64,000 bases of DNA from an uncultured Rhodospirillaceae bacterium (GTDB taxonomy: Bacteria; Pseudomonadota; Alphaproteobacteria; Rhodospirillales; UBA2165), in assembly GCA_964574215.1 (NCBI GenBank), contig CAZNLR010000010.1:9954-73953 (forward strand), read 5' to 3'. Positions within the stretch are counted from its first letter, which is position 1. Every line of letters begins with the position of its first letter. The notes beneath the pieces were generated by a model that did no database searches, had not been told where the DNA came from, and worked only from the letters and a program-made list of their open reading frames with translations. This document shows positions 1 to 64,000 of the stretch, piece after piece. The position numbers were made by a program, and so were the translations under genes.

Positions 1-1
1 G

Positions 2-259
2 GCGCGGGGCGAATTTTTGGTTATCCGCCATATCGTCACCAATATCCAAATTACCGTTGAGGACGAAAATAATGCGTCGTCCGCAGAGTATGTAACCGTC
101 TACCGGTACGATAGTGACGAGAAACTCGATGGCCCGGCGCCCCTCGACGGTCCCGGAGTGATATTTCTCTATCAGGACAAACTGGTCAGAACCGGCGATG
201 GCTGGAAAATCAAAGACAAGCGGGGCCGGCCCATTATGCTTAAGAAAAAGAAAGACTAA
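2..259 (+). CDS. NTF2-fold (SnoaL-like) protein, C-terminal part; 5' end outside window
   Basis: The frame is open from the window edge to TAA 257-259. The tail HIVTNIQITVED...LVRTGDGWKIKDKRG resembles the C-terminal sheet of SnoaL_4/NTF2-like proteins. Family call is from motif memory; no search was run. Confidence 0.45.
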   Translation, partial: ARGEFLVIRHIVTNIQITVEDENNASSAEYVTVYRYDSDEKLDGPAPLDGPGVIFLYQDKLVRTGDGWKIKDKRGRPIMLKKKKD

Positions 260-288
260 AAAAAACTCCCCGGTTTTGAACCGGGGAG
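258..288 (-). terminator. Rho-independent terminator of the minus-strand binding-protein gene
   Basis: 8-bp stem CTCCCCGG/CCGGGGAG (266-273 / 281-288) with a 7-nt loop. On the minus strand it is followed immediately by a run of 8 T (258-265). It lies just past the stop at 315. Confidence 0.7.
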
Positions 289-314
289 CGCCGTCAGGTT
301 GGTATTTCGATTTT

Positions 315-1856
315 CTATTTCCAGGACATGTGATTCAGCACGGCACCGTAGGGCGACAGCGAGCCTTCCTCGATGGACAGGGATTTGTCATGGACAAATA
401 CCGTCGGCAAGGTCGAGATCGGCAGGATGTAGTTCATCTTGTTGACGTGGTCATAGGCCTGCTTGTAGTGCGCGCGCCGTTTCGCTTCATCCATTTCGGC
501 GCCGCCGAGTTTCCTGAACTTTTGCAGCACCGGATCGCGCCAGTAGTCGCTGGGGCTGCCGGAGAAGAAGCGGTTCATGGTAGAGGACGCGTCGGGCAGG
601 CCGCCGGAACTCCACAGGCTCACCAGAATTTGGAACTTGCCGGAACGGTCCTTTTTGCGGAAGACACCGAAATTGACCGGATCGACTTTGCCTCTGATGC
701 CGATTTTCCGAAGTTCACCGGCTACCGCAACGGCCATGTGCCGGGAAAAACCAAGGGCGGTTATTTCCACGTCAAAACCATTGGCGTACCCGGCTTCGGC
801 CATCAGCTTTTTCGCCGCCGCCCGGTCGAATGCCGGCGGTTTGGTGCTGTAGTCGCAGCCTTTCTGGACCCTGAAGCACATGGCGTCGATTACCTTGACC
901 TTGTCGCCGCCGGCCAGTACCGCATTGGCAACCGCCTTGCGGTCGATGGCCATGGAGATGGCTTTGCGTACCCGTTGATCGGACAGCATTTTCTTACCCG
1001 ACCGGTTGACCGAATCCATCGACAGATAGCTGTAAAGCAGACCATTGGTCGCCGTGCTCGCCAATTTGGAGTTAGCTCTCAAGGCCTCGACCTGATCCTT
1101 GGGGACGCTTCGGACTAGGTCCACATTACCGGTAATCAACTGGGCGATACGGGATTGCAGGTCGGGATAATGTCTCGCTGTAACCGTTTTGATGGCCGGG
1201 AGAGGTTTCCACGTGCCGCCATGTTTGTAGGCGTCGTGGCGCACCATGACGATGCCCTGGTTGGGATTGACCTGGGTTACCTTATACGGCCCGGTACCGA
1301 CGGGATTTTTGCCGAAATCACTTTTGGCTTTAAGCTTGCCGTGGGTGTCCGACGGATAAATGGGAATGGACTTGGCCAGCCGCATCAAGCCGACGGCCGT
1401 CGGACGTTTTGACGTAATCCGTACTTTATAGCGACCTAATTTCTCGACACTTTTGATCCAGTTGTAATTGGTTTTGAAACGGATTTTGGTTTTCGGATGG
1501 ATCAGCCAGTTGACGGTGTAAACCACATCATCGGCATCGAAATCGGAACCGTCGTGGTATTTCACGTCGTCCCGGAGATCGAACTCCAACGTATTGATGT
1601 CGATACGCTTCCAGGACTTCGCCAACAGGGGATGGAACGTGCCCTTAAAGTCGTCATAAAACACCAGCCCGTCATAGACGATACGGGCGGTGAGGGCCGA
1701 TTCCGGTTTAGGGTCGTAAACCAGATCGACTTTTGAAATCGGGTGTTCGAATGCAATCCTCAACGTATCCTTGGCTTTCTGAGCGACTGCCGGTAAAGCC
1801 ACAGCAATTGTGGTCAGGGTGAATAAGCTGAATTTAAATAATCTTAGACTATTCAT
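315..1856 (-). CDS. ABC transporter periplasmic substrate-binding protein, family 5 (DppA/OppA-like)
   Basis: 513 aa with a signal peptide ending AVA/QK. Length and motifs (DTLRIAF, GTGPYKV) are typical of SBP_bac_5. No permease or ATPase genes are adjacent, so it is an orphan binding protein. Confidence 0.8.
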   Translation of the reverse strand: MNSLRLFKFSLFTLTTIAVALPAVAQKAKDTLRIAFEHPISKVDLVYDPKPESALTARIVYDGLVFYDDFKGTFHPLLAKSWKRIDINTLEFDLRDDVKYHDGSDFDADDVVYTVNWLIHPKTKIRFKTNYNWIKSVEKLGRYKVRITSKRPTAVGLMRLAKSIPIYPSDTHGKLKAKSDFGKNPVGTGPYKVTQVNPNQGIVMVRHDAYKHGGTWKPLPAIKTVTARHYPDLQSRIAQLITGNVDLVRSVPKDQVEALRANSKLASTATNGLLYSYLSMDSVNRSGKKMLSDQRVRKAISMAIDRKAVANAVLAGGDKVKVIDAMCFRVQKGCDYSTKPPAFDRAAAKKLMAEAGYANGFDVEITALGFSRHMAVAVAGELRKIGIRGKVDPVNFGVFRKKDRSGKFQILVSLWSSGGLPDASSTMNRFFSGSPSDYWRDPVLQKFRKLGGAEMDEAKRRAHYKQAYDHVNKMNYILPISTLPTVFVHDKSLSIEEGSLSPYGAVLNHMSWK

Positions 1857-1963
1857 TGGTATACCTCCGCACGGTGATTATTGGTCAAAGGGTTTAATTG
1901 TAATAACTCAAGATTGGCACTGGTCGTGTTTGGTGGTTCTCTCCATTCTAGCTGCTTCGCCTT

Positions 1964-3406
1964 TTAAGCGGCGGCGGATTGACTGGCTAAAAGATTTTTT
2001 ACGTCCTGTTCGATGATTGTGCCCGTAAAGAAGTCGGGGTTCTGACGGGCGAAAAAGGATACCGGATTGGTGAACATGAAATCTTCGAAATCCAAATCGG
2101 TGAATAATCCCTTTTCGATATTCTTGTAGGCGCTGGGCACGCAGCTGGTCATGTCCTCCACATCCCAATGGCCGATGTCCGAACCGAAAAACGCCTTAAG
2201 CCTGGCGCCATAGTGATTAAGTTTGTCGTTGAAGGCGACGGCGTTCATGGCGTCGTCGGCTTCGCATCCGAAATAAAAGGGCTCCACGAAGAGGTCGTAA
2301 ATGTCCCTCTTATCCGTGATCCCGCACCGCTTGAATTCGTCGATATCCGTGTCATCGGTGGTGAAGCCGCCCATGGCATTGATATTCATGTCTTCGCGGA
2401 TGGCCGCACCGGTGATGATGCCATCGCCGTATTTTTCCGCCATTTCCGACAGCAAATCCAGGTCCAATTTGGCCGGGTCCAAATTATCTTTCATAAAATC
2501 GAGATTGCGTTTCTCCCAATGCTCGAACAGATCGTTATAGAGCTGGGCCGCCCAGCCGACACCGCCTTCGAGAAAAGCGAAATTAAGGCCGGGGAAACGG
2601 CGGGTTACGCCATCCAGGAAAATGTTACGGCAGAAATAGTCGCCGGACGTGGCGAATCCGCCAAGATGATTAAAAACGAAATTCGTCGGAGACGAATGCC
2701 GGGAGCCGCCGGCGCGCGCCGCCGTGTGGCAGGCGACGGGTATTTTTAAGTCCAGGCAACGTTGCCAGACCGGATCGTAGTCATAAAGCGCATCGAGCGC
2801 GACGGGATAAACGCGTTCGGTAAACTTTCCCAATTCCGGTGCTTGAGCGGCAATTTCGGGTGGCGCCAATCTGACCTCAGTACCGAAGGTCGCGGCTTTG
2901 AACCCCAATTCGTTGACCGCGTGGTCGAGCTCAGCCAACGCCTCCTCGGGAGAAAACATGGGAATGCCGGCCGACGGGATGAGCCGGTCGCCTACCTCGC
3001 TGAAGACATCGGCCAGCATGGTGTTTAATGCCCGGTGGCCGACCTGACGCAATTCGTCGTCCCGGACATGCATGAGCGGCAAAATTGCTGTCGAGTATAC
3101 AATGGAGACATCGATGCCCCCTTCATCCAGCCGCTCCCGGAAAAGTTTGGGCAGCATGGCCGTTGCCCGATCCAAAGAGTTAGGCCCCGAAGGCATGCCC
3201 CAGAATATGGATTTGACGTCGTGATACTTCCAGGGCGAGTCCATGGTTTCGTATCGGCGCGCAATATCAGGACCGGCCACCTGCTTGACATAATCAAGCA
3301 GGGTCAAGGATGTTTCCAGAATATGGGCATCTCCATCGACGATGGGGTGTCCTACCTTTGCCCTGATCTCACTGGCATCCGTAGAATTACTTTTGGTCTC
3401 CGCCAA
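1964..3406 (-). CDS. Amidohydrolase-2 superfamily protein, long form; substrate unknown
   Basis: 480 aa. It has the N-terminal metal-site-like motif PIVDGDAHILE and the general pattern of the ACMSD/LigW/LigJ superfamily. It is clearly longer than the two other Amidohydro_2 genes in the window. Confidence 0.6.
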   Translation of the reverse strand: MAETKSNSTDASEIRAKVGHPIVDGDAHILETSLTLLDYVKQVAGPDIARRYETMDSPWKYHDVKSIFWGMPSGPNSLDRATAMLPKLFRERLDEGGIDVSIVYSTAILPLMHVRDDELRQVGHRALNTMLADVFSEVGDRLIPSAGIPMFSPEEALAELDHAVNELGFKAATFGTEVRLAPPEIAAQAPELGKFTERVYPVALDALYDYDPVWQRCLDLKIPVACHTAARAGGSRHSSPTNFVFNHLGGFATSGDYFCRNIFLDGVTRRFPGLNFAFLEGGVGWAAQLYNDLFEHWEKRNLDFMKDNLDPAKLDLDLLSEMAEKYGDGIITGAAIREDMNINAMGGFTTDDTDIDEFKRCGITDKRDIYDLFVEPFYFGCEADDAMNAVAFNDKLNHYGARLKAFFGSDIGHWDVEDMTSCVPSAYKNIEKGLFTDLDFEDFMFTNPVSFFARQNPDFFTGTIIEQDVKNLLASQSAAA

Positions 3407-3482
3407 ATGTACCTCCTCAATTGTCTACGGTTTATTCTTATTATTCCTATTTCATTCCCTGGGACCGATGCGGTCTGCGCTC

Positions 3483-4253
3483 CTAGCAGATGCCGTCAAC
3501 GGCCTTTTTTTCATCGGCATCTAAGGTGTGCCGTCTTTGGTCAATATGATCCAGATGTTGATACATTAACTTACCCGCGCCATCGCTGTCGCCGGTTTTA
3601 ATTTTACCATATATCTCCCGATGGACGCCCATTACGCGCTCCGGGATATCCGGGCTGGCGGCGCCGTTGGTATCCGACCAGATGACGAACCGGCAGGCCC
3701 TGAGTTGCATTGCCAGCACCCGGTTGTGGGAGGCATCGGCAATGGCGAGATGGAACTCCCGGCTCGACCGGGTAAATGCAGATCGGTCGTCGACGAGATT
3801 ATCAGCTTCATCCAGCAGTGATTTCAGGCGTTCCAGATCCTGCTCCGTGGCATTGATGGCGGCCATTTCCGCCGCCGTCCTTTCGATTGATTTCTGCACC
3901 TGGAGAATTTCCTGGCTGCTGACTCCGACCAGATTCAATTGAATGGCCATGGCGTCGGCAATGCGATCCAAATTGCCTTCCGCAATCCGGACACCGCCCC
4001 TTGCACCGACCCTAATTTCAACAATACCCATGGCTTCCAATGTGCGCAGAGCGTCCCGTGCCGTCATCCGGCTGACGCCGAAATCCTTGGCGATATCCTT
4101 TTCCGAGCCCAGAAAATCCCCCGGGTTGAGCTTGCGGCTGAACAGGGCTTCGCGAATGCGCGCCACAATTTTGGACGAAAAAGTGCTCGCTTCATAACTG
4201 CGACCGGGATTGGCGAGATCATCGCCGTCTGAGATCAGGGAAACCAAACTCAC
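3483..4253 (-). CDS. GntR-family (FadR-subfamily) transcriptional regulator
   Basis: 256 aa. It has the winged-helix segment SEKDIAKDFGVSRMTARDALRTLEAMGIVEIRVGARGG followed by an all-helical FadR-type C-terminal domain. Confidence 0.85.
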   Translation of the reverse strand: MSLVSLISDGDDLANPGRSYEASTFSSKIVARIREALFSRKLNPGDFLGSEKDIAKDFGVSRMTARDALRTLEAMGIVEIRVGARGGVRIAEGNLDRIADAMAIQLNLVGVSSQEILQVQKSIERTAAEMAAINATEQDLERLKSLLDEADNLVDDRSAFTRSSREFHLAIADASHNRVLAMQLRACRFVIWSDTNGAASPDIPERVMGVHREIYGKIKTGDSDGAGKLMYQHLDHIDQRRHTLDADEKKAVDGIC

Positions 4254-4489
4254 GGCACCTACCTTCTACTAATATATTATTGATATGATTTTTATGCTTT
4301 GATTGTGCCTGAATGCTATTTTTAGTCAAGTGGATGAGGTTTGGATAACCCGTCTAATCCGATTTATGAGTAATACGGCTGGGTCCTTTTTTCACCATTA
4401 TCTTTGAGTGATTCAAATATACACTTGACGCCGGAAAGTTTAAATATCATATATATCATATCATTATACATTTGAGGCGGATGGGCTGA

Positions 4490-5275
4490 ATGAATCGCGT
4501 TGAATTGGCCAAAATTGCCAAGGGATATGGTGGGGGATCTGAGGGAGGAGACGGCCCTACCTGGGCGCCTGTCAGAGCGACCTCCGTCGCCAGCAAGATT
4601 GTCGTTCAAATTCGTGACGCTTTGTTTTCCGGCGCCTTGAAACCCGGTGACGCCTTGGGCTCGGAGAAGGATCTGGTTCAGCAATTCAATGTCAGCCGCA
4701 TCACCGTGCGCGATGCCTTGAGAACGCTGGAAACCATGGGAATTGTCGAAATCCGCGCCGGGGCAGGCGGCGGTGCGCGCATCGCCGCAGGTAATCTGGA
4801 ACGCATATCGGACGCTCTGGCCGTCCAATTCAAGCTAACCGGCGTGACCGAACAGGAAACCGTTGATGCCCAAATCGCCATCGAAGGCGCCGCCATCGTG
4901 CTGGCCGCCGAAAGACGGACTTCAGCGGATTTGGCGCGCCTTTCCGATCTGCTGGCGGAGGCCGAAAGTCATCTCGATAATCCGGTGAATTTCGCCGAAT
5001 CCGGTCATCTCTTTCATCTGGCCTTGATTGAAGCTTCGGGCAATCGGGTTCTGACAGCGCAGTTTAATGCCCTTCGGCATGCCGTATGGCCTCGGAACAG
5101 CGATCGGGCAAAGCCCGATATCGCCCGGCGCACATTGGCCATGCACCAGAAATTATTTGAGGCCGTTAGAGACGGCAAAAGCGCTTTGGCGCGTGAACTG
5201 ATGTGTTCCCATCTGGAGGATATCCGAAAAATTGAATTTTCCGGCGATGAGACGAAGGGAATGGACTGCTGTTAG
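4490..5275 (+). CDS. GntR-family (FadR-subfamily) transcriptional regulator, paralog of 3483-4253
   Basis: 261 aa with SEKDLVQQFNVSRITVRDALRTLETMGIVEIRAGAGGG. It is divergently transcribed from a shared 236-bp AT-rich spacer. Confidence 0.85.
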   Translation: MNRVELAKIAKGYGGGSEGGDGPTWAPVRATSVASKIVVQIRDALFSGALKPGDALGSEKDLVQQFNVSRITVRDALRTLETMGIVEIRAGAGGGARIAAGNLERISDALAVQFKLTGVTEQETVDAQIAIEGAAIVLAAERRTSADLARLSDLLAEAESHLDNPVNFAESGHLFHLALIEASGNRVLTAQFNALRHAVWPRNSDRAKPDIARRTLAMHQKLFEAVRDGKSALARELMCSHLEDIRKIEFSGDETKGMDCC

Positions 5276-5358
5276 ATACCAATTTGGCTTTTTAGGATCA
5301 CCTACGTAATCCTGATGGCTGAAATTAAACACGAACAAGAACCTAAAGGGAGGTCTTA

Positions 5359-6372
5359 ATGATTATTGATTGCCATGCTCATGTCAGCGCACCCGTGGAA
5401 CTTTGGGCGTACAAGGCGTCCTTGCTGTCGCACCGCGGCTCCCACGGTCGGGGCAAGGTCAACGTAACCGACGACCAGATTCGCCACGCAGTAGAAGAGC
5501 ACAAAGAAGCCTTCCCCCATCCACATCTGCCCTATATCGATCTGGTTGGCACCAAGATGCAATTGGTGTCGCCGCGTCCCTTCCAGTTGATGCACAGCGA
5601 ACCCCAGGCCAAGCTGGTTCAGTGGTTCCATGAGGAAGTCAACAACATCATTCACCGTGAAACCCAGATTTATCCGGACCGGTTTATCGGCATCGCCGGT
5701 ATCCCCACTGTTCGTGACAATCCGCTGGATATGGCGATCGCCGAATTGGAGCGCTGCGTCAATGAACTGGGCTTCAAGGGAACCCTGCTCAATCCCGATC
5801 CCTTCGAGAATGACGGCACCCACCCGCCGGCGTTGGGCGACAGATACTGGTACCCCCTGTATGAAAAGCTGTGCGAGCTCGATGTGCCGGCCCATATCCA
5901 CGGCACCGGGTCGCGCTCCGAACGGGAGCCTTATTCCCTGCGCTTTATCAACGAGGAAACCACCGCTATCTTCGGGCTGATCAATTCCAATGTTCTCAAG
6001 GATTTTCCTGATCTGAAAATCGTCGTCTCCCACGGTGGCGGCGCGATCCCTTATCAACTGGGCCGATTCCAGGCGGGATCCATGCGGCGGCCGGAAGGTG
6101 ACCGCTTTATTGACGGTATGAACAAACTGTATTTCGACACCGTCCTTTACACCAAAGACGCCATTGACCTGCTGTTGAAGGTGGTTGGTCCGGACCGCGC
6201 TTTGTTTGGTGCGGAATGTCCGGGCGTGGGATCAAAAGTAAATCCCGAAACAGGCCGGACCATGGACGATATCGCCCCTTACTTCAGCGAAATCGACTGG
6301 TTGACCGACGACGACCGGGAAAAGATTTTTTCCGGCAATGCCAAGAAAGTATTCAAACTCGACATTGACTAA
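5359..6372 (+). CDS. Amidohydrolase-2 family enzyme; candidate 4-oxalomesaconate hydratase (LigJ-like) or related decarboxylase
   Basis: 337 aa, starting MIIDCHAHV (HxH metal motif), with an AAAGGGAGG Shine-Dalgarno upstream. Size and N-terminus fit my recollection of LigJ-type hydratases, and it sits with LigB- and LigK-like genes. The specific activity is inferred from context. Confidence 0.55.
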   Translation: MIIDCHAHVSAPVELWAYKASLLSHRGSHGRGKVNVTDDQIRHAVEEHKEAFPHPHLPYIDLVGTKMQLVSPRPFQLMHSEPQAKLVQWFHEEVNNIIHRETQIYPDRFIGIAGIPTVRDNPLDMAIAELERCVNELGFKGTLLNPDPFENDGTHPPALGDRYWYPLYEKLCELDVPAHIHGTGSRSEREPYSLRFINEETTAIFGLINSNVLKDFPDLKIVVSHGGGAIPYQLGRFQAGSMRRPEGDRFIDGMNKLYFDTVLYTKDAIDLLLKVVGPDRALFGAECPGVGSKVNPETGRTMDDIAPYFSEIDWLTDDDREKIFSGNAKKVFKLDID

Positions 6373-6422
6373 AGCGTGGCGGCGCCTAATCGCCACTGCC
6401 CCATTTTAACAAGGAGGATGTT

Positions 6423-7910
6423 ATGCCTGACGACGCAAAACAAATAATTCATACGCCTTATACCGATAAACCCGCTCAAGGGATTATGGACGGGAAACGT
6501 TTTCTGGAAAGTATCCGGGACGACCGGGAAATCTGGTACCGGGGGGAGCAAATCAAAGATGTGACCACCCACCCGCAATTCGCCGGTATGGCGCAATCCC
6601 TGGCCGATATCTACGACATGCAGCACCAAAAAGAACATCAGGATGTGATGACCTATGTTGAGGATAACGGACTGCGCGTATCCACCTCTTATCTGCGCCC
6701 GACCGAAAAAGAGCACCTGACACAACGTCACGAGAACACCCAGTTCTGGAGCCGCCAGGTGCATGGCATGTGCGGTCGGTTGCCCGATTTTTGCGCCGCC
6801 ATGACGGTTGGTTACGTAGACATCCATGACGAACTGGCGAAGCTCAATCCGGATTTGGCGAAAAACGCCATTTCCTATTACGAATATGCCCGTGATCACG
6901 ATCTGTGTCTGTCTCACGCATTGCATGATCCGTGCATGGACAAGTCTTTGCGTCCAAAAGAAGACCCGGAGCGGTGCGTTCACGTTGTCAAGGAGCGGGA
7001 TGACGGTGTTATTCTCCGCGGCGCCCGTTTCAATACCTTGGGCCCATTCTCCAACGATATTCTGATCTCGCCCACCTATACGTTCACCGAAGACGAACCT
7101 GAGTTCGCCATCTGGTTTATGGTGCCGGCCAACGCACCGGGGCTGAAGCAGATCTGCCGTGAAATTTTCTCAGGCCGCGATCCACTGGATCATCCTATGT
7201 CGGCGCGCTTCGACGAGATTGACACGTTGGTGGTGCTTGATGACGTCTTTGTGCCGTGGGAGCGTATCTTCCTTTATCGCGAACCCCTGGCGGCCAACCG
7301 TTTGTTCCGGGGCGGCGTGATGAGTTGGGCTGGTGACGCCTCGTCGGCGTTGACTGAAGTCAGGTTCGAGACCTTGGTTACCATCGCCTATATGCTGGCG
7401 GAAACATCCGGTATCCAGGAGCGTCCTCATGTGCAGCAGGCTCTGGGCGAAATGTGCACTTATCTGACGTTGCTCAAGAACAGCATCCGCGCCGGTCATG
7501 TCGATTGTCATCAGACGGCGGGCGGCCACTGGTGCCCGGCGCCGTTCTTCGACCGCCGGTCCCTGGTGACCCGGGTTTCCGAACGGTTCTGCGATCTGGT
7601 CGAGCATATCGGTACGTCTTCGACAATCTTCAACCATACGGCCGAAGACTGGGCCAATCCGGAGGTTGCGAAGTATCTGCAAACCTATATGCGGGGCCGT
7701 AAATCTTCCGCCATGGACCGGCACAAAATCACCAAGCTTGCCTGGGAACTGACCGGCGATTCCTATGGCCGCCGGCAGCAGCTCTACGAGCGGCTTCACT
7801 CTGGCGACGCCGAAGTGGTCAAGGCGGGTCCAGGTAAAAGCTTCGATTATTCGGCGGGGCTGGAGCGGATCAGTAACCTTCTGGGTCTGGAAGATACCGA
7901 TATTTCTTAA
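6423..7910 (+). CDS. HpaB-family two-component flavin-dependent monooxygenase, oxygenase component
   Basis: 495 aa with an AAGGAGG SD. Length and motifs (MCGRLPDF region, two-domain layout) match the 4-hydroxyphenylacetate 3-hydroxylase family. No HpaC-like flavin reductase gene is in the window. Confidence 0.7.
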   Translation: MPDDAKQIIHTPYTDKPAQGIMDGKRFLESIRDDREIWYRGEQIKDVTTHPQFAGMAQSLADIYDMQHQKEHQDVMTYVEDNGLRVSTSYLRPTEKEHLTQRHENTQFWSRQVHGMCGRLPDFCAAMTVGYVDIHDELAKLNPDLAKNAISYYEYARDHDLCLSHALHDPCMDKSLRPKEDPERCVHVVKERDDGVILRGARFNTLGPFSNDILISPTYTFTEDEPEFAIWFMVPANAPGLKQICREIFSGRDPLDHPMSARFDEIDTLVVLDDVFVPWERIFLYREPLAANRLFRGGVMSWAGDASSALTEVRFETLVTIAYMLAETSGIQERPHVQQALGEMCTYLTLLKNSIRAGHVDCHQTAGGHWCPAPFFDRRSLVTRVSERFCDLVEHIGTSSTIFNHTAEDWANPEVAKYLQTYMRGRKSSAMDRHKITKLAWELTGDSYGRRQQLYERLHSGDAEVVKAGPGKSFDYSAGLERISNLLGLEDTDIS

Positions 7911-7940
7911 CCTTAATTCTAGATTAAGAAGGAGCTAACA

Positions 7941-8954
7941 ATGGCGAAGATCGTTTTGGGCATGGGAACCTCCCATAGCCCGATGCTGTCGACACCGCCG
8001 GAAGAATGGGGGCAGCGGGCCGAAGCCGATAAGAAAAATCCGGCCCACCCTTTTCGGGGCGATGTCTATACGTTCGAGGAACTGCTGGAAAAGCGGAAGG
8101 GTGAAAATTTCGCCGAGCGGTTCTCGGTTGATATTTGGCGAGAACAGCACGCCACCTGCATGGAAAAAATCGAGAATATGGCGCAAAGCTATGAGCAAGC
8201 AGCACCGGACGTGGCGATTATTTTCGGCAATGACCAAAATGAAGTGATTGTCGATACCAACATGCCGGCGTTCAGTGTTTTCTGGGGTGAAAAGCTCGAA
8301 AATATTCCCTATAGCGATGCCCAAAAGGCGAAACTCAATCCGGGTATCGGTATCGCAGAGCCGGGTCATACCCGCGACCAAACTGACGTGTATGACGGTT
8401 GCCCCGAACTCGGTAAACATATTATCGAACATTTAATTCAGAATGAATTCGATGTCGGCCAATCGAAACGCCTGCCGGAAATAGAAGATCACTGGTGGAG
8501 CGGTGTGCCTCATGCATTTGGCTTTATCTATCGCCAGATCATGAGGGATGAAGTCATTCCCAATGTGCCGGTGTTCACCAATACTTTTTTCCCGCCCAAT
8601 CAGCCGACGGTGGCTCGGTGCTATAAATTCGGCAAGGCCGTCCGCCAGGCGGTGGAAAGCTGGGACAGCGATAAGAAAGTCGCCGCCTTTTGTTCCGGCG
8701 GACTCAGTCATTTCAACATCGACGAAGAGCTTGACCGGCAGGTGATGGACGCCTTGAAAAGCAAGGACGAGACGAAAATCCTGGCGATCCCCGATAAATA
8801 CCTGACGTCGGGAACGTCGGAAGTGAAGAACTGGGTCACCTTGGCGGGGTTTCTTTCCGATACGCCGCTGGAAATGACTGTTTCTGAATATATTCCGTGT
8901 TATCGTTCCGCAGCCGGTACCGGCAACGCCATGGCTTTTGGTATTTGGCAATAG
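7941..8954 (+). CDS. Class III extradiol ring-cleavage dioxygenase (LigB superfamily)
   Basis: 337 aa. The N-terminus MAKIVLGMGTSHSPML is the hallmark start of LigB-type dioxygenases. SD is AAGAAGGAG. There is no separate LigA-like small-subunit gene. Confidence 0.75.
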   Translation: MAKIVLGMGTSHSPMLSTPPEEWGQRAEADKKNPAHPFRGDVYTFEELLEKRKGENFAERFSVDIWREQHATCMEKIENMAQSYEQAAPDVAIIFGNDQNEVIVDTNMPAFSVFWGEKLENIPYSDAQKAKLNPGIGIAEPGHTRDQTDVYDGCPELGKHIIEHLIQNEFDVGQSKRLPEIEDHWWSGVPHAFGFIYRQIMRDEVIPNVPVFTNTFFPPNQPTVARCYKFGKAVRQAVESWDSDKKVAAFCSGGLSHFNIDEELDRQVMDALKSKDETKILAIPDKYLTSGTSEVKNWVTLAGFLSDTPLEMTVSEYIPCYRSAAGTGNAMAFGIWQ

Positions 8955-8967
8955 GAACGGGAATTAT

Positions 8968-9627
8968 ATGAAGGAAAAATTAGTTGACCGGTTGCGTCAA
9001 ATCGACACCTGTGCCGTGTCGGACGCGCTGGACGCTCTGGGATTGATGGGAACAGTGATCGGTATCAAGCCGATCTCCGTCCTGCGCCGGGTCGCCGGAC
9101 GGGTCCAGACGGTAAAACTGGGACCGCCCCGCGACGACATTCCCAAAGTCCACCTTTGCTCGCGGGCGGTGGACGCCGCGGATCAAGGTGATGTCATCGT
9201 GGTCGAAAATCATCATCGCGAAGACGCGGCCGGGTGGGGCGGAATTCTCTCGACCGCCGCAGCTCACAAAGGACTGTCGGCCACCATCGTAGACGGGCCG
9301 GTGCGGGACGCCGACGAAAGCCGGGATGTGGACTATCCCGTGTTCGCCCGATCGGCCATTCCCTTTACCGCCCGGGGGCGCATCGCCGAACACGCCTGGA
9401 ATATTCCCGTTGAAATCGGCGGCGTGACTGTCAATCCCGGTGATTTGGTGCTGGCCGACGGCAGCGGTGTCGTTTTCGTCGATCAAAACCGGGCCGAAGA
9501 TATCGTCGCCAAGGCCGAAGAAATCGCCGCCAAGGAAGCCGCCATGGCGGCGGCGGTCCGCCAGGGTAAGAAAGTCAGCGATGTCATGGGTGGCGATTAC
9601 GAAAATATGTTGATCGAAAAAGATTAA
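8968..9627 (+). CDS. RraA-fold aldolase/decarboxylase paralog 1 (LigK/GalC 4-carboxy-4-hydroxy-2-oxoadipate aldolase family)
   Basis: ATG 8968 is preferred over the track start 8938, which would overlap the upstream gene. It carries the RraA-fold signature GWGGILSTAAAHKGLSATIVDGPVRD. Confidence 0.7.
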   Translation: MKEKLVDRLRQIDTCAVSDALDALGLMGTVIGIKPISVLRRVAGRVQTVKLGPPRDDIPKVHLCSRAVDAADQGDVIVVENHHREDAAGWGGILSTAAAHKGLSATIVDGPVRDADESRDVDYPVFARSAIPFTARGRIAEHAWNIPVEIGGVTVNPGDLVLADGSGVVFVDQNRAEDIVAKAEEIAAKEAAMAAAVRQGKKVSDVMGGDYENMLIEKD

Positions 9628-9671
9628 AGGGGGAGTAACTCTTGATCAAATATCTCTCTAATTCCAATCAG

Positions 9672-9770
9672 CCCCCCCACCCTAACCCTCCCCCTCCAGG
9701 GGGGAGGGGAAATAAAATAATGCCCTCTTTTCTTCCTCCCCCCTGGAGGGGGAGGATAGAGGTGGGGGGG
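9672..9770. repeat. Pair of inverted GC-rich REP-like palindromic units (BIME-like)
   Basis: Unit A is 9672-9709 (CCCCCCCACCCTAACCCTCCCCCTCCAGGGGGGAGGGG). Unit B is 9735-9770 in inverted orientation, with 32 of 36 aligned positions identical after reverse-complementing. Each unit has its own 9-bp stem CCCTCCCCC/GGGGGAGGG. Confidence 0.8.
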
Positions 9771-9799
9771 AAGCTTTCAAAAAACGGGGCTATATATTC

Positions 9800-10453
9800 A
9801 TGAGTGATCAGGCAGTCGAAAAAGCCAAAGGCCTTTCCACTTCAACCGTCAGTGACGCGTTGGACCGTTTGGGCATTGCCGGGCAGTGTCTGGGCATCAA
9901 GCCGGTCGACGTCAAGTTCCGCCTGTGCGGCCGCGCCTACACCATGCGGACAGTGCCGGCGGAGGTGGTCCCCGGCTCGGTCGGCGACTACATTGACGAC
10001 GTTCCCGCCGGTTCGGTGGTGGTCATCGATAATGGCGGCCGCCAGGATAAAACCGTGTGGGGGGATATCCTGACCTTCCTTGCCGACAGGATGGGCGTGG
10101 CGGGAACGGTCATTGACGGTAATTGCCGCGATATCCACCGCTGTATCGAGATCAACTATCCGGTATTTAGCCGGGGCTGGTCCATGCGGACGGGCAAGGA
10201 CCGGGTACAGCTTGATGATATTAATATCCCCGTCTCCATCGGCGACGCCCGGGTCGAGCCCGGCGATATCATGCTGGGTGACGCCGACGGTGTTCTGGTC
10301 ATCCCGAAAGAACACGAAGACAAAGTTATCGAACTGGCCCAGGAAATAGATGAGGCCGAGGAGGCTATTCTGGAAGCCATCGCCGACGGTCTTCGCTTGG
10401 ATGAAGCACGTGAAAAGTTTAAGTATCATCAGCTGCAAAAGCGCGAGAAATAG
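9800..10453 (+). CDS. RraA-fold aldolase/decarboxylase paralog 2
   Basis: 217 aa with the signature VWGDILTFLADRMGVAGTVIDGNCRD. Confidence 0.7.
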   Translation: MSDQAVEKAKGLSTSTVSDALDRLGIAGQCLGIKPVDVKFRLCGRAYTMRTVPAEVVPGSVGDYIDDVPAGSVVVIDNGGRQDKTVWGDILTFLADRMGVAGTVIDGNCRDIHRCIEINYPVFSRGWSMRTGKDRVQLDDINIPVSIGDARVEPGDIMLGDADGVLVIPKEHEDKVIELAQEIDEAEEAILEAIADGLRLDEAREKFKYHQLQKREK

Positions 10454-10455
10454 CT

Positions 10456-11082
10456 ATGTCCAATAGACTGTCCGACGACGTGATCCAGGAAGCAGCGAAG
10501 ATTCCGGCCGCGACTTTGCACGAGGCAGCGGGCAAGATCGGCGCATTGCCGTCCAATCTGAAACCGATTGCCAAGGGCATGAAAATTTGTGGCCGGGCCT
10601 TCACCATCCAGGGGCCTTCGGGGTGCAATTTGTGGCTCCACCGGGCTTTGGCGAAAGCTGAGCCGGGGGATGTCCTGATTGCCGATGTGGGCGGAAATCC
10701 GGAGTTCGGCTACTGGGGCGATATTATGGGAACGGCGGCTTTGAGCCGTGGGATCAATGGCTTGGTCATAGATGGCTGCGTCCGAGATGCGGTCGAACTG
10801 GAGGAAATGAATTTTCCGGTTTTTTCCGCCGGACTTTGCATCCGGGGAACGGACAAGCTGTTCGACGGCAAGGGCGCCCTCAATGAACCCATCACCATCG
10901 GTGAAATCACCGTTAATCCGGGTGATCTGGTTCTCGGTGATAATGACGGCTTGGCTGTCATCCCGGCCGACCAGGTGGCCGATACCATAAGCAAGGCCCA
11001 TGCACGCGAAGCAAAAGAAGACGGCGTAAAAGAACGATTGCGCACCGGAGAAACCACAATGGAAATATACGGCTGGGAATAA
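10456..11082 (+). CDS. RraA-fold aldolase/decarboxylase paralog 3
   Basis: 208 aa, starting 2 nt after the stop of paralog 2. Signature is YWGDIMGTAALSRGINGLVIDGCVRD. Confidence 0.7.
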   Translation: MSNRLSDDVIQEAAKIPAATLHEAAGKIGALPSNLKPIAKGMKICGRAFTIQGPSGCNLWLHRALAKAEPGDVLIADVGGNPEFGYWGDIMGTAALSRGINGLVIDGCVRDAVELEEMNFPVFSAGLCIRGTDKLFDGKGALNEPITIGEITVNPGDLVLGDNDGLAVIPADQVADTISKAHAREAKEDGVKERLRTGETTMEIYGWE

Positions 11083-11113
11083 AGGGCCGCTCTAAAAACC
11101 GAGGGATCATTCA

Positions 11114-12850
11114 ATGCCAAAAGAAACCATCGAATCGGGAATTGTCTCCGACGCCTATCTGCGGCTGCTGGCGGACCGGGGTATCGACTACATGTTTGTT
11201 AACGGCGGCACCGATTTTGCGCCGATTATCGAATCCTTCGCCAAGGCTGATGTTGAAGGCACAAAATTGCCCGAGCCGGTTATCGCGCCCCATGAAAATG
11301 TCGCGGTCAATATGGCCCACGGCTATTACCTGGTAACCGGCAGGCCCCAGGCTGTTATGGTGCATGTCAATGTAGGAACAGCCAACGCCATCTGCGGCGT
11401 GATCAATGCTTATCGGGATCGGGTGCCTATGCTGATGACGGCGGGAAGAACGCCGCTGACTGAAACCGAACTGCCCGGCTCCCGTTCGGGAAGTATCCAC
11501 TGGGCCCAGGAAATGTTCGATCAGGCGGGCATGCTCCGGGAAGCCGTGAAATGGGACTATGAACTGCGCAACGGCGAACAGGTGGAGGCGGTGGTCGACC
11601 GCGCCCTGGAAGTCGCTATGGCGGAGCCCAAAGGTCCTGTCTATCTGTCATTACCCAGGGAAGTTCTGGGCTACGAAATCAAGGATTTTCAATATGAAAC
11701 GCCGTCCCGCCGGGTGACCTCTTCGCCCACAGCGCCCGATCCGGCAGCCATCGAACAGGCTGCGGAAATGCTGGCCGGTGCCGAACGGCCTCTTTTTATC
11801 ACTAGGACAGCCGGACAAAATCCTCTGGCCGCCGAAAAAATGGCTGCTATCGCGGAAGAATATGCCATACCGGTTGGCGAATTCCGGCCCGTTTATAATA
11901 CCTTGCCCAATTCCCACCCCATGAATATCGGGTTCGATCTTAAGGACTATCTGGATCAAGCGGACTGCATCGTTACGTTGGATGCCGATTCACCCTGGTT
12001 GCCGGAGTTCCACGGGCAGCCAGCGGAGGATTGCCCAGTTATTCAAATCGCCGTCGATCCTTTGTTCCAGAACTATCCGATCCGGGGCTTTCCCCGGGAT
12101 CTTTCCATCGCCGCTGATATCGGTCTTGCCTTGGTTTCTTTGGAAAATGCCCTGGAAAAAGCCATGGCTGCGAAAAAAGACCGCATGGTTGATGCCATCG
12201 AAGCCAGGCGGGGCAGACTGGCGGAAAGGAGGAATGAGCGGCTGCGGCGGATTGAAGACGTCATCGGAAAAGTCAAAGCCCAGACCCCCCTCCATCAGGC
12301 CTGGATCACCCGTTGCCTGGACGAGCAGATTGACGATGATGCATTGATCTTCAACGATTATCCGTTGTTGTTGCCGTTTATGAACGAGCGGGAACCCAAT
12401 ACCTATTTCGGCACACCCTTGGCCGGCGGTCTCGGTTGGGGTGTCGGTGCGGCCTTGGGGGCCAAACTGGGCGCGCCGGACAAGCTGGTGGTATCGGCCA
12501 CCGGTGACGGGTCGTACATGTTCGGCAATCCCGTTCCGGCCCATCAGGTGGCCAGCGCCTACGACCTGCCGATTCTTTTTTTGGTGTTCAACAATTCCCT
12601 CTGGGGCGCCGTTAAGCGGTCGACCCTGGGCATGTATCCGGACGGTTACGCAGCCAAAAGCAACAAGATGCCCATCACCGAGATGGAACCGTCGCCGGAA
12701 TACGACAAGATCATGGACATGTTCGGCGGCTATGGGGAAAAGGTGGAAAACCCGGAAGACGTACCCGGCGCCATCGAACGCGCCCTCCATGCCGTCCAGG
12801 TGGAAAAACGCCAGGCCCTGCTCCATTTCGTCACCGGTCTGGCCTGGTAA
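11114..12850 (+). CDS. Thiamine-diphosphate-dependent enzyme (acetolactate synthase large subunit / benzoylformate decarboxylase-like)
   Basis: 578 aa with the three-domain ThDP enzyme length. It has the C-terminal ThDP-Mg motif GDGSYMFGNPVPAHQVASAYDLPILFLVFNN (GDG...NN). Confidence 0.75.
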   Translation: MPKETIESGIVSDAYLRLLADRGIDYMFVNGGTDFAPIIESFAKADVEGTKLPEPVIAPHENVAVNMAHGYYLVTGRPQAVMVHVNVGTANAICGVINAYRDRVPMLMTAGRTPLTETELPGSRSGSIHWAQEMFDQAGMLREAVKWDYELRNGEQVEAVVDRALEVAMAEPKGPVYLSLPREVLGYEIKDFQYETPSRRVTSSPTAPDPAAIEQAAEMLAGAERPLFITRTAGQNPLAAEKMAAIAEEYAIPVGEFRPVYNTLPNSHPMNIGFDLKDYLDQADCIVTLDADSPWLPEFHGQPAEDCPVIQIAVDPLFQNYPIRGFPRDLSIAADIGLALVSLENALEKAMAAKKDRMVDAIEARRGRLAERRNERLRRIEDVIGKVKAQTPLHQAWITRCLDEQIDDDALIFNDYPLLLPFMNEREPNTYFGTPLAGGLGWGVGAALGAKLGAPDKLVVSATGDGSYMFGNPVPAHQVASAYDLPILFLVFNNSLWGAVKRSTLGMYPDGYAAKSNKMPITEMEPSPEYDKIMDMFGGYGEKVENPEDVPGAIERALHAVQVEKRQALLHFVTGLAW

Positions 12851-12888
12851 AATTAAATCCAATTAAATCCCGCCAGTCGGCGATCTGC

Positions 12889-12987
12889 ACCCCCATCCCA
12901 ACCTTCCCCCGTCAAAGGGGGAAGGGGATTTTTTGATATCCTCCCCCCCCATATCCCAATTGGGCGGGAGAGGGTTAGGGTGGGGGA
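12889..12987. repeat. Second pair of inverted REP-like units, same family as 9672-9770
   Basis: Unit C (12889-12927) contains the stem CCTTCCCCC/GGGGGAAGG. The inverted unit D is degenerate, but GAGGGTTAGGGTGGGG (12970-12985) is the exact reverse complement of the CCCCACCCTAACCCTC core of unit A. The pair sits between convergent gene ends. Confidence 0.75.
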
Positions 12988-13812
12988 TTATACCTTCTCG
13001 ATATAGAGATCCGGCAGCAATTCCTGTGAGGGGTCTTGGGCGTAGTGGCTTAGGTCCGTCACGCCTTCCTCCGCCAGGACTTGGTCGTCGATATAGAAAT
13101 TACCGGTGCAGGTGCCGCTGTCCCGGGTCAGGATGGTGTAGGCCGCATCGGCCATGATGTCCGGCTTACGGGCATTTTTGATCTCGACCCCCGGCACCAA
13201 GGCCAGGGCCGCCGTGGCGATGACCGTCCGGGGCCACAAACTGTTGCAGGCGATGCCGTCGTTCCTGAATTCCTCCGCCATGCCCAAGGTGCACATGGAC
13301 ATGCCGTATTTGGCCATGGAATAGGCAACATAGGGCGCAAACCATTTGGGCTGCATATCAAGAGGCGGCGACAGGGTCAGGATATGGGAGTTATCACCCT
13401 CAAGGAGATATTTATGCGCCAGATGACAGCAGGCATAGGTGCCGCGGGCGTTGATCTGGTGCATCAGGTCGTAACGTTTCAGGGGCGTTGCCGTGGTCGG
13501 CGTTAGGCTGATGGCGCTGGCGTTATTGACCAGGATATCGATGCCGTCAAAGGTTTCGGCGGTTTGTTCCATGGCCGCCTCAATCTGATCCTCGTGGCGG
13601 ATGTCGCATTGAATGGCCAAAGCCTTGCCGCCGGCATTTTCAATATCCTCGGCGGCGGTGAAAATTGTGCCGGGAAGTTTCGGGTGCGGTTCCACCGTCT
13701 TGGCGGCGATAGCGACATTGGCCCCTTCTCGGGCGGCCCGCAGTCCGATGGCCAACCCGATACCCCGTGATGCGCCGGTGATGAAGAGTGTTTTATTCTT
13801 GAGATCGCCCAT
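12988..13812 (-). CDS. Short-chain dehydrogenase/reductase (HSDL2-like SDR)
   Basis: 274 aa with the TGASRGIG cofactor motif, NNASAI, and the catalytic YSMAK (YxxxK). Confidence 0.8.
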   Translation of the reverse strand: MGDLKNKTLFITGASRGIGLAIGLRAAREGANVAIAAKTVEPHPKLPGTIFTAAEDIENAGGKALAIQCDIRHEDQIEAAMEQTAETFDGIDILVNNASAISLTPTTATPLKRYDLMHQINARGTYACCHLAHKYLLEGDNSHILTLSPPLDMQPKWFAPYVAYSMAKYGMSMCTLGMAEEFRNDGIACNSLWPRTVIATAALALVPGVEIKNARKPDIMADAAYTILTRDSGTCTGNFYIDDQVLAEEGVTDLSHYAQDPSQELLPDLYIEKV

Positions 13813-13962
13813 TTTCCCAAATCCTTTCTCATTATTTTACTTAAGTGGCGGTTTCGTTGACATGGGCCCGGCCTCTGCCTAACATAAAAACGCTCGTTCG
13901 TATTTTTACTATGTACCGGCCCTGAGAACGAAAGTCCTCGCTGGTTCCGGCAGGGTATAAAA

Positions 13963-14619
13963 ATGAGGCGGGGTAGGGCAATGGAAACCGGAACGATGGA
14001 TAATAATATTTCACCGTCCCTAGGCAGCGACGGCAACAAATACAAAAAAGGCCTCGAAACGCGGGATAAAATTCTCGCCGAAGCCTGCGCATTGTTCGAT
14101 AGCCAGGGCTTCGCCAAAACCTCCATTCGCCGTTTGATCAAGAATCTCGGTAAAAGCAGCTCGGTGGTCTACAACCACTTTGCCGACAAAGAAGACATTC
14201 TGTTCGTCATCACCCACGGCACCGGGGTCAAGGTCGTCAGCCTACTAAACGCGATCATGGATGAGACGGCGGACGCCGACGCGTGCCTGGAAAAAATGAT
14301 TTTGGATATGCTTTTTCTGATGGAGCAGCCTCGGGTAAAAATGGAAATCTCCATCTTCAACAACGAAGCCCACCATTTGCCCGAAGACAGGCGTAAATTG
14401 GTCAATGAGAAACACCTGGAAACCGTCCATCTGTTCGAACAGGCCGTAAAGGCCGTCTATAAAAAAAGAGGGTGTAGCGCCGTCAACGAAAAAATCGCCG
14501 CCTATAATATCCTGGCCGCCATCAATTGGGTCTATGTCTGGTACCGGGAAGACGGACCCTTGAGCCTGGAGGAGATCGCCCAGGACGTGGTTAAATTCAT
14601 ATTCCATGGATTAGATTGA
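13963..14619 (+). CDS. TetR/AcrR-family transcriptional regulator
   Basis: 218 aa, or 212 aa from ATG 13981. The HTH is TRDKILAEACALFDSQGFAKTSIRRLIKNLGKSSSVVYNHFADKEDIL. Confidence 0.85.
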   Translation: MRRGRAMETGTMDNNISPSLGSDGNKYKKGLETRDKILAEACALFDSQGFAKTSIRRLIKNLGKSSSVVYNHFADKEDILFVITHGTGVKVVSLLNAIMDETADADACLEKMILDMLFLMEQPRVKMEISIFNNEAHHLPEDRRKLVNEKHLETVHLFEQAVKAVYKKRGCSAVNEKIAAYNILAAINWVYVWYREDGPLSLEEIAQDVVKFIFHGLD

Positions 14620-15371
14620 TGACTGAAAGCATTCTCTTAAAAGATATCAAAGATCATGTCGCCGTGTTAACCCTCAACCGGCCCGACCAGGCCAATTCCC
14701 TGAGCCAGGATCTTTTTATTGCTCTCAAGGTCACGCTGGCGGAGTTGGACGCCGACGGCGAAGTGCGGGTGGTGGTGATGACTGGGGCCGGGGAACGGTT
14801 TTTTTGCGCCGGTGTCGACCTCAAAGAACGCGGCGCCATGACCGAGGACGAGGTCTGGGAAAACCGGAAAGTCGCCGTCAAACCCTGCTTCGATGCCTTC
14901 CGCACTTTTTCGAAACCGATCATCGCCGCCGCCAATGGCGTGGCCCTGGGCGGCGGCGCGGAGATTGCGCTGGCTTGCGACATTCGGCTGGCTGTACCCC
15001 ATGCCCAATTCGCCCATACGGAAATCAACTGGGGCATGATCCCGGCGGCGGGCGCCCATCAGCGGCTTCGCAATGTGGTCGGTCTCGGCATGGCCAAGGA
15101 GATCATGTTCACGGGCCGTAAGCTGGAGGCAGAAGAGGCCGGGCGGTTGGGCATCTACAATCATATTTACGCTCCCGACCAACTGATGCCGGAAGCTATG
15201 ACGATGGCTTCAACCATCGCCGGGCATTCACCCCTGGCGGTGCGGCAATCGAAAAAGGTCTACGACACCGGTGCTTATTCCGAAGAGGACTTCGAGTTCG
15301 AATACCAGGCCTCCATCGAATGCTATACCGACGGCGAGGCCATGACCGGCGCCAAGAGATTCAAGAAATAG
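14619..15371 (+). CDS. Enoyl-CoA hydratase/isomerase (crotonase fold)
   Basis: ATG 14619 overlaps the TetR stop (TGATG); the track start TTG 14616 is also possible. Motifs are FFCAGVDLKE and ANGVALGGGAEIALACDIRLA. Confidence 0.85.
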   Translation: MTESILLKDIKDHVAVLTLNRPDQANSLSQDLFIALKVTLAELDADGEVRVVVMTGAGERFFCAGVDLKERGAMTEDEVWENRKVAVKPCFDAFRTFSKPIIAAANGVALGGGAEIALACDIRLAVPHAQFAHTEINWGMIPAAGAHQRLRNVVGLGMAKEIMFTGRKLEAEEAGRLGIYNHIYAPDQLMPEAMTMASTIAGHSPLAVRQSKKVYDTGAYSEEDFEFEYQASIECYTDGEAMTGAKRFKK

Positions 15372-15529
15372 TTAATTTATCGACTGTCGATTAATTCATA
15401 CACTTTCACAACTTCGTTAATTCTCAACTGTCGAGAAATTGTCCTCTGGTCTAAAAACGTGAGAATTCAGCGACCAAAGGTTAATTTAACGACTGTCGAT
15501 TAATTCACAGGCTTTCACAACTTGGTTAA
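15371..15529. repeat. Two 50-bp direct repeats carrying CGACTGTCG-centred palindromes
   Basis: Repeats are 15371-15420 and 15480-15529, with 45/50 positions identical. Each begins with the near-palindrome TTAATTTxxCGACTGTCGATTAATT. A third related palindrome, TTCTCAACTGTCGAGAA (15421-15437), lies in the 59-bp spacer. Repeat 1 starts on the last base of the + gene stop, and repeat 2 covers the stop of the - gene. Confidence 0.85.
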
Positions 15530-16410
15530 AGCCCCAGCACTCTAATCGCGTTATCCCGCAGCAGCTTCTTCTTCACCGCATGTTTCAAGCCCAGTTCGTG
15601 GACCTGGGGCAGGATGTGGTCGTGGGTGAAGGCGGTGGGGCCATTGGTGCCCCAGAGGACCTTGTCCTGGCCGCGGGTTTTGACGAAGGTGAGCAGGCTT
15701 TTGTCCCAGTATTTCGGCATATGGGCGTCCATGCCCACATAGACGTTGTCGTGCTTCCAGGCCATGGCGATCATTTCCTCGCACCAGGGCCAGCCGGTGT
15801 GGGTGCCGACGATGGTCAGGCCCGGAAAATCCAGGGCGATGTTGTCCAACAGGATGGGTCGCGCGTGTTCGCTGGGCATGCTTTCCGCCGAATGTCCCAC
15901 CTGCATGGAAACGGGCACCCCCAGTTCCTCGCATTTGGCGTAGAAGGGATAGAGCCGGCGGTGGTCAATGGGAATGTTGAAACCGTAGACATGCAGATAG
16001 GCGGCCTTAAAGCCGAACTCCTTGATGCCCCGTTCCATATCGCGGACACCGTCCATGCCCTTCAGCGGGTTGATGCCGGCGAAACCGATGAAGCGGTCGG
16101 GGTGGGCTTCGATCACTTCGGCCATTTCCTCGTCGGTGACGTCGATGATAATGCGGTCTTCTTTGTAGGACTTCATTTTGAACTGCATCATGCAATGTCT
16201 TTCGACACCCGCCTCGTCCATCAGCGCCACCATTTCGTCCGGGGTCCAGCCCTTGCGGATGACCTCGTCAAACTTCCACCACTCGGCCAGTTTGCGCAGC
16301 TCGTCACTGGCGAACCAGTATTTCTCGAAATACTGCTGGGTAAACATATAGCCCATGAAATCGATGGCCTTAATTTCCTCTTCTTCTTCAATATTTTCCT
16401 TATCGGACAT
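15526..16410 (-). CDS. Amidohydrolase-2 family hydrolase/decarboxylase
   Basis: 294 aa with the Amidohydro_2 pattern (VSMQVGHS, IVGTHTGWPW, GMDAHMP). It is the last gene of a minus-strand CoA-metabolism operon. Confidence 0.65.
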   Translation of the reverse strand: MSDKENIEEEEEIKAIDFMGYMFTQQYFEKYWFASDELRKLAEWWKFDEVIRKGWTPDEMVALMDEAGVERHCMMQFKMKSYKEDRIIIDVTDEEMAEVIEAHPDRFIGFAGINPLKGMDGVRDMERGIKEFGFKAAYLHVYGFNIPIDHRRLYPFYAKCEELGVPVSMQVGHSAESMPSEHARPILLDNIALDFPGLTIVGTHTGWPWCEEMIAMAWKHDNVYVGMDAHMPKYWDKSLLTFVKTRGQDKVLWGTNGPTAFTHDHILPQVHELGLKHAVKKKLLRDNAIRVLGL

Positions 16411-16436
16411 AATGCGTTCCTCTTATTGTAATTTTT

Positions 16437-17189
16437 TTAGAGACCAAACATGCCGCCGTCGACATTGATGACTTGGCCGTGAATATAGTGGCCTTCGTCC
16501 GAGGCCAGATATCTGAACATGGGGGCGATCATGTCGGTGGTGCCGAATTTGCCCATGAGAATGCGGTTGAGGGTCGCCTCCCGGAATTTTTCGTCGCCCC
16601 TGATGGTTTCGGTCATGGCCGTTTCCACCACGCCCGGGCAGACGGCGTTGACGTTAATGTCGTAGCGGGCCAATTCCTTGGCGCAGCTTTTCATCAGACC
16701 CAGCATACCGCCCTTGGCGGCGCCGTAATTGCATTGGCCGATGGTGCCTTCCGATCCGGCGATTGAAGATACGAAAATGATGGAGCCGTAATTCTGCCCC
16801 TTCATGTGGCGCGCCGCCTCCCGTGTACAGAGGAACGACCCGGTTAGGTGGGAGTTGATCACATTAAACCATTTATCCAGCGTCATATTGGTCAGCATGG
16901 CCGGGTCGGAGGCGCCGGCGCAATTGACCAGAATATCCACCTTGCCGTAGGTCTCCACCGTGTGATCCACCAGGGAGATAACCTGGTTTTCATCGCCCAC
17001 ATCGGTTTGGACGAAAATTCCCTTGCCGCCCATGCCTTCGATCTGGGAGAGGGTCTCCTTGACCTCGTCGTGTTCGGCGATATCGGATATGACCACCGTG
17101 GCGCCTTCACGGACGAACTCCAACGCGCCCGCCTTACCGATGCCGCGGCCGCCACCGGTAATGATCGCTACTCTGCCAGCCAGTTTCAT
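16437..17189 (-). CDS. SDR oxidoreductase, FabG-like (3-oxoacyl/3-hydroxyacyl reductase type)
   Basis: 250 aa with TGGGRGIGKA, NCAGA and the catalytic YGAAK. Confidence 0.8.
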   Translation of the reverse strand: MKLAGRVAIITGGGRGIGKAGALEFVREGATVVISDIAEHDEVKETLSQIEGMGGKGIFVQTDVGDENQVISLVDHTVETYGKVDILVNCAGASDPAMLTNMTLDKWFNVINSHLTGSFLCTREAARHMKGQNYGSIIFVSSIAGSEGTIGQCNYGAAKGGMLGLMKSCAKELARYDINVNAVCPGVVETAMTETIRGDEKFREATLNRILMGKFGTTDMIAPMFRYLASDEGHYIHGQVINVDGGMFGL

Positions 17190-17211
17190 GGCCTGCCTCC
17201 CCCGTTCAGTC

Positions 17212-18402
17212 TCAAATTACCCCATCTTCCCTAAGCTGCGCTCGCGCCGTTTCGTCGTAGCCGAGCTCGCTCAAAATTTCATCGGTATGCTGGCCGAAAG
17301 TGGGCGACGGTGAACGCAAGGTGTCCAGCTCGCCGGAAAAGCGGGCCGGGAAATCCAGTTGAACCTGTCGGCCCCGGTCCGGATCGTCCATCTCGGTTAT
17401 CAGTCCCCTCTCCCGAAGATGTTCGTCCTTCAGCATTTGGACAGTATCGAGGACCGGTATGACGCAGGTGTCCACGTCTTTAAGAAGATCGACCCACTCC
17501 TGCTGGGTCTTTCCGCCGATCAATTTCTTGACCGCCTCGGTGCCTTCTTCTCCTTCCCGGTAGTCCTCCAAATGGTGTTCCATCAAATCCATCCGGTCGG
17601 CGGCCTCCAGGAAATTCCGCCAGAATTTTTCCTCGTTGCAGCCCAGGGACATAAAGCGGCCGTCCTTGGTTTCATACGTATTGTAGACGATGCTGCCGCC
17701 TCTGAGATCGACCGGACGGGCGCGTTGGCCCTTTTGAGCGGCGAAGTGTTCGGCCACGCCCAGCAGATTGAAAGATGCCATAACATCGCTTTGGCAAACG
17801 TCGATATACTGGCCCCCGTTTTCATTTGGGCCCGTGTTGGCTTTCCCCATCAAAGCTGCCAAAACGGCAAAAGCGGTAAACAGGCCGCCGCCCGCCAAAT
17901 CGGAGAACAGCGCTCCCGGCACCACAGGGCGGCCGGTATGCTGACCGGTCAGATTGAGAATGCCGGAAAGGGCGAGGTAATTGAGGTCGTGCCCCGGCTT
18001 GTCCCGCAGCGGCCCCGTCTGGCCGAAACCGGTGGTGGAGCAATATATGATGTCCGGTTTAATCTCCTTGACCACATCGTAACCCAAACCCAGCCGTTCC
18101 ATGACTCCTGGCCGGAAACTTTCGATGATGACGTCGTAGTCGGGCACCAGTTTTTTGAAAATGGCAATGCCGTCCTCGTGCTTGAAGTTGAGCTTGAGGC
18201 TCTTTTTGTTGCGGTTGGCGAGAAGGAAGGCAGCGCTTTCATAAGACTGAGTGGCTTCGCCCCATCGGCCGTAATCGCCGACCGTGGGCTCCTCCACTTT
18301 GACCACCTCGGCGCCGAGATCGCCCAACAACATGGTGCAGTAATGATAAGGCAGCAGTCGGGTGCAATCTAGGATGCGGACGCCGGCGAGGGGTTGGTAC
18401 AT
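17212..18402 (-). CDS. Family III CoA-transferase (CaiB/BaiF type)
   Basis: 396 aa. The N-terminus LAGVRILDCTRLLPYHYCTMLLGDLGAEVVKVEEP is typical of the family. Confidence 0.85.
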   Translation of the reverse strand: MYQPLAGVRILDCTRLLPYHYCTMLLGDLGAEVVKVEEPTVGDYGRWGEATQSYESAAFLLANRNKKSLKLNFKHEDGIAIFKKLVPDYDVIIESFRPGVMERLGLGYDVVKEIKPDIIYCSTTGFGQTGPLRDKPGHDLNYLALSGILNLTGQHTGRPVVPGALFSDLAGGGLFTAFAVLAALMGKANTGPNENGGQYIDVCQSDVMASFNLLGVAEHFAAQKGQRARPVDLRGGSIVYNTYETKDGRFMSLGCNEEKFWRNFLEAADRMDLMEHHLEDYREGEEGTEAVKKLIGGKTQQEWVDLLKDVDTCVIPVLDTVQMLKDEHLRERGLITEMDDPDRGRQVQLDFPARFSGELDTLRSPSPTFGQHTDEILSELGYDETARAQLREDGVI

Positions 18403-18423
18403 AAAGGAACTCCGTTAGTAGCT

Positions 18424-19599
18424 CTAATTTACATGGTTCGATAGGATAATCACCACCGAGTTGCTGATGGAGCGGCCGCCCACATTGTGTTGCAACCCGT
18501 AGCCGTTTTTGATTTCCACTTGGCGCTCACCCGCTTCCTCGCGCAGATGCCAATAGAGTTCGCAACATTGGGCGACGCCCGTCGCCCCCAGGGGGTGGCC
18601 CTTGCACAACAGGCCGCCGCTGACATTTACCGGCAGGTCGCCGTCCCGTTCGGTGACGCCTTTTTCGATCAGGTGCTTGGCGTCGCCCCGGTCACAAAAC
18701 CCTAAATCTTCGTAGTCGATGATTTCGGTGATGGAGAAGCAATCATGCACTTCGGCGATATCCAACTGGTCCGGCGCAATGCCCGCCATGGTGTAGGCCT
18801 CTTTGGCGGACTTCACGGTCGCTTCGTAAGACGTATAGGATTCCACCTCGTGCTGATAATAATAATCGGTGCCGCAACCCATGCCCGCAATGTAGACCGG
18901 CTTGTCGGTGAACTTTTCGGCGATGTCGGCGTTGCAGATCAATAAACATGCCGCACCGTCGGTCTGGGGGCAGCAATCGAGAATATTAAGAGGCTCACAG
19001 ACGGTGGGCGATTTCATGACGTCTTCCACGGTGATTTCCGACTGGAACTGGGCATATGGGTCCAGGACGCCGTTTTTTCTGTTTTTAACCGCGACTTGGG
19101 CCATCTGTTCCTTGGTGAGGCCGTATTCGTGCATATAGCGGATGGCTTTGGGGGCGAACATGGTCATAGCCGTCTCGCCCAATGTCAGCAAAGGATGGCC
19201 CTGAACGGCAATGCCCAACAAGCCGCTGGTGGGCGCATCCCGCATTTTTTCGTAGCCGGCCACCAAGGCAACATCGTAGATACCCGACGCCACCCCGAAG
19301 GCGGCGTTGCGCAGCGTGTCGCTGCCGGTGGGGCAGCCGTTTTCCACGCGGGTGCAGGGGATGCCCGCCAATCCCAAATGACCCACCAGGCTGACGCCGC
19401 CCTGGGCGCCCTGGCCGTGCAGTTCGGGCCGTGCCGTGCCGATCCAGGCGGCCTGGATATCCTTGGGGTCCATGCCTTTGTCGACGCTGGCCAGACATGC
19501 CAGATAGGCTTCCTCCAGCATGACCTCCCAGCTTTTCTCAAAAAGCTCGCCAAACGGAATCATGCCCGCGCCGACCAAGGCCACCCGGTTCCAACCCAT
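18424..19599 (-). CDS. SCP-x-type thiolase (thiolase-like, non-AtoB type)
   Basis: 391 aa. The nucleophile context VENGCPTGS and the C-terminal motifs EVHDCF and GGLLCKGHPLGATG are retained. Its start overlaps the upstream gene's stop by 1 nt. Confidence 0.8.
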   Translation of the reverse strand: MGWNRVALVGAGMIPFGELFEKSWEVMLEEAYLACLASVDKGMDPKDIQAAWIGTARPELHGQGAQGGVSLVGHLGLAGIPCTRVENGCPTGSDTLRNAAFGVASGIYDVALVAGYEKMRDAPTSGLLGIAVQGHPLLTLGETAMTMFAPKAIRYMHEYGLTKEQMAQVAVKNRKNGVLDPYAQFQSEITVEDVMKSPTVCEPLNILDCCPQTDGAACLLICNADIAEKFTDKPVYIAGMGCGTDYYYQHEVESYTSYEATVKSAKEAYTMAGIAPDQLDIAEVHDCFSITEIIDYEDLGFCDRGDAKHLIEKGVTERDGDLPVNVSGGLLCKGHPLGATGVAQCCELYWHLREEAGERQVEIKNGYGLQHNVGGRSISNSVVIILSNHVN

Positions 19600-21056
19600 C
19601 AGTTGCTCCCCCCATTAATTCTAACGGGTCTAAAGACGTTGCCGTAGACGGCCACACCCTCCTGGGTGACAATTTTGCGCATCACCAGTTCGACCGGCAT
19701 ATCGATTTCCACATCGTCGGAAGTGCGAATTTCCGTGCCCAGCGCTCGGTAGCGATTGCCGTCATCCAGATCACCGATGATTAACGCCTGTGGCGCGGTA
19801 AGGGGTGGCGGTACATAGAGACTGAGGCAATAAGTGTGAACCGTACCGTTCCGGGACAATACCCAAGGGTCGAAGTCCGTACCACCGCAGCGGACGCATA
19901 TTTTTCTTATGGTGGCGGGATAACAGATATAGCCGCACGCCGTACACTTAATGGCGTCTCGCCGCCTGATTTCCCTGCCGTCCCGCCACAAGGCGGCGGA
20001 TGCAGGGGGCAGGCCGATCTTGGTTGGCGTATCCTGTTTTTCCAGCGTTCCTTTCATTCGGGCAAAGGCGACGTATTCCTCTACAGGGAAATTATCCTCG
20101 ACATAGGAGGAAACAGATTTAGACCGGTCTTTGATCGTTACGATAGCATCGGTCACGCGCAGCGAGACGGCGTCGCTGGCGCCGGACCCATAGGAGAGAA
20201 CCAGCACCCGTTGTCCCGGTTCGGCGTGATCCAAAATATCGGCGAGTCCGACCATTGCCGATGCCGCGCCCAGATCGCCCAAAGAATTAAATATATTACC
20301 GTGGCTAAAATGATCCTGACTGGCGCCAAGGGTTTTGACCATTCCTTTCACCATGCCGGCGTTGGGTTGTTGCAGGACGACATGGTCGAAATCACCAATG
20401 CCGGCCTGGAGTTTTTCCAGCAATCCGGTGGCGGCCGCTTCCATATGCTGCTTGTAACCGTAGTCCCGGGTAAAGCGCGGTTCGTATTCCTTGACGTATG
20501 GGCTGTCCGCATCCCGCCAGCGGTCGACAAAATTTGTAGCGTGGCTATAGGTTGCCTCAATTTCAGCGATAACGTTTTTCGTTCCCAACAGGAACGCCGC
20601 CGCGCCATCGCCGCAGTTCAGCTCCTCCTGGCTGCCCGCCGCTGCCGCACGCTCCTCGGCGCCGACCACCAGCCCGCTTTTGATGCGGCCCGACGCCACC
20701 GCGTCCTGGCAGGCTTTGAAAGCAGCGAAACTGGCCCGGGGTGAAGCGGTGAAATCGGCGTAATCGATCTCGTTACCGGCCCGCAGAACTTCGCCGATCA
20801 CACCCAGGGAAGAATGTTCGAAATCGAGGGCGGAGCCGGTGCCGAAATAGAGAGCGTTAAGGTCGGTGGCGCAGTCGATACCGGCATGGCTGACGGCGTT
20901 AAAGGCGGCCTCGGCGGCCATGGTGATGACATCTTCATCCGGACCGGCCACGGCATTGTTACCACGTCCACGGGACGACCATGCCTGGCCGATGACCGCG
21001 CGGTCGATGCGGTATTTGGGGATATAGACCCCGTATCCGGTAATGCCCACTGCCAT
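19599..21056 (-). CDS. HMG-CoA-synthase/KAS-III-fold domain fused to a DUF35 (Zn-ribbon + OB-fold) module
   Basis: 485 aa. The N-terminal ~345 aa align by eye to HMG-CoA synthase (FGTGS, NCGDGAAAFLLG, LSYGSGAS). The C-terminus has CTAC-x12-CVRC followed by an OB-fold-like segment, as in DUF35 proteins. Confidence 0.7.
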   Translation of the reverse strand: MAVGITGYGVYIPKYRIDRAVIGQAWSSRGRGNNAVAGPDEDVITMAAEAAFNAVSHAGIDCATDLNALYFGTGSALDFEHSSLGVIGEVLRAGNEIDYADFTASPRASFAAFKACQDAVASGRIKSGLVVGAEERAAAAGSQEELNCGDGAAAFLLGTKNVIAEIEATYSHATNFVDRWRDADSPYVKEYEPRFTRDYGYKQHMEAAATGLLEKLQAGIGDFDHVVLQQPNAGMVKGMVKTLGASQDHFSHGNIFNSLGDLGAASAMVGLADILDHAEPGQRVLVLSYGSGASDAVSLRVTDAIVTIKDRSKSVSSYVEDNFPVEEYVAFARMKGTLEKQDTPTKIGLPPASAALWRDGREIRRRDAIKCTACGYICYPATIRKICVRCGGTDFDPWVLSRNGTVHTYCLSLYVPPPLTAPQALIIGDLDDGNRYRALGTEIRTSDDVEIDMPVELVMRKIVTQEGVAVYGNVFRPVRINGGSN

Positions 21057-21065
21057 GGGAATATC

Positions 21066-21938
21066 TTAGCCTTTTTTACTGTGGTCGTAGAATCCTTTGC
21101 CGGTTTTAATGCCCAGATGACCCGCCGACACCATTTGACGCAGCAGCGGCGACGGCCGGAACCTGTCCCCCAATTTATGGGTCAGGTCGTCCAAGATCAT
21201 CAGGATGGTTTCCAAACCGATCAAATCGGAAAGTTCCAACGGACCCATCGGCCAATTGAACCCGTAACGGCAGGCCGCGTCGATATCTTCGGGCGAACTG
21301 ACGCCGTCGGCCAGGGTGTGGATGCCTTCGTTGATCATAATGATGCCGACCCGAGACGAGACAAAGCCGGGATAATCCTTGCAGGGGACGGGCGCCTTGC
21401 CGACCTCGGCCAGGAATTTGATCATCGTTTCCGTCGTTTCCGGGGCAGTGGAAAATCCATTGACCACCTCGACCAGTTTCATCACCGCGGGCGGGTGGTG
21501 AAAATGAGTGCCGATGGTCCGCCCCGGGTGTTTGGTCTGGTTCATCACATCGGTAATGGGCAACGCCGACGTGGTGGTCGCCAGGATAACGTTCTCCGGC
21601 ATCAGGGCATCCAAATCCGTCGCGATTTTGCGCTTGATATCGACGTTTTCGGGCGCCGCTTCGATAACCATATCGACATCCGCTGCCTCTTCGTAACTTT
21701 TGACCAAAGAAAGCCGTGAGGCGATGTCCTTGAAATCGGCCTCCGTGTATCTGCCTTTTTCGACGCCGCGGTTGACCGCCGCCAGAATTTTATCGTGGCC
21801 CTTTTGAGCGGCTTCTTCGGAGGCATCGAATAATTTGACCTCGGCGCCGCCGGTGACACAAACCTGGGCGATGCCGTGGCCCATTTGCCCTGCGCCCACA
21901 ACCAGTACTTTTTTAATATCCAAGGTGATCCCTCCCAT
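21066..21938 (-). CDS. 3-hydroxyacyl-CoA dehydrogenase (Hbd-like)
   Basis: 290 aa with VLVVGAGQMGHGIAQV. ATG 21938 has no SD. The sequence ATGGGAGGGATCACCTTG suggests the true start may be the TTG five codons downstream, using GGGAGGG as its SD. Confidence 0.85.
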   Translation of the reverse strand: MGGITLDIKKVLVVGAGQMGHGIAQVCVTGGAEVKLFDASEEAAQKGHDKILAAVNRGVEKGRYTEADFKDIASRLSLVKSYEEAADVDMVIEAAPENVDIKRKIATDLDALMPENVILATTTSALPITDVMNQTKHPGRTIGTHFHHPPAVMKLVEVVNGFSTAPETTETMIKFLAEVGKAPVPCKDYPGFVSSRVGIIMINEGIHTLADGVSSPEDIDAACRYGFNWPMGPLELSDLIGLETILMILDDLTHKLGDRFRPSPLLRQMVSAGHLGIKTGKGFYDHSKKG

Positions 21939-22198
21939 AAATATAACAAAAAACGAACGACCGTTTTTAAAATATTATGTGCTTAATTTAACCTTGTCAA
22001 CGGCGTCCGGCCAAGCCGGAAATTCGGTTTCGAAAGCCGTGAATGGAGTGATTTTTTACCTGAATTGCCGGACAAGTAAGTTGTATTTCAAGGTACGATT
22101 AGACAATAATAGCGATCCGGTTGTATTTTTACAGTCGGTTAAATGCTCGTCAGTCCACGCTTTATCGGCGTTGGGTATGATTGTAGGGAAAATTAACA

Positions 22199-22564
22199 AT
22201 GCCTAGAATTTTGGTAATTGACGATGAGGAAATGGTCCGGGAAACGCTGCGTTTGGTTCTTGAAAACAAGGGCTATGAGGTTGAAGAAGCGGAGAACGGC
22301 GCCGATGGCATTGATTTGCAGCGGAAAAATCCTTTTGATCTGATCATTACGGACATTCTTATGCCCACCCAAGAAGGGATAGGAACCATCGTCGAGTTGA
22401 AAAAAGAATTTAAAGACATCCGGATCATCGCAATTTCCGGCGGTGGACGGACCGATAAAGTCGACTATTTGGAAAGCGCGTCCATGCTGGGCGCCAACAA
22501 GGTCCTGGCCAAGCCTTTTTCCAACGAAGAGCTTGTTTTATCGGTGGAGGAATGTCTTCAATAA
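22199..22564 (+). CDS. Single-domain response regulator (CheY-like receiver)
   Basis: 121 aa with ILVIDDE, the phospho-acceptor context LIITDILMP, and KPF. There is no output domain, and no histidine kinase in the window. Confidence 0.85.
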   Translation: MPRILVIDDEEMVRETLRLVLENKGYEVEEAENGADGIDLQRKNPFDLIITDILMPTQEGIGTIVELKKEFKDIRIIAISGGGRTDKVDYLESASMLGANKVLAKPFSNEELVLSVEECLQ

Positions 22565-22667
22565 GGGACATTGATCTGCGACGTACAAAAATTTAGCTCA
22601 ATAGCTGTCGTTTTTTCGAAAAGCCGAAGAACTAAAAAAAATGCTCGGACTTTAAGGGGGCGTATAA

Positions 22668-24215
22668 ATGTTGAATCTCTGGCAGGCCTTGGACCGCACC
22701 ATTCGCCACAATTTGGATCGCACGGCGATCGTCGAAAAAATCGATGGCACCGCTTCCACCATGTCTTGGCGCGAGTTCGGCGAACGCGTTGGAAAATCTT
22801 CCGGTGTTTTGAAAGACCAAGGCGTATCCGAAGGGGCTGGATACGGCATATGTATGAAAAATTCCGCTCGTTTCGATGAGATCAAGTGGGCCGGATTTAG
22901 AGCCGGTGCCATCCCGGTGCCCATCAACTGGCGGCTGGCGCCACCCGAGATCGTGCATATCCTGGAAGACTCGGGCGCCGAAACGGTTTTTGTCGAAGCC
23001 GATTTTCTGCCGCTGTTCGAGGCGCCGGAATTGCAGCCGTGGCGCGACAAGCTGATATGCACCGATACGCCGGAGAATGGATCGGACTATTTGGTTTACG
23101 ACGATTTGTTCGAAAAGGCGGGGACCCCCGCGGCGGCTGATGTCGATCCGGAAGAAGACGCCATCCTTCTCTACACTGGCGGCACCACCGGCCGCAGCAA
23201 AGGCGTACGGCTTAGCCACACCAATATCTACACCTGCGCGGTGGCTTATACGATGGGACTGCAGGGCAAACCGGATGATGTCTATCTGCACGTGGCGCCC
23301 ATGTTTCATTCAGCTGATTTGCTGGCGACCGGCTGGTTTCTAATCGGCGCCGGGCAGGCCTATCTGCCCATGTTTTCGCCGCCCGCTCTCTTCGATGCCA
23401 TTGAAATATGCAGCGTAACCGTCGTCATATTGGTCCCGACGATGGTCATTATGACGCTCAACGATCCAAGTTTTGCCGCCTTTGACAGATCGAGCCTGCG
23501 CCGCATCGCCATTGGATCGGCGCCGCTCGCCCCGGAGCTTTCCAAAGGGCTGGCGGACAACTTCCCCGATGTCGGATTGTCCAATACTTACGGTCTGACG
23601 GAAGTGGCGCCCGATTTGACCATATTCGAACCCGATGAATTCAGGGAAGCCATTGATAAGGATTTGCCCCACCGGGCGTCGGTGGGTAAGCCAAACGTGT
23701 TTGTCGATCTCAAAGTCGTGGACGAGGACGGACAGGAAGTCGAACAGGGCGAGAGTGGTGAATTGTGGGCGCGCGGACCCAATATTATGAAAGGATATCT
23801 GAACCTGCCGGAACAAACGGCAGAGGTTCTGGTGGATGGCTGGTTCAAAACCGGCGATGTCGCGCGGTTTGACGAAAACGGTTACGTTTATCTGCTGGAC
23901 CGCACCAAGGATATGATCATCACCGGCGGCGAGAACGTCTATTCCACCGAAGTGGAAAACGTGTTGTACAAACACCCCGATGTTATGGAATGCGCCGTCA
24001 TCGGCGTCGCCGACGACAAGCTAGGCGAAAAACTGATGGCGGTGATTGTCCGGCGGCCCGATACCGACCCGACCCCGGTGGACATCATTGCGCATTGCCG
24101 GGAATCCATCGGCGGCTATAAGATACCGAGGCATATCGAATTTGTCGACGCCATGCCCAAAAACGCCATGGGAAAAATTCTCAAGAACGAATTGAGGGAA
24201 ATCTATAGCCAATGA
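22668..24215 (+). CDS. AMP-forming acyl-CoA synthetase/ligase
   Basis: 515 aa. AMP-binding motifs are LLYTGGTTGRSKGV, YGLTE and WFKTGDVARFDENGYVYLLDRTKDMIITGGENV. Confidence 0.85.
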   Translation: MLNLWQALDRTIRHNLDRTAIVEKIDGTASTMSWREFGERVGKSSGVLKDQGVSEGAGYGICMKNSARFDEIKWAGFRAGAIPVPINWRLAPPEIVHILEDSGAETVFVEADFLPLFEAPELQPWRDKLICTDTPENGSDYLVYDDLFEKAGTPAAADVDPEEDAILLYTGGTTGRSKGVRLSHTNIYTCAVAYTMGLQGKPDDVYLHVAPMFHSADLLATGWFLIGAGQAYLPMFSPPALFDAIEICSVTVVILVPTMVIMTLNDPSFAAFDRSSLRRIAIGSAPLAPELSKGLADNFPDVGLSNTYGLTEVAPDLTIFEPDEFREAIDKDLPHRASVGKPNVFVDLKVVDEDGQEVEQGESGELWARGPNIMKGYLNLPEQTAEVLVDGWFKTGDVARFDENGYVYLLDRTKDMIITGGENVYSTEVENVLYKHPDVMECAVIGVADDKLGEKLMAVIVRRPDTDPTPVDIIAHCRESIGGYKIPRHIEFVDAMPKNAMGKILKNELREIYSQ

Positions 24216-26938
24216 CTTCGATCCCTCGGGACAAAAAACGGATACCAGTTTACTGCCATCAGTGCACGTCGGGACCCGACATGCTGACCGTAGAGGTGGA
24301 CGACGGCATTGCCACCCGTATTGAATCGAATTACGAGCTCGCCGGCATTCACCCGGGTGACGGCCGGGTCTGCGTCAAGGCGTATGGTTTGATCCAGAAA
24401 ACCTACAATCCCAACCGCATCAAACAGCCCATGAAACGGACCAATCCCAAAAAGGGGCGGGAGCATGACCCCGGCTTTGCACCGATATCATGGGAAGAAG
24501 CCTTTGACATCGTCGGCGAAAAATTGCGTTCGATCCGCGCCAAGGGTGTACGCGACGAGACCGGTGCACCGCGTCTGGCTGCCAGCTTCGGCGGCGGCGG
24601 CACGCCTATCCGCTATATGGGAACCTTGCCCGCTTTTTTGGCGGCTTGGGGACCGGCGGATTTGGGCTTCGGTTCGGGCCAGGGGGTGAAATGCTATCAT
24701 TCGGAGCATCTTTACGGTGAATTATGGCACCGGGCCTTTATCGTTGCTCCGGACACCCCCTATGTCCGCTATGTAATAAATTGCGGCAACAACGTCGAAG
24801 CGGCGGGCGGCGTCGCCGGTGTCAAACGTCATGCCGATGCGCGGGTTCGGGGACAGAAAAGGGTGCAGGTGGAACCTCACCTGTCGGTAACCGGCGCGGT
24901 TTCCGCCGAATGGGTGCCGATCAAACCAAAAACCGACGCGGCGTTTTTGTTCGGCCTGATCCACCGGATCATCATCGAGCGCGACTGGCAGGATGTGTGC
25001 GACGTGCCCTTCCTGAAAGACATGTCCAACTCGCCCTATCTGGTGGGCCCCAACGGCTACTATCTGCGCGATCCGGAAAGCGAAAAGCCGCTGGTCTGGG
25101 ACCAGACGGAAAATTCGGCCAAATCATACGATCAGGAAAGAAACGATCCCGCCATGACCGGACATTATGAAGTCTCGGGATTGGAAATCGGGCCGGACAA
25201 TCAGCGGTGGTCGCACGATGCAATTTCGGCCAGTCCGTCATTCCAGGTTCTGATCGACCATATGGCACCCTATTCACCGGACTGGGCTGCCGATGAGTGC
25301 GAGGTGCCGGCGGAGACCATTCGCCGCATTGCCGATGAATATCTGGACAACGCCTGCATCGGCGAGACCATTGAGATCGAGGGGGAGACCATGCGCTTCC
25401 GGCCGGTCGCCGTGACCCTGGGTAAGACGGTCAACAACGGCTGGGGCGGCTATCACGCCTGCTGGGCCCGGACCATGCTGGCGGTTTTGGTGGGGGCGCT
25501 GGAAACACCGGGTGGCATCATAGGATGCCGCGTCCAGTTGGTCAGACCGGCCGACAGCCGGACCGGTTCGGCATTGCCGGGACCGGACGGCTTTATGAAC
25601 TATAAATTCAATGAAACCTCCGCCAACGGATGGATACGGACGCCGGAAATCCGCAACGCTTTTTCGACATTGGTGCCGCTGGTGTCGAATTCGCCTTGGT
25701 CGCCGGCGCTGGGTCCAGCCCATTTGCCGTGGTTGTTCCAAAAAGAGCCGCCCAAAAACTGGCCGCGCCAGAGCCTGCCGGAAATGTGGATATGCTACCG
25801 CACCAATCCGGCCATATCGTCCTGGAAAGCGGCGGACGTGGCCGAAAGGATCGCCGAATTCCCCTTTACCGTGGCCTTCGCCTACACCGATGATGAAACC
25901 AACCACATGGCGGATATTCTGCTGCCCGAGGCGACTGATCTGGAAAGCCTGCAGCTGATTCGCATCGGTGGTACCACCTACACCGAAAATTTCTGGCGCC
26001 AGGAAGGGTGGGCCATCCGCCAGCCGGCGGTGGATCCGGTTCACGACAACAGGGATATGACCGACATCGCCACGGAACTGGCGCGCCAGGCGGGTGTGCT
26101 GGAGGAATACAACAAGGCGGTCAATTCGGGGGCTGCGGGGGCCAAGCTCAAAGACGAGGATTTCGACTATTCTCTCGATCCCGGAACCGTTCATAGCCGG
26201 GACGACATCTGGGACGCTCATTGCAAGTCGGCCAGCCACCAATTGTCGGATGGCGATGAGGTCAACGGTCTGGACTGGTTCAAGGATAACGGTTTCATGC
26301 TGCGCGATTTTTCCCAGTTGCAGTGGTATCTCCAGCCGTTCCTTGAGCGCCAGAATCTGCGTTTTGAATTACCCTATCAGGAAAGGCTGACCCGTCACGG
26401 ACGGGAACTTGCTAACCGGCTGAAAGAGACCGGTATCGATTGGTGGGACAGCCAGTTGGAGGAGTACGAGTTCCTACCCACCTATCATTCATTTTCCGAT
26501 ATCTGGCTGAATTACGCCGAAGAATATGACCGGGATCCGGGCGAATTCCCGTTTTGGGCGCTGACTTCCCATACCATGCAGTATCAATGGGGCGGTAACG
26601 TCGGCATTCCGATTATCAAGGAAGTCGCCGACAACGTCACCGGACACAAAGGTATCATCATCAACCGATCCAAGGCGCATTCCATGGGCATCGAAGACGG
26701 CGACCAGGTGACGATTGAATCCGTTGCCGGGGAAACGTCCGGCCGGGCGCAACTCCGCGAAGGTATTCGTCCCGACACGGTCTTGATGATCGGGCAATTT
26801 GACCACTGGAAAACGCCGGTTGCCAAGGATTTCAATCTGCCGAGTTTGAACTCGGTTACCGATTTATCGCTCAAACTGACGGATTCTTCCGGCAGCGGCG
26901 CTGATCTCATGCGGGTAAAGATTTCCCCCTGCTTGTGA
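24212..26938 (+). CDS. Molybdopterin (bis-MGD, DMSO-reductase superfamily) oxidoreductase, cytoplasmic, stand-alone catalytic subunit
   Basis: 908 aa. The start ATG overlaps the ligase stop (ATGA). The N-terminal Cys segment is C15-x2-C18...C54. The C-terminal beta-barrel segment is INRSKAHSMGIEDGDQVTIESVAGETSGRAQLREGIRPDTVLM. There is no twin-arginine signal and no adjacent FeS or cytochrome subunit genes. Confidence 0.75.
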   Translation: MTSIPRDKKRIPVYCHQCTSGPDMLTVEVDDGIATRIESNYELAGIHPGDGRVCVKAYGLIQKTYNPNRIKQPMKRTNPKKGREHDPGFAPISWEEAFDIVGEKLRSIRAKGVRDETGAPRLAASFGGGGTPIRYMGTLPAFLAAWGPADLGFGSGQGVKCYHSEHLYGELWHRAFIVAPDTPYVRYVINCGNNVEAAGGVAGVKRHADARVRGQKRVQVEPHLSVTGAVSAEWVPIKPKTDAAFLFGLIHRIIIERDWQDVCDVPFLKDMSNSPYLVGPNGYYLRDPESEKPLVWDQTENSAKSYDQERNDPAMTGHYEVSGLEIGPDNQRWSHDAISASPSFQVLIDHMAPYSPDWAADECEVPAETIRRIADEYLDNACIGETIEIEGETMRFRPVAVTLGKTVNNGWGGYHACWARTMLAVLVGALETPGGIIGCRVQLVRPADSRTGSALPGPDGFMNYKFNETSANGWIRTPEIRNAFSTLVPLVSNSPWSPALGPAHLPWLFQKEPPKNWPRQSLPEMWICYRTNPAISSWKAADVAERIAEFPFTVAFAYTDDETNHMADILLPEATDLESLQLIRIGGTTYTENFWRQEGWAIRQPAVDPVHDNRDMTDIATELARQAGVLEEYNKAVNSGAAGAKLKDEDFDYSLDPGTVHSRDDIWDAHCKSASHQLSDGDEVNGLDWFKDNGFMLRDFSQLQWYLQPFLERQNLRFELPYQERLTRHGRELANRLKETGIDWWDSQLEEYEFLPTYHSFSDIWLNYAEEYDRDPGEFPFWALTSHTMQYQWGGNVGIPIIKEVADNVTGHKGIIINRSKAHSMGIEDGDQVTIESVAGETSGRAQLREGIRPDTVLMIGQFDHWKTPVAKDFNLPSLNSVTDLSLKLTDSSGSGADLMRVKISPCL

Positions 26939-27034
26939 TTATTCTTTCGAAAAATCAGGGTGGTCTTGGTTTTTTGCCAAATTTGCGAATAATATAGCAT
27001 CCAATTAATTGAGTGCCGGTCCTTTTGGGGGGAC

Positions 27035-27781
27035 ATGATGAATAAATCGGGTAGCAAAAAGAAACAGACATCTCGGGAGACGGCCGAGCTGCAAAATCTC
27101 GACGGCGTAGAACGTGGGCTCGATGGCGTCCTCTTGTTTGCCGATCTCAATGCAGAGGATCGGCAGCATCTCGAAAAAAGATGCCGGTGGCACGAATTTA
27201 AAAGAAATTCCGGGGTTATTCAGAAGGGCGAAGAAAATAGCGACGTTTATATCCTGGTGTCCGGCGCCGCCCATGTTTTGAACTACTCCGACAAGGGGCG
27301 GGTTATCGATTACGCGACATTGGGAGCGGGAGACGTTTTCGGTGAATTGGCGGCCATCGACGGGTTGCCCCGGTCGGCTTCGGTCGTGACGACGAAGCAA
27401 AGCTTGATTGCATCTCTCGCCGGTAGCGATTTTCTGGATTTTGTCACCGAACATCCGGAGGTCAGCCTTGCATTGTTTCGAAAGCTGGCGGGTATCATCC
27501 GCATGGGCGACGATCAAATTTCGGATCTCAGTCTTTTGGGAGCTGAGCAACGGGTCTGCCTTGAACTCCTGCGTATGGCCGAGCCCGACCCGGCCTATTT
27601 TGAAAATCTGATAATATTTCCCATACCCACCCAATCGCACATCGCCAACGGCGTCGGTGTGGCGCGGGAGACCGTGGCCAGAATTTTCAGTAAACTGACC
27701 CAGGACAATATCATCGAGCGCAAAGAAAAAACCCTCTATATCCGCGATCCCGAGAAGCTGGAAAATATTGCCCTCAATTGA
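27035..27781 (+). CDS. CRP-like transcriptional regulator (cNMP-binding domain + HTH)
   Basis: 248 aa with the cNMP-binding segment GDVFGELAAIDGLPRSASVVT. The C-terminal HTH IANGVGVARETVARIFSKLTQDNIIE resembles the CRP RE..R recognition helix. It has no FNR-type Cys cluster. Confidence 0.8.
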   Translation: MMNKSGSKKKQTSRETAELQNLDGVERGLDGVLLFADLNAEDRQHLEKRCRWHEFKRNSGVIQKGEENSDVYILVSGAAHVLNYSDKGRVIDYATLGAGDVFGELAAIDGLPRSASVVTTKQSLIASLAGSDFLDFVTEHPEVSLALFRKLAGIIRMGDDQISDLSLLGAEQRVCLELLRMAEPDPAYFENLIIFPIPTQSHIANGVGVARETVARIFSKLTQDNIIERKEKTLYIRDPEKLENIALN

Positions 27782-27886
27782 AGTCCGGTTTGATTTTCCT
27801 TTTCGGCAGTCTATTCACTGAATCTATCTTTGATGGGCAAAATGTCTTACAACCATGCGTCAACGTAAGTAAACGGCTGAGCCTTA

Positions 27887-28864
27887 ATGAAAAAAATTCT
27901 TGTCACCGGCGGCGCCGGCTATATCGGCAGTCACACTTGCAAATTGCTGGCCGCAAACGGGTACGACCCGGTTGTTTATGACGACCTCTCAACCGGGTAC
28001 GAATGGGCGGTGAAATGGGGAGAGTTGGAAATCGGCGGCCTCCGGGACGAAGCGCGTCTGTTAGAGGTTTGCCGGCTTCATAAACCGGAAGTGGTTTTGC
28101 ACTTTGCCTCTTTTATCAATGTCGGTGAATCGGTCTCCAATCCCATCAAGTATTACTCGAATAATGTCGGCGGCACGATGGCTCTGCTTAGGGTCATGCA
28201 GCAGTGCGGTATGAAGAATTTGGTCTATTCCTCGTCCTGCGCCGTCTATGGATTGCCGGAGTTTCTGCCCCTGACAGAAGGGCATAACCAGGCCCCGCAC
28301 AATCCATACGGCTGGAGCAAATTCATGTGCGAAAGGGTGATCGAAGATTACCAACAAGCCTTTGGGTTGCGTCACGTCGCGCTACGTTATTTCAATGCTG
28401 CCGGCGCCGATCCCGAGGGTGAAATCGGCGAAGCCCATTTGCCGGAAACCCATATCATTCCCCTGGTGCTGGATGTCGCCAAGGGACAGCGAGACGTCTT
28501 CACCGTTAACGGTAATGATTACGATACCGAGGACGGCACCTGCGTCAGGGATTACATTCACGTCAACGATCTGGCGTCGGCTCATCTGTTGGCTTTGGAG
28601 TATTTGTTAAACGGCGGCGACTCGCAGGCTTTCAATTTGGGCAACGGCGCGGGATATTCCATCCAGCAAGTTGTTGAAACGGCCCGGAAAATTACCGGCC
28701 ATACCATTCCTACCCGAGTCGGGGAGCGGCGCGCCGGAGATACACCGATGCTGATAAGCGATTCATCACGCGCCCATGATATATTGGGCTGGTCACCGTC
28801 TCGTGCGGATTTAGCCATCCAAATTGAAGACGCCTGGCGCTGGCACAAGAATTTCGAACATTAA
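27887..28864 (+). CDS. galE: UDP-glucose 4-epimerase
   Basis: 325 aa with KILVTGGAGYIGSH and the catalytic YGWSK. Full-length similarity to GalE from memory. Confidence 0.85.
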   Translation: MKKILVTGGAGYIGSHTCKLLAANGYDPVVYDDLSTGYEWAVKWGELEIGGLRDEARLLEVCRLHKPEVVLHFASFINVGESVSNPIKYYSNNVGGTMALLRVMQQCGMKNLVYSSSCAVYGLPEFLPLTEGHNQAPHNPYGWSKFMCERVIEDYQQAFGLRHVALRYFNAAGADPEGEIGEAHLPETHIIPLVLDVAKGQRDVFTVNGNDYDTEDGTCVRDYIHVNDLASAHLLALEYLLNGGDSQAFNLGNGAGYSIQQVVETARKITGHTIPTRVGERRAGDTPMLISDSSRAHDILGWSPSRADLAIQIEDAWRWHKNFEH

Positions 28865-28865
28865 T

Positions 28866-30659
28866 ATGTGCGGCGTAACGGCAATCTTTTCCTACGGCAA
28901 TGACGCCCCACCGGTGGACAGGCGACAGCTAGCGCGTATCAATGAAGCCATGGCGGTACGGGGTCCGGACGGCGAAGGTGAATGGATATCCGGTGACGGA
29001 AGAATAGGTCTGGGCCACCGCCGTCTGGCGATTATCGATCCCGGTCCCAGCGGCGCCCAGCCCATGACGCTGTGCGAGGATGACGGCCTGGTACAGCTGG
29101 CCATCACCTACAACGGTGAGATCTACAATTTTCGTGAGATTCGCCGGGAATTGATTAATCAGGGCCGCCGGTTGGTGACTCAATCGGATACCGAAGTCTT
29201 GCTTCATCTTTATGACCGCGACGGTCCGGATATGGTCCGGCGGTTGCGCGGCATGTTCGCCTTCGTAATTTGGGACGCCGAAAAAAAGGGCCTTTTTATG
29301 GCCCGTGATCCCTACGGCATTAAGCCGCTTTATTATGCCGATGACGGAAAGACGTTTTTTGCGGCGTCTCAGGTGAAGGCGCTTTCCGCCGGTGAGGTGG
29401 AAAAAGGGGACGCCAATCCGGCTGGCCATGTAGGATTTTTCCTGCTGGGATACGTGCCCGAACCCCATACATTGTTCGCCGCCATAAAGGCTTTGCCGGC
29501 CGGGTCGACCTTATGGCAGGGAAGGGATGGCAGCTTCAAACTGGACCGCTACTTCGATATACCGGACGTGCTGTCCAGGAACGATTTGCCTATGGACGGG
29601 CAGGATTTAAAAGAAATGGTCGCCGATTCCTTGGCTGAAAGCATCCGGCATCATCTCGTGTCCGACGTGCCGGTGGGGATGTTTCTTTCAGCCGGGCTGG
29701 ATTCCGCGACGGTGGCGGCCCTGACCTCCCAATGTTCCGAAACTCCTCTGGACAGCATGACCCTGCGGTTTGATGAATTTGCCGGAGGCGAAAATGACGA
29801 GGTGCCGTTAGCGGAGACTATCGCCAAACAGTACGGTACACGTCACACAACCCGGACCGTGAAAGGGGCGGATTTTCACAATGATCTGGACAATCTGATG
29901 GCAGCCATGGATCAGCCTTCCGTAGACGGCGTGAACACGTATTTCGTCGCCAAGGAAGCGGCCTCAATGGGGCTAAAGGTCGCTTTGTCGGGATTGGGCG
30001 GCGATGAGTTGTTCGGCGGCTATAATACGTTTCGCCAGGTACCGGCATTGGTGGGTACGCTTGGATGGATTCCCGGGATCAGCCAGGTTGGCGCCGTCTT
30101 AAGAAAATTCAGCGCGCCGCTTGTGTCGCAATTTACATCGCCAAAATATGCGGCAATGCTGGAATATTCCGGAAGTTACGCCAGCGCCTACTTTCTGCGG
30201 CGGGGGCTCTTTATGCCTTGGGAACTATTTAAGATCCTCGATCCCGATTTGGTGCGGTCCGGATGGAAAAATCTAAATTTGTTTACGAACTTGGAAACCA
30301 CGGTGCACGGAATCGATTCCGGTCACCGCAAAGTGGCGGCGCTTGAGAACGTTTGGTATATGCGCAATCAACTTTTGCGCGACGCCGATTGGGCGGGAAT
30401 GGCGCATTCACTGGAAATTCGCACACCCTTGGTCGATGCGGAACTGCTGCACCAATTGGGCGGCAGGGGCGCCACCAAGCAAATTATGGCGGCGGCTCCG
30501 AAAACGGCGCTTCCCGAAGCTGTACTCAACCGGCCGAAAACCGGCTTTTATGTTCCGGTGCAGGAGTGGCTGCTTGGCAACCAAGGGAATGGAGTTCCAG
30601 ACGAACGGGGGCTCCGCGGTTGGGCGAAAATCGTTTACGAAAATGCGCTAAAAGCGTAA
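28866..30659 (+). CDS. asnB: Asparagine synthase (glutamine-hydrolysing) family amidotransferase
   Basis: ATG 28866 gives the N-terminus MCGV, i.e. the Cys2 nucleophile of class II amidotransferases. The track start 28824 would bury it and overlap galE. It has the SGGLDS-type PP-loop variant SAGLDSA. Confidence 0.8.
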   Translation: MCGVTAIFSYGNDAPPVDRRQLARINEAMAVRGPDGEGEWISGDGRIGLGHRRLAIIDPGPSGAQPMTLCEDDGLVQLAITYNGEIYNFREIRRELINQGRRLVTQSDTEVLLHLYDRDGPDMVRRLRGMFAFVIWDAEKKGLFMARDPYGIKPLYYADDGKTFFAASQVKALSAGEVEKGDANPAGHVGFFLLGYVPEPHTLFAAIKALPAGSTLWQGRDGSFKLDRYFDIPDVLSRNDLPMDGQDLKEMVADSLAESIRHHLVSDVPVGMFLSAGLDSATVAALTSQCSETPLDSMTLRFDEFAGGENDEVPLAETIAKQYGTRHTTRTVKGADFHNDLDNLMAAMDQPSVDGVNTYFVAKEAASMGLKVALSGLGGDELFGGYNTFRQVPALVGTLGWIPGISQVGAVLRKFSAPLVSQFTSPKYAAMLEYSGSYASAYFLRRGLFMPWELFKILDPDLVRSGWKNLNLFTNLETTVHGIDSGHRKVAALENVWYMRNQLLRDADWAGMAHSLEIRTPLVDAELLHQLGGRGATKQIMAAAPKTALPEAVLNRPKTGFYVPVQEWLLGNQGNGVPDERGLRGWAKIVYENALKA

Positions 30660-30703
30660 GCAGGCAGAGCCTGATTAATTTTGCGGTAGGGGACGGATAA
30701 TTC

Positions 30704-31768
30704 ATGTCAGATAAAATTGCTTTGATAACCGGCGTAACGGGTCAGGACGGCGCTTATTTGGCGGAGTTTCTGCTGAACAAGGGGTATACGGTGCACGGAA
30801 TCAAACGCAGGTCGTCTTCCTTTAACACCGGCCGGGTCGATCATCTATACAGCGATCCCCACTTGGATGACGTCCGGTTTTTCATGCATTTCGGTGATAT
30901 GACCGACGCTACCAATCTGATCAGGCTGGTGCAATCCACGCAGCCCACCGAAATTTATAATCTTGCCGCCCAAAGTCACGTGCAGGTTAGTTTCGAGACG
31001 GCGGAATATACTGCCAATGCGGACGGGCTGGGCGCTCTACGTTTGTTGGAAGCCATGCGCATCCTGGGTTTGGAGAAAACGACCCGGTTTTATCAGGCCT
31101 CGACGTCGGAACTCTATGGCGATGCGGTTGAATCACCACAATCCGAAGCCACGCCTTTCCGGCCCCGCAGTCCCTATGCGGCGGCGAAAATCTATGCCTA
31201 TTGGATCACGGTCAATTACCGCCAGGCCTATGACATGCATGCGTCAAACGGCATTTTGTTTAACCATGAAAGTCCTCTCCGTGGGGAAACCTTTGTTACC
31301 AGGAAAATCACCCGCGCCATTGCGGCCATGGAATTGGGATTGGAGAACAAGCTCTTCCTGGGAAACCTAAACGCCGAGAGAGATTGGGGGGATGCGCGGG
31401 ACTATGTGGAAGGCATGTGGTTGATGCTGCAGCAGGATCAACCCGACGACTATGTTCTGGCAACCGGCGAGCAGCACTCGGTCCGGGAATTTGTGGAGCT
31501 GGTCTTCGCCGAATTCGGCCGGACCATCGAATGGCGGGGAGAGGGTATCGAGGAAAAAGGCTACGACCGGTCAAGTGGCGACGTTGTGGTCGAAGTGGAC
31601 CCGCGCTATTTCCGCCCGACCGAAGTCGATTCACTGCTCGGCGATCCTTCCAAGGCGGAACGGGAACTGGGCTGGAAACACCAAACGCCGTTCAAAAAAT
31701 TGGTAACGGACATGGTTCAGTATGATTTTGAATTGCTGAAAAACGGCGGCGGTTACGAGAAATCCTAG
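30704..31768 (+). CDS. gmd: GDP-mannose 4,6-dehydratase
   Basis: 354 aa with [37 protein letters not shown] and YAAAK. Classic Gmd sequence. Confidence 0.9.
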
Positions 31769-31779
31769 GGACTACTTGA

Positions 31780-32487
31780 TCAAGTCTGGTCCGCCAGCAT
31801 CTGTAGCCGTGTGTGATCTTTTATCACCAGTGATTTGTGTTTTCGCTCAACCACACCTTCGCGGGCCAGATTGCCGATGGCGTCGGCGACCACTCCTTTT
31901 TCCGCACCTACCCAACTGGCAATTTCGGCGTGGGCCGGAATATTGGCGATGATCCAGGACCCGTCGCCAATGGCATTGGGTTCCGATATGCGCAAAAGTT
32001 CGAAGTAAACCCGCTGGCGGGGCGTCATGGTGCTGAGATTGGTCACTCGGGTATTGAGCGTCCGGATAAGGCCGGCAAATCGTTTCAGCAGGATCAACGA
32101 GATTTCCGGACACATGATCAAATAGTGTCTGAAATCCTTCCCTTCCATGGATGCCAGGAGTGTCGGTTCCAGGGCCGTTACCCGCGCCGACCGTTTTTTG
32201 GAATCGATCGCCGATAATTCACCGAAGGCGTCGCCGGTTGTCAACTCGGCCAGCGCCACTTCCCGGTTTTCGTGCAGGAAATCCATGGCGCGGAGGCGTC
32301 CATGAACAACGAAATAGACGCAAGTCGTCGTATCAGCCTGGCCGACGACGATATCGCCGTCATCGTATTCCAGCCACTCAACTTGGTCTTCCATGCGCGA
32401 AAGAAGGGTGGGAGACGCCTCGGTCAGAAGTCTAATGCCGGACAGATTCCGAGGAACTTGGCTTAGGTCAGTAATCTCGTCCGTCAT
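31780..32487 (-). CDS. CRP-like transcriptional regulator, paralog of 27035-27781
   Basis: 235 aa with GDAFGELSAIDSKKRSARVTA and the C-terminal HTH EIASWVGAEKGVVADAIGNLAREGVVE. Confidence 0.8.
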   Translation of the reverse strand: MTDEITDLSQVPRNLSGIRLLTEASPTLLSRMEDQVEWLEYDDGDIVVGQADTTTCVYFVVHGRLRAMDFLHENREVALAELTTGDAFGELSAIDSKKRSARVTALEPTLLASMEGKDFRHYLIMCPEISLILLKRFAGLIRTLNTRVTNLSTMTPRQRVYFELLRISEPNAIGDGSWIIANIPAHAEIASWVGAEKGVVADAIGNLAREGVVERKHKSLVIKDHTRLQMLADQT

Positions 32488-32582
32488 TTGAACTTTTCTC
32501 TACACTTGCCCGCTGGATTTCCGGTGAGAGATATTTGGTTACGATTACCGGAAATGCAACAATTGGTACCGTCACAAAGCGG

Positions 32583-33329
32583 TTATCTAAGAATATTCGA
32601 GCCCTTAGGCGGACCCTTTCTATTAAAGCTATAATAAACTGAAAGATTATGCTGAACCGATTCTTCATCCAAATCTATCCGGGAGAGGGCTTTGGCTTCA
32701 TCGTAATTGCCCCTTATCCCCTTGAACAGGGCCAGATTCTGTCTGATTTGGACGTTGTTCCGGTCGATCCGTGCGGCCTTCTCGGCAATACGAATGGCTT
32801 CCGTGATATCGCCGGCGGAGGCGGATGAAATGGACAAATTGTTCAGTACTTTCGGATTGTCGGGCGACAGGGACAGGGCCATGTCGTAAGCATTGCGGGC
32901 ATTGCGATAGGATTTCATTAAGTCATATGCAATGCCGAGTGATGAATAAATAATCCAATTGTCGGGATCCAGTTCGATCGCCTTGGCCAGGGGCTTGATG
33001 GCCTTTTTAGCTTTTCCGGCAGCCAATTGCGCCTTGCCGAATTCCAGCCACAAATTCGCATTTTCGGGGAAAGAATCGATATTTTTCTGCAAAAGGGCAA
33101 CCGATTCGGCAGCCAGACCAATGTAACGCATGTTTCGCGCTAATCCCAAAAGCGCTTTATCGTCATTCGGCTGCCGGTCCCAATACTTCCGATAATGGCT
33201 GACCGCCGCTAGATAGTTCTTCTGATTTTCGGCTTCGACAGCCGCCAGCAACAGCGAAGATTCAACCACGTCATTGTCGACATTGTTTGTCAGGCAACCG
33301 GTCAAAGTGATCGCCATGCAACATCTCAA
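32583..33329 (-). CDS. TPR-repeat protein, probable lipoprotein
   Basis: 248 aa with a lipobox-like LTGC near the N-terminus, though the signal peptide is unusually short. Multiple TPR-like A..Y..AL repeats follow. The start is uncertain (33329 or 33317). Confidence 0.6.
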   Translation of the reverse strand: MRCCMAITLTGCLTNNVDNDVVESSLLLAAVEAENQKNYLAAVSHYRKYWDRQPNDDKALLGLARNMRYIGLAAESVALLQKNIDSFPENANLWLEFGKAQLAAGKAKKAIKPLAKAIELDPDNWIIYSSLGIAYDLMKSYRNARNAYDMALSLSPDNPKVLNNLSISSASAGDITEAIRIAEKAARIDRNNVQIRQNLALFKGIRGNYDEAKALSRIDLDEESVQHNLSVYYSFNRKGPPKGSNILR

Positions 33330-33465
33330 TCGCCTGGGCGCCGTTTTCCGCTGTCTGTAAATTTTCGATGCCGATGGAATTGAGGACTCGCGTCACGAAC
33401 CTCTGGGCAAAGGGTTCGTCATCGATCACCATTACCTTTACCGTTTGTAGGGACGCATTACTCAT
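33271..33465 (-). pseudogene. Truncated response-regulator receiver domain (N-terminal ~50 residues only)
   Basis: The 64-aa ORF VKVMVIDDEPFAQRFVTRVLNSIGIENLQTAENGAQAIEML matches beta1-alpha2 of a receiver. It ends before the phospho-acceptor Asp and overlaps the start of the TPR gene. Confidence 0.5.
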
Positions 33466-33667
33466 TGTCAGACCACTCGATAGTTAAGCGGTTCAGAAAT
33501 AACACATTGTCGCGGCAAAGGGTACCGGCCTGTTTTTAATCAGCGCCCCGGTAATGCCTCAATTGGGCGATACTGAGAACGGATCGCAAAGATAACTTTA
33601 CACTTCCGTTTCCGTGGGTACGCGCTTATAAATTTAGACAAATAAATTAAATACAGAGGAGGACACC

Positions 33668-34936
33668 ATGACAGATAAGCCAAAATCACCGAAATTAGGA
33701 AAGACCAGCGGCCCGAAAATCAGCCGCCGTCAATTCACGGCTGGGGCAGCAGCGGTTGGTGCCGCCGCTTCCGTCGGCCCCTTTTACATCAAGAATGCCC
33801 GCGCCGCCGCGCCTTTGAATGTCGGCGTTCTGTTACCCCGTTCCGGCGGTCAGGCTCAGATCGGCATCGACTGCCAACGGGGCGCCGATGCCGCGCTGCC
33901 GATCTTAAAGGAACTGGGCTATCCCGACTTGAAATTTATGCTGGGAGATTTTGAAACCAAGGTCGACGTCGCCCGCACCCAAACGGCCAAATTGATCGAC
34001 GAAGGCGCAAATCTGATCGTCGGTTGTTTTGATTCGGGCGCCACCATGGCGGCAGCGCAGGTTTGCGAACAAAGAAATATTCCGTTGGTCGTAAACATCG
34101 CCGCCGTGCCGAAGCTGACCGGCATCGGCCTCAAATGGGTATTCCGTAATTTCCCCCATGGCCCGATGATCGTAAAAGACGCCTTTCTCAATCAGAAGGC
34201 TCTCTTCAAAATGACCGGAGCGACGCCGAAGACGGTTACACTCATGCACGTCAACGATACCTTCGGATCCAGCTTGGCGGGCGCCTTGTTTAAGTTGGCG
34301 CCGAAATTCAAGATGCCTTACAAGATCGTCGAAAAAATTTCCTACGATCCGTACGGCAAAGATCTGTCGGCGGAAGTCAGAAAAGCCAAAGGCGCAAAGG
34401 CCGACGCCCTTTGGGTGGTCAGTCGTTTGAACGACGCCATTCTGATGACCAAGGAGATGGTTAAACAGCGCTTCGAGCCCATGGGCATTATGAGCACCGG
34501 TCCCGGTTGGTATGACCAGGAGTATATGAAAGCCACCGGAAAATTCGGCGACGATGTCGTCAGTCTGGTGCCCTGGCACGATTCCAATAAACCGCTGTCC
34601 AAAACACTGGAAGCCTACTTCGCTAAACATCATCCGGACCGGCAGGTGAACCCCAATCATACCTATACGTTTGAGGGTATTATGATTGCGGCGGACGCGT
34701 ATCGGCGGGCGGGGTCGACCAATCCGCACGCTCTACAAGCGGCGCTGAAAACCACTAACATTACAAATAATGTAACCACGGCTGAACGTATCGCTTTCGA
34801 TAAAAACGGTCAGAATCCACATGTGAAGAACTCAGCGGTGCAAAACCGGGGTGGCAAGAATTTGGTAATTCTGCCCAAAAGCGCGGCGGTGGCCAAACCG
34901 ATTTGGCCGATGCGTCCGTGGAGGAAACGGGGCTAA
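33668..34936 (+). CDS. LIV-type (family 4) ABC transporter substrate-binding protein with Tat signal
   Basis: 422 aa with a GAGGAGG SD. The twin-arginine motif is SRRQFTAGAAAVGAAASV...ARA. The body is LivK/amide-urea-type. Confidence 0.8.
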   Translation: MTDKPKSPKLGKTSGPKISRRQFTAGAAAVGAAASVGPFYIKNARAAAPLNVGVLLPRSGGQAQIGIDCQRGADAALPILKELGYPDLKFMLGDFETKVDVARTQTAKLIDEGANLIVGCFDSGATMAAAQVCEQRNIPLVVNIAAVPKLTGIGLKWVFRNFPHGPMIVKDAFLNQKALFKMTGATPKTVTLMHVNDTFGSSLAGALFKLAPKFKMPYKIVEKISYDPYGKDLSAEVRKAKGAKADALWVVSRLNDAILMTKEMVKQRFEPMGIMSTGPGWYDQEYMKATGKFGDDVVSLVPWHDSNKPLSKTLEAYFAKHHPDRQVNPNHTYTFEGIMIAADAYRRAGSTNPHALQAALKTTNITNNVTTAERIAFDKNGQNPHVKNSAVQNRGGKNLVILPKSAAVAKPIWPMRPWRKRG

Positions 34937-34976
34937 CGCCTGTTTCTTTGAGTAAAATAGAGTAAGGGGAGTAACC

Positions 34977-35849
34977 GTGGACTTTTGGACGCTGGCCAAC
35001 GCGCTGGCAACCGGCCTTTTGACAGGGCTCGTCTACGGGCTCTCCGCGCTCGGCCTTTCCGTTATTTTTGGCGTTATCCGCATCGTTAATTTCGCTCATG
35101 GCGAGATTATGGTGATCGGCATGTTTTTCGCCCTCGTTTTGTTTCGGGGCTTCGGCATCGATCCGCTGCTGAGCGTGCCCCTGGCTGCGGCAGTCCTGTT
35201 TGTTTTCGGTTACTTTCTGCAAAGCACGGTGATCAGCCGGGTCGCCCATCTGCCGGATCATATGCAGTTTCTTTTGTTGGCGGCCATCGCCGTGATGATC
35301 GTCAATGGCTCTTTGCTTATCTTCGGCCCTGATCCCCAATCGATTAATATTTCCTATTCTTTCGATTCTTTCGAATTCGGGGAGTTGTTGATCGATAAAA
35401 CACGGGCTTATGCCGCCATTGCGGCGATTGTCGTGGGGGTTATATTGCTGGCCTTTTTCAAATATTCCCGTACCGGTAAGGCCATCCGCGCCTGCGCCGA
35501 TAATTATCTGGGCGCACAGGTGGTCGGCCTCCGGGTCAATCATCTCTATGCGCTGACCTTCGGTATCGGCTCGGCCTGTCTGGGCGCCGCCGGTTGCATC
35601 CTGTTGCTGCTGGTGGAAGTGCATCCTTATCTGGCGCCTGGCTATACGTTGCTGGCCTTCGTCATCGTCATCATCGGCGGTCTCGGCAGCATGACCGGCG
35701 CCTTGGTGGGCGGTGTATTGATCGGTGTGTCCGAAGCGTTGGCCGCGATCGTTCTGCAACCTTCCATGAAATCGGCCTTTAGTTTCGGCTTGCTGATCCT
35801 GGTGCTGTTGCTCAGACCGCAGGGATTGCTGGGGAAATCGGTCAAATGA
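34977..35849 (+). CDS. Branched-chain-amino-acid-type ABC permease (LivH-like)
   Basis: 290 aa, polytopic, with a GTG start after AAGGGGAG. It has the typical LivH pattern (NFAHGE). Confidence 0.85.
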   Translation: MDFWTLANALATGLLTGLVYGLSALGLSVIFGVIRIVNFAHGEIMVIGMFFALVLFRGFGIDPLLSVPLAAAVLFVFGYFLQSTVISRVAHLPDHMQFLLLAAIAVMIVNGSLLIFGPDPQSINISYSFDSFEFGELLIDKTRAYAAIAAIVVGVILLAFFKYSRTGKAIRACADNYLGAQVVGLRVNHLYALTFGIGSACLGAAGCILLLLVEVHPYLAPGYTLLAFVIVIIGGLGSMTGALVGGVLIGVSEALAAIVLQPSMKSAFSFGLLILVLLLRPQGLLGKSVK

Positions 35850-36883
35850 TGGGATTTTTGGGGGCCGATCTTTCGGGCAGAGGCCGTACCGCGCTGGCGC
35901 TTGTCCTGTTGATACTTGTATCGTTACCTTATTGGTCGAGCTCCTACATACTATCCGTGGCGACTATTACTCTTTATTTGGCCATTGTCGGGCAATCCTG
36001 GAATTTGATGCTGGGATTCGCCGGTCTCCTTTCCATCGGCCATGCCTTGTTCGTCGGTGTCAGTGCCTATACGGCCGCCTATCTGTTTTCCGCTTTCGGC
36101 TTGCCGCCGGTGGTGGGCATTGTGCCAGCGGTGGTGTTGGCCATTCTCGTCGGCATGTTCATCGGTTATCTCGGCTTCCGGTTTTCCATCGGTGGCGTTT
36201 ATTTTGCGCTGTTGACCATCGCCTTCGCCGAGTTGGTGCGAATCTCGGTAGACCATATGGGTTTCATCGGCGGCACCGAAGGATTGTTCCTGCAGGTGAG
36301 CGAAAGTGACCGGCACGGGTTTGATTTGATCAATCTCCGCGGCCATCCCTTCATGTTTTACTACCTCGCCATGGCGCTGACGTTTATCACACTGGCTGGC
36401 TGCCGCTATCTGCTTAAAAGCAAGCTCGGCTATTACTGGCAGGCCATCCGGGACGATCAGGATGCGGCCCAAGCCCTGGGTATCAATGTCTTCAAGTATA
36501 AAATGTACGCGGTGGTCTATTCATCGGGCATTGCCGGTGTCGCAGGCGTGTTTTACGCCTTTTATCAGAACAGCTTGTTTCCCGAATCGGTTTTCGGCAT
36601 CGAGCGTTCCATCGAAATTACCCTGGGGCCCATCGTCGGCGGTGTCGGCAGTCTTTTCGGTCCGGTGTTGGGCGCCTTTATCCTGACGCCATTGGGCGAA
36701 GGTTTGACCGAATTGATCGATTTCCTGAAAGACACGGAGATCATCGACCCCAAGCTGAAATTGAACGGTTTGAAATTGCTGATTTGGGGACTGGTGGTTT
36801 CCATGATCGTTCTGTTCAAACCCACCGGGATTTGGCCCTGGCTGAACGACAAGTTGGGATTTAGCCGCAAGGAGGGCGAGTAG
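35846..36883 (+). CDS. Branched-chain-amino-acid-type ABC permease (LivM-like)
   Basis: 345 aa, polytopic, with a 4-nt overlap with the previous gene. It carries the GQ.SLGHA-type motif GLLSIGHALF. Confidence 0.85.
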   Translation: MMGFLGADLSGRGRTALALVLLILVSLPYWSSSYILSVATITLYLAIVGQSWNLMLGFAGLLSIGHALFVGVSAYTAAYLFSAFGLPPVVGIVPAVVLAILVGMFIGYLGFRFSIGGVYFALLTIAFAELVRISVDHMGFIGGTEGLFLQVSESDRHGFDLINLRGHPFMFYYLAMALTFITLAGCRYLLKSKLGYYWQAIRDDQDAAQALGINVFKYKMYAVVYSSGIAGVAGVFYAFYQNSLFPESVFGIERSIEITLGPIVGGVGSLFGPVLGAFILTPLGEGLTELIDFLKDTEIIDPKLKLNGLKLLIWGLVVSMIVLFKPTGIWPWLNDKLGFSRKEGE

Positions 36884-37612
36884 ATGCCGGCACTCCTTGA
36901 AATCGAAAACGTCAGCAAAAGTTTCCGGGGCCTAAAGGCTGTCTCCAACGTCTCTTTGAGCGTCGAAGAAGGCGGATTGATGGCGTTGATCGGTCCCAAC
37001 GGCGCCGGCAAGACAACGCTCTTCAATTTAATCGCCGGGGTCTATCCCGCCGATGAAGGCCGGATCGCTTTGGGCGGCACGGATATTCTGGGGATGAGGC
37101 CGGACCAGATCTGCGATGCCGGGATTGGGCGGACCTTTCAATTGGTGAAACCGTTTCCCGACATGACGGTGCTGGAAAACGTCACCGTCGGCGCGCTGCA
37201 CGGCACCCATGACATCGGCGCCGCCCGCGACGCCGCCCGGGGACATGTGGAATTGCTCGATCTCGCCGATAAAATTTACCAACCGGCTCACAGTCTGACC
37301 CTGCCGGACCGCAAGCGGTTGGAAGTGGCGAGGGCGCTGGCGACCAATCCGCGTCTTCTGTTGCTTGACGAAGTGATGGCCGGATTGCGGCCGACGGAAA
37401 CCGACGAAATGGTGGCGGTTTTTAAAACCCTCAACCAGGAAACCGGGATCACGATCTTACTGATCGAACATGTCATGCGGGCGGTGATGTCGCTGTCCCA
37501 TCATGTGGCGGTGCTTCATCACGGTGAAAAAATCAGCGAAGGTACGCCGGAGCACATCTCCCAGGACCCGGCCGTCCTCGACTGCTATCTGGGTGAGGAG
37601 GAGGACGTCTGA
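36884..37612 (+). CDS. ABC transporter ATP-binding protein (LivG-like)
   Basis: 242 aa with Walker A GPNGAGKTT, signature/Walker B LLLLDEVMAGL, and the C-terminal LivG-type extension. Confidence 0.9.
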   Translation: MPALLEIENVSKSFRGLKAVSNVSLSVEEGGLMALIGPNGAGKTTLFNLIAGVYPADEGRIALGGTDILGMRPDQICDAGIGRTFQLVKPFPDMTVLENVTVGALHGTHDIGAARDAARGHVELLDLADKIYQPAHSLTLPDRKRLEVARALATNPRLLLLDEVMAGLRPTETDEMVAVFKTLNQETGITILLIEHVMRAVMSLSHHVAVLHHGEKISEGTPEHISQDPAVLDCYLGEEEDV

Positions 37613-38316
37613 TGCTGAAAGTCAAAGACGTCGACCTTTACTACGGTGACGCCCAGGCGCTGGGGGATATATCCCTTCATGTGGATGAAGGGGAGATCAT
37701 TGCCATTGTCGGAGCCAACGGCGCCGGCAAGACGTCGCTGATCAAGGCCATTGCCGGCATCCATACGCCGTCAAAAGGTTCCATTTCCTACCGCGACCGG
37801 GAGATCACCCAAATGCGGTCGAGCGCTATTTGCGAACTGGGCATCGGTCAGGTAGCCGAAGGCCGCCAGATTTTCCCCAGCATGACCGTGCAGGAAAATC
37901 TGGAAATGGGCGCTGTTATCAAGCGGGCCCGTGAAAAGGAAACGGATACCATAGAGCAAATTTTCAACATGTATCCCATTCTGAAAGAACGACGCACCCA
38001 GGCGGCGGGCACATTGTCGGGCGGCGAACAGCAAATGCTGGCCATCGGCCGATGTCTTATGGGACAGCCCGAACTGATCATGTTCGACGAACCAAGCCTG
38101 GGGCTGGCCCCGGCCATTGTCCAGGAAGTGTTCCGGACCATCCACCATCTCAGCGACGAGGGCCATACGATTATCCTGGTCGAACAAAATGTCGCCGTTT
38201 CCCTCAAACTGGCCAACCGTGCTTACGTCTTGGAAAACGGCCGCATGACTCTTGAAGGCACGGGCGACGAACTCCTCCACGACGACCGGGTGCGCCAAGC
38301 CTATATGGGGCTTTAA
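37612..38316 (+). CDS. ABC transporter ATP-binding protein (LivF-like)
   Basis: 234 aa with Walker A GANGAGKTS, signature LSGGEQQML and Walker B LIMFDEPS. Confidence 0.9.
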   Translation: MLKVKDVDLYYGDAQALGDISLHVDEGEIIAIVGANGAGKTSLIKAIAGIHTPSKGSISYRDREITQMRSSAICELGIGQVAEGRQIFPSMTVQENLEMGAVIKRAREKETDTIEQIFNMYPILKERRTQAAGTLSGGEQQMLAIGRCLMGQPELIMFDEPSLGLAPAIVQEVFRTIHHLSDEGHTIILVEQNVAVSLKLANRAYVLENGRMTLEGTGDELLHDDRVRQAYMGL

Positions 38317-38403
38317 AAAAGGGGACGGTCCCTGTTTTTCCGGATAATACGTACTCCCAATTTTTTTAGGGTCTTTTTTCCTCCTTGTTTTTGGGTTAAA
38401 ATG

Positions 38404-38427
38404 TTCGTAATACGAACAAAATTTTGT
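38404..38427. promoter_or_regulatory. Two abutting perfect palindromes upstream of the Mo-subunit gene (candidate operator)
   Basis: TTCGTAATACGAA (38404-38416) and ACAAAATTTTGT (38416-38427) lie 22-45 nt upstream of ATG 38449 in an AT-rich spacer. Confidence 0.3.
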
Positions 38428-38448
38428 TGATGATTTAATGGGTGAAAA

Positions 38449-40791
38449 ATGAGTGGCCATGATATGGGGCGCGAAGTGCGCCGCGACGCGAAAATGAACA
38501 AGGCGGCGGGTGACCGTATTCCGTTGCTGGACGGAGTCGACAAGGTTACGGGCTCAGCCAAATATACGGCTGATCTGGACTTCACCGGCGCGCTGGTGGG
38601 TAAAATTTTGCGCAGTCGCTGGTCCCACGCGGAAATCGTCAGCATCGATATTTCGAAGGCCCGGGCTTTGCCCGGCGTGGTCACGGTAATCACCGGCGAA
38701 GACTGCGGCATGCCATTCGGCGTGCTGCCCATTGCGGAAAATGAATATCCCCTGGCCAAGGGTAAGGTCCGCTACCGCGGCGATCCCATGGTCGCCCTGG
38801 CGGCGGTCGATGAAGAGACGGCGGAGGAAGCCCTTAAGCTGATCGAAATCGAGGTCAAGGAACTGCCCGCCTATTTCACCTCCAAAGACGCCCGCGCCAC
38901 GGATGCGGTGCCGCTTCACGATGACAATCCGGACAATCTGCTCAGGGATCAGGATTACGAACTGGGCGATCTAGACGGCGAGTTCGAAAAATCCGAATTG
39001 ATCATGGAATCGTCATTCAGTTGTTCCGAAGTCAACCACATGCAGATGGAACTGAACGGCAGCCTGGCCGAATTTGACGAACATCGGGGCTGGTTGACCA
39101 TTCAAACCGTGACGCAAGTTCCCTACTATTTGCACCTGATGCTGGCCCAGTGCCTGGGCATCGACGCCTCAAGGGTGCGGGTGATTAAGCCTTTTGTCGG
39201 CGGCGGCTTCGGCGCCCGGGTGGAAGCGCTCAATTTCGAGATTATCACCGCGCTTTTGGCCAAATCCTGTGGCGGTACGGTGCGCCTGATGCAAACCCGT
39301 GAGGAATGTTTCATCAACCACCGGGGACGGCCGCAGACGGATATCTGGGTCAAGCTCGGCGTTAAAAAGGACGGTTCCATCCTGGCCTGTGATTCCAAAG
39401 TCGTTCAGGCGGGCGGCGCTTACGCCAGCTACGGTATCATCACGCTCCTCTATTCCGGCGCTACAATGAACGCGCTCTACGATATGAAAGCCATGCGCTT
39501 TAACGGTGAGCGGGTCTTTACCAACACCCCGGCCTGCGGCGCCATGCGCGGCCACGGCACGGTGGACAGCCGTTATGCCTTCGATACGCTGCTGGATGAA
39601 GTGGCCGAAGAACTGGAGATCGACCCCTTCGAAATCCGCCGCAAGAACTTCGTCGACGTACCGTGCGAAACTTTGAACGGTGCCAAGATTACGTCTTACG
39701 GTTTGCCCGAAGCCCTTGATTGGTGCGAAGAAGCCTCCGACTGGAAAGCCCGCATCGGTAAAATGCCCAAAGGTAAGGGACTGGGCCTCGGTTGTTCTCA
39801 TTTTATCTCCGGCGCGCCCAAGCCTATCCACTGGACCGGTGAGCCCCACGCCACCATCAATTTGAAACTGGATTTCGATTGCGGCATTACCATCATGACC
39901 GGCGCCTCCGATATCGGTCAGGGCTCCTCCACCATCCTGGTGCAGGCGGTGGCCAATCAGCTTGGCGTGGATTACGATCGCATCCGTCTGGTCGCCAACG
40001 ACAGCGCCATCACGCCCAAGGACAACGGGTCTTATTCATCACGGGTTACTTATATGTGCGGTAACGCGGCCATCGATGCGGCGGATAATTTGAAAGAAAT
40101 TCTCGTCAAGGCGGCGGCGGAAAAGCTGGATTGCAATCCTGCCGACATCGAATGTCTGGGCGAGGTCTACCGGGTTTCCGGCAGCCAGGACCCGGGTATT
40201 TCCTTCAACGAAGTGGTGGCCCAGGCTTTGGTGGACACCGGCACCCTCACGGTCAAGGGCACCTACACGACAACCCGCGATTTCCAGGGTACGGTGAAAT
40301 ACCGGGGCGCCGCGGTTGGGCCGTCCATGGGTTTCTCATACGGCGCAACCGTCGCCGAGGTAACGGTGGACGAGGAAACCGGTCATCTGACGGTGGACCA
40401 TCTATGGTCAGCCCTGGATGTGGGTTTCGCCATCAATCCGCTGTCCGTTGAAGGGCAGATCGAAGGCTCCGTCTGGATGGGATTGGGCCAGGCCATCAGC
40501 GAGGAAACCTGGTTCCACGAAGGCTTGCCGCTGCACGCCAGCGTACTCGACTACAAGGTGCCGACCATCATGGAATCACCGCCCATCGACGTGAAAATCG
40601 TCGAGAGCATCGATCCCAACGGCCCCTTTGGCGCCAAGGAAGCCAGTGAAGGTGCGCTTGCCAGCGCCATCGCGGCGGTCGGCAACGCCATCTATGACGC
40701 CGTCGGCATCCGCATGTATCAGACTCCTTTCAGCCCGGAACGCATTCTCGAAGCGCTGATGGAAAAAGAAAAGCGGGAAAAAGCGGCATAA
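38449..40791 (+). CDS. Xanthine dehydrogenase/aldehyde oxidase-family molybdopterin-binding large subunit (4-hydroxybenzoyl-CoA reductase alpha / CoxL-like)
   Basis: 780 aa with the N-terminal a/b-hammerhead pattern [11 protein letters not shown], the FVGGGFGAR motif and the C-terminal GAKEASEG. No 2Fe-2S or FAD subunit genes are adjacent. Confidence 0.8.
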
Positions 40792-40811
40792 AATTTAGAT
40801 TGAAAATAAGT

Positions 40812-40844
40812 GGGCGGGGCGTCAGGTCCCGCCCGTTTTCTTTG
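40812..40844 (+). terminator. Rho-independent terminator of the Mo-subunit gene
   Basis: The stem GGGCGGGGC/GTCCCGCCC (9 bp including one G-U) has a 5-nt loop and is followed by GTTTTCTTT. The 3' arm overlaps the last codons of the convergent TRAP permease gene. Confidence 0.65.
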
Positions 40845-42705
40845 GGACGACCATTCTACGATTGGCGAGAATGATCACGGCGTAAATTGCCAATCCGGTC
40901 AAATCCGTTAGCATTCCCTGGTAAAGCAGCAATAAGCCACCGCCGCCCATGGCAAGCCGTTGCCATAGGGGCACGGCCTCTTTCATGCAGCCGATGACAA
41001 AAACAGCAATACCGTAGACACCGATAAAGGCTGAAACAACCGCCAGGACGATATCCGGCAAGGCGCCGTTCAGCATGATGCCAGGGCCGAAGAAGAACAT
41101 GAAAGGCAAAATATAGCTGGTGATGCCGTAGAAAAAAGCGGTCCAGCCCACCTGATTGATGTCAGCCTTGGCGATCCCCGCTGCCACGTAAGACGCCAGC
41201 GCCACCGGTGGCGTGATGGTGGAAACGCAGCCGTAGAAAAAGACGAACATGTGGGCGGTCAGCATGGGAACGCCGACTTTCGACAAGGCCGGGGCCACCA
41301 CCGTCGCCAGGATCAAATAAGCCGCCGTGGTGGGCAGACCCATGCCTAGAATAATCGCCACCACCATGGTCAGCAGCAGGGCAAAGAACGGAATGCCGCC
41401 CGACGTTGTGATGATGAGCCCGGATATTTTCGAGCCCAATCCGGTAATGCCCAGGGTGCCGGCGATGATGCCGGCGGCGGCGCAGGCGGCCGCGATGGGA
41501 ACGACGCTTTTGGCGCCTTCCGTTATCGCCCTTGCCGATTTGGCGAAGAATTCCCAATCGATACGCCGCTTCCAGATGATATGGGTCGCCATCAAAAGCA
41601 GGATGGCGACGAACGACGCTTTAAAGGGCGAAAAGCCGTGGACCATCATGGCGATCAAGGCGACAAAGGGAATGATGTACTGGCCGCCCTTGATCAGGAT
41701 CGAGATCATCGGTTCGCCGTCGTCTTCGGGCCGCTCCGGCTTGAAGCCGCTTTTGACCGCCTGCAAGTGTACGACGAAGCAAATTGAGGTGAAGAACAAC
41801 AGGGCCGGGATCAACCCCACCCGCATCACATTGGTGTAGGGCGTACCGACGATCTCGGCCATGATAAAGGCTGCTGCTCCCATGACTGGCGGCATGATCT
41901 GCCCACCGGTTGAAACCACGGCCTCGATGGCGCCGGCCTGGTAGGGTTTGTAGCCCTCCCGCTTCATCATGGGGATCGTCAGGGTGCCCGTCACCGCAAC
42001 GTTGCCCGCCGCCGATCCGGAAATCATACCGAGCAAGGTGGAAAAAATAACCGCCGTCTTGGCGCCCGCCGCCAGCATGTTTTTGGTGATGCGGCTGGAG
42101 AGCTTGAAAAAGAAATCGCCGGCGCCGAATTCGCTGAGGAAAGAGCCGAAAATAGTGAAAAGGATAATGTAGGTCGCCGAAACGCCGATGGGGATGCCGT
42201 ATATCCCCTCGCTGGTCGTGGTCAGAAATTCCGCCAGGCGGAGCGGGGCGTACCCCCGACTTTCGAAGACGCCCGGCAGGTACGCGCTGTAAAACGGGTA
42301 GGTAAAAAAAACCAAACAGATGCAGGCCAAAACCATACCAACGCCGCGGCGCGCACCCTCCAGCACCATCACCAGTATGATCAAGCCGATCCAGGAATCC
42401 AGCGGTTCGGTTTCGCCGCCGCTCATGGCGATATCCTGCCAGCGGGTCAGCATATAGATGCTGGCGGCCACCGAGATGGCCACCAGGATTAGGCTGGACA
42501 ATCGGTCGTAGAGATTGCCCTCCAGCCGCTTAAGTGTCGGCTTGGTCAAAAACAGAATGGCCAGCATCATCAACAGATGAAACATGCGGATGTCCGGCGT
42601 CGACAGGACGAACAGTCCGGAGACGCTCAGCAAATGAAAAGCGCCGATCAAGAAGGCGATGGCGTTTACCGTGTGATCCAGATACTTGTCGATCGCAGCG
42701 GCCAT
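40822..42705 (-). CDS. TAXI-type TRAP transporter fused permease (DctQ-DctM fusion)
   Basis: 627 aa and highly hydrophobic. The length and pattern fit fused 4TM/12TM TRAP permeases encoded next to TAXI receptors. Confidence 0.8.
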   Translation of the reverse strand: MAAAIDKYLDHTVNAIAFLIGAFHLLSVSGLFVLSTPDIRMFHLLMMLAILFLTKPTLKRLEGNLYDRLSSLILVAISVAASIYMLTRWQDIAMSGGETEPLDSWIGLIILVMVLEGARRGVGMVLACICLVFFTYPFYSAYLPGVFESRGYAPLRLAEFLTTTSEGIYGIPIGVSATYIILFTIFGSFLSEFGAGDFFFKLSSRITKNMLAAGAKTAVIFSTLLGMISGSAAGNVAVTGTLTIPMMKREGYKPYQAGAIEAVVSTGGQIMPPVMGAAAFIMAEIVGTPYTNVMRVGLIPALLFFTSICFVVHLQAVKSGFKPERPEDDGEPMISILIKGGQYIIPFVALIAMMVHGFSPFKASFVAILLLMATHIIWKRRIDWEFFAKSARAITEGAKSVVPIAAACAAAGIIAGTLGITGLGSKISGLIITTSGGIPFFALLLTMVVAIILGMGLPTTAAYLILATVVAPALSKVGVPMLTAHMFVFFYGCVSTITPPVALASYVAAGIAKADINQVGWTAFFYGITSYILPFMFFFGPGIMLNGALPDIVLAVVSAFIGVYGIAVFVIGCMKEAVPLWQRLAMGGGGLLLLYQGMLTDLTGLAIYAVIILANRRMVVPKKTGGT

Positions 42706-42811
42706 ATTTTCCTGTTTCAGTAAATGAGGGGCTCAAGATGCGCAGGGCCTCCAATGGAGGCCCTGCTTAATTATTTAGTGCATTGTGACATAAAATTTTC
42801 TTCCGGCTTTT

Positions 42812-43750
42812 CTATTTTTTCCAGTATTTCGCCGCACCCGGATGCAACGGGATTTTCAGCTTCAAGGAATTGGCCGGTTTGATCTGTTTGGCGTGGGCAT
42901 TGTTGGCTCGGAACTCGTTCATATTGTCGTAAATCGCTTTGGTGATTTTATAGACTTTGTCGGCGTTCATACCGCTTTTGACCACCAGCATATTGTTGAC
43001 GCCCAGAACGTTACCGGCTTCAGAGGTTTTATAGACGCCCTTTGGCACGACCACGTGATTATAGTTTTTGTATTTCGCCAAAGCCGCTTGCATTTTTCCC
43101 GAGCCGAGTTTGATGTATTTCAGTGCTTTGTTGACCCGTGCCTGTACCACTGCGCCGGCGGGATAGCCCGAGAGAGCAAAGGCCGCGTCAACGTTGCCGT
43201 CTGCCAACTGGCTGAAACCGTCACTGTAGGATAGGAAACTGGGATTGATGTCTTTGATGGTCAATCCGTGCAATCCCAATACCTGCTTGAGGAACGGAAT
43301 GGTGCCGCCTCCGGCGGGACCAACGGCGATCCTTTTGCCCTTGAGATCACTGATGGTGTTTATCGACGAATTCTTCAAGGTCATCATATGCAGGATGGAA
43401 AAGTGAAGGGAGCCGACGGCGCGCAAGTTCATTTTGCCGCCTTTTTTGTACATGGCGATGCCTTTGTTGGCGAAGACCGATAGATTGTTGTTGGTGATGC
43501 CGATATCCACCTCACCCTTGTTGACCAGGCGCGGGTTTTGGACCGACCCCTGAGTGACGACCGGTACCATGGTGAGGCCGTCGGCGTGTTTGTTCACTAG
43601 ATTGGAAATAGCTTGGCCGACCGGATAGAAGGCGCCGCCCTGACTGGCCGTACCGATCCGAAGTTCTTCGGATTTGGCCGTTGTCGACAGCAAAGCCAAA
43701 CCCATAGCGACGGCACAAGTGGCCGTCATTGACGTTTTTAGAATTCTCAT
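42812..43750 (-). CDS. TRAP transporter solute receptor, TAXI family
   Basis: 312 aa with a signal peptide and the motif RIGTASQGGAFYPVGQAISNL typical of TAXI receptors. Confidence 0.8.
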   Translation of the reverse strand: MRILKTSMTATCAVAMGLALLSTTAKSEELRIGTASQGGAFYPVGQAISNLVNKHADGLTMVPVVTQGSVQNPRLVNKGEVDIGITNNNLSVFANKGIAMYKKGGKMNLRAVGSLHFSILHMMTLKNSSINTISDLKGKRIAVGPAGGGTIPFLKQVLGLHGLTIKDINPSFLSYSDGFSQLADGNVDAAFALSGYPAGAVVQARVNKALKYIKLGSGKMQAALAKYKNYNHVVVPKGVYKTSEAGNVLGVNNMLVVKSGMNADKVYKITKAIYDNMNEFRANNAHAKQIKPANSLKLKIPLHPGAAKYWKK

Positions 43751-43894
43751 TTTTCATCCTCGTTTGGTTGTTTATCTGGGGAACACAACCTTGGTTTCCC
43801 CATTTTTTAGTGCAGCAATAGTATCCATCTGGAAAAATTAATCAATGAAAACGGACACTAATTGTGTTCTTTTAAATTGATTCCAAAAGTCGGA

Positions 43895-45979
43895 TTATCG
43901 GCCAATAATTTTCTTCACCTGGTAGGCACCCCAGGTTTTACCGTCGCCCGATAGCCGCTCAAATTGATTGCGATGACTTTCCATCCATTCAAGTTCAAAA
44001 GACCCGGGTCCCAACGTGACAATTGTATCGATGTTCGCGTTCAACAGCCTCTGCCGCCAAGAAGCGTAGTCTGCCGTCTTTTCGATCCCGGCGATTAGCG
44101 GCGCCAGGGAGCCGTCTTTGGTTGCTGGAATATAGTGCAATTCGTTTTGATAGCGGCGGCCGAGGAAATAATAGAGGGGCCAGCCTCTCAGCAACGAATC
44201 CACGCCGGCGGTGACGGCAATGCGATGCGGTTCCGCAACTTGATCCAAGATTTTGGCGCCTTCCGCCCAATACCGGGCATGATTGGGAAAAACCGATGTC
44301 CGCTGAAGCAGGGAATATCGGACGCTGTCGCGGACCAGGCCGAGAGAAAGCGTGACGATCATGGAGAAACCGATAAAGAGTATCGGTTTGTAAAATCGTG
44401 GCATGCTCTGCCAAAGGGCATATGCTAATCCCAGTACGGCGAGAACGCCCAGGGATAGCCAAAAGTCGAGGCCCGGCCAAAATACGAGATTGAGCCCCAT
44501 ATGGAGGAAGCTCCAAATAATGACGACGATAAAAAGGGGTGTATTTAAATGCCTCCACGAATCCAGAAGATAAATGCTGAAAACAGTGCTCAACACGATG
44601 GCCGGAAGAAGGAATCGTCCGGAAAGCCGGTTGAACATCAATCGCGTGTAAGAGAAATCCGGCGAAAAGTAGGCGAACAGGGTTCCCACCAGCACGGCCG
44701 CTGCTAACAAGGCGTATTTCGGGTTAACAAAATAAAGTTTAGCCATGCCGAAAATGCCAACGGCTAGAAATGCCGCCGTTGGCCATCCTATATAAGTGAT
44801 GGTATTGGCGAGCGCCCGAAATTCGGTTTTCAAATCGTAGGGGTTCAGATCGGCAATCTGCTTCAGCCAGTCGAAATAAAGGCTTTCGGCACCAAGCCTC
44901 ACGCCGGCTACCTGCAAAGGAACAAAGCCGAATAGATAGCCGGTTTTCATATATTCCCGGATGGGCCAGGGGATGAAAACGGCGGCGAGAACGCAGCATG
45001 CCAGCAGGTAAAATATAAAATTTCCGGATTTTTTGTCGGCCTCGGTAGCCATTGCCCACGTCACAAGGCAAAACAGGAGCGCGACCGTGGTCATTGCCGA
45101 TAGCTTCAAACCGGCGGTCAGTCCCAGAGCCATAAAGCAGATGATCAAGTCGGCGCGGTTCCGGTTTCTGAGCCACCGCAAAGCGAACAAGAAGGATGCT
45201 GAAATAAAGACCGTTAGCGCCGTATCGTTCTTGCCGGTGCCGACGGCAAGATAAACAGCAGGGATCAGCATCAGATAGGTAACGGCGGTCCAGCGGCCCA
45301 AACCACGAATGCCTAGTTCACTGCATATGGCGATGATTGCAATGGCCAGAAAAATCCAGGCGGCTATATCCAATAGTGGCAATAGAAGATCGCTGTGAAA
45401 GGGCAGCATCAGCCACGCCATCAGAGATTCGTATCCACCGGGAAAACTGGCGTGCATGGAAAAATAGGCGGGGATCTGCAGCGAAAATCCGGTTCCCTCC
45501 TTGACCCACAAGGCCGCCCTTACGGCATGATAGGCCAGGGCGTCACCACCGATCACCGGGAGAATGAGAATGCGGGCCACGGTGAAAATGATGATGGCGA
45601 AGACCACATAGGCAAGCGGCCGGTAGGGTGATGAGCCAGCCATCCGAAGGACACGATACCAGCAACACAGATCGCTATGAACGGCGCGGCTGAAGGCTGT
45701 TGGCGTAAACTGCAGGTAGGTCCGACCGGCCAGCGCCAAGGCGGTTAGCACCAGGCAGGCCCAGGTAAGTGTAAAAGCGCCAAAGGCGAGCAGAATATGA
45801 AAGCAAAGGCTGGCGGTCCAGGCGCCGACAATGAAAGCGGCGCACCAGCGGACGGCGATGTTTGCTTGGGGTAACAGTTTCTGCACCGCGCCACAGGCGA
45901 TAAAAATAAATACCGACAGAATATAGACGGCTGGTAACGACCGGAGGAGAATATCGATTGTCAAATTGCCCAAAGTCAC
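43895..45979 (-). CDS. Large polytopic membrane protein with C-terminal soluble domain; possibly GT-C-type glycosyltransferase
   Basis: 694 aa with more than 12 predicted TM segments, followed by ~130 soluble residues. The first loop GGDALAYHAVRAALW is faintly reminiscent of ArnT/PMT-type GT-C enzymes. The functional call is weak. Confidence 0.3.
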   Translation of the reverse strand: MTLGNLTIDILLRSLPAVYILSVFIFIACGAVQKLLPQANIAVRWCAAFIVGAWTASLCFHILLAFGAFTLTWACLVLTALALAGRTYLQFTPTAFSRAVHSDLCCWYRVLRMAGSSPYRPLAYVVFAIIIFTVARILILPVIGGDALAYHAVRAALWVKEGTGFSLQIPAYFSMHASFPGGYESLMAWLMLPFHSDLLLPLLDIAAWIFLAIAIIAICSELGIRGLGRWTAVTYLMLIPAVYLAVGTGKNDTALTVFISASFLFALRWLRNRNRADLIICFMALGLTAGLKLSAMTTVALLFCLVTWAMATEADKKSGNFIFYLLACCVLAAVFIPWPIREYMKTGYLFGFVPLQVAGVRLGAESLYFDWLKQIADLNPYDLKTEFRALANTITYIGWPTAAFLAVGIFGMAKLYFVNPKYALLAAAVLVGTLFAYFSPDFSYTRLMFNRLSGRFLLPAIVLSTVFSIYLLDSWRHLNTPLFIVVIIWSFLHMGLNLVFWPGLDFWLSLGVLAVLGLAYALWQSMPRFYKPILFIGFSMIVTLSLGLVRDSVRYSLLQRTSVFPNHARYWAEGAKILDQVAEPHRIAVTAGVDSLLRGWPLYYFLGRRYQNELHYIPATKDGSLAPLIAGIEKTADYASWRQRLLNANIDTIVTLGPGSFELEWMESHRNQFERLSGDGKTWGAYQVKKIIGR

Positions 45980-46009
45980 AACCGATATTTAATCACCGAA
46001 ACCGGCGCG

Positions 46010-46046
46010 GGAAAAGAAAAACGGGCGGGACCGTAGGGTCCCGCCC
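46010..46046 (-). terminator. Rho-independent terminator of nirS
   Basis: Perfect 10-bp stem GGGCGGGACC/GGTCCCGCCC (46023-46032 / 46037-46046) with a 4-nt loop. On the minus strand it is followed by GTTTTTCTTTTC. Confidence 0.8.
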
Positions 46047-46070
46047 GCAAAAAATGTACCGGCGTACGAT

Positions 46071-47834
<1,764 letters not shown>

Positions 47835-47873
47835 CTAGCGGCGAAACATTGCTATTTGCTTGGGTATACGTCC

Positions 47874-47887
47874 TTGACTTAAATCAA
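47874..47887. promoter_or_regulatory. FNR/NNR/Dnr-type box in the nirS-nirI divergent spacer
   Basis: TTGAC-TTAA-ATCAA (TTGAT-N4-ATCAA consensus family), 45 nt upstream of the nirS ATG within the 201-bp divergent spacer. Confidence 0.7.
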
Positions 47888-48029
47888 GGCTGGGAAGGCC
47901 TAATTTGTGGATTAAGCGAGTAGTGTTATTTGATTTTACCGCTGAACCTTGCAGCAATTATGAATATGATTCGGTTGTGCTGATTCTGTTTGATAATACA
48001 TTAGAATAAAATGATATGAGAAACATATA

Positions 48030-50231
48030 GTGTATCAATTCACTAGGACTTTGTTTTATCCGATTCTGATATTGGCGGCGGTGATGCTGCCGGCCTGTAT
48101 GGGCTCGGGTTCCTTTGGCACCGCAGCATATGGCGCTGAGAAAATTCAGGGAGCCGACCAAGAAAAATACGCAAAATTTTTTCCTCACTTATTTCCCAAG
48201 GCGACTTATTTCGGCGGAATCTCCGGTTCGCCTCCTTCGGTGCCGGTCTTTAACGATCAATCACTAATCGGCTATGTATTTTTCTCTCGGCAAGTATCCG
48301 CTTCTGTCGGTTATTCGGGGAAACCGTTGAATGTCTTGGTCGGGCTTGATTTAGAAGGAACCATTACCGGCGTCAGGATCGTCGAGCATCATGAACCAAT
48401 TTTGGCCATCGGGATTACGGACAAGGATCTAAAAGAATTTACGCGGCAATATGTCGGGCTTAATGTCCGCAATCCCGTGCGCATCACCCGAAACCGGGAA
48501 GGAGACCAGGATGACAATACGCTGGATGCGGTCAGCGGCGCTTCAATTTCTTCTATCGTACTGAATGACGCCATAATTCGTTCGGCCAGAGCGGTGGCTC
48601 GTAGCCGCGGTCTATTGGGTAAGGCCGGCCAGCTTTTAGATTTCGATCAGTATTCCCCAGCCAGTTGGCAGGAACTGCTCGAAGAAGGTTCAATTGTCGA
48701 GCGTCATTTGACCATCAAACAGGCCGCGTCAATATTAGCTTCGAAGAAGGCAAGATTGTTCCCAGGCGGAGGCGGGCCGACCAACCTAATGTCATCTTTT
48801 ATTGACCTATCCTTTGGCTTGGCGACGCCGGCTCGGGTCGGACGTAACCTTATCGGCAGACACAGCATCAATGAAATTGTGGCGGGGTTATCGAATGGCG
48901 ACCAGTTATTGTTCCTTGCCGCCAATGGCTACTATTCTTTTCGTGGGCGGGCGTTTCGAAAAATCGGTTATTTCGACCGCATCAGTGTCGTTCAGGGAGA
49001 GCAGAGTTTTCGGCTAACTAAGAATGACTATGTGAGAATTGATCAGTTGCAGGTGGCCGGTGCTCCGGAATTTCGTGAAATTGCGATATTTAAAATTAGA
49101 AAATCAAGCGGTTTTAAAGCAAGCGAACCCTGGCGCCTGGACCTAACCATTGGCGGTGAAAAAGCGAACGGGGAAAAGGCCTTCTCCACCATATCTACAC
49201 TATATAAATTGCCAAAACGCTATTTTCGCAAGCTTGATCCATCGATCAGCATGGACGAACGCATTTGGCTTCAGGTTTGGGAAGAACGATTTGTCGAAAT
49301 CGTTGTCCTGGTTCTCGCTTTAACGGCGCTTACCGGATTTTTCTTTTTTCAGGACTGGGGCGCGCAGCGCCAGCGACTCTATGACATTACCCGCCTCTTT
49401 TTCCTGGTCTTCACGGTGATTGGCCTGGGCTGGTATACGGATGCCCAATTGTCGGTCATTAACGTTCTTACATTTATGCAATCATTATTGACCGAATTTC
49501 GCTGGGATTTCTTCCTGCTGGAACCGCTCATATTTATATTGTGGGGCGGAACGGCATTGTCTTTATTATTCTGGGGGCGGGGCGCTTTTTGCGGCTGGCT
49601 TTGTCCCTTTGGCGCTATGCAGGAATTGTTGGCCAAGTTTGCCCAATTCGTCCGCCTTCCCCAGCTTTCCTTACCCTGGGGCGTTCACGAAAGGCTTTGG
49701 CCTCTCAAATACATTGTTTTTGTCGGCCTGTTCGCCCTGTTCCTTGGTGACGAAGATTTGGCGTTGATGGGTACCGAGATAGAGCCCTTCAAAACAGCCA
49801 TCGTCATGGGATTTGACCGGGCTTGGCCATTTGTACTATATGCCGCAGTTTTGCTCGGTGTCGGCCTTTTTATTAACCGGTTTTTTTGCCGCTACATTTG
49901 TCCCCTCGGCGCTGCCCTAGCGATACCGGCGCGCGTTCGAATGTTCGAGTGGTTGAAAAGGCGTTGGCAGTGCGGCCTGCAGTGTCATATCTGTGCCGAC
50001 AAATGTCCCATTCAGGCCATTCATCCCGACGGACATATTAATCCCAACGAATGTATTTACTGCCTCAATTGTCAGGTTATTTATCATGACGATTCGGTGT
50101 GCCCGCCCCTCGTCGAGAAGCGCAAACGAAACGAAATGCGTCTCGACAAAAGTTTAGTAAAAAGGTTTGAAAAAGCCGAGCAGAAGGGAGAACAGGCGGA
50201 TTCGGTGGAAAGGTCCGAAAATCGTGAATAA
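48030..50231 (+). CDS. nirI: NirI/NosR-family membrane FMN/FeS protein
   Basis: 733 aa. It has a periplasmic FMN-bind motif (LDAVSGASISS), TM helices with CGWLCPFG / CRYICPLG motifs, and C-terminal ferredoxin-type CxxCxxCxxxCP motifs. It is divergent from nirS, as nirI is in Paracoccus. The GTG start at 48030 is uncertain. Confidence 0.85.
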   Translation: MYQFTRTLFYPILILAAVMLPACMGSGSFGTAAYGAEKIQGADQEKYAKFFPHLFPKATYFGGISGSPPSVPVFNDQSLIGYVFFSRQVSASVGYSGKPLNVLVGLDLEGTITGVRIVEHHEPILAIGITDKDLKEFTRQYVGLNVRNPVRITRNREGDQDDNTLDAVSGASISSIVLNDAIIRSARAVARSRGLLGKAGQLLDFDQYSPASWQELLEEGSIVERHLTIKQAASILASKKARLFPGGGGPTNLMSSFIDLSFGLATPARVGRNLIGRHSINEIVAGLSNGDQLLFLAANGYYSFRGRAFRKIGYFDRISVVQGEQSFRLTKNDYVRIDQLQVAGAPEFREIAIFKIRKSSGFKASEPWRLDLTIGGEKANGEKAFSTISTLYKLPKRYFRKLDPSISMDERIWLQVWEERFVEIVVLVLALTALTGFFFFQDWGAQRQRLYDITRLFFLVFTVIGLGWYTDAQLSVINVLTFMQSLLTEFRWDFFLLEPLIFILWGGTALSLLFWGRGAFCGWLCPFGAMQELLAKFAQFVRLPQLSLPWGVHERLWPLKYIVFVGLFALFLGDEDLALMGTEIEPFKTAIVMGFDRAWPFVLYAAVLLGVGLFINRFFCRYICPLGAALAIPARVRMFEWLKRRWQCGLQCHICADKCPIQAIHPDGHINPNECIYCLNCQVIYHDDSVCPPLVEKRKRNEMRLDKSLVKRFEKAEQKGEQADSVERSENRE

Positions 50232-50364
50232 AACAATGCTTTAATCCCTAAAATATGACGCTTTTTCTGAAATCCTTGCCGAAATCCAGGTAATTTCCCG
50301 GAATCTGGAGTTCGAATACCCGACGAATTTGATCGGATTTTTTTTCGGGGAATCTCAAAGGTCT

Positions 50365-50378
50365 TTGACTTAGGTCAA
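50365..50378. promoter_or_regulatory. FNR/NNR/Dnr-type box upstream of the heme-copper oxidase operon
   Basis: Perfect palindrome TTGAC-TTAG-GTCAA. It shares TCxTTGACTTA with the nirS box and lies 99 nt upstream of the first ATG (50478) of the operon. Confidence 0.65.
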
Positions 50379-50477
50379 GGACAGTCCTTTACCCCCCATG
50401 TTCAGTTGCAGGCTTAATGCGCTGGATCTGACGTCAGATGCCGGGGCTTTGTGGCAATCTAAACGAGGGGGACCATC

Positions 50478-50636
50478 ATGACGCCTTCCGACCAACCAAT
50501 GGATGAGCCGATTCCGTTCATGCAGCGGCTATTGGATAATCATTTCTTACTACTTTTTTTAGGAGTTGCTGTACCCACGGTACTTTATATCGTGTGGGGG
50601 ATCGTTGAGATCACGGCAATTCCCGTAGCTAAATAA
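50478..50636 (+). CDS. 52-aa single-pass membrane peptide (not in ORF track; candidate small oxidase subunit)
   Basis: ATG 50478 is preceded by GAGGGGGA (50465-50472). The product is MTPSDQPMDEPIPFMQRLLDNHFLLLFLGVAVPTVLYIVWGIVEITAIPVAK, ending at TAA 50634-50636. It has one clear TM helix and ends 17 nt before the subunit II start. Confidence 0.55.
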   Translation: MTPSDQPMDEPIPFMQRLLDNHFLLLFLGVAVPTVLYIVWGIVEITAIPVAK

Positions 50637-50653
50637 TAGAAGGGAGACACCAT

Positions 50654-51196
50654 ATGTCTATATTTCCTCCCGAAGAGCGCGTCTGGTGGAACACGCCTGT
50701 AGAGAAAACCGAAGTTCTCTGGGTCACCATCGCCTTCATCTGGGGTTTGATCATGTTCTTCATGATGCCCTATTGGCATTTCACCGGTAACCAGAATATG
50801 TCCAACGAGGCATATCAAATCAGCACTGACAGATATTCCGACCTCACTGAAGCTTTCGCGAAAAAATACAAAGTCCGTGAAGAAGGTGACACCGGCGTTC
50901 CCGTTGTTCGCCCGCCGGCAGGTTCCGACGTTTACCTGTTAGGTCGTCTTTGGGAGTGGTGGCCAATCCTCGAGCTTGAGAAAGGCAAAAGCTACCGCCT
51001 GCATCTTTCCTCGATGGATTACCAGCACGGCTTCTCCTTACAGCCGGAAAACATCAATATTCAGGTTCACCCCGGTTATGAATCGGTAATGACCGTAACA
51101 CCCACGACATCGGGTGAATTCGGCCTTATCTGTAACGAATTTTGCGGCATCGGCCATCACACCATGGTCAGCAAAATGTATGTCACCGATAAATAG
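50654..51196 (+). CDS. Heme-copper oxidase subunit II, CuA cupredoxin (ba3-like short form)
   Basis: 180 aa with one N-terminal TM helix. The complete CuA site is YQHGF ... CNEFCGIGHHTM. It aligns closely with my recollection of Thermus ba3 subunit II (ICNQYCGLGHQNM). Confidence 0.85.
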   Translation: MSIFPPEERVWWNTPVEKTEVLWVTIAFIWGLIMFFMMPYWHFTGNQNMSNEAYQISTDRYSDLTEAFAKKYKVREEGDTGVPVVRPPAGSDVYLLGRLWEWWPILELEKGKSYRLHLSSMDYQHGFSLQPENINIQVHPGYESVMTVTPTTSGEFGLICNEFCGIGHHTMVSKMYVTDK

Positions 51197-51209
51197 GAGG
51201 GCATGATAA

Positions 51210-52907
51210 ATGAGTAACGGTAATTTCCGTATCTGCCCGGACACCGGGTTTAAAGTTGATCTTCCCGGCGAAAAGCTGATCAAGATCAATGCTGTAACTG
51301 CTGTCGTCTTCCTTTTGATCGGCGGTCTCTTCGGCGTTCTCGTCGCCTTGACCCGTTGGCCGGAACTTCACATTCTGCCGGCTGACCTGTTCTACCTGGC
51401 GCTGACGGCGCATGGTCTCGATATCCTGCTGGTCTGGATTATCTTCTTCGAAATCGCCTTGTTGTATTTCTGTTCGTCGATTCTGCTGAATGTCAGATTG
51501 GCGATGCCGAAAATCGCCTGGCTGGCTTATTGGCTGATGCTGATTGGCGCTTTGATCACCAACGTCATCGTTTTGATGGGTGATTCGAATGTGATGTTCA
51601 CCTCTTATGTGCCGATGCAGGCCCATCCCGGGTTTTACCTTGGCATCATCATATTCGCCGTCGGCGCCTTGGTTGGTTGCGGTATCTTCTTCGGTACCCT
51701 GGTGATCGCCAAAAAGGAAAAAACCTATGAAGGTTCAGTTCCGCTGGTTACTTTTGGTGCGATAACGGCTGCCATTATTGCCGTATTCACCATCGCCTCC
51801 GGCGCGGTCATCCTGATCCCGACCTTGTTATGGTCGATGGATTTGATCTCCTACATCGATCCCTTGATGTACAAGATCGTCTGGTGGGCCATGGGACACT
51901 CTTCTCAGCAGATCAACGTTTCCGCCCATATCGCCGTATGGTACGCCATTGCCGCGATCCTGTTCGGCGCCAAACCGCTCTCTGAGAAAGTCAGCCGTTT
52001 CGCCTTCCTGATGTACATCCTGTTCCTGCAACTTGCTTCGGCTCACCACCTTCTGGTGGAACCGGCGCTCAGTTCCGAATGGAAAATCGTCAACACCTCC
52101 TACATGCTCTATCTGGCGGTGATGGCTTCCATGATCCACGGTCTGACAGTTCCGGGCGCGATCGAAGCTGCCCAGAGGAAAAAAGGTTACACCAACGGCT
52201 TGTTCGAATGGCTCCGCAAGGCGCCCTGGAGCAATCCGGTGTTCTCCGGCATGTTCCTGTCCTTGATCATGTTTGGCTTCCTCGGTGGTATCACCGGCGT
52301 CATCATGGGCGTCGAGCAGGTTAACATCATCATCCATAATACGCTGTACGTGCCAGGGCACTTCCACGGTACGGTTGCCGCGGGTACCACCTTGGCCTTC
52401 ATGGCGATAACCTACTGGCTGGTGCCGGTCCTCTTCCGGCGCGAGTTGATCCTGCCGGGTTGGGCCAAATGGCAGCCCTACATCTTCGCCATCGGCATCT
52501 CTTTGCTGTCTTTGGCTATGATGGGCGCTGGTACGTTGGGTGTTTCCCGCCGTCACTGGGACATCACCTTCGCCGACGCGGCGATCAAGTTTGATCACCC
52601 GGCCTTGGCGCATCTGATGATGGGTCTCAATGGTGTTGCGGCATTGATCTGCATGGTCGGTGGCTTCATGTTCATTGCCGTGATCGTGGGCTCCCTTCTG
52701 TGGGGTAAACATCGCGGATACGAACCGGCTCCGGAAGCGGCGGCCGAGGCCGAAGCGCCTCCTGCTTCGGCGATGTCGGCCCACGGCGATGCGGGCACCA
52801 TGGAAGTACCAGGGACATTTGTCCTGGCATTGGTCTTCCTGGCGACCTTCGTCCTCTACTACTTCGTGAACTGGAAGTTCTTGGCTTCCACGTGGGGTCT
52901 CAGCTAG
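51210..52907 (+). CDS. Heme-copper oxidase subunit I, B-family-like, lacking the cross-linked Tyr (candidate NO reductase catalytic subunit)
   Basis: 565 aa. The His ligands are retained (LTAHGLD; WWAMGH; SAHHLL; VPGHFHGTV). The helix VI motif reads GHSSQQINVSAH where ba3 has GHPIVYFWLLPAY. Confidence 0.75.
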   Translation: MSNGNFRICPDTGFKVDLPGEKLIKINAVTAVVFLLIGGLFGVLVALTRWPELHILPADLFYLALTAHGLDILLVWIIFFEIALLYFCSSILLNVRLAMPKIAWLAYWLMLIGALITNVIVLMGDSNVMFTSYVPMQAHPGFYLGIIIFAVGALVGCGIFFGTLVIAKKEKTYEGSVPLVTFGAITAAIIAVFTIASGAVILIPTLLWSMDLISYIDPLMYKIVWWAMGHSSQQINVSAHIAVWYAIAAILFGAKPLSEKVSRFAFLMYILFLQLASAHHLLVEPALSSEWKIVNTSYMLYLAVMASMIHGLTVPGAIEAAQRKKGYTNGLFEWLRKAPWSNPVFSGMFLSLIMFGFLGGITGVIMGVEQVNIIIHNTLYVPGHFHGTVAAGTTLAFMAITYWLVPVLFRRELILPGWAKWQPYIFAIGISLLSLAMMGAGTLGVSRRHWDITFADAAIKFDHPALAHLMMGLNGVAALICMVGGFMFIAVIVGSLLWGKHRGYEPAPEAAAEAEAPPASAMSAHGDAGTMEVPGTFVLALVFLATFVLYYFVNWKFLASTWGLS

Positions 52908-52931
52908 AGGGCTTTGCCACATATAATGTTC

Positions 52932-52965
52932 GGGGGCGGACTGAGAAATTTCTCAGTCCGCCCTC
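52932..52965 (+). promoter_or_regulatory. Strong intercistronic hairpin between subunit I and senC
   Basis: Perfect 13-bp stem GGGCGGACTGAGA/TCTCAGTCCGCCC (52934-52946 / 52951-52963) with an AATT loop. It is followed after 5 nt by only TTTT. It could be an attenuating terminator or an mRNA-stabilising element. Confidence 0.5.
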
Positions 52966-53036
52966 AGCATTTTGGGGTAAAATTTCCCTGCTGACTGTAG
53001 GGTTATTTTTGAATTTAAATAAAGTAAAATAGTACG

Positions 53037-53951
53037 ATGTTCAAAATTGAGATACGCAGAATACTGATGTTGGCTGGTTTGGCGCTGGCAGTGGCACCGA
53101 TGCTGGCGGCGCCGGAAAATCTGAGCATCGTTACACCGGCCTTCGGTGATGAAAACGGAAAACGCAAGTTCACCCGCGAATCGTTCCCGGGAGCGTCCAA
53201 GTTCAATCCCGAATCGGCCTACAAGTACAGCCAATCGGCCGTCGGGAAGACCATCGGCAATTACCGGTTCCTCGGTACTGACGGAAAAAGACTGAACCTG
53301 GATCAGTTCAGGGGAGAACCTTTGATCATCAGTATGGTTTATTCCAGCTGTTTCGATATCTGTCCGGCCATTACCATGAATCTGGCTTCCGCCGTCGACA
53401 AGGCGCGGAAAGTTTTGCCTGATAAAAAGTTCAACGTGATATCCATTGGTTTCGACACGTTGCACGATTCGCCCGCGGCCATGAAATTGTTCGCCCGCCA
53501 ATATGACGTCAGCGGCGACAATTGGAAGGTGGTCAGCGGCTCACCCGATGCGGTGGAGCGTTTGGCCGCCGATACCGGCTTCATATATTACAGGTCAGCC
53601 AGAGGATTCGACCATCTGATGCAGACCACCCTGGTGGACGCCGACGGCAAAGTGGACACCCAGATTTACGGCGAAAACTTCGACGCCACCCTTTTGGTTG
53701 AGCCCCTAAAACAACTTTATTTCGGCGGTATTGCCTCGGTGACGAACGTCGAATCCTTTGTCAATCGCGTGCGCCTGTTCTGCACCATCTATGATCCCAA
53801 GACAGACGCTTATAAATTTGATTACTCTTTTTTCATCGGCATGGCGTTAAGCGCTATCGTCCTCTTGCTGATGGGGAATTTTGTCGTCCGCAATGTGTGG
53901 CGGTTGTGGTTTTCCGATCACAAATCCGGCAACGGAACAGCAATGTCTTGA
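53037..53951 (+). CDS. senC: Sco1/SenC-family copper chaperone/thiol-disulfide protein with C-terminal TM extension
   Basis: 304 aa with a signal/anchor, the thioredoxin-fold CxxxCP motif (SSCFDICPAI) and the conserved His context GFDHL. An extra C-terminal TM segment is present (FFIGMALSAIVLLLMGNFVV). Confidence 0.8.
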   Translation: MFKIEIRRILMLAGLALAVAPMLAAPENLSIVTPAFGDENGKRKFTRESFPGASKFNPESAYKYSQSAVGKTIGNYRFLGTDGKRLNLDQFRGEPLIISMVYSSCFDICPAITMNLASAVDKARKVLPDKKFNVISIGFDTLHDSPAAMKLFARQYDVSGDNWKVVSGSPDAVERLAADTGFIYYRSARGFDHLMQTTLVDADGKVDTQIYGENFDATLLVEPLKQLYFGGIASVTNVESFVNRVRLFCTIYDPKTDAYKFDYSFFIGMALSAIVLLLMGNFVVRNVWRLWFSDHKSGNGTAMS

Positions 53952-53981
53952 TCTCCTGAAACTTTAAATTAGAATTGTCTA

Positions 53982-55586
53982 ATGTTAGAAAAAATCCAAA
54001 CTCCGCTGCAGGCGGCACTGTTAATCTTTGAGGGCTGGTTCGACCGCCCGTTAGGTCCCGACTGGAATCCGCTCCGCCATCTGGGCGCTTTGTCCTTCTT
54101 CTTTTTCTGGGTGGTCGTGGTTAGCGGCATTTATGTGTACATCTTTTTTGAAACCAGCGTATCCGGTGCCTACAGCTCTATCGAGCGCATGACCGTCGAT
54201 CACTGGTATTTCAGCGGCGTTATGCGAAGTTTTCACCGTTATGCCTCTGACGCCATGGTGGTGGTCGTTCTGCTGCATATGTTCCGTGAATTTATCATGG
54301 ACCGGTATCGCGGTATCCGCTGGTTTACCTGGGTCAGCGGAATTCCCACCATCTGGCTGCTTTATGCGTCGGGCATCGGCGGCTATTGGCTGGTGTGGGA
54401 CGAATTCGCCCAGTATCTCATCATCGCGTCTTCCGAATGGCTCGACTGGTTGGGTATTTTCGGTGAGCCTCTGGCCAATAATTTCCTGACCCGTGAAGCC
54501 TTCACGGACCGGATGTTTTCGCTGTTGCTGTTTCTCCATATCGCCATTCCGCTGTTCCTGCTGATCGCCAGTTGGATTCACGTCATCAAGATTTCCCGGC
54601 CCCGGATCAATCCGCCCAAAGGATTGGCCATCGGCACCATCGCCATGATGACCGTGTTGTCCTTGATAAAGCCGGCCGTCAGCGATACGCCCGCCGACCT
54701 CAGCATTGTGCCGCAGGAACTCAACCTGGATTGGTTCTATGCCCTGCTTTATCCGTTGTATGACAAGTGGGGCGCAGGGGCGCTGTGGATGATCACGGTC
54801 GGTGTGTCGTCCTTCTTGACCATCCTGCCTTGGTTGCCGCCGCAGAAAATCAATGATTCCGCCGAAGTCGACAATCTGAACTGCAACGGTTGTTCCCGTT
54901 GCTACACGGACTGCCCGTTCGGCGCCGTCACCATGCAGCCGCGAACCGACGGCAGGCCTTATCCGCGTATCGCCGAAGTCAATCCGGATATCTGTACGGC
55001 GTGCGGCATCTGCGTCGGGGCTTGCCCGACGGCGACACCGTTTCGCAGTCAGGATATGCTGGTAACGGGGATCGACCTGCCCAGGTACCGGTTGACGGAA
55101 CTGCGGGAAAGCACGGACAAGTCACTGGCGCAGTTGAAAGAGAAAGTATCCGGCGATAAGCCGCGCATCATTGTCTATGGCTGTGATTTCGGTATCGACG
55201 TTAAGCAGATCGACGCGCCCAACGTGGTGGTCACCAAACTCCCCTGTATCGGTATGCTGCCGCCGTCGTTTGTCGACTACATCCTGATGCGCGGTAAGGC
55301 CGACGGGGTCATGTTGACCGGTTGCCGGGAGGGTGATTGTTTCCACCGCTTCGGCATTCAATGGACGGAGCAGCGGATGGCCGGTGACCGGGATCCTTAC
55401 CTGAGAAAACGGGTGCCGGTTGAACGGGTGCGCACCTGCTGGGGTGCGGTAACAGACTCCAAAAAGCTTCATCAGGAAATAGCCGAGTTCGAGGCGCATT
55501 TGTCGGCGTTGCCGACGATCGAGGTTCTATCTCCTGAAAAACCGCGCAAACCCGTTGCGGACAAACCGAAAGGGGAGGCTGCGTGA
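53982..55586 (+). CDS. Fusion protein: di-heme cytochrome b (bc1/b6 N-terminal type) + 2x[4Fe-4S] ferredoxin + MvhD/FlpD-like domain
   Basis: 534 aa. The four His are in the cyt b pattern (RSFHRY, VLLHMF..GYWLVW, LFLHIA, SWIHVI). The ferredoxin motifs are CNGCSRCYTDCP and CTACGICVGACP. The MvhD-like segment is PRIIVYGCDFG...LPCIGMLPPSFVDYILMRGKADGVMLTGCREGDCFHRFG. Confidence 0.75.
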   Translation: MLEKIQTPLQAALLIFEGWFDRPLGPDWNPLRHLGALSFFFFWVVVVSGIYVYIFFETSVSGAYSSIERMTVDHWYFSGVMRSFHRYASDAMVVVVLLHMFREFIMDRYRGIRWFTWVSGIPTIWLLYASGIGGYWLVWDEFAQYLIIASSEWLDWLGIFGEPLANNFLTREAFTDRMFSLLLFLHIAIPLFLLIASWIHVIKISRPRINPPKGLAIGTIAMMTVLSLIKPAVSDTPADLSIVPQELNLDWFYALLYPLYDKWGAGALWMITVGVSSFLTILPWLPPQKINDSAEVDNLNCNGCSRCYTDCPFGAVTMQPRTDGRPYPRIAEVNPDICTACGICVGACPTATPFRSQDMLVTGIDLPRYRLTELRESTDKSLAQLKEKVSGDKPRIIVYGCDFGIDVKQIDAPNVVVTKLPCIGMLPPSFVDYILMRGKADGVMLTGCREGDCFHRFGIQWTEQRMAGDRDPYLRKRVPVERVRTCWGAVTDSKKLHQEIAEFEAHLSALPTIEVLSPEKPRKPVADKPKGEAA

Positions 55587-56089
55587 TGGGCCGTATTTTT
55601 GATATTCTCGGACAAGGCGTTGCTTATCTTCTGTTTGCGTTGTTTGTCGGGTATTTCGCCAACTCACCGCCTTACAGCCCGTTGGAAAAGGATCAGGCGC
55701 TGGTCAGGCTGAGCATCTCCTACCCCGGACAGCGCATTGCCGAATGCCGCAAGCTGTCGGCCAAGGAACTGCGCGCGAAGGCTCACAACATGCGCAAAGC
55801 CTTCGATTGCCCGCGGGAGCGTCACGCCGTGCGGATCGAGGTGCTGATGGATGGCAAGCCGTTATACGACGGCATCGTCTCGCCCTCGGGTTTGGCCAAT
55901 GACGGTAAATCCCTTTTCTACGAAAACTTTCCCGTTCCCGCCGGCGAACATACGCTGATGGCCCGGCTTTACGACAACGGCGCTAATAAAAAAGCCGGGT
56001 TTCAGGGTGAAAGAGCAGTGCAGCTTGCACCCGGCAAAGTCGCCATCGTCGGTTTCGACCATCGGGATCATAAAATTATGATCAAGTAG
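55583..56089 (+). CDS. Membrane-anchored protein of unknown function
   Basis: 168 aa. GTG 55583 or ATG 55586 overlaps the upstream stop, and AAAGGGGAGG SD lies upstream. It has one N-terminal TM helix (VAYLLFALFVGYF) followed by a soluble domain with no motif I recognise. Confidence 0.6.
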   Translation: MMGRIFDILGQGVAYLLFALFVGYFANSPPYSPLEKDQALVRLSISYPGQRIAECRKLSAKELRAKAHNMRKAFDCPRERHAVRIEVLMDGKPLYDGIVSPSGLANDGKSLFYENFPVPAGEHTLMARLYDNGANKKAGFQGERAVQLAPGKVAIVGFDHRDHKIMIK

Positions 56090-56103
56090 GGCGGCCCAAA
56101 AAT

Positions 56104-56323
56104 GGGGACAGGATCGTTTAGTATCCCCGCTACCGCCAATACCCAACCGAGTTCACAAAGCACACAGAGGCTGCCGGAATGGGACGGGGACATGAACTTG
56201 TTTCGTGTCCCCGAACCGTCCATCGGGAATTAAGTTAAGTATCGTGTCCCCGAACCGTCGTCCCCGAACAGTCCTGTCCTTTTTTCAAGCCTATTAACGG
56301 CCTGTCCCCCTCTCGGAGGACAG
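56104..56323. repeat. Cluster of short GGGGACA / TGTCCCC repeats including an 18-nt direct repeat
   Basis: TCGTGTCCCCGAACCGTC occurs at 56203-56220 and 56242-56259, with a partial third copy GTCCCCGAACAGTC at 56260-56273. GGGGACA occurs at 56104-56110 and 56186-56192. TGTCCCC also occurs at 56303-56309. Confidence 0.7.
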
Positions 56324-56509
56324 ACGCTGGCTGCGCGTGCGCCTATGAATCACCGTTAGAATTTCAATTTTGCCCATTTATATGGCTGAAATTAAACCTT
56401 TTCCTCCCATTTTTCAAATAATTCTAAAATTAACTAAAAAATTCTAACTTCTATTTGATTTTTTACTAAAGGTTTGATATCTTGTTGGCTGATTGACGAG
56501 GCCCCAAAA

Positions 56510-57157
56510 ATGCAAGAATTAAAATCAACTTATAAAACCGAGAAAAAAAGCCGCCGCCGCCGGGAAATTCTGGATGGGGCCGCTGCCGTAATTGCCGAGC
56601 ACGGCTATTTTGCCGCCTCAATGAAAGATATCGCTGATCGGCTCGATCTGAGACCCGGCAGTCTTTACTATTATCTCAAATCGAAGGAAGCCGCCCTCGA
56701 AGAAATCTGCTGGGACGGTGGCATGGAATATGTCTATTACGTCGAACGACTGGCCAAAAGCGGCGCGCCCGCCATGGAAATAATAAGATCAGCCATTAGT
56801 CATCACCTGAGAAATGAAAAACGCGATTACGTTGAATGTTTCGTTTACAACCGGCGTCATCTCGGTGGTGCAGTGGCCGATGGGTTGAACGATGTGGCGC
56901 GGCGATATCTGCGCGCCTGGATTGGGGTTTTTGAACAAGGCATAGAGGAAGGCGTTTTTTCGCTGGGTCTTGATTGCCGATTTGCTGCCACGACGGCGTT
57001 GTCGGTGGTAAACGGCGCGACGCTTGCCTTGAGGGGCAAAGGATCGGAGGAATCGGACCGGTATATTCGTCAAACCACGGAATTTTTTCTCACGGGACTG
57101 GGTGTCTCCGGATGCGGTGAGCCCGCCTACGTAAAAAAGAAAGTTGCCATCGGATAG
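56510..57157 (+). CDS. TetR/AcrR-family transcriptional regulator
   Basis: ATG 56510 is preferred over the TTG 56474 of the track. The HTH is RRREILDGAAAVIAEHGYFAASMKDIADRLDLRPGSLYYYLKSKEAAL. Confidence 0.85.
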   Translation: MQELKSTYKTEKKSRRRREILDGAAAVIAEHGYFAASMKDIADRLDLRPGSLYYYLKSKEAALEEICWDGGMEYVYYVERLAKSGAPAMEIIRSAISHHLRNEKRDYVECFVYNRRHLGGAVADGLNDVARRYLRAWIGVFEQGIEEGVFSLGLDCRFAATTALSVVNGATLALRGKGSEESDRYIRQTTEFFLTGLGVSGCGEPAYVKKKVAIG

Positions 57158-57223
57158 TAAGAGTTTTGATCAAGGGGAGGGGGTTTTCTCCCATTTAACA
57201 TTTCCAGGAAGGAGGAAATTAAC

Positions 57224-57871
57224 ATGACTGACCAATCAAAATTAGTAGACCTAATCGCCGGTATGGACGAAGAGCCCGCCGTCAAATTATCGGTCGAACT
57301 CATGGATGCGGGTACGCCGCCGGAAGATATTCTGGCCGCCTGCCGCCAAGCCATGGATATCGTCGGTAAGAAATTCGAGGAAGGCGAATTCTTTATTCCC
57401 GAGTTGATTCTGGCCGGTGAAATGCTGGAACAGATCGGTAACGAGGTGAAACCTCGCATTAAGGACACTGCCGGCCCGGCCAAGGAAACGTTGGGTACGG
57501 TGATCATCGGTACGGTGCACGGTGATTTGCACGATATCGGTAAAAATATCGTGACCTTCATGTTGGACGTGAACGGCTACGAAGTCATTGATCTTGGCGT
57601 CGACGTCAAACCGCAGGCTTTCATCGATGCTATCAAGGAAAGCTCGGCGCCCGTGGTGGGTCTCAGCGGTTTCCTGACCTTGGCGTTCGATTCCATGAAA
57701 GAAACGGTTGAAGCCATTACCGAGGCCGGTCTCCGCGATAACATTAAAATCATGATCGGCGGCGGACAGGTCGATGAACAAATCCGGACTTACACCGGCG
57801 CCGATTCCTTCGGTCTCAATGCCATGACCGCGGTATCGCAATGCCGGGAATGGATTGCCGAAGCCGCCTAA
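57224..57871 (+). CDS. Corrinoid (cobalamin-binding) protein of a methyltransferase system
   Basis: 215 aa with a GGAAGGAGG SD. It has an N-terminal helical cap plus a B12-binding Rossmann domain with DxHxxG (GDLHDIGKN) and GGG (IMIGGGQV). Confidence 0.85.
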   Translation: MTDQSKLVDLIAGMDEEPAVKLSVELMDAGTPPEDILAACRQAMDIVGKKFEEGEFFIPELILAGEMLEQIGNEVKPRIKDTAGPAKETLGTVIIGTVHGDLHDIGKNIVTFMLDVNGYEVIDLGVDVKPQAFIDAIKESSAPVVGLSGFLTLAFDSMKETVEAITEAGLRDNIKIMIGGGQVDEQIRTYTGADSFGLNAMTAVSQCREWIAEAA

Positions 57872-57896
57872 GCGGTAAACATGACACCAATCTAAG

Positions 57897-59321
57897 ATGG
57901 GTGGGGAAATGCTCGCACTACGAACATGGTCGGCACAGCATGCGCGTTTGGTCGAGATCGTCTATACGGCGTTCTCGCAGGCGGTAAAGCTGTTTACGCC
58001 CATTTTCCGGCGGGTTCCCCAATCCCTTTTAGAGGGGCCGGTCAAAGGCGTCGAACGTTGGGCCAAAGGCTTGATGTTCGATTGCCAGATGTGCGGCCAA
58101 TGCGTGCTCAGTGAAACGGGTATGTCGTGCCCCATGAACTGCCCCAAAAGTCTGCGCAACGGTCCCTGCGGCGGGGTATTCGAAGACGGCGGCTGCGAAG
58201 TGAAGCCGGAAATGCGCTGTGTCTGGTTTAACGCCTGGGACGGCGCCGGCCTGATGAAAAAAGGTGATACGATAAAAGATATCCGCCGACCACTGCGCCA
58301 AAGAATGGCTGGTAAATCAACCTGGGTTCCGATCATGCGGGGCGAGGGTGCCCGCCCGCCGTGGCTGGAGGATGATGACATTGACAGCGACTCCTCTGTC
58401 ACAAAACCGCCGCTCAGCCGTCTTCAGGAAATTTTGCAGGCGGGCGAGTTTGCCGTTACCTGCGAATATAATCCCCCGAATACGGTGATAACCGCCGATA
58501 TTGTGTCCAAAGCGGCATCGTTGGTCGAGGCGTGTGACGCCGTCAATGTCACCGATTGCGCCGGCGCGTATGTCCACATCTCCAGTCTGGCCACCTGCGC
58601 TATCTTGACCCGGGAAGGCGCCGAGCCGGTCATGCAGATGACGTGCCGAGACCGCAATCGCCTGGCCGTTCAGGCTGATATCATGGGGGCCGCGGCGCTG
58701 GGAATTAAGAACATTTTATGCATGACCGGTGATGCGGTCGAGGGCGGTGATCATCCCGACGGCAAGCCGGTTTTCGATCTGGATTCGTCTTCCCTGATCA
58801 GGACCGTTAAGCATATGCGGGATGAAAAAAGTTTTGTGACGGGGAAAGATCTGAAATCAGCCCCCAACCTTTTTATCGGTGGCACGGCCAATCCCATGGC
58901 GCCCTCGACGGAGATCGAAATCAACCGGATGATTAAAAAAGCCGCTGCCGGGGCGCAGTTTTTCCAAACTCAGTTCTGCTATGACATGGAACGGTTCGAG
59001 GCTTTCATGAGCGCCTACCGCGAAACCGGACTGCAAAAATCACGTCACCTGATTATCGGGATCGGCCCTTTGAATTCTGCCCGGGCGGCGCGTTGGATGA
59101 GGGAAAATATTCCCGGTGTCAGAATCCCGCGGGCCATCATCGACCGAATGGAAAGCGTCACAGACCAGAAAGCCGAAGGCCGCGAAATCTGCATAGAAAC
59201 CATCAACCAGTTGAAACATATAGACGGCGTATCCGGCGTTCACATCATGGCCATCAACCAGGAAAGCGCCATTCCGGAAATTGTAAAACGGGCTGAAATC
59301 GGCCCACAATTTAGGAACTAG
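57897..59321 (+). CDS. metF: Fusion of a MetV-type Cys-rich (MTHFR_C) domain with methylenetetrahydrofolate reductase (MetF)
   Basis: 474 aa. The N-terminal ~150 aa carry CQMCGQC-x8-CPMNCPK-x5-PCGG. The remainder is a MetF TIM barrel (FAVTCEYNPP, VNVTD, MQMTCRDRNR, NILCMTGD). Confidence 0.75.
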   Translation: MGGEMLALRTWSAQHARLVEIVYTAFSQAVKLFTPIFRRVPQSLLEGPVKGVERWAKGLMFDCQMCGQCVLSETGMSCPMNCPKSLRNGPCGGVFEDGGCEVKPEMRCVWFNAWDGAGLMKKGDTIKDIRRPLRQRMAGKSTWVPIMRGEGARPPWLEDDDIDSDSSVTKPPLSRLQEILQAGEFAVTCEYNPPNTVITADIVSKAASLVEACDAVNVTDCAGAYVHISSLATCAILTREGAEPVMQMTCRDRNRLAVQADIMGAAALGIKNILCMTGDAVEGGDHPDGKPVFDLDSSSLIRTVKHMRDEKSFVTGKDLKSAPNLFIGGTANPMAPSTEIEINRMIKKAAAGAQFFQTQFCYDMERFEAFMSAYRETGLQKSRHLIIGIGPLNSARAARWMRENIPGVRIPRAIIDRMESVTDQKAEGREICIETINQLKHIDGVSGVHIMAINQESAIPEIVKRAEIGPQFRN

Positions 59322-59328
59322 GGATATT

Positions 59329-60567
59329 ATGAATAAAGACTCCAAAGAATTATTCGACGAACGCCGTCAGCGCATTGCCGATCAAGTGGCGTTGAAAGAG
59401 ACCGACCGGATTCCGTTTTTCTATTCGACCCGGTTCTGGGCGGCGACCTTGGACGGCATTACCTTTGAAGAATCCATGTACGACGTGGAAAAAGCCGTCA
59501 AATCCAATACAAGAGCCATTGAACTGTTGCAGCCGGACGCTTTCTCACCGGCCTGCCATCCCTTCGGCCAGGCCATGGAAATAATGGACTACCATCCTGT
59601 TGAGTGGCCGGGTCATGGCACCGATCCCAATGCTTGTTTTCAATATATCGACAAGGAGTTTATGCCCGCCGATGAATACGACGAGTATCTGACCGACCCG
59701 ACAAATTTCTACATGCAGAAATATCTGCCCAGGATCGGCGGCGCTTTCGAAGGGCTCAAGCACTTTCCCGAATTCACCACCTTATCGGAATGGAGCCTGA
59801 TCAGCGGTATGCGGGCTTTCGCCAATCCTGAACTGCAGGAATCCTTTAAGCGCCTGATGGAGGCCGGCGAACTGGTCGATGCCGCCATGAACCGGGTGAC
59901 CGAGTTTATGAAGGAGATGATCGCGTTGGGTTATCCCATGGCTGCCGGCGGGTTCTGCAAGGCACCCTACGACCACATCGTCGACTTTCTGCGGGGCTCC
60001 AAGGGCGGCATGCTGGATATGTTCCGCCACAAGGACAAGATGCTGGAAGTGATCGAAAAAGCGCGGCTCAAACTGATCAAGGGTGTCGCCGAAGGGGCCA
60101 AGAAAGTCGACTGCCCGTATGTCTTTATCCCTCTTCATTGGGGGCTGGACGGGTTCATGTCGCCGGATCAGTTTAAGACCTTCTATTGGCCGGGACTGCA
60201 CAGGACCCTCATGTATTTTATCGAGCAGGACATTGTCCCCGTCGTTCTGTGGGAAGGTGATTGCACCACGCGCTTGGAAATGATCGGGGACGTTCCCGCC
60301 GGCAAGGCCGTCTATTGGTTTGAACGCACCGATCTGGTTCAAGCCAAGGAAGTGCTCGGCGACGTTGTCTGCCTGCGGGGCAATGTGCCTGCCTCACTGC
60401 TCAACACCGGTACGCCCGATGAAGTAGATGACTACTGCAAAAATTTAATTGAGAAAGTCGGTAAGGGCGGCGGCTTCATGCTGGACGGTGCCGCCAGTAT
60501 CCCAGATGAATCACCGACGGAAAACATCGTCGCCATGGCCGAGTCGGTCAGAAAGTATGCCAATTAA
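59329..60567 (+). CDS. Uroporphyrinogen-decarboxylase (URO-D)-family methyltransferase, paralog 1
   Basis: 412 aa. It has a URO-D/MtaA-like TIM-barrel pattern with a C-terminal block (VFIPLHWGLDGFMSPDQF...LWEGDC...LRGNVP) shared with the next gene. Confidence 0.65.
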   Translation: MNKDSKELFDERRQRIADQVALKETDRIPFFYSTRFWAATLDGITFEESMYDVEKAVKSNTRAIELLQPDAFSPACHPFGQAMEIMDYHPVEWPGHGTDPNACFQYIDKEFMPADEYDEYLTDPTNFYMQKYLPRIGGAFEGLKHFPEFTTLSEWSLISGMRAFANPELQESFKRLMEAGELVDAAMNRVTEFMKEMIALGYPMAAGGFCKAPYDHIVDFLRGSKGGMLDMFRHKDKMLEVIEKARLKLIKGVAEGAKKVDCPYVFIPLHWGLDGFMSPDQFKTFYWPGLHRTLMYFIEQDIVPVVLWEGDCTTRLEMIGDVPAGKAVYWFERTDLVQAKEVLGDVVCLRGNVPASLLNTGTPDEVDDYCKNLIEKVGKGGGFMLDGAASIPDESPTENIVAMAESVRKYAN

Positions 60568-60586
60568 TTTTAAGGAGGGGGAACCC

Positions 60587-61834
60587 ATGTCAGATAAAAG
60601 CGGTGAAGAACTTTATGCGGAGCGCGTGCAACGCATTCGGGACAATATTGACCTGAAGGAAACCGACCGGGTTCCCTACACATTTTTCTCCCACTTCTGG
60701 TCGGCGACGCTGGCGGAGATGACGTTCGAAGACGCGATGTATGATTACGACCGCTACAACGACGCCATGCGCAAGACCATGGAAGTCCTCAATCCCGACG
60801 ACTACGCCATGACGCAAATATTTATCAGTCTGGGACCGACCCTGGAACGCATGGGTTTCAAGCAACTGGAATGGCCGGGCCACGGCACCGATCCCAACGT
60901 GTCCTATCAGTTTTTGGATCAGGAATATATGTCGGCGGACGAATACGACGACTATTTGCGCGACCCGACGGGCTTTTTCCTGCGTAAATATATGCCGCGG
61001 GTGGCGACGGCGTTTGAGCCTTTGGCCATGCTGCCCAATTTCTCCTCGCTTTATTACACCAAGATGATCCGGGCGACGACGGCTTTCGCCAATCCCAAAC
61101 TGATGGCGGGGTTCGAGGAAATTGCCGAAGCCGGCCGGGAAATGCGCAAAATGATGGGGGGCGCCATCGCCTTCACCCAGGAAATGGAGGCGCTTGGTTA
61201 TCCGCAGAGCATCGGCGGTACGGCGGCGGCACCGTTCGATCATTTCGCCGACTATCTGCGCGGCTCCAAGGGCGCCATGCTGGATATGTTCCGTCACAAA
61301 GACAAGCTTTTGGAAGCCATGGACAAGGCGGCTTACTTCATCGCCGAAGACACCATCGAAGCCACCAAGCACAATCCCTGTAAGCAGGTGTTTATTCCTC
61401 TCCATTGGGGATTGGATGGCTTTATGTCACCGGATCAGTTCAACACCTTCTTCTGGCCGCAATTGCGAAAAATCATCCTGATGCTAATCGAAGCAGATTT
61501 GACGCCTTGCGTATTGTGGGAAGGTGACTGCGATACGCGGCTTGAATTCATCGGCGATATTCCGGAGAAAAAAGCCGTTTACTGGTTCGAAAAAACCGAT
61601 CTCAAAAAAGCCAAAGACGTGCTGGGCGATGTGGTTTGCCTGCGCGGTAACGTGCCGTCCTCCATGTTGACCACCGGTACGCCCGACGATGTCGATGAGT
61701 TCTGCAAGGACCTCATCAAATATGTGGGTAAGGGTGGCGGCTTTATTTTGGACGGCGCCATCGGCGTGCCGGACGAGGCGAAGACCGAGAATGTGGTCGC
61801 CATGGCGCAATCCGTTCACAAATACGCCAACTAG
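60587..61834 (+). CDS. URO-D-family methyltransferase, paralog 2
   Basis: ATG 60587 after AAGGAGGGGG is preferred. The track start 60449 lies inside the previous gene. 415 aa, collinear with paralog 1. Confidence 0.65.
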   Translation: MSDKSGEELYAERVQRIRDNIDLKETDRVPYTFFSHFWSATLAEMTFEDAMYDYDRYNDAMRKTMEVLNPDDYAMTQIFISLGPTLERMGFKQLEWPGHGTDPNVSYQFLDQEYMSADEYDDYLRDPTGFFLRKYMPRVATAFEPLAMLPNFSSLYYTKMIRATTAFANPKLMAGFEEIAEAGREMRKMMGGAIAFTQEMEALGYPQSIGGTAAAPFDHFADYLRGSKGAMLDMFRHKDKLLEAMDKAAYFIAEDTIEATKHNPCKQVFIPLHWGLDGFMSPDQFNTFFWPQLRKIILMLIEADLTPCVLWEGDCDTRLEFIGDIPEKKAVYWFEKTDLKKAKDVLGDVVCLRGNVPSSMLTTGTPDDVDEFCKDLIKYVGKGGGFILDGAIGVPDEAKTENVVAMAQSVHKYAN

Positions 61835-61844
61835 GAAACGAAGC

Positions 61845-62528
61845 ATGCCCGTCGTCACTCAATGGCCCGCTCTGCTGTCTCTGGAGAACCTCTGGAAATG
61901 GCACGGCATCAAATGCCGGGGCGGCCTGCATCCCAAGTTCAAGGAGATGGCGCCGGACGTGTTGGCGGAAGCTGAGGAAATGCAACTGCTACAGCCGAAA
62001 ATGGTCTACGAGGTGCTTCCGGTGGAGGACATGGGCGATTTGCTGTCTGAAATGCCCAATGCGGCGGCACGCATTAAGGATGCATCGAAATTGGCGGTAG
62101 CGGTAGCCACCATTGGGCCGGGTATCGAAAACCGGATCAATGAGCTGTTCGTTCAGAAAAAGGCGATGAAGGCTCTGGTCTACGAGGAACTTGGCGTTGC
62201 CGCCATGTTCAAACTTTCCAACGAAGTGCTGAAATACCTTCAACGGCAGGCGTCGGAACTGGACCTTGATCCCAGCGGTCCTCTCCATCCCGGTGATAAC
62301 GATGCCGATATTTTTCTCCAACACCAGGTCCATGAATTGGTGGATGGCGGCCTCATCGATGTGTCGGTGATCGAATCGGGTATGTTGAAACCGGCCAAAT
62401 CGCTTTCGATTCTTGTCGGCTACGGCGAAGGACTAATCAGGTGGCGGAGAGAAGAAAACTGCGAGACCTGCCAGATACGGGATGTTTGCCGCTACAGAAA
62501 TAATGAAACGGAACTGGCACTAGCATGA
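61845..62528 (+). CDS. Methionine-synthase-activation-domain-like protein (Met_synt_B12-like); function uncertain
   Basis: ATG 61845 is used, because the track start 61689 lies inside the previous gene. 227 aa. The segments GPLHPGDND and SGMLKPAKSLSILVGYG resemble the RPAPGYP and SVSG elements of the MetH reactivation domain. The C-terminus has CETCQIRDVC. Confidence 0.45.
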   Translation: MPVVTQWPALLSLENLWKWHGIKCRGGLHPKFKEMAPDVLAEAEEMQLLQPKMVYEVLPVEDMGDLLSEMPNAAARIKDASKLAVAVATIGPGIENRINELFVQKKAMKALVYEELGVAAMFKLSNEVLKYLQRQASELDLDPSGPLHPGDNDADIFLQHQVHELVDGGLIDVSVIESGMLKPAKSLSILVGYGEGLIRWRREENCETCQIRDVCRYRNNETELALA

Positions 62529-64000
62529 GCGCATTAAAAAAAGAGGAACCGAACAATAAAATCGCTTTTCTGCCGATGGAGGAAACCATCGACAACGTGC
62601 CGGGCGAGACCGTTCTCGATTCGGCCCGGCGGTCGCGTATTCGGATTGCCAGTTCGTGCGGCGGTCACGGCACCTGTGTCTCCTGCGCCGTACAATTTAC
62701 CGGTGGAATGATTCCCGAACCGGCGCAAGCCGACCGTGACGTATTCTCCGAACGCCGCCTCGAAGAAGGCTGGCGGCGGGCCTGCCTAACCAAGCTGGAA
62801 GGCGACTGCACCATTTTTGTTCCGCCCCGTGCGACGGCGGCGCCGGTGAGGACCCAGGTCGACGGCCAGGCGGAATTGATCGATTTCGAACCGGCGGTTC
62901 AGGTTATTCCCTTCGAACTACCGCCCGCCGATCTGGAAGATTGCCGGTCCGACGATCAGCGCTTGCGGGATGCGCTCGAAGGAGAACATCCCGGCGCCTG
63001 TGACAAGTTCGACGCCGCCCTGCTGCGGACCCTCGCCGATGACCTTCGAGCCTGGAAGTGGCATGGTTGGATCGCGTCCTGCGAAAGCGAAGTTATCGCC
63101 GCCGGTCCCAAAGACGGACATGTTCTTGGACTGGCGGTTGATCTCGGCACCACCAATGTATCCGGTTTTCTGGTCGATATGGCGACGGGGGAGACCCTGG
63201 CGGCTGAAGGCTTGGCCAATCCCCAGACGGTCTATGGGGCTGATTTGATAACCTACGCCTCCCAAATCAGGCGCAATCCGGAAGTCGCGGTGACCTTGCA
63301 GCAATTGGCCATTGATGCGCTCAATCAGCTGGCTGACGATCTTTGCGACTCATGCGGTATGGAAAAGGAGAATATCGTCGAGGTAACGGTGGCGGGTAAT
63401 ACCATGATGCATCATCTGCTGCTGGGTCTGCCGGTTCGTCAATTGGCCATGTCGCCCTTTGTCTCGGCCCTTAGTGACGCCTTCGACCTTAAAGCCCGCG
63501 GCCTGGGCGTCGATATAGCGCCAGGTGCCTACATTCATCTTTTGCCCAACATCGCCGGCTTTATCGGCGGCGACCATGTGGCAAGCCTCCTGGCCTCTCC
63601 GCCGGAAGACGACCGGCCGGTGATCATCATGGACATCGGCACCAATACGGAAATCTCCCTGGTGGAGGGCGAAAACATCACCTCCGTTTCCTGCCCGTCC
63701 GGTCCGGCCTTCGAGGGCGGTCACATCACCTGCGGCATGCGGGCGGCCAATGGCGCCATCGAGATGGTCAGGATCAAGGAAAACGACGTCCAGCTGGATG
63801 TGATCGGTGACGAAGCACCCGTGGGCCTGTGTGGTTCCGGCGTGCTTGACGTTACCGCGCAAATTCATCTGGCGGGCGTATGCGATGAGCGAGGACGGCT
63901 CTTGGAAGACAACCCCCATGTCCGCGTTATCGACGGTAAACGCCATTTTGTCTTGGCCGATGAAGAAAAGGCGGGCGGTCCTACGGCCATTACTTTCTCC
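62525..64000 (+). CDS. RACo-type reductive activase of corrinoid enzymes (2Fe-2S ferredoxin + ASKHA ATPase), 3' end outside window
   Basis: Not in the ORF track because no stop is reached. ATG 62525 overlaps the upstream stop (ATGA), and the frame is open for 492 codons to the window end. It has the N-terminal plant-type 2Fe-2S motif SSCGGHGTCVSCAV...C and the ASKHA phosphate motifs AVDLGTTN and IMDIGTNTE. Confidence 0.8.
   Translation, partial: MSALKKEEPNNKIAFLPMEETIDNVPGETVLDSARRSRIRIASSCGGHGTCVSCAVQFTGGMIPEPAQADRDVFSERRLEEGWRRACLTKLEGDCTIFVPPRATAAPVRTQVDGQAELIDFEPAVQVIPFELPPADLEDCRSDDQRLRDALEGEHPGACDKFDAALLRTLADDLRAWKWHGWIASCESEVIAAGPKDGHVLGLAVDLGTTNVSGFLVDMATGETLAAEGLANPQTVYGADLITYASQIRRNPEVAVTLQQLAIDALNQLADDLCDSCGMEKENIVEVTVAGNTMMHHLLLGLPVRQLAMSPFVSALSDAFDLKARGLGVDIAPGAYIHLLPNIAGFIGGDHVASLLASPPEDDRPVIIMDIGTNTEISLVEGENITSVSCPSGPAFEGGHITCGMRAANGAIEMVRIKENDVQLDVIGDEAPVGLCGSGVLDVTAQIHLAGVCDERGRLLEDNPHVRVIDGKRHFVLADEEKAGGPTAITFS

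Follow-up and report, generated by a model that had tools for sequence, protein, structure and literature searches.

In O2 reduction by heme-copper oxidases, an active-site tyrosine supplies the fourth electron. In the ba3 oxidase of Thermus thermophilus (1EHK, 3S8F), which reduces O2, this residue is Y237, cross-linked to H233. The eNOR enzymes, a published family (Hemp & Gennis 2008; Murali et al. 2024, PNAS), are diagnosed by a glutamine at the active-site Tyr position (Table A4, PMC8756737; Murali et al. 2024, PMC11214002). The same position holds Asn in sNOR and bNOR, Glu in cNOR and qNOR and Asp in gNOR (PMC8756737). The sole eNOR that has been assayed, from R. marinus DSM 4252, binds heme As and reduces NO with a low turnover of 0.68 per s, and O2 was reduced with none of the donors tried (PMC11214002). 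R. marinus has no other NOR, yet it denitrifies to N2, and N2O builds up when NosZ is blocked (PMC11214002). The same work describes that the equivalent of ba3 S309 is retained in eNOR and bNOR and missing in sNOR, that cNOR and qNOR have no conserved cytoplasmic proton channel, and that CtaA is encoded in many, not all, eNOR operons (PMC11214002). The published eNOR operon consists of subunit II, subunit I, (heme o synthase), sco1 and an unknown protein (Ferrigenium preprint). Degli Esposti et al. 2022 (PMC8879329) describe marine Rhodospirillales-like MAGs in which a 'ba3-a1' oxidase occurs together with SCO and cd1 nitrite reductase, and they explicitly equate this 'ba3-a1' subtype of marine oxycline Alphaproteobacteria with eNOR.

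We analysed a stretch of DNA of 64,000 nucleotides (the window) that carries a six-gene operon, in which the reading frames are intact throughout:

50478..50636, + strand: 52-aa single-helix membrane peptide, conserved immediately ahead of subunit II in 80 loci
50654..51196, + strand: subunit II, one TM helix and a CuA cupredoxin domain, weak COX2/CoxB matches
51210..52907, + strand: subunit I, predicted eNOR catalytic subunit, 565 aa, COX1 and ba3 matches
53037..53951, + strand: SCO1/SenC-type copper chaperone whose C-terminal extension is conserved (Pfam SCO1-SenC, E 1.9e-13)
53982..55586, + strand: fusion of cytochrome b (helices A-F), 2x[4Fe-4S] and an MvhD/FlpD-like domain (Pfam Cytochrome_B, Fer4, FlpD)
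55583..56089, + strand: 168-aa membrane-anchored protein with two conserved Cys, following the cytochrome b fusion in 72 loci

It is very probable that this locus encodes an eNOR-type NO reductase, an enzyme of two subunits with CuA that has branched off from the B-type (ba3-like) heme-copper oxidases. A preliminary description of this DNA had proposed, without naming the family, an NO-reducing member of the superfamily, which is supported both by the Gln at the Tyr position and by membership in the eNOR clade. The novelty that it attached to a Tyr-less enzyme does not stand, as the eNOR family has already been published; the locus confirms this work on one more genome.

The subunit I ORF (51210-52907, + strand) matches Pfam COX1 with an E-value of 1.9e-65, and among solved structures it is nearest in sequence to subunit I of Thermus ba3 (1ehk, E 1.5e-47). 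The HMMER alignment, for which the translation was checked, places GHSSQQINVSAHIAVWY of the window subunit I opposite GHPIVYFWLLPAYAIIY of ba3, and the alignment to Thermus ba3 made earlier by eye proved to be identical. H230 thereby corresponds to the CuB ligand H233 and Q234 to Y237; H279/H280 correspond to H282/H283, H68 to H72 and H384/H386 to H384/H386. In agreement with the preliminary description, all metal-ligand His are retained in this alignment (H68, H230, H279, H280, H384 and H386), with H68 and H386 at the low-spin heme, H384 at the high-spin heme and H230, H279 and H280 at metal B. The replacement of the cross-linked Tyr by Gln was likewise reproduced with HMMER, with Q234 at the position of ba3 Y237 and the CuB His H230 kept. 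Compared to ba3, the window protein differs in Y237 to Gln, V236 to Q, W239 to N, T312 to H, F272 to Y and A85 to E; the six His ligands, the CuA spacing, about 13 long helices and a small extra subunit are common to both. The AlphaFold model of subunit I (pLDDT 86, pTM 0.89, approximately 13 long helices) returned ba3 structures as top matches in Foldseek (TM 0.78-0.80). Judged by its sequence, subunit I is a member of the heme-copper superfamily, with the B-type (ba3-like) oxidases as its nearest relatives.

Two segments of subunit I carry the metal-B ligands:

51897..51917, + strand: codons H230-S-S-Q233-Q234-I-N236, metal-B His and Gln at the position of the cross-linked Tyr
52014..52049, + strand: helix VII from Y269 (ba3 F272) through H279-H280 (metal-B ligands)

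Conservation was assessed in 333 distinct, non-identical homologues that span Proteobacteria, Thermus, Chloroflexi, Armatimonadota and haloarchaea. H230, Q233, Q234 and N236 are each present in 333/333, so that the motif H-x-x-Q-Q-x-N is invariant, and this pattern is beyond chance. Y269, H279 and H280 are each found in 332/333, as is Y298 in helix VIII. About 100 positions of subunit I are at least 97% conserved across the 333 sequences from several phyla, and relatives occur in more than 546 species genomes. At position 386, the low-spin heme ligand is His in 302/333 and Lys in 31/333 (Thermus and allies). Some members with a Lys low-spin ligand are thus common to the window clade and the eNOR family, for which Murali et al. 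described such a ligand in 'some eNORs' (PMC11214002).

The preliminary description had also seen a polar helix VI, built from seven polar residues, as accompanying the loss of the Tyr. Of these residues, only Q233, Q234 and N236 are invariant; S231, S232, S238 and H240 vary among the 333 homologues (P/G/A at 231, A at 232, A at 238, M/Q at 240). As a marker of Tyr loss the polar helix fails: the remodelling is not specific to Tyr loss because a sister group that keeps the Tyr (H-x-x-Q-Y-x-N) shares Q233 and N236. E81, Y269 and H310 are also common to this sister group; Y298 is confined to the Tyr-less clade, its position being taken by L/I/V in the sister group. In helix VI, Tyr loss is tracked by Y-to-Q at 234 only, together with a few changes outside this helix, such as Y298. 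Going by the residues shared with the sister group, most of the polar pocket is older than the Tyr loss. The helix VII Tyr that had been placed 10 residues ahead of the HH pair was confirmed as Y269, the single Tyr of this helix. In the cbb3 oxidase of P. stutzeri, the cross-linking Tyr of helix VII lies 6 residues ahead of the HH pair.

The window protein belongs to a clade that is monophyletic with 99.5% NJ bootstrap. This clade includes WP_015717644.1 from Thermus, which has 46% identity to the window protein (E 1e-99, motif GHGAQQVN) and is used as eNOR in PMC8756737, as well as a Paramagnetospirillum homologue (71% identity) and a haloarchaeal member. The placement as eNOR goes via WP_015717644.1 and other literature-named members, and the eNOR criteria were those of the running text of Murali et al. 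and of Table A4 of PMC8756737. The nearest genome match is a marine Rhodospirillaceae MAG with 97% identity. The host range of the clade (Proteobacteria, Thermus, Chloroflexi, haloarchaea) is that of the eNOR family, with which the locus also shares B-family kinship, the CuA subunit II, Gln at the Tyr position, a K-channel with the S309 equivalent, and Sco.

The features of other members of the superfamily do not fit. For cNOR, qNOR and nNOR, the residue at H+4 is Gln and not Glu, and the partner subunit is a CuA cupredoxin and not cytochrome c; for gNOR, all three metal-B His are present (no Asp) and the CuA site is complete. A B-family O2 reductase of the ba3 type does not fit either, with Gln234 instead of the His-Tyr cofactor (GHPxVYFW). 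cNOR and qNOR (NorBC, NorZ) resemble the window protein in the proposed reaction and in the absence of the His-Tyr cofactor, whereas their FeB-ligating Glu at H+4 and their cytochrome c subunit or quinol site are absent from it. In a tblastn search of plasmids for the sNOR/bNOR references, all matches beyond the Gln-Gln clade were Tyr-containing B-family oxidases, from Deinococcus, Haloarcula, Geobacillus, Burkholderia, Variovorax and Janthinobacterium. B-family genes on the Deinococcus, Haloarcula, Geobacillus and Burkholderia plasmids retain GH(P/A)xVYFW, where the window protein has Gln234.

The expectation had been that K- and D-channel residues would be missing, as in cNOR. Contrary to this, subunits I and II retain a K-channel analogue: S307 and Y245 are equivalent to ba3 S309 and Y248 (both 99.7% conserved), T313 to ba3 T315 (T/S across the clade), H310 replaces ba3 T312, and Y269 is located on helix VII. 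E20 of subunit II stands ahead of the helix, roughly at the position of ba3 E15, and is at least 90% conserved. A K-channel-like residue set is conserved in the clade, and proton conduction along it is predicted. The retained K-channel analogue agrees with the published description of eNOR.

The CuA site of subunit II, reported as intact in the preliminary description, is indeed complete (H125, C160, E162, C164, H168 and M171, with ba3-like spacing), and its ligands are at least 90% conserved in 84 sequences. The 52-aa peptide shows the conserved pattern LDN.FLLL...P...Y..WG and, by analogy, is probably the counterpart of ba3 subunit IIa. The SCO1/SenC protein, whose gene is present in 80 loci, has a conserved CxxxCP motif and a conserved His in GFDH. 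The 168-aa protein has no Pfam or NCBIfam matches; its position makes it a candidate for the 'eNOR scaffold protein' described in the Ferrigenium preprint. In its layout, the window operon agrees with the published eNOR operon (Ferrigenium preprint). Unlike the loci of most relatives, it carries no heme o synthase, CtaA or hemerythrin gene, which is not a family-defining difference. CtaA and heme o synthase gave no tblastn match anywhere in the 64 kb window, and the hemerythrin gene that is present in or beside the operon in relatives is absent from the window. Heme o synthase occurs in 56/86 related loci and CtaA in 8/86, and relatives with these two genes are found in the window clade and in the eNOR family alike. 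Their absence here is compatible with eNOR membership, because the literature speaks of 'many' operons and not of all.

Among cultured relatives, the closest one found was Paramagnetospirillum caucaseum SO-1 (71% identity), a congener of M. magnetotacticum MS-1. In its operon, as in the window, subunit II is followed by subunit I; next comes a heme o synthase of the UbiA type, and CtaA is located upstream. The window operon differs in having no heme o synthase. From strain MS-1, a 'cytochrome a1-like hemoprotein' was reportedly purified in 1993 and sequenced in 2000. Tanimura and Fukumori are said to have described in 2000 the genes mcaII-mcaI-hosA and a poor oxidase activity in M. magnetotacticum. 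Murali et al. name this 'cytochrome a1-like hemoprotein' as an eNOR (PMC11214002).

A less-explored feature of proteobacterial eNOR operons is the near-universal gene for the cytochrome b/Fe-S/MvhD-like fusion. It is present in 73/81 proteobacterial-type loci, and the contigs of the remaining 8 stop short of that position. In PDB profile searches, the protein matched cytochrome b6 (E 1e-24) and MvhD (E 9e-12). With its AlphaFold model (pLDDT 80), Foldseek returned bc1 cytochrome b over approximately 295 columns and MvhD with a TM of 0.75, and the cytochrome b part has a PEWY-like DWFY motif. We regard it as speculative, and rather doubtful, that the proteobacterial eNOR is more than a plain two-subunit enzyme and works with the fusion protein as a Rieske-less module, through which the quinol pool, or a low-potential carrier in the cytoplasm, would be coupled to NO reduction. 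Along one possible route, the electrons from quinol oxidation would be split: one would go to the NO/N2O couple with its very high potential, and the other would cross the membrane to the Fe-S/MvhD domain. For Ferrigenium, a 2026 preprint put forward a related idea.

The operon is preceded by genes and putative regulatory sites as follows:

46071..47828, - strand: nirS, cytochrome cd1 nitrite reductase (NO-producing), Pfam Cytochrom_D1 E 4.4e-148 and a cytochrome c domain
47874..47887, no strand: putative FNR/DNR-type palindrome TTGACTTAAATCAA between nirS and the nirI-like gene, 46 nt ahead of the nirS start
48030..50231, + strand: NosR/NirI-like membrane flavo-Fe-S protein, divergent from nirS (NCBIfam NosR; Pfam FMN_bind and Fer4_5)
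50365..50378, no strand: putative FNR/DNR-type palindrome TTGACTTAGGTCAA, located 100 nt ahead of the first operon gene

Of the 86 loci compared, 18 have a nirS homologue at most 8 kb from the oxidase-like genes, and the nirS / nosR-like / oxidase layout recurs in several of the loci. The NosR/NirI-like gene (48030..50231) matches NCBIfam NosR with an E-value of 3.5e-217, under the equivalog cut-off, and presumably is linked to the NirI of Paracoccus. The pattern TTGAYN4RTCAA has only two matches in the 64 kb window, compared to 0.22 expected. An exact TTGA-N6-TCAA is located at most 300 nt upstream of the small ORF in 49/79 related loci, where about 0.03 are expected per 300 nt. When one mismatch to the FNR consensus was allowed, counts were not beyond chance, and the exact half-site pattern is the informative one. 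A promoter and terminator scan of 47700-56600 gave no excess over shuffled sequence. A partial screen of the window ORFs returned no nosZ.

In the proposed mechanism, periplasmic donors (cytochrome c or cupredoxin) would reduce CuA, and electrons would travel from there via the low-spin heme to the heme/metal-B centre, both as in the eNOR family; metal B would be Fe or Cu. At this centre, NO made by NirS would be coupled according to 2NO + 2e- + 2H+ -> N2O + H2O, for which two electrons would be required and a Tyr radical would not. Protons would probably be taken from the cytoplasm via the K-channel analogue, and the step would be electrogenic. By analogy with the family, O2 would not be reduced by the window eNOR.

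It is very unlikely that the enzyme is still an O2 reductase whose redox Tyr has moved to Y269 in helix VII or to Y298 in helix VIII in a cbb3-like manner. Both residues are found in 332/333 homologues, Y298 is specific to the Tyr-less clade, and a switch of helix has a precedent in the C-family (Hemp et al.). Y269, however, is probably not a replacement Tyr, because the sister group that keeps the helix VI Tyr also has it, and its place on the helix is 10 residues (about 15 Å) below the HH pair. In addition, Murali et al. report no Tyr migration, and the R. marinus eNOR reduced O2 with none of the donors tried (PMC11214002). An assignment to another Tyr-less NOR family, be it the norSY-senC-type sNOR of ammonia oxidisers or bNOR/qCuANOR, is suggested by the SCO1/SenC gene directly after subunit I; ammonia oxidisers encode their sNOR in a norSY-senC-orf1 cluster. 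Sco is also regular in eNOR operons (Ferrigenium preprint; PMC8879329), and SenC adjacency is rejected as proof of sNOR because it is standard there. Moreover, published descriptions set sNOR and bNOR (qCuANOR) apart: they have Asn where the window clade has an invariant Gln (Q234), the S309 equivalent that is missing in sNOR is conserved here to 99.7% (S307), and the window clade holds literature-designated eNORs. Such an assignment is highly improbable.

With a somewhat better claim, though still unlikely, the enzyme could have another role, such as NO detoxification only, NO dismutation or reduction of another small oxidant, with the NO reduction measured in the family as a side activity. 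The single eNOR assayed has a turnover of only 0.68 per s (PMC11214002), and the operon partners include unexplained ones, namely the cytochrome b/Fe-S/MvhD-like fusion, the 168-aa protein and, in relatives, hemerythrin. On the other hand, R. marinus denitrifies to N2 with eNOR as its only NOR and accumulates N2O with NosZ blocked (PMC11214002), eNOR gave the most abundant heme-copper oxidoreductase transcripts under denitrifying conditions in the Ferrigenium preprint, and the window has the nirS linkage and FNR/DNR-type boxes. A decaying, non-functional copy of a ba3-type oxidase might be read from the loss of a residue essential for O2 reduction and from the public annotation of relatives as 'cytochrome c oxidase subunit I'. 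Its probability is close to nil: the frames of the six-gene operon are intact, conservation reaches at least 97% at about 100 positions of the 333 sequences, and relatives are present in more than 546 species genomes. A pseudogene is refuted by these conservation data, the conservation being too strong.

Reading the locus as an eNOR has consequences for annotation and for the host. In annotations, eNOR genes routinely appear as 'cytochrome c oxidase subunit I' or 'cbb3-type oxidase', and as a consequence genome surveys miss the NO-to-N2O step in many organisms. In the host, which is probably a marine Rhodospirillaceae-like bacterium, NirS and eNOR would give a pathway from nitrite to N2O, and this pathway would bear on how much N2O is budgeted for oxygen-poor waters. 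NO reduction by this enzyme would conserve energy, unlike that by cNOR, provided that the retained K-channel is functional.

The subunit I gene lies within a six-gene unit, preceded by denitrification-type genes. The following features are considered here.

46071-47828, nirS, divergent from the NosR/NirI-like gene
47874-47887, palindrome TTGACTTAAATCAA, 46 nt upstream of nirS
48030-50231, NosR/NirI-like gene, directly upstream of the operon
50365-50378, palindrome TTGACTTAGGTCAA, 100 nt upstream of the operon
50478-50636, gene 1, small peptide of 52 aa, single helix
50654-51196 (+), subunit II, CuA ligands H125, C160, E162, C164, H168 and M171
51210-52907 (+), gene 3, subunit I, intact open reading frame of 565 codons
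51450-51452 (+), E81 of subunit I, helix II, ba3 A85; invariant in eNOR and the Tyr-retaining sisters, absent in B-family oxidases
52101-52103 (+), Y298 of subunit I, helix VIII, ba3 V300; invariant only in the Tyr-less clade
53037-53951 (+), gene 4, SCO1/SenC copper chaperone
53982-55586 (+), gene 5, fusion of cytochrome b, two [4Fe-4S] motifs and an MvhD/FlpD-like domain, 534 aa
55583-56089, gene 6, membrane-anchored protein of 168 aa

Subunit I matches Pfam COX1 (E = 1.9e-65) and lies far under the NCBIfam equivalog cut-offs for aa3, bo3, cbb3 and SoxB oxidases. In HMMER searches, its nearest solved relatives were many entries of subunit I of the Thermus thermophilus ba3 oxidase (E about 1e-47). 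An AlphaFold model built from 58 homologues (pLDDT 86, pTM 0.89) has about 13 long helices and ba3 as its top structural matches (TM about 0.8, about 26% identity); the PDB copy searched contained no closer structure. Residue equivalences were taken from the HMMER alignment to ba3 and from a 363-sequence MAFFT alignment including ba3 residues 26-511. Both place H230 at ba3 H233, Q234 at ba3 Y237, H279/H280 at H282/H283, H68 at H72 and H384/H386 at H384/H386, which reproduces the by-eye alignment of the preliminary description. The active-site codons were read again from the DNA and gave GHSSQQINVSAHI. Thus, the CuB histidine is kept, the cross-linked tyrosine is replaced by glutamine, and the HH pair and the heme ligands are intact. 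The helix VII tyrosine, Y269, lies 10 residues ahead of the HH pair as described, and the CuA site of subunit II retains its ligands. Since all these points check out, the factual statements of that description are correct with one qualification, which concerns conservation: the helix VI residues are polar as stated, but only Q233, Q234 and N236 are conserved, whereas S231, S232, S238 and H240 vary in the family. In subunit II, the His-to-Cys spacing of the CuA site is 35 residues, as in ba3, and a conserved glutamate (E20) directly N-terminal to the membrane helix is presumably at about the position of ba3 E15.

Homologues of subunit I number in the thousands in the protein database (8000 candidates, all with E <= 1e-10), and relatives are encoded in at least 546 species-representative genomes. 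Among 333 non-identical sequences bearing the motif H-x-x-Q-Q-x-N (the Gln-Gln clade), none lacks H230, Q233, Q234 or N236, and each of H279, H280, Y245, Y269, S307, H310, E81, N295 and Y298 is found in 332. These sequences come from Alpha-, Beta- and Gammaproteobacteria, Thermus, Armatimonadota, Gemmatimonadota, Chloroflexi (Thermomicrobium, Thermoflexus, Caldilineales) and one haloarchaeon. Because conservation is near-complete across so many lineages, the pattern is more than chance. Among genomes, a marine Rhodospirillaceae MAG comes closest to the window (97%), and a protein identical to subunit I is present in several metagenome assemblies.

Several Tyr-less nitric oxide reductases derived from the B family have been defined in the literature. 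The active-site Tyr position holds Gln in eNOR, Asn in sNOR and the Bacillus CuA-NOR (bNOR), Asp in gNOR and Glu in cNOR/qNOR (PMC8756737 Table A4, after Hemp & Gennis 2008). The window protein resembles eNOR in carrying Gln234 at this position. According to Murali et al. 2024 (PMC11214002), the channel serine S309 of ba3 is kept in eNOR and bNOR and lost in sNOR, some eNORs ligate the low-spin heme by His and Lys, and many eNOR operons carry CtaA. Here, S307 (ba3 S309) is conserved, position 386 is Lys in 31 of the 333 clade members, those of Thermus and allies, and the gene of the 71% identical Paramagnetospirillum caucaseum homologue is flanked by genes for CtaA and a UbiA-type heme o synthase. 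The clade also includes WP_015717644.1 (P0326; motif GHGAQQVN), the Thermus sequence in the eNOR alignment of PMC8756737, which is 46% identical to the window protein (E = 1e-99). In a neighbour-joining tree with 200 bootstraps, the Gln-Gln clade was recovered in 99.5% of replicates, with the window protein next to Paramagnetospirillum. Judged by its sequence, the window protein shows each listed eNOR trait and is a typical member of this family, and its clade holds an eNOR designated in the literature; the earlier reading as an NO-reducing member of the superfamily is supported. The Thermus homologues have a Lys as low-spin heme ligand (GHFKG) and are plasmid-borne (T. thermophilus plasmid pTthSNM6-6b, 5983-7668, locus L002). 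Their neighbours include a multicopper oxidase, a cytochrome P460 gene and an Rrf2 regulator; the accessory genes for SCO and cytochrome b are missing.

A sister group retains the tyrosine (H-x-x-Q-Y-x-N; P0129, P0132 from a Hodarchaeales MAG, P0134 from a Thermoproteota MAG, and P0141) and is placed with the Gln-Gln clade in 82% of neighbour-joining bootstraps. It probably corresponds to the 'K-family' of O2 reductases, which reportedly groups with eNOR. The Tyr-retaining state is probably ancestral, with eNOR arising by Y-to-Q from an ancestor like this group. The preliminary description had tied the polar pocket to the loss of the tyrosine. This holds for Y234Q, but most of the pocket is older than the loss, since the sister group already carries Q233, N236, E81, Y269 and H310. 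The changes accompanying the loss are Y234Q, Y298, A303, V364, T194 and a fixed N295. Models of these families contain no migrated tyrosine able to make the cofactor, according to Murali et al. In three other homologues (P0192 from a Dehalococcoidia MAG, P0194 and P0229), helix VI reads F-H-(V/I)-x-H-Y-(V/I)-P and the HH pair gives way to 'FLYH', with tyrosine at the first metal-B histidine. They form their own clade (100% bootstrap), for which no match to a named family was found.

Residues of the K and D channels had been expected to be absent; instead, the channel equivalents S307, Y245 (ba3 Y248) and T/S313 (ba3 T315) are conserved. At the position of ba3 T312 the clade has an invariant His310, and the invariant Y269 is among the channel-region residues. 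This residue set agrees with the view of Murali et al. 2024 that a K-channel analogue is retained in eNOR, which may be electrogenic.

By homology, electrons would enter the window enzyme at CuA and be relayed by the low-spin heme to the heme/metal-B centre, where two NO would be coupled to N2O, a two-electron reaction that requires no Tyr radical. Murali et al. report that purified R. marinus eNOR reduced NO at 0.68 per s (25 C) and showed no O2 reduction whichever donor was tried; they describe R. marinus as having no other NOR, yet denitrifying to N2. In Ferrigenium straubiae under denitrifying conditions, eNOR genes were the most highly transcribed of the heme-copper genes, and their proteins were also detected.

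Gene order was compared by tblastn over 86 loci, 81 of them proteobacterial-type, and is kept in essentially all of the latter. Heme o synthase is inserted between subunit I and SCO in 56 of the 86 loci, hemerythrin is added 3′ of the last gene in 60, and CtaA is nearby in 8; by tblastn, all three are absent from the entire 64 kb of the window. L007, the MAG locus of 97% identity, is reduced in the same way, and the TetR gene that follows is also the same. Within 8 kb of related operons, nirS occurs in 18 loci and a NosR-like gene in 9. The 168-aa protein has no family match in Pfam or NCBIfam. Directly downstream of nirS, 43895-45979 (-) encodes a 694-aa polytopic membrane protein with no Pfam match and no counterpart in related loci. 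On the other side, 3′ of the TetR gene, 57224-61834 (+) encodes a B12-binding protein, an MTHFR-like protein and two URO-D-like (methyltransferase-type) proteins, which points to a system of corrinoid-dependent methyl transfer or demethylation unrelated to eNOR. A terminator-like hairpin followed by a T-run lies between subunit I and SCO (52986-53002, +); such sites are in total no more frequent in the region than in shuffles, and it may be chance.

The fusion gene is present in 73 of the 81 loci, the other 8 contigs stopping short of its position; it is thus the rule here, whereas a preprint on Ferrigenium described genes of this kind as 'rather unusual' for eNOR operons and speculated that they might couple to NAD+ reduction. 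Homologues are publicly annotated as 'hydrogenase iron-sulfur subunit'. The N-terminal half matches cytochrome b6 and cytochrome b (E = 1e-24), and Foldseek aligned about 295 columns of the model to bc1 cytochrome b. Helices A-F and all four heme histidines (H85, H99, H186, H200) are present. By inspection, an invariant D250-W251 in 'LDWFY' stands in place of PEWY, the quinol-oxidation-site motif of cytochrome b. The C-terminal part matches polyferredoxin and MvhD (E = 9e-12; TM 0.75 to 5odc_D). With six helices and a topology like that of other cytochromes b, the Fe-S part should lie on the cytoplasmic side. There is no Rieske gene near the fusion gene, and no solved structure has its architecture. 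On a metagenome contig with identical subunit I (L091, 5773-7349), the fusion was called as two genes of 218 and 309 aa, either through a frameshift or assembly error or as a genuine split form.

The pattern TTGAYN4RTCAA, that of FNR/DNR/NNR half-sites, has only two matches in the window, against 0.22 expected, and these are the near-identical palindromes upstream of nirS and the operon, both of the form TTGAC-N4-RTCAA. In the upstream regions of L007-L086, 49 of the 79 related loci have an exact TTGA-N6-TCAA no more than 300 nt before the small ORF; the chance expectation is about 0.03 per 300 nt (about 20-fold over background). With palindromes at both genes and this enrichment, it seems likely that the eNOR operon is co-regulated with nirS under low O2 or NO. 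No regulator gene for the palindromes was identified in the window.

As a typical eNOR, the object is already known. The family was proposed in 2008 and shown biochemically in a 2021 preprint and a 2024 paper. It had been purified unknowingly from Magnetospirillum in 1993; the 'cytochrome a1-like' protein of M. magnetotacticum is named as eNOR by Murali et al. A 2022 paper also noted it in marine oxycline Alphaproteobacteria, whose 'ba3-a1' oxidase, accompanied by SCO and cd1 nitrite reductase, was equated there with eNOR. What remains of interest are the accessory genes and their conservation, the regulatory boxes and a polar pocket older than the Tyr loss.

Follow-up and report, generated by a model that had tools for sequence, protein, structure and literature searches.

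What is the role of a cytochrome b with an iron-sulfur tail inside the operon of a heme-copper enzyme (HCO) that lacks the cross-linked tyrosine? This question is raised by a 534-aa protein encoded in the window, i.e. the whole stretch of 64,000 nucleotides analysed here. Two functions were proposed in the original prediction: dedicated electron-input module of the Tyr-less oxidase, or partner of a MetV-MetF reductase encoded downstream.

Domain architecture of the fusion protein

The gene and its parts are located as follows.

53982..55586, + strand: cytochrome b6/subunit-IV-like + 2x[4Fe-4S] + MvhD-like fusion (ATG start, 534 aa)
54069..54596, + strand: helices A-D, predicted di-heme cytochrome b6-like core, residues 30-205, with His85/99/186/200 (Pfam Cytochrome_B; cytochrome b6 match; invariant His)
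54618..54836, + strand: helices E-F and ef loop with LDWF, residues 213-285, putative P-side quinol-pocket (Qo-type) element (alignment to b6f subunit IV)
54861..55037, + strand: two-[4Fe-4S] ferredoxin domain, residues 294-352 (Fer4 families; eight invariant Cys)
55116..55511, + strand: MvhD/FlpD-like domain, residues 379-510, with C401/C422/C448/C453 as putative [2Fe-2S] site (PF02662; Cys alignment)

Pfam search with the fusion protein retrieved, all above gathering scores, Cytochrome_B (residues 33-204, E=7e-15), Cytochrom_B_N_2 (E=1e-11), several Fer4 families (residues 294-351, E about 1e-9) and FlpD (PF02662, residues 413-510, E=3e-13; 50.2 bits versus a cut-off of 22.3), so that the domains originally named are correct. 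The motifs named along with them are present as well: four histidines in two pairs, His85/His99 and His186/His200, each with the 13-residue spacing of bc1; the GYxLxW motif (GYWLVW, residues 134-139); two further transmembrane (TM) helices; and two CxxCxxCxxxCP motifs, C301xxC304xxC307xxxC311P and C338xxC341xxC344xxxC348P. In an alignment of 37 sequences (32-93% identity), the four His, the eight ferredoxin Cys, C401, C422, C448 and D250 are invariant, and C453 and W251 are found in at least 90% of rows.

Profile search against PDB sequences detected cytochrome b6 (4e-33) and MvhD (5odc_D, 1e-16, chain residues 4-129, which is the whole chain). Three of the four Cys of the putative [2Fe-2S] site, C422, C448 and C453, pair with MvhD cysteines in the alignment. 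The ferredoxin domain matches the C-terminal ferredoxin of HdrA and polyferredoxins, and the C-terminus of HdrA2 is also among the matches of the protein. The two extra helices correspond to E and F of b6f subunit IV and bc1 cytochrome b; LDWF pairs with PEWY of subunit IV within a single 91-aa segment of marginal significance (E=0.025). The structural model (pLDDT 87.7) superposes in Foldseek on bc1 cytochrome b through helix F (about 295 columns), and the full set of Qo-forming helices C, cd, ef and F is present in it. The protein lacks the CxGG motif of heme cn: in the alignment, the position of b6 Cys35 is occupied by His33 (Gln in the consensus).

Thousands of full-length homologues share this architecture, which excludes a chance arrangement. 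They are annotated merely as "hydrogenase iron-sulfur subunit" or "cytochrome b N-terminal domain-containing protein". The protein is predicted to be a six-helix membrane protein that combines a cytochrome b6-like four-helix bundle with subunit IV helices E and F, holds a membrane-spanning stack of two bis-His heme b sites and ends in a cytoplasmic tail with two [4Fe-4S] motifs and an MvhD-type four-Cys site. Cytoplasmic location of the FeS/MvhD part, already expected from an even number of helices, agrees with both the positive-inside rule and the count of six.

Operon organization

The fusion gene lies in the HCO operon, as had been stated, together with the following elements.

50365..50378, no strand assigned: FNR/Dnr/NnrR-type palindromic box TTGACttagGTCAA, read in the sequence 290 nt upstream of cox2
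50479..50637, + strand: small single-TM ORF, 52 aa, probably small eNOR subunit (from sequence)
50654..51196, + strand: eNOR subunit II, cupredoxin with CuA site CNEFCGIGHHTM (COX2/CoxB matches; CuA motif)
51210..52907, + strand: eNOR subunit I, HCO catalytic subunit, GHSSQQ with Gln replacing the cross-linked Tyr (PF00115, E=2e-65)
53037..53951, + strand: SenC/Sco1 copper chaperone with C-terminal extension (PF02630, E=2e-13)
55583..56089, + strand: p168, single TM helix and periplasmic beta-sandwich with conserved Cys pair (TGATG overlap, GGGGAGG ribosome-binding site)

The fusion gene begins 30 nt after senC and its stop codon overlaps the start of p168; the two genes are predicted to be co-transcribed and translationally coupled. 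Scans for sigma-70 promoters and terminators inside the operon performed no better than on shuffled controls. The palindromic box is shared by related loci: TTGAY-N4-RTCAA occurs within 700 nt upstream of cox2 in 44 out of 59 (0.07 expected per 700 nt), most often at a distance of 250-380 nt. Small ORFs homologous to the 52-aa ORF (MQRVLDNPFLLLF...) precede cox2 in at least 32 loci, and in L082, L086 and L087 small ORFs are called at the same place. A NosR/NirI homologue (48030-50231) adjoins the operon.

The p168 gene follows the fusion gene in 81 of 82 loci, and in homologues from Nitrospinota, Nitrospirota and Delta MAGs it is fused to the C-terminus of the fusion protein. Its AF2 model (pLDDT 88.9) gave only generic matches to CBM/Ig-like beta-sandwich folds (E >= 0.004). 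No metal-site pattern indicative of redox function was seen in p168; its two conserved cysteines would fit a periplasmic disulfide.

The adjacent oxidase is of the eNOR type

As criterion for eNOR we used Gln at the position of the cross-linked Tyr in combination with a CuA subunit II (PMC8756737, PMC11214002); Gln at this site is considered diagnostic (PMC8756737). H230/Q233/Q234 and HH279-280 of subunit I are invariant in five diverse partners of the fusion, Gln234 being at the Tyr position. Among the 169 retrieved loci, GHxSQQIN is found in 142 and the CuA motif C.E.CG..H..M in 143. Judged by these residues, the oxidase beside the fusion is of the eNOR type and is predicted to reduce NO, an activity demonstrated among eNORs only for the R. 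marinus enzyme (PMC11214002).

Identity with sNOR was considered and ruled out: Gln234, not Asn, occupies the Tyr position, and a CuA subunit is present. Asn is found there in bNOR of B. azotoformans (PMC3475470), whose active site sNOR is said to have (PMC11214002). The norSY-senC-orf1 cluster of ammonia oxidisers and the Bacillus cbaCBA-senC-cbaD cluster do resemble the present operon in coding for a small subunit, CuA subunit II, Tyr-less subunit I, SenC and a further membrane protein (PMC3475470, PMC4940428). Since Asn stands there where Gln stands here (PMC3475470, PMC11214002), correspondence of the fusion gene to orf1 is probably wrong. Papers on the ammonia-oxidiser clusters give no account of orf1, which is judged here by descriptions of the equivalent Bacillus gene: the last gene of that cluster, located after senC, codes for a six-TMH protein of roughly 190 aa, unlike the fusion devoid of an FeS/MvhD part (PMC3475470), and this organization is reported to be common to N. 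eutropha sNOR (PMC3475470).

Conservation of the gene cluster

Genome loci were examined for relatives of the fusion with at least 48% identity, drawn from at least 595 species genomes encoding a relative. The arrangement cox2-cox1-(ctaB)-senC-fusion-p168, in one order and on one strand, was observed in all 80 genome loci with enough flanking sequence. Cultured carriers include Magnetospirillum and Bradyrhizobium sp. AUGA SZCCT0283. The reverse search started from the oxidase and covered metagenome loci with at least 67% identity to this eNOR (a subset of all eNORs) and at least 3 kb of downstream sequence; the fusion gene lies downstream of eNOR subunit I in 44 out of 44. In every locus having upstream flank, senC directly precedes the fusion gene, and the cluster is kept in the distant lineages L085, L086, L087 and L089/L090. 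Co-occurrence with Tyr-less HCO genes, by which the original prediction proposed to be judged, is thus complete in both sets. Reciprocal synteny, domain fusions (see below) and the shared FNR-type regulation together support its first proposal, an electron module dedicated to the Tyr-less oxidase.

The second proposal, a role of the FeS/MvhD tail as partner of the methylene-THF reductase MetV-MetF, encoded 2.3 kb downstream, in the manner of acetogen Hdr-MvhD-MetFV complexes, did not hold and appears extremely improbable. MetV-MetF (57897-59321) and a corrinoid methyltransferase system are indeed encoded downstream of the fusion, and MvhD belongs to MetFV-Hdr complexes of acetogens (PMC9430772). 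However, between the eNOR operon and the MetVF genes lie a TetR gene and an intergenic gap. Only the 93%-identical MAG (L001/L002) has the TetR, corrinoid and MetVF genes behind the cluster; about 78 other loci lack them, and even relatives with 75-76% identity do not have MetVF genes there. HdrA, HdrB and HdrC are not encoded in the window, and neither Hdr nor hydrogenase genes occur in the window or among families recurring in related loci. The proposal fails since MetVF synteny is confined to the two closest relatives.

Could the fusion nevertheless work independently of its neighbour, as a NarI/NarH-like quinol dehydrogenase that sends both electrons inward to a cytoplasmic acceptor, e.g. 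hemerythrin, and is located beside eNOR due to shared regulation only? Stand-alone distant members exist (L083 and L084, where no HCO is encoded in the 8 kb upstream or in the 2-4 kb downstream to the contig end), the gene after p168 codes for hemerythrin in 65 of 82 loci, and a di-heme b anchor with FeS wire usually works for a catalytic subunit located in the cytoplasm or periplasm (PMC5600118). We regard this as highly unlikely, given that order and strand with respect to eNOR are perfectly conserved, that the genes are apparently translationally coupled and that related cytochromes b are fused to HCO subunit I, SenC and periplasmic domains. Moreover, the window contains no hemerythrin gene, yet the fusion gene is kept.

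Further, we examined genes and domains associated with this cytochrome b. Neighbour census of 82 loci revealed no member of the Rieske family and no cytochrome c1/f; a cytochrome c gene is present in only about 15 of them, and cytochrome c or cupredoxin genes are near some loci. In L085 and L087, a NuoF-like gene is located between two paralogues. Members of the same cytochrome b subfamily are fused to SenC (P0235; SenC-cytochrome b-Fer4), cytochrome c (P0264), HCO subunit I (P0258), Fer2-FAD-NAD (P0164) and flavodoxin-FAD-NAD, the latter resembling CysJ-like diflavin reductase (P0171). P0171 says little about which way the electrons run: it is a singleton, and its N-terminal third (cytochrome b) is identical (100%) to a cytochrome b-Fer4-FlpD gene next to it on the contig. 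It is therefore weak evidence, possibly a recent duplication or an assembly artefact.

Relation to known systems

The membrane part has the same fold as cytochrome b6 plus subunit IV of b6f and the corresponding part of bc1, with two bis-His hemes, the GYxLxW cd region, a PEWY-type ef loop and helices A-F. In contrast to these complexes, the fusion loci encode neither a Rieske protein nor cytochrome c1/f, the heme cn motif and helices G and H are absent, and the N side is occupied by the FeS/MvhD chain instead of an obvious Qi site.

In QmoABC, HdrDE, DsrMK and NarI-NarH, a di-heme b subunit is wired to cytoplasmic FeS clusters and links quinol to cytoplasmic redox chemistry; Qmo and HdrA2 also carry MvhD-like domains. 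These systems use NarI/HdrE-type cytochromes b, whereas the fusion has a bc-type fold, and a tie to a heme-copper enzyme is not known for any of them. NosR/NirI offers a different parallel, being a membrane protein with cytoplasmic [4Fe-4S] motifs that is encoded together with a periplasmic-facing N-oxide reductase and needed in vivo. Its fold is unrelated to that of the fusion, as it comprises an FMN-binding periplasmic domain, no hemes b and no MvhD.

Cytochromes b of subfamily G/G' likewise provide a bc-type anchor for a cytoplasmic FeS/NAD(P) module (Dibrova et al. 2017, PMC5600118). For Rieske/cytochrome b complexes of anammox bacteria, bifurcation has been proposed, as stated in PMC5600118 with reference to Kartal 2013 and de Almeida 2016. 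Compared with these complexes, the fusion carries FeS/MvhD in the same chain, goes without a Rieske subunit and has eNOR as its fixed partner.

The Ferrigenium straubiae operon is similar by its gene descriptions: besides eNOR II, eNOR I, heme o synthase, sco1 and a "scaffold" protein, it codes for two kinds of protein, cytochrome b-FeS and cytochrome b-FeS-FAD-NADH. Both kinds, as well as the two subunits of eNOR, were reported in the proteome of cells grown by denitrification (bioRxiv 10.64898/2026.01.22.701106). The same preprint proposes an NAD link and views the genes as unusual and as possible markers for Ferrigenium-dominated communities (10.64898/2026.01.22.701106). Our survey indicates, on the contrary, that cytochrome b-FeS genes are a regular feature of eNOR clusters in proteobacteria; newly defined here are the MvhD domain, the LDWF loop and the fusion with p168. 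In the literature, we found no other description of a cytochrome b-MvhD fusion associated with a heme-copper enzyme than this 2026 preprint. The family is widespread and uncharacterised.

Possible role in electron supply to eNOR

The fusion probably supplies eNOR with electrons, the direction of flow being inferred. The more specific reading, a dedicated accessory redox subunit that passes cytoplasmic NAD(P)H-derived reductant and/or quinol electrons to CuA, has in our estimate about an even chance of being correct. The fusion would then conduct electrons across the membrane as a wire reserved for eNOR. The reductant, most likely NAD(P)H, would come from the cytoplasm and enter via a flavoprotein docked on the MvhD-like domain, a position that in other lineages may be taken by the NuoF-like gene product or by the fused Fer2-FAD-NAD and flavodoxin-FAD-NAD domains. 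Electrons would pass from [2Fe-2S] over 2x[4Fe-4S] to the N-side heme b and the P-side heme b and be handed over on the periplasmic side to CuA of eNOR. A second entry point may be provided by the retained quinol pocket, p168 might be a structural adaptor, and expression would be expected under low O2 and/or NO.

The wire reading is suggested by synteny in order and strand, seen from both the fusion and the eNOR side, by the domain fusions and NuoF-like neighbours, by the Ferrigenium operon and proteome described in the preprint, and by the conserved FNR-type box, the GHxSQQ and CuA motifs of the partners and the invariant ligands; the confidently predicted fold is consistent with it. NAD(P)H-FAD-FeS reductase modules (FNR-like, diflavin reductases) normally run from NAD(P)H to an acceptor, and NOX/Fre and MsrQ are precedents for di-heme b wires feeding periplasmic acceptors. 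On the other hand, no HCO lies within the flanks given above for L083 and L084, and no flavoprotein, Hdr or NuoF-like partner is encoded elsewhere in the 64-kb window (40 ORFs scanned). In bc1, the P-side heme is too distant from the Rieske cluster for direct transfer, which leaves the heme-to-CuA step unproven. Since eNOR has CuA and cytochrome c or cupredoxin genes are near some loci, ordinary periplasmic donors could suffice. Isolated R. marinus eNOR is active with TMPD/ascorbate, with no fusion-like subunit mentioned (PMC11214002). The main text of the PNAS 2024 paper on eNOR does not mention accessory genes.

The activity of isolated eNOR with artificial donors, in a report that mentions no such subunit (PMC11214002), also agrees with the fusion being a maintenance, activation or maturation factor and not a catalytic donor, comparable to NosR/NirI for NosZ/NirS. 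It might hold the metal centres of eNOR in the reduced state or donate electrons for cofactor maturation when heme o/a or copper is inserted. The gene is located between assembly genes (ctaB, senC) and small accessory proteins, a SenC-cytochrome b-Fer4 fusion is known (P0235), and the NosR/NirI-like protein next door follows similar design logic, a membrane domain with cytoplasmic FeS. However, a di-heme b core, a quinol-pocket loop and a three-cluster chain are elaborate for maturation, NuoF-like and FAD/NAD partners suggest sustained electron flux, and the cytochrome b-FeS proteins are reported from the proteome of denitrifying Ferrigenium cells (10.64898/2026.01.22.701106). A maturation role seems distinctly improbable.

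Retention of the quinol pocket raises another alternative, a bifurcating module resembling a Q-cycle without Rieske protein, in which P-side quinol oxidation splits the electrons and NO reduction pays for reverse flow. The high-potential electron would go to CuA of eNOR and to NO, the low-potential one from the P-side heme to the N-side heme, FeS, MvhD and, via a flavoprotein, to NAD+ or ferredoxin. We consider such a module unlikely. It is favoured by the PEWY-type loop, in which Asp250 is invariant and Trp251 occurs in at least 90% of sequences, by the complete set of Qo-forming helices C, cd, ef and F in the model and by NAD-linked modules attached or adjacent. In addition, many carriers belong to lithoautotroph-like lineages in which NADH has to be made with electrons of high-potential donors (Sulfuricaulis, Acidiferrobacterales, Nitrospinota, Ferrigenium). 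The Ferrigenium preprint proposes exactly such a coupling of NO reduction to a quinol:NAD+ oxidoreductase (10.64898/2026.01.22.701106), and a precedent under discussion is found in anammox and subfamily-G cytochrome b complexes that have NAD(P)/FeS subunits (PMC5600118). Nevertheless, no Rieske-type acceptor is found, and CuA would have to take over its part. Heterotrophic Rhodospirillales and Bradyrhizobium have the module in equally conserved form, and Fer2-FAD-NAD and diflavin modules normally oxidise NAD(P)H. The electrons would also have to move against the membrane potential and climb from the potentials typical of heme b to that of NAD+. That the fusion is the very core of this cycle, with CuA taking the first quinol electron at the LDWF pocket and the second passing to NAD+ or ferredoxin, is rather unlikely; if so, the very high NO/N2O potential would be used for bifurcation to a low-potential reductant.

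Significance

eNOR is reported to be among the commonest NO reductases in nature, which makes it a major biological source of N2O (PMC11214002). The fusion family, encoded in at least 595 species genomes and comprising hundreds of protein clusters at 50% identity, is the obvious candidate for the missing link in its electron supply. If eNOR is fed with NAD(P)H or quinol electrons by this protein, electron-transport schemes and ATP yields of aerobic and micro-oxic denitrifiers would have to be revised; if the protein bifurcates, it would constitute a new coupling site and a new type of energy coupling in denitrification. The marker set of eNOR I/II, senC, cytochrome b-FeS-MvhD and p168 may serve to correct the annotation of eNOR operons mislabelled as cytochrome c oxidases.

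Architecture of the fusion protein

Uninterrupted translation of ORF 53982-55586 (+) yields a protein of 534 amino acids. Its Pfam matches, all of which exceed gathering thresholds, are as follows.

Residues 33-204: Cytochrome_B (7e-15)
Also matched: Cytochrom_B_N_2
Residues 294-351: several Fer4 families
Residues 413-510: FlpD (3e-13)

No specific NCBIfam model was found; the top matches (ExtP cytochrome b, HdrA2 C-terminus, cytochrome b6) lie far under their cut-offs. Profile search against PDB sequences relates the N-terminal part to cytochrome b6 (4e-33) and bc1 cytochromes b, the middle part to polyferredoxins and the C-terminal ferredoxin of HdrA, and residues 379-500 to MvhD (1e-16, spanning residues 4-129 of the 140-residue chain), whose cysteines pair with C422, C448 and C453. 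The segment past helix D aligns to b6f subunit IV, with LDWF opposite PEWY, and a confident AlphaFold model (pLDDT 87.7, pTM 0.84) overlays bc1 cytochrome b to about 4.5 Å across about 295 columns. The protein is therefore composed of cytochrome b6, helices E and F of subunit IV, two [4Fe-4S] motifs and MvhD. The original prediction of cytochrome b, two [4Fe-4S] motifs and MvhD was right in every particular, and the domain search that it proposed recovered Cytochrome_B, Fer4 and FlpD. Both bc-type cytochrome b and the Hdr/Mvh-style FeS chain are of known kinds; here the former anchors the latter.

Conservation was scored in two alignments, one with 18 and one with 37 homologues (32-93% identity). 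All four heme-ligand histidines (85, 99, 186, 200), all eight cysteines of the two CxxCxxCxxxCP motifs, cysteines 401, 422 and 448 and ef-loop Asp250 are invariant, while Cys453 and Trp251 are kept in at least 90% of rows. A third heme is not expected, since the position of the heme-cn cysteine is His/Gln. The B-C and D-E loops are positively charged and the A-B, cd and ef loops acidic; this pattern, together with the six helices, places the FeS/MvhD tail in the cytoplasm, as had been proposed. The cofactor sites form an unbroken series: a putative MvhD-type site on the cytoplasmic side, the two [4Fe-4S] motifs, two stacked hemes b and, on the P side, a quinol-type pocket.

The fusion gene lies in an eNOR operon

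In the window, the gene is preceded by these features.

46071-47828 (-): cd1 nitrite reductase (nirS), directly upstream of the eNOR operon
48030-50231 (+): NosR/NirI-like membrane FMN/FeS protein, directly upstream of the eNOR operon (722.9 bits to NosR, under the 1000-bit cut-off)
50365-50378: perfect FNR-type palindrome in the sequence, TTGACttagGTCAA, upstream of cox2
50479-50637 (+): 52-aa single-helix ORF
50654-51196 (+): cupredoxin subunit II (cox2) with complete CuA motif CNEFCGIGHHTM
51210-52907 (+): HCO subunit I (cox1)
53037-53951 (+): SenC

The fusion gene follows senC after 30 nt. Its stop codon shares TGATG with the start codon of p168, a 168-aa ORF that has GGGGAGG as ribosome-binding site. 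The fusion gene belongs to the eNOR unit, behind the FNR-type box. Two Crp/FNR-family regulators about 20 kb upstream, at 27035-27781 (+) and 31780-32487 (-), are candidate binders of this box. The nirS gene diverges from the NosR-like gene, a layout that recalls nirI-nirS of Paracoccus.

Subunit I carries GHSSQQ at the site of the His-Tyr cross-link of oxygen reductases. Gln at the position of the cross-link Tyr is the published diagnostic of eNOR (PMC8756737), and on this residue the window enzyme is assigned to eNOR, a family for which NO reduction was shown in Rhodothermus marinus (PMC11214002). Identity with sNOR of ammonia oxidisers was rejected: the B. azotoformans bNOR enzyme has Asn at this position (PMC3475470), and sNOR is described as having the active site of bNOR (PMC11214002). 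A link of the fusion to orf1 of the sNOR cluster is unlikely.

Conservation of the cluster

Genome scan (one genome per species) found relatives of the fusion in at least 595 genomes. The best 80 loci, which were examined by tblastn, belong to Alpha- and Gammaproteobacteria, including Bradyrhizobium, Sulfuricaulis, Acidiferrobacterales and Woeseiaceae. Among them, all loci with sufficient flank show cox2, cox1, senC, fusion and p168 in one fixed order on one strand. Conversely, when the search was started from eNOR subunit I, the fusion was present in 44 of 44 metagenome loci that extend at least 3 kb further downstream, so that its anticipated co-occurrence with HCO genes is borne out from both sides. 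GHxSQQIN is found in 142 and the CuA motif in 143 of 169 fetched loci, and heme o synthase fills the cox1-senC gap of about 1 kb in many loci. The 700 nt before cox2 contain an FNR-type box in 44 of 59 loci, mostly at 250-380 nt (expected 0.07 per 700 nt).

By tblastn, nirS and a NosR-like gene are also close by in about half of related loci. In an unbiased neighbour census of 82 loci, a hemerythrin-domain gene directly follows p168 in 65, FNR/CRP regulators, NnrS, c-type cytochromes and cupredoxins are found in minorities, and no Rieske protein was detected. The hemerythrin-domain protein (about 130 aa, PF01814 7e-14) is encoded about 0.5-0.9 kb past the fusion stop (e.g. locus L021, 3025-3417); its gene is absent in the window and in its closest relatives, L002-L004. 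One cluster of proteobacterial type, with nirS and nosR-like genes and a fusion that shares 51% identity with the window protein, is on a contig labelled 'uncultured Halobacteria archaeon' (L038, CAWKAE010000009.1), which may reflect binning error or horizontal transfer.

Among the loci compared, TetR, corrinoid, MetV-MetF and methyltransferase genes recur only in a 93%-identical Rhodospirillaceae MAG (L001/L002). Synteny thus refutes the earlier idea that the fusion serves MetV-MetF. These genes form a separate unit downstream of the eNOR cluster at 56474-62528 (TetR regulator, MtbC/MtgC-like corrinoid protein, fused MetV-MetF, two URO-D/MtaA-like methyltransferases), followed in L001 by RACo activase and a pterin-binding protein; it appears to encode a methyl-group-to-THF demethylation pathway, in an alphaproteobacterium that is aerobic or denitrifying. 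On the other flank, about 9.4 kb (40822-50231) between a xanthine-dehydrogenase-like gene and the eNOR operon is missing in the same MAG (93-97% identical), where only a short NosR-like remnant was detected. The block contains TRAP DctM, an NMT1-like binding protein, a 694-aa ORF without Pfam match (43895-45979, -), nirS and the NosR/NirI-like gene; a nirS module appears to have been recently inserted or deleted here.

Domain fusions in the wider family

Exhaustive HMMER search of 1.8 billion cluster representatives gave 3428 matches, of which 527 fall below 1e-30. Many representatives, with lengths of 680-720 aa, comprise the fusion and a C-terminal p168 homologue joined via one TM helix; those with a name are annotated as coming from MAGs of Deltaproteobacteria, Nitrospirota and Nitrospinota. 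These joined forms tie p168 to the fusion protein and place the beta-sandwich of p168, confidently modelled with a conserved Cys pair, in the periplasm. Structure comparison found no specific relative of this domain.

Different fusion partners occur elsewhere in this cytochrome b subfamily, in members with 39-48% identity over helices A-F.

P0164: Fer2-FAD-NAD
P0171: flavodoxin-FAD-NAD
P0235: SenC
P0258: HCO subunit I-like domain
P0264: C-terminal cytochrome c

P0258 (761 aa; cytochrome b 39% identical over helices A-F, with SLDWFY) has a divergent subunit-I-like domain, 27% identical to the window eNOR and with GGGHVLQF at the CuB-His site. P0171 sits in an eNOR cluster beside NnrS and is given little weight, because it is a singleton whose cytochrome b part is identical to the neighbouring gene. 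On contig Ga0256829_1000073 (L089/L090), the eNOR cluster with fusion and p168 is followed by a second COX1, PCuAC, CtaG, SenC, an 827-aa cytochrome b-flavodoxin-FAD-NAD protein and NnrS; the N-terminal third of this protein (about 270 aa) is 100% identical to the first fusion, either by recent duplication or by assembly artefact.

Gene order in L085 and L087 is cox2-cox1-ctaB-senC-fusion-NuoF-like-fusion. Here (4586-10082 and 9001-14467, respectively), right after eNOR-ctaB-senC, two paralogous cytochrome b-FeS-MvhD-p168 genes flank the NuoF-like gene (FMN/NADH/[4Fe-4S]), and their products either bear the annotation of Nitrospinota/Nitrospirota MAG proteins or group with such proteins. The core eNOR-fusion cluster is present in L086 and L090; in L083 and L084 the fusion gene is isolated: neither the 8 kb upstream nor the 2-4 kb left downstream before the contig end contains an HCO gene.

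Possible role in electron transfer

In other lineages the MvhD end is replaced or joined by NuoF-like, Fer2-FAD-NAD or diflavin modules, for which oxidation of NAD(P)H is the normal reaction. Wires of di-heme b type supplying periplasmic acceptors have precedents in NOX/Fre and MsrQ, and direct NADH-driven systems commonly detoxify NO. The fusion is proposed to be eNOR's own electron-transfer subunit, and for these reasons input is the direction that we favour, with about even chances for the proposal as a whole. A cytoplasmic NAD(P)H-linked flavoprotein would dock on the MvhD-like domain and electrons would traverse the membrane via the hemes to CuA, with quinol as possible second donor. Synteny and domain fusions lend strong comparative support to the predicted electron-input module of the Tyr-less oxidase.

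With the same parts, the low-potential branch could instead run inward, in a Rieske-less Q-cycle: CuA would accept the first quinol electron, and NAD+ or ferredoxin would be reduced by the b/FeS chain. This main rival fits the retention of the Asp-Trp loop and the frequency of lithoautotroph-like carriers, but its energetics are unfavourable and a Rieske equivalent is lacking, and we regard it as rather improbable. Less likely still are a maintenance or maturation role resembling that of NosR, an independent quinol dehydrogenase of NarI type, perhaps serving the hemerythrin, and the proposed service to MetV-MetF.

Relation to earlier work

In Ferrigenium straubiae, the eNOR operon consists of eNOR II, eNOR I, heme o synthase, sco1 and a 'scaffold protein', together with 'rather unusual' cytochrome b-FeS-FAD-NADH and cytochrome b-FeS genes; the proteins were found in the proteome of denitrifying cells, and a quinol:NAD+ oxidoreductase coupled to NO reduction was proposed (2026 preprint, bioRxiv 10.64898/2026.01.22.701106). 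Subfamily G cytochromes b co-occur with NAD(P)/FeS oxidoreductase subunits, and those of clade G' lie in 'large conserved operons of unknown function' (Dibrova et al. 2017, PMC5600118). Literature search for a cytochrome b-MvhD fusion with a heme-copper enzyme found nothing further, and the main text of the 2024 paper on eNOR leaves accessory genes aside. The partner of the fusion, eNOR, is an environmentally important enzyme. Given the preprint and the homologues elsewhere, the architecture is not unique to the window and has been noted once before, at genus level. Two things appear to be previously undescribed: the general rule that the fusion is an obligate partner of eNOR across Proteobacteria and beyond, and its anatomy (MvhD domain, LDWF loop, p168 fusion, no Rieske partner).

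Follow-up and report, generated by a model that had tools for sequence, protein, structure and literature searches.

A corrinoid-dependent methyltransferase operon in a marine Rhodospirillaceae denitrifier, with a pterin-binding methyltransferase gene just past the window end

The 64,000-nucleotide stretch of DNA analyzed here (the window), from a marine, oxygen-minimum-zone Rhodospirillaceae denitrifier, probably holds the first two-thirds of an operon for the catabolic, corrinoid-dependent transfer of methyl groups to tetrahydrofolate (a methyl-X:tetrahydrofolate methyltransferase system) from a methoxylated aromatic substrate, a full reading that we favor with moderate confidence. A preliminary description had recognized a three-component, O-demethylase-type system for corrinoid methyl transfer, which our analysis supports, but had seen it as lacking a visible methyl-to-tetrahydrofolate (THF) transferase. 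Pterin-binding, MttB, and MtaB genes were indeed absent within the window; however, the window stops inside the gene for the reductive activase RACo, and the missing folate methyltransferase is therefore a window-edge artifact. Window positions 49301-64000 matched a metagenome contig (L001) at 99.8% identity, and positions 13197-19097 of that contig carry the operon onward to a pterin-binding methyltransferase (MT II; PF00809, Pterin_bind; 293 aa) whose start lies 19 bp beyond the stop codon of RACo and 394 bp past the window end. Its gene is overlapped by 4 bp by that of an amidohydrolase (Amidohydro_1), and a 4HBT thioesterase, a 1-Cys peroxiredoxin, and an enoyl-CoA hydratase are encoded further on. 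The methyltransferase matched MeTr (2yci; E 3e-13) and the MT II of a Desulfitobacterium O-demethylase (4o0q; E 2e-9), was conserved in about 30 related loci, and had pterin-site motifs (SFD, NSI, GGLSN) that were kept in 34 homologues.

All seven co-directional genes in the window were confirmed, and domain matches bore out the identities proposed earlier for the regulator, the corrinoid protein, the MetV-MetF fusion, the two URO-D proteins, and RACo. The earlier account of gaps of 7-66 bp or overlaps was likewise accurate, the measured values being 66, 25, 7, 19, 10, and -4 bp, with start codons slightly corrected for the second URO-D protein (to 60587) and the 227-aa protein (to 61845). The features are as follows.

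56409..56477, no strand assigned: AT-rich stretch with overlapping imperfect inverted repeats just 5′ of the TetR start (repeat search)
56510..57157, + strand: TetR-family regulator, 215 aa (PF00440, E 2.5e-12; PF17932, E 6.5e-9)
57224..57871, + strand: corrinoid (B12-binding) methyl-carrier protein, 215 aa (PF02607 and PF02310)
57897..59321, + strand: MetV-MetF fusion, 474 aa (PF12225, E 5e-24; PF02219, E 2.5e-46)
59329..60567, + strand: URO-D-superfamily putative methyltransferase, paralogue 1, 412 aa (PF01208, E 2e-18)
60587..61834, + strand: URO-D-superfamily putative methyltransferase, paralogue 2, 415 aa (PF01208, E 9e-18)
61845..62528, + strand: stand-alone MetH-activation-domain homologue, 227 aa (profile match to 1J6R/TM0269)
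62525..64000, + strand: RACo/RamA-type ATP-dependent reductive activase (PF00111, PF17650, PF17651, PF14574)

The regulator, which carried TetR_N and TetR_C_24 domains and had an identical start among gene callers, was not conserved alongside the module in other lineages. The repeats upstream of it (I1, 20-nt arms with 75% complementarity; I2, 15-nt arms with 80%) make this stretch a weak candidate for a promoter or operator, and a promoter scan of the region gave no signal above chance. Elsewhere in the window were NirS (46071-47828, - strand), NosR, and a LigB/HpaB/Amidohydro_2/RraA island at 5-10 kb, in keeping with the previously noted presence of denitrification genes and a Lig-type island in the same window.

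The corrinoid protein comprised B12-binding_2 and B12-binding domains, and its DxHxxG motif (GDLHDIGKN; GDLHDIGKNIV) was kept in 47 homologues; its top NCBIfam models (MtbC, pyl_corrinoid, and MtgC) all scored under cut-off, and its gene adjoined a URO-D gene in about 39 loci. MetV-MetF joins a Cys-rich MetV domain, at the N-terminus, to a methylenetetrahydrofolate reductase (470 aa if the alternative start at 57909 is used). The fusion was present in 15 of the 32 loci that carry the module, co-occurred with the amidohydrolase, and would serve to oxidize methyl-THF to methylene-THF. Although the 227-aa protein had no match in single-sequence Pfam and NCBIfam scans, a profile built from 20 homologues matched the stand-alone MetH reactivation protein TM0269 (1J6R; E 9e-13) and MetH activation domains (E 1e-5 to 1e-6), so that its earlier label, MetH-activation-like, holds. 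PF02965 matched 4 of 20 family members, weakly, and the family has an invariant C-terminal CxxCx5C (C205, C208, C214). In 35 loci its gene immediately preceded that of RACo, the two overlapping by a median of 4 bp, which is consistent with a role as the RACo partner in corrinoid reactivation. RACo itself, of which 492 of 616 aa are inside the window, consisted of an N-terminal [2Fe-2S] Fer2 domain, RACo_linker, Raco_middle, and RACo_C_ter, and at full length matched the AcsV-type model at E 7e-118.

The closest solved relative of both URO-D proteins was CdmB (9rui), the substrate-side methyltransferase (MT I) of an acetogen system in the O-demethylase branch, which groups with MtvB, OdmB, VdmB, and MtoB on the MT I branch (PMC13222342). 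Paralogue 1 matched it at E 6e-29 and 26% identity (HemE: E 0.036) and paralogue 2 at E 4e-31 and 29%, identities that span the C-terminal 240 residues only; HemE matches to the two had E-values of about 0.02-0.04. Scores with the NCBIfam models for MtaA/CmuA and HemE were far under cut-off (for paralogue 1, 17-31 bits against cut-offs of 235-400), and the HxC motif was absent. These profile scores show the predicted methyltransferases to be neither uroporphyrinogen decarboxylases nor of the MtaA type, and the preliminary view of them as methyltransferase-like rather than HemE is supported by the CdmB E-values relative to the HemE scores. An AF2 model of paralogue 1 (pLDDT 86.7) had a UROD/MtaA-like fold (TM 0.57-0.59). 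The family has invariant His270, Glu309, and Cys348 on successive strands, as well as invariant charged residues (D215, D219, R222, D230, D274, E309, R315, D393), and CdmB has Trp/Tyr and Gln at the positions aligned with His270 and Glu309. His270/Glu309/Cys348 could be a metal site for either leaving-group or thiol activation, and the direction of methyl transfer is thus not fixed by these residues.

The core module, composed of the corrinoid protein, one to three URO-D-type methyltransferases, the MetH-activation homologue, RACo, and the pterin methyltransferase, is conserved across phyla. About 30 loci from six phyla carried it, its genes closely spaced or overlapping, in metagenome-assembled genomes (MAGs) of Alpha-, Beta-, and Gammaproteobacteria, Actinobacteria, Acidobacteria, and Myxococcota, and about half of these loci also carried the amidohydrolase and MetV-MetF. 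Genomes had two to seven URO-D paralogues.

In the mechanism that we propose, the two URO-D proteins would act as alternative MT I enzymes, transferring a substrate methyl group to the Co(I) corrinoid of the 215-aa carrier, with paralogue 1 a putative MT I that passes the substrate methyl to cob(I)amide and paralogue 2 probably a second MT I of different substrate range. The MT II would move the methyl group to THF, and MetV-MetF would turn methyl-THF into methylene-THF for C1 oxidation or assimilation, while RACo and the MetH-activation-like protein would re-reduce accidentally oxidized Co(II) using ATP and the TetR protein would regulate expression. The number of paralogues per genome, the TetR regulator, and the linkage of MetF to the pterin methyltransferase, paralleled in Ruegeria where metF2 adjoins mtgD (PMC12478193), suggest that methyl flow runs catabolically, from substrate to THF. 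The conserved amidohydrolase takes no part in this scheme, which counts against it.

Alternatives that differ in what the URO-D proteins do were weighed against this scheme. Public annotation calls them uroporphyrinogen-III decarboxylase and the best solved structures retrieved by Foldseek were URODs, yet the Foldseek library is older than the CdmB release, and UROD is the nearest fold to CdmB according to the CdmB paper. The HemE model (TIGR01464) gave 17-25 bits against a cut-off of 303, PDB URODs matched at E 0.02-0.2 as opposed to 1e-29 to 1e-31 for CdmB, PF01208 covered the C-terminal half alone (as seen in paralogue 1), and no cobalamin biosynthesis or salvage genes were in the operon; for practical purposes, the HemE, PDB UROD, and CdmB scores refute both genuine uroporphyrinogen decarboxylases and a fragment of a cobalamin/haem biosynthesis or salvage cluster. 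It is highly improbable that one of the two is a methyl-corrinoid:pterin methyltransferase like archaeal MtoA, which would solve the puzzle inside the window: MtoA-type URO-D enzymes of the Mto system are proposed to methylate tetrahydromethanopterin, and two paralogues are present at the locus, but a canonical MT II comes after RACo, and the paralogues, 55% identical, can each be the sole URO-D of a complete module in other genomes. Moreover, more than 20 complete modules combine a single URO-D gene with the pterin methyltransferase, so that the MT II role does not require a URO-D protein. We also consider it unlikely that the same parts run in the reverse, biosynthetic direction as a split MetH-like methylase, in which MetV-MetF would make methyl-THF, the corrinoid would be charged by the pterin protein, as happens in MetH and AcsE, and the URO-D proteins would methylate a thiol or other acceptor in the manner of MtaA. 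MtaA-type URO-D enzymes do methylate thiols, split B12-dependent methionine synthases with a separate corrinoid protein, pterin protein, and RamA-like activase occur in marine Alphaproteobacteria, the 227-aa protein is homologous to the MetH reactivation domain, and His270, Glu309, and Cys348 could make a thiol-activating zinc site. Against this, the proteins fall far under the MtaA, MtbA, and CmuA cut-offs and are without HxC, the multiple paralogues are scattered beside catabolic genes, unexpected for a biosynthetic enzyme, the regulator is a TetR-type repressor, and the nearest characterized relative, CdmB, is an MT I.

The preliminary description regarded the locus as a parts list of strict anaerobes, a premise now outdated, as corrinoid methyl transfer in non-anaerobes already has precedent in Cmu and MtgBCD. 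The Cmu chloromethane pathway (cmuA, cmuB, metF2, folD, purU) operates in aerobic methylotrophs and, like this locus, couples corrinoid methyl transfer to THF by URO-D-type and pterin-type proteins with MetF oxidation in a non-anaerobe. CmuA unites methyltransferase and corrinoid domains in one protein, whereas here the carrier is a protein of its own, a RACo activase is encoded, and the URO-D proteins do not pass the MtaA/CmuA model. MtgBCD works with RamA and MetF2 in aerobic Ruegeria pomeroyi (PMC12478193). MtgBCD(E) and the split methionine synthase of Phaeobacter inhibens (PMC12478193, PMC5764234), also from non-anaerobic marine Alphaproteobacteria, share with the present system a corrinoid protein, a pterin methyltransferase with a MetF paralogue beside it, a RamA/RACo-like activase with a small accessory protein, and several MT I per genome with one core. 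In contrast, the Ruegeria MT I is of the MttB family (pfam06253) and acts on glycine betaine, the accessory protein is DUF1638 rather than a MetH-activation-domain homologue, MetF is a plain paralogue rather than fused to MetV, and no homocysteine-binding module is linked here.

With the systems of anaerobes, namely Mtv (Moorella), Odm (Acetobacterium dehalogenans), Vdm, the Desulfitobacterium O-demethylases, and CdmBCA, the locus shares a URO-D MT I (matching CdmB), a separate B12-binding carrier, an MT II (matching 4o0q), and a RACo-type activator. However, the MT I clade is distinct from CdmB, and hosts are respiring Proteobacteria, Actinobacteria, and Acidobacteria rather than acetogens or organohalide respirers. 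Extra conserved genes here encode the MetH-activation-like protein (overlapping RACo), the amidohydrolase (coupled to MT II), and MetV-MetF, and the operon is without Wood-Ljungdahl context; the methyl group would instead be oxidized, with electrons going to the respiratory chain. The mec (dichloromethane) cassette, also present in Eastern Pacific OMZ metagenomes (bioRxiv 10.1101/2021.08.30.458270), likewise combines URO-D-type methyltransferases with a corrinoid protein, and its RACo-type activase is accompanied by a small accessory protein (MecGH). It differs in that MecF is of the MtrH family (the counterpart here being PF00809), MecE passes the MtaA/CmuA family model, the marine order is mecBCFGHE, and MetV-MetF and the amidohydrolase are lacking. 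Type 1 mlp clusters (Kountz and Balskus, PMC10418091), which occur in obligate anaerobes only, are without any THF methyltransferase, unlike here, and their Mlps, which share about 30% identity with MtaA, MtbA, and MtsA, branch together with those proteins.

The most likely substrates are methoxylated aromatic acids such as those of the 4-methoxybenzoate, vanillate, or syringate type, as suggested by recurrent neighbors (VanA-like, PobA, pyrogallol-transhydroxylase-like, aromatic-acid-type ABC transporters, HcrA), and the earlier guess of O-demethylation gains support from neighborhoods in other genomes and in this window. A VanA-like Rieske oxygenase adjoined the module in L016 (Rhodospirillaceae) and in L050, L052, and L053 (Actinobacteria), and the L049 module was flanked by a VanB-like reductase, PobA (650 bits; cut-off 539), and a PaaK-like ligase. 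Pyrogallol-hydroxytransferase-like molybdoenzymes were beside URO-D genes in L032, L055, and L072, the last of which also had an Hcr-like enzyme gene 22 bp 5′ of the corrinoid protein gene. Peripla_BP_6 ABC transporters, enoyl-CoA hydratases, acyl-CoA dehydrogenases, thioesterases, and CoA ligases recurred nearby. These aromatic neighbors represent a minority of loci, from those selected for inspection, and the conserved core of the module had no transporter or aromatic gene. The window holds a true HcrA (4-hydroxybenzoyl-CoA reductase subunit; 1163 bits, cut-off 995) behind a Peripla_BP_6 ABC transporter, which favors an aromatic substrate; its distance of 16 kb from the operon, with denitrification genes in between, counts against the aromatic assignment.

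There is an appreciable, though lesser, chance that the same machinery runs in the same direction on a donor other than an aryl methyl ether, such as a methyl halide, a methylated sulfur compound (methylmercaptopropionate, DMSP, methanethiol, DMS), or a seawater-abundant N-methyl compound. The oxygen-minimum-zone water column is rich in methyl halides and methylated sulfur and nitrogen osmolytes, the invariant charged residues would suit polar or zwitterionic substrates, and some solo paralogues elsewhere adjoin sulfotransferase, hydantoinase A/B, or MetE-like genes. CdmB, moreover, is haloalkane-specific and does not accept methoxylated aromatics; yet its cavity is hydrophobic and metal-free, with the substitutions at His270 and Glu309 noted above. 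In every case known, the enzymes that act on quaternary amines belong to the MttB family; aromatic-catabolic neighbors recur in three phyla, and the URO-D family is common in peat, soil, and groundwater MAGs too.

All genome matches to the URO-D clade were MAGs and none of its members has been characterized; the gene family is widespread and so far known from uncultured organisms. If the reading of the operon as acting on methoxylated aromatics is true, it would encode an O2-independent O-demethylase, by which a nitrate/nitrite respirer would use methoxylated aromatics without oxygenases.

ORF and domain analysis of the window placed the corrinoid genes in a cluster of seven, all on the forward strand, with intergenic gaps of, in order, 66, 25, 7, 19, and 10 bp and then a 4-bp overlap. 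This was the set that the preliminary description had named, and domains were found for all seven members, although for the 227-aa protein by profile only. These genes, with NirS and an island at 5-10 kb of the same window, are as follows:

5-10 kb: island with LigB, HpaB, Amidohydro_2, and an RraA-type aldolase
46071-47828 (-): NirS
56510-57157 (+): TetR regulator, 215 aa (TetR_N and TetR_C_24)
57224-57871 (+): corrinoid protein, 215 aa (B12-binding_2, PF02607, and B12-binding, PF02310)
57897-59321 (+): MetV-MetF fusion, 474 aa (PF12225 and PF02219)
59329-60567 (+): URO-D #1, 412 aa (PF01208, E 2e-18)
60587-61834, start corrected (+): URO-D #2, 415 aa (PF01208, E 9e-18)
61845-62528, start corrected (+): MetH-activation-like protein, 227 aa (profile match only)
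62525 to window end (+): RACo-type activase, 492 of 616 aa (Fer2, RACo_linker, Raco_middle, and RACo_C_ter)

Domain calls thus agreed with the NirS and ring-cleavage/oxygenase context described at the outset, and the window of this host also held a heme-copper oxidase family gene alongside O2-dependent ring oxygenase genes. The corrinoid protein is a separate carrier, as in O-demethylase-type systems, and pairs a cap domain with a B12-binding Rossmann domain whose DxHxxG motif (GDLHDIGKN) was kept among the aligned homologues. The ATP-dependent reductive activase (RACo/RamA type) of such systems was likewise present, the full-length RACo matching the AcsV-type model (E 7e-118). Long antisense ORFs over the cluster were set aside as composition artefacts, and promoter and terminator scans of the region returned signals at or below chance. 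An AT-rich stretch of overlapping imperfect inverted repeats at 56409-56477, located 30-100 bp upstream of the TetR start, is a possible operator.

A transferase delivering the methyl group to tetrahydrofolate (THF) had been reported as missing, an anomaly that proved to be an artefact of the window edge. A look-up of the exact URO-D #1 protein returned nine metagenome contigs, the longest of which (L001; 39 kb, ENA sample ERZ23498905) was 99.8% identical to window positions 49301-64000 and therefore comes from the same genome. On L001, RACo comprised 616 aa, and a 293-aa PF00809 Pterin_bind protein began 19 bp past its stop, at window-equivalent position 64394, 394 bp outside the window, so that the extension beyond 64000 proposed in the preliminary description recovered the enzyme. 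This pterin-binding methyltransferase (pterin MT; PF00809 E 2e-12) had methyltetrahydrofolate:corrinoid/iron-sulfur protein methyltransferase as its top NCBIfam model, and its top solved relatives were the Carboxydothermus MeTr (2yci, E 3e-13) and the Desulfitobacterium hafniense O-demethylase MT II (4o0q, E 2e-9). Its pterin-site motifs were kept in 34 homologues. The pterin-binding TIM barrel that characterizes MT II of O-demethylase-type systems is encoded beyond the window, and the methyl route to THF is no puzzle.

The pterin MT gene was overlapped by 4 bp by a 396-aa Amidohydro_1 gene on L001, after which came co-directional genes for a 4HBT thioesterase, a 1-Cys peroxiredoxin, and an enoyl-CoA hydratase (L001 17170-19097; gaps of 20-35 bp), the last with an oxepin-CoA hydrolase/PaaG-like protein as its best model. 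Because the pterin MT, the amidohydrolase, and these three co-directional genes all follow RACo, the operon has at least nine and possibly twelve genes. 4HBT thioesterases were also seen near URO-D genes in two related loci (L025 and L077).

The two URO-D proteins, which share 55% identity and align with PF01208 over their C-terminal halves only, had been read as methyltransferases as opposed to genuine uroporphyrinogen decarboxylases, and our model comparisons bore this out. Specifically, HemE identity was rejected at 17.1 and 25.5 bits against the TIGR01464 cut-off of 303, with an alignment that covered the C-terminal third only, and MtaA/CmuA-type (SCMT) identity was rejected at 22-36 bits against cut-offs of 235-600 (TIGR01463 and the MtaA/MtbA models), the HxC motif being absent. 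The sole strong sequence match among solved structures was CdmB, the chloromethane methyltransferase of Acetobacterium dehalogenans (E 6e-29 and 4e-31; 26-29% identity over ~235 residues); uroporphyrinogen decarboxylase structures reached E 0.02-0.2, and MtaA was absent from the phmmer matches at E <= 1. CdmB was published in 2026 as the chloromethane-specific MT I (substrate-to-corrinoid methyltransferase) of CdmBCA and was grouped by its authors with the aromatic O-demethylases MtvB, OdmB, and VdmB, archaeal MtoB being closest at 31% identity (PMC13222342). Judged from pairwise matches as opposed to a full phylogeny, neither HemE nor MtaA appears as close to the window proteins as the O-demethylase/Cdm branch does. 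A Foldseek search of the PDB, using a library that predates CdmB, gave URODs as top matches (TM 0.57-0.59) and failed to tell the O-demethylase, MtaA, and UROD branches apart.

The AlphaFold2 model of URO-D #1 (pLDDT 86.7) showed a UROD/MtaA-like barrel interrupted by a large helical insertion. Invariant residues in 81 family members included H270, D274, E309, R315, C348, D215, D219, R222, D230, and D393, and H270, E309, and C348 were on separate strands of the model. The hypothesis of a zinc site formed by H270, C312, and C348 was abandoned as first framed, C312 not being conserved across the 81 members. H270 and E309 align with Trp/Tyr and Gln, respectively, in CdmB, which is metal-free and hydrophobic. 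In our reading of these residues, the family would take a substrate more polar than a haloalkane, and it may use a metal. Loop 92-107, which contains the family-invariant WPG(H)G, was the only part of the model with pLDDT <50 and could form a mobile lid or a docking site for the corrinoid protein.

In its parts and logic, known here from the genes, this is an O-demethylase/Cdm-type three-component system; a URO-D MT I, a carrier, MT II, and RACo were all found, and the system type first proposed, three-component corrinoid methyl transfer, was upheld. We weighed four other known systems. In the mec cassette, MecF belongs to the MtrH family, MecE matches the MtaA/CmuA model, and the marine gene order is mecB-C-F-G-H-E, whereas here MT II is a PF00809 protein, the URO-D proteins fail TIGR01463, and the order differs. 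Type 1 mlp clusters have no THF methyltransferase, carry Mlp2 and Mlp3 of the SCMT branch, and occur in obligate anaerobes only, in contrast to the pterin MT, the low similarity to SCMT models, and the oxidase and ring-oxygenase genes of the present host. MtgBCD was rejected in that its MT I is an MttB-family protein (pfam06253); no member of that family was called in the operon or its extension, where the candidates are PF01208 proteins. A split MetH was likewise rejected on the defining feature tested. Unlike the known systems, the module combines a distinct URO-D clade in respiring bacteria with three extra conserved genes. Cmu operates in aerobic methylotrophs. The premise that such systems belong to strict anaerobes is moreover untenable in view of aerobic Ruegeria, in which MtgBCD, RamA, DUF1638, and MetF2 operate (PMC12478193), and of Phaeobacter, in which a split MetH operates with a RamA-like activase (PMC5764234).

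When all twelve proteins of L001 were mapped onto 77 loci related to it, and all flanking ORFs were clustered separately, a core of five families (the corrinoid protein, one to three URO-D proteins, the 227-aa protein, RACo, and the pterin MT) emerged in ~30 loci from six phyla. Across the 77 loci, TetR was not conserved with the module. The amidohydrolase was present in 17 of the 32 module loci, always directly after the pterin MT (median gap 2 bp, range -7 to 11), and MetV-MetF in 15, mostly those that also had the amidohydrolase. The genes for the 227-aa protein and RACo were adjacent in 35 loci, with a median overlap of 4 bp. Block order was shuffled between phyla, yet the 227-aa/RACo and pterin MT/amidohydrolase pairs were never broken, which suggests that the members of each pair are physically or functionally coupled. 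More than 20 modules had a single URO-D gene, which could be of either paralogue type; the second URO-D of the window is therefore an extra substrate-side enzyme and not a folate-side stand-in.

The nearest genome was a Tara-type MAG, 'Rhodospirillaceae bacterium NP992', with 93% amino-acid identity and the same gene order, and the exact URO-D #1 protein was present in JGI and ENA marine metagenomes. Homologues of URO-D #1 formed >2000 clusters at 90% identity, and an exhaustive HMMER search recovered 267 clusters (50% identity) at E <= 1e-30 and 1299 at E <= 1e-10. The best 80 genome matches were all MAGs, among them ones from marine OMZ Rhodospirillaceae/Rhodospirillales, groundwater Betaproteobacteria, Gammaproteobacteria, Xanthobacteraceae, Rhodobacteraceae, Actinobacteria, peat and soil Acidobacteriota, Myxococcota, and Desulfobacterota, and several of these genomes had four to seven paralogues. 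Family members are publicly named only 'uroporphyrinogen decarboxylase family protein' or 'hypothetical', and the cluster look-ups returned metagenome and MAG entries with generic names, none cultured or named. A plasmid search gave one distant Sporomusa homologue (25% identity) in an uninformative context. Literature searches on URO-D-type corrinoid methyltransferases in Proteobacteria, methoxydotrophy outside anaerobes, and O-demethylation in denitrifiers returned no description of the clade, and matches in the eLignin review were confined to its reference list.

For the 227-aa protein, single-sequence Pfam and NCBIfam scans were empty and a word-indexed search gave three close relatives only, its homology being detected solely by a profile built from locus translations (20 homologues). 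This profile matched Thermotoga TM0269 (1J6R), a split-MetH reactivation module that stands alone, over almost the whole length (residues 21-201; E 9e-13). Its matches to MetH activation domains had E values from 2e-6 to 2e-5, and the 227-aa protein is thereby placed among MetH-reactivation homologues. The RxxxGY motif, which we take to define AdoMet binding in the MetH activation domain (PF02965), was eroded to PLHPGD in the window protein versus RISPGY in TM0269, and the family consensus keeps PG only. Given this reduction, AdoMet-dependent reductive methylation by the 227-aa protein seems doubtful. An invariant C-terminal CxxCx5C is an addition of the 227-aa family. Comparable small partners are on record, in that DUF1638 accompanies a RamA/RACo-type activase in Phaeobacter and Ruegeria (PMC5764234, PMC12478193) and, in the mec cassette, MecH has MecG as its partner (bioRxiv 10.1101/2021.08.30.458270). 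We infer that the 227-aa protein cooperates with RACo in ATP-driven Co(II) reduction, perhaps by holding the carrier in its activation conformation or by passing electrons.

The metal ligands of the amidohydrolase (HxH, Lys, two His, and Asp) were intact, and its nearest solved relatives were ochratoxin amidases (8ihq, 9l6p, 4c5y), prolidases, and Arg/Lys carboxypeptidases (3mtw, 3be7), which cleave N-acyl or peptidyl L-amino acids. The pterin MT and this COG1228-type protein were encoded as an unbroken pair, often with overlapping genes (L001 15066-17134; window-equivalent ~64394-66462), also in 17 related loci, and the pair was seen in Alphaproteobacteria, Gammaproteobacteria, and Actinobacteria even where the module was otherwise shuffled. 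The amidohydrolase has a fixed place after the pterin MT and co-occurs with MetV-MetF, which suggests that it acts on the folate side. Speculatively, it might be a formyl-THF hydrolase, by analogy with purU of the cmu cluster, or, in an equally speculative alternative, it might free aromatic acids from amide conjugates.

With respect to substrate, flanking-ORF clustering revealed no transporter or catabolic gene in the conserved core, and ~60 neighbours were annotated in loci picked for inspection. In L016 (Rhodospirillaceae), a Rieske and VanA_C oxygenase ended 47 bp before MetV-MetF, with an extradiol dioxygenase, a GntR regulator, and an acyl-CoA dehydrogenase nearby, and homologues of this oxygenase lay 1-1.3 kb after RACo in three actinobacterial loci (L050, L052, and L053), with IclR and MarR regulators. 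The alphaproteobacterial L049 had a VanB-like reductase before MetV-MetF, an esterase, a true PobA 3 kb upstream (TIGR02360, 650 bits versus a cut-off of 539), and a PaaK-like CoA ligase 37 bp after the amidohydrolase. Molybdoenzymes with a pyrogallol-hydroxytransferase-like first domain (PF21423, E 6e-28) were beside URO-D genes in L032, L055, and L072, as a divergent neighbour in L055. In L072, a 4-hydroxybenzoyl-CoA-reductase-like Mo-hydroxylase additionally ended 22 bp before the corrinoid protein gene, accompanied by a CoA ligase and an MFS transporter. Peripla_BP_6 ABC transporters, enoyl-CoA hydratases, acyl-CoA dehydrogenases, and 4HBT thioesterases recurred near modules; the Peripla_BP_6 family binds lignin-derived aromatic acids in Rhodopseudomonas. 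The window itself encoded a true 4-hydroxybenzoyl-CoA reductase alpha subunit (HcrA, 38449-40791; TIGR03194, 1163 bits versus a cut-off of 995). It directly follows an ABC transporter of the Peripla_BP_6/Liv type, made up of five genes (33668-38316), and a Crp/Fnr regulator, and no HcrB or HcrC gene was called next to it.

Demethylation would be expected to yield 4-hydroxybenzoate from 4-methoxybenzoate, protocatechuate from vanillate, and gallate/pyrogallol from syringate. The neighbours annotated in different lineages lead repeatedly to aromatic acids, and aryl methyl ethers are the best candidate substrate, on circumstantial evidence from loci chosen for inspection. The neighbourhoods of three solo paralogues were heterogeneous, with a sulfotransferase in one, MetE-like proteins and GCV_T in another, and hydantoinase A/B in the third. 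MetE-like proteins (PF01717 Meth_synt_2; ~370-400 aa) recurred near URO-D paralogues (L085 6914-15783, L011, L020, and L080), and one Xanthobacteraceae locus had three copies, accompanied by genes for a periplasmic binding protein and a member of the GCV_T family; the MetE-like proteins could be another methyltransferase class acting on the same corrinoid core. Hydantoinase A/B genes (oxoprolinase/acetophenone-carboxylase family; L009-L011 at ~19500-21200, L024, L026, and L086 1-3525) adjoined module or solo URO-D genes in two unrelated lineages.

Several other features of the window surround the operon. Adjoining NirS, region 48030-53951 encoded NosR, then a 565-aa homologue of heme-copper-oxidase subunit I that is highly divergent (70 bits with the CtaD model versus a cut-off of 671), and a SCO1/SenC protein, and may be an atypical nitric-oxide reductase cluster. 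A 694-aa ORF between NirS and a TAXI-TRAP transporter (43895-45979, reverse strand) had no Pfam or NCBIfam match at E <= 1e-5. Region 53982-56089 encoded a 534-aa protein in which cytochrome b is fused to two [4Fe-4S] motifs and an FlpD/MvhD-like domain, and a 168-aa protein overlapping its 3' end, for which no family match was found; the L001 copy of the fusion was split (218 and 309 aa), the assemblies differing by 28 bp in length. An MvhD-like domain beside the MetV-MetF operon could hint at an electron route. The fusion as electron outlet for MetV-MetF was set aside, and is left as a side note, because it was conserved only in the closest relative, L007, and not with the module.

Of the interpretation in the preliminary description, the system type stands and the O-demethylation guess is strengthened by aromatic-catabolic neighbours in several lineages and in the window, while the missing-transferase anomaly falls away. 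Corrinoid methyl transfer to folate as the general mechanism is, in our judgement, highly probable, and we moderately favour its operation on an aromatic methoxy substrate. A more tentative proposal, which we put forward with clearly less confidence, is that the clade is an O2-independent aryl-methyl-ether O-demethylase of nitrate-respiring and non-acetogenic bacteria, feeding methoxy groups from aromatics, lignin-derived ones included, into folate-linked C1 oxidation coupled to denitrification in OMZ, groundwater, peat, and soil. Its partners would be the Cys-motif MetH-activation-like protein with RACo, and the amidohydrolase coupled to MT II, for example as a formyl-THF or aroyl-amino-acid hydrolase. 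The 227-aa protein and the amidohydrolase are not described as partners in acetogen systems.

To our knowledge, the biochemistry of anaerobic aryl demethoxylation has been worked out for acetogens, Desulfitobacterium, and a few archaea only, and respiring anaerobes, denitrifiers among them, are generally considered to need oxygenases or partner organisms for methoxy removal. If a self-contained corrinoid O-demethylase is indeed widespread in denitrifying and facultative bacteria, nitrogen loss in low-oxygen waters, aquifers, and peat would be directly linked to vitamin B12 demand and to methoxylated (lignin-derived) carbon, the module would be a marker gene set for that process, and two uncharacterised accessory proteins would be offered for study. 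Were the substrate another, the family would still be a large set of B12-dependent methyltransferases that lack an assignment and fall outside the classical anaerobes. The family of this locus is large, uncultured, and unnamed, and experiments on its substrate and its two accessory proteins are merited.
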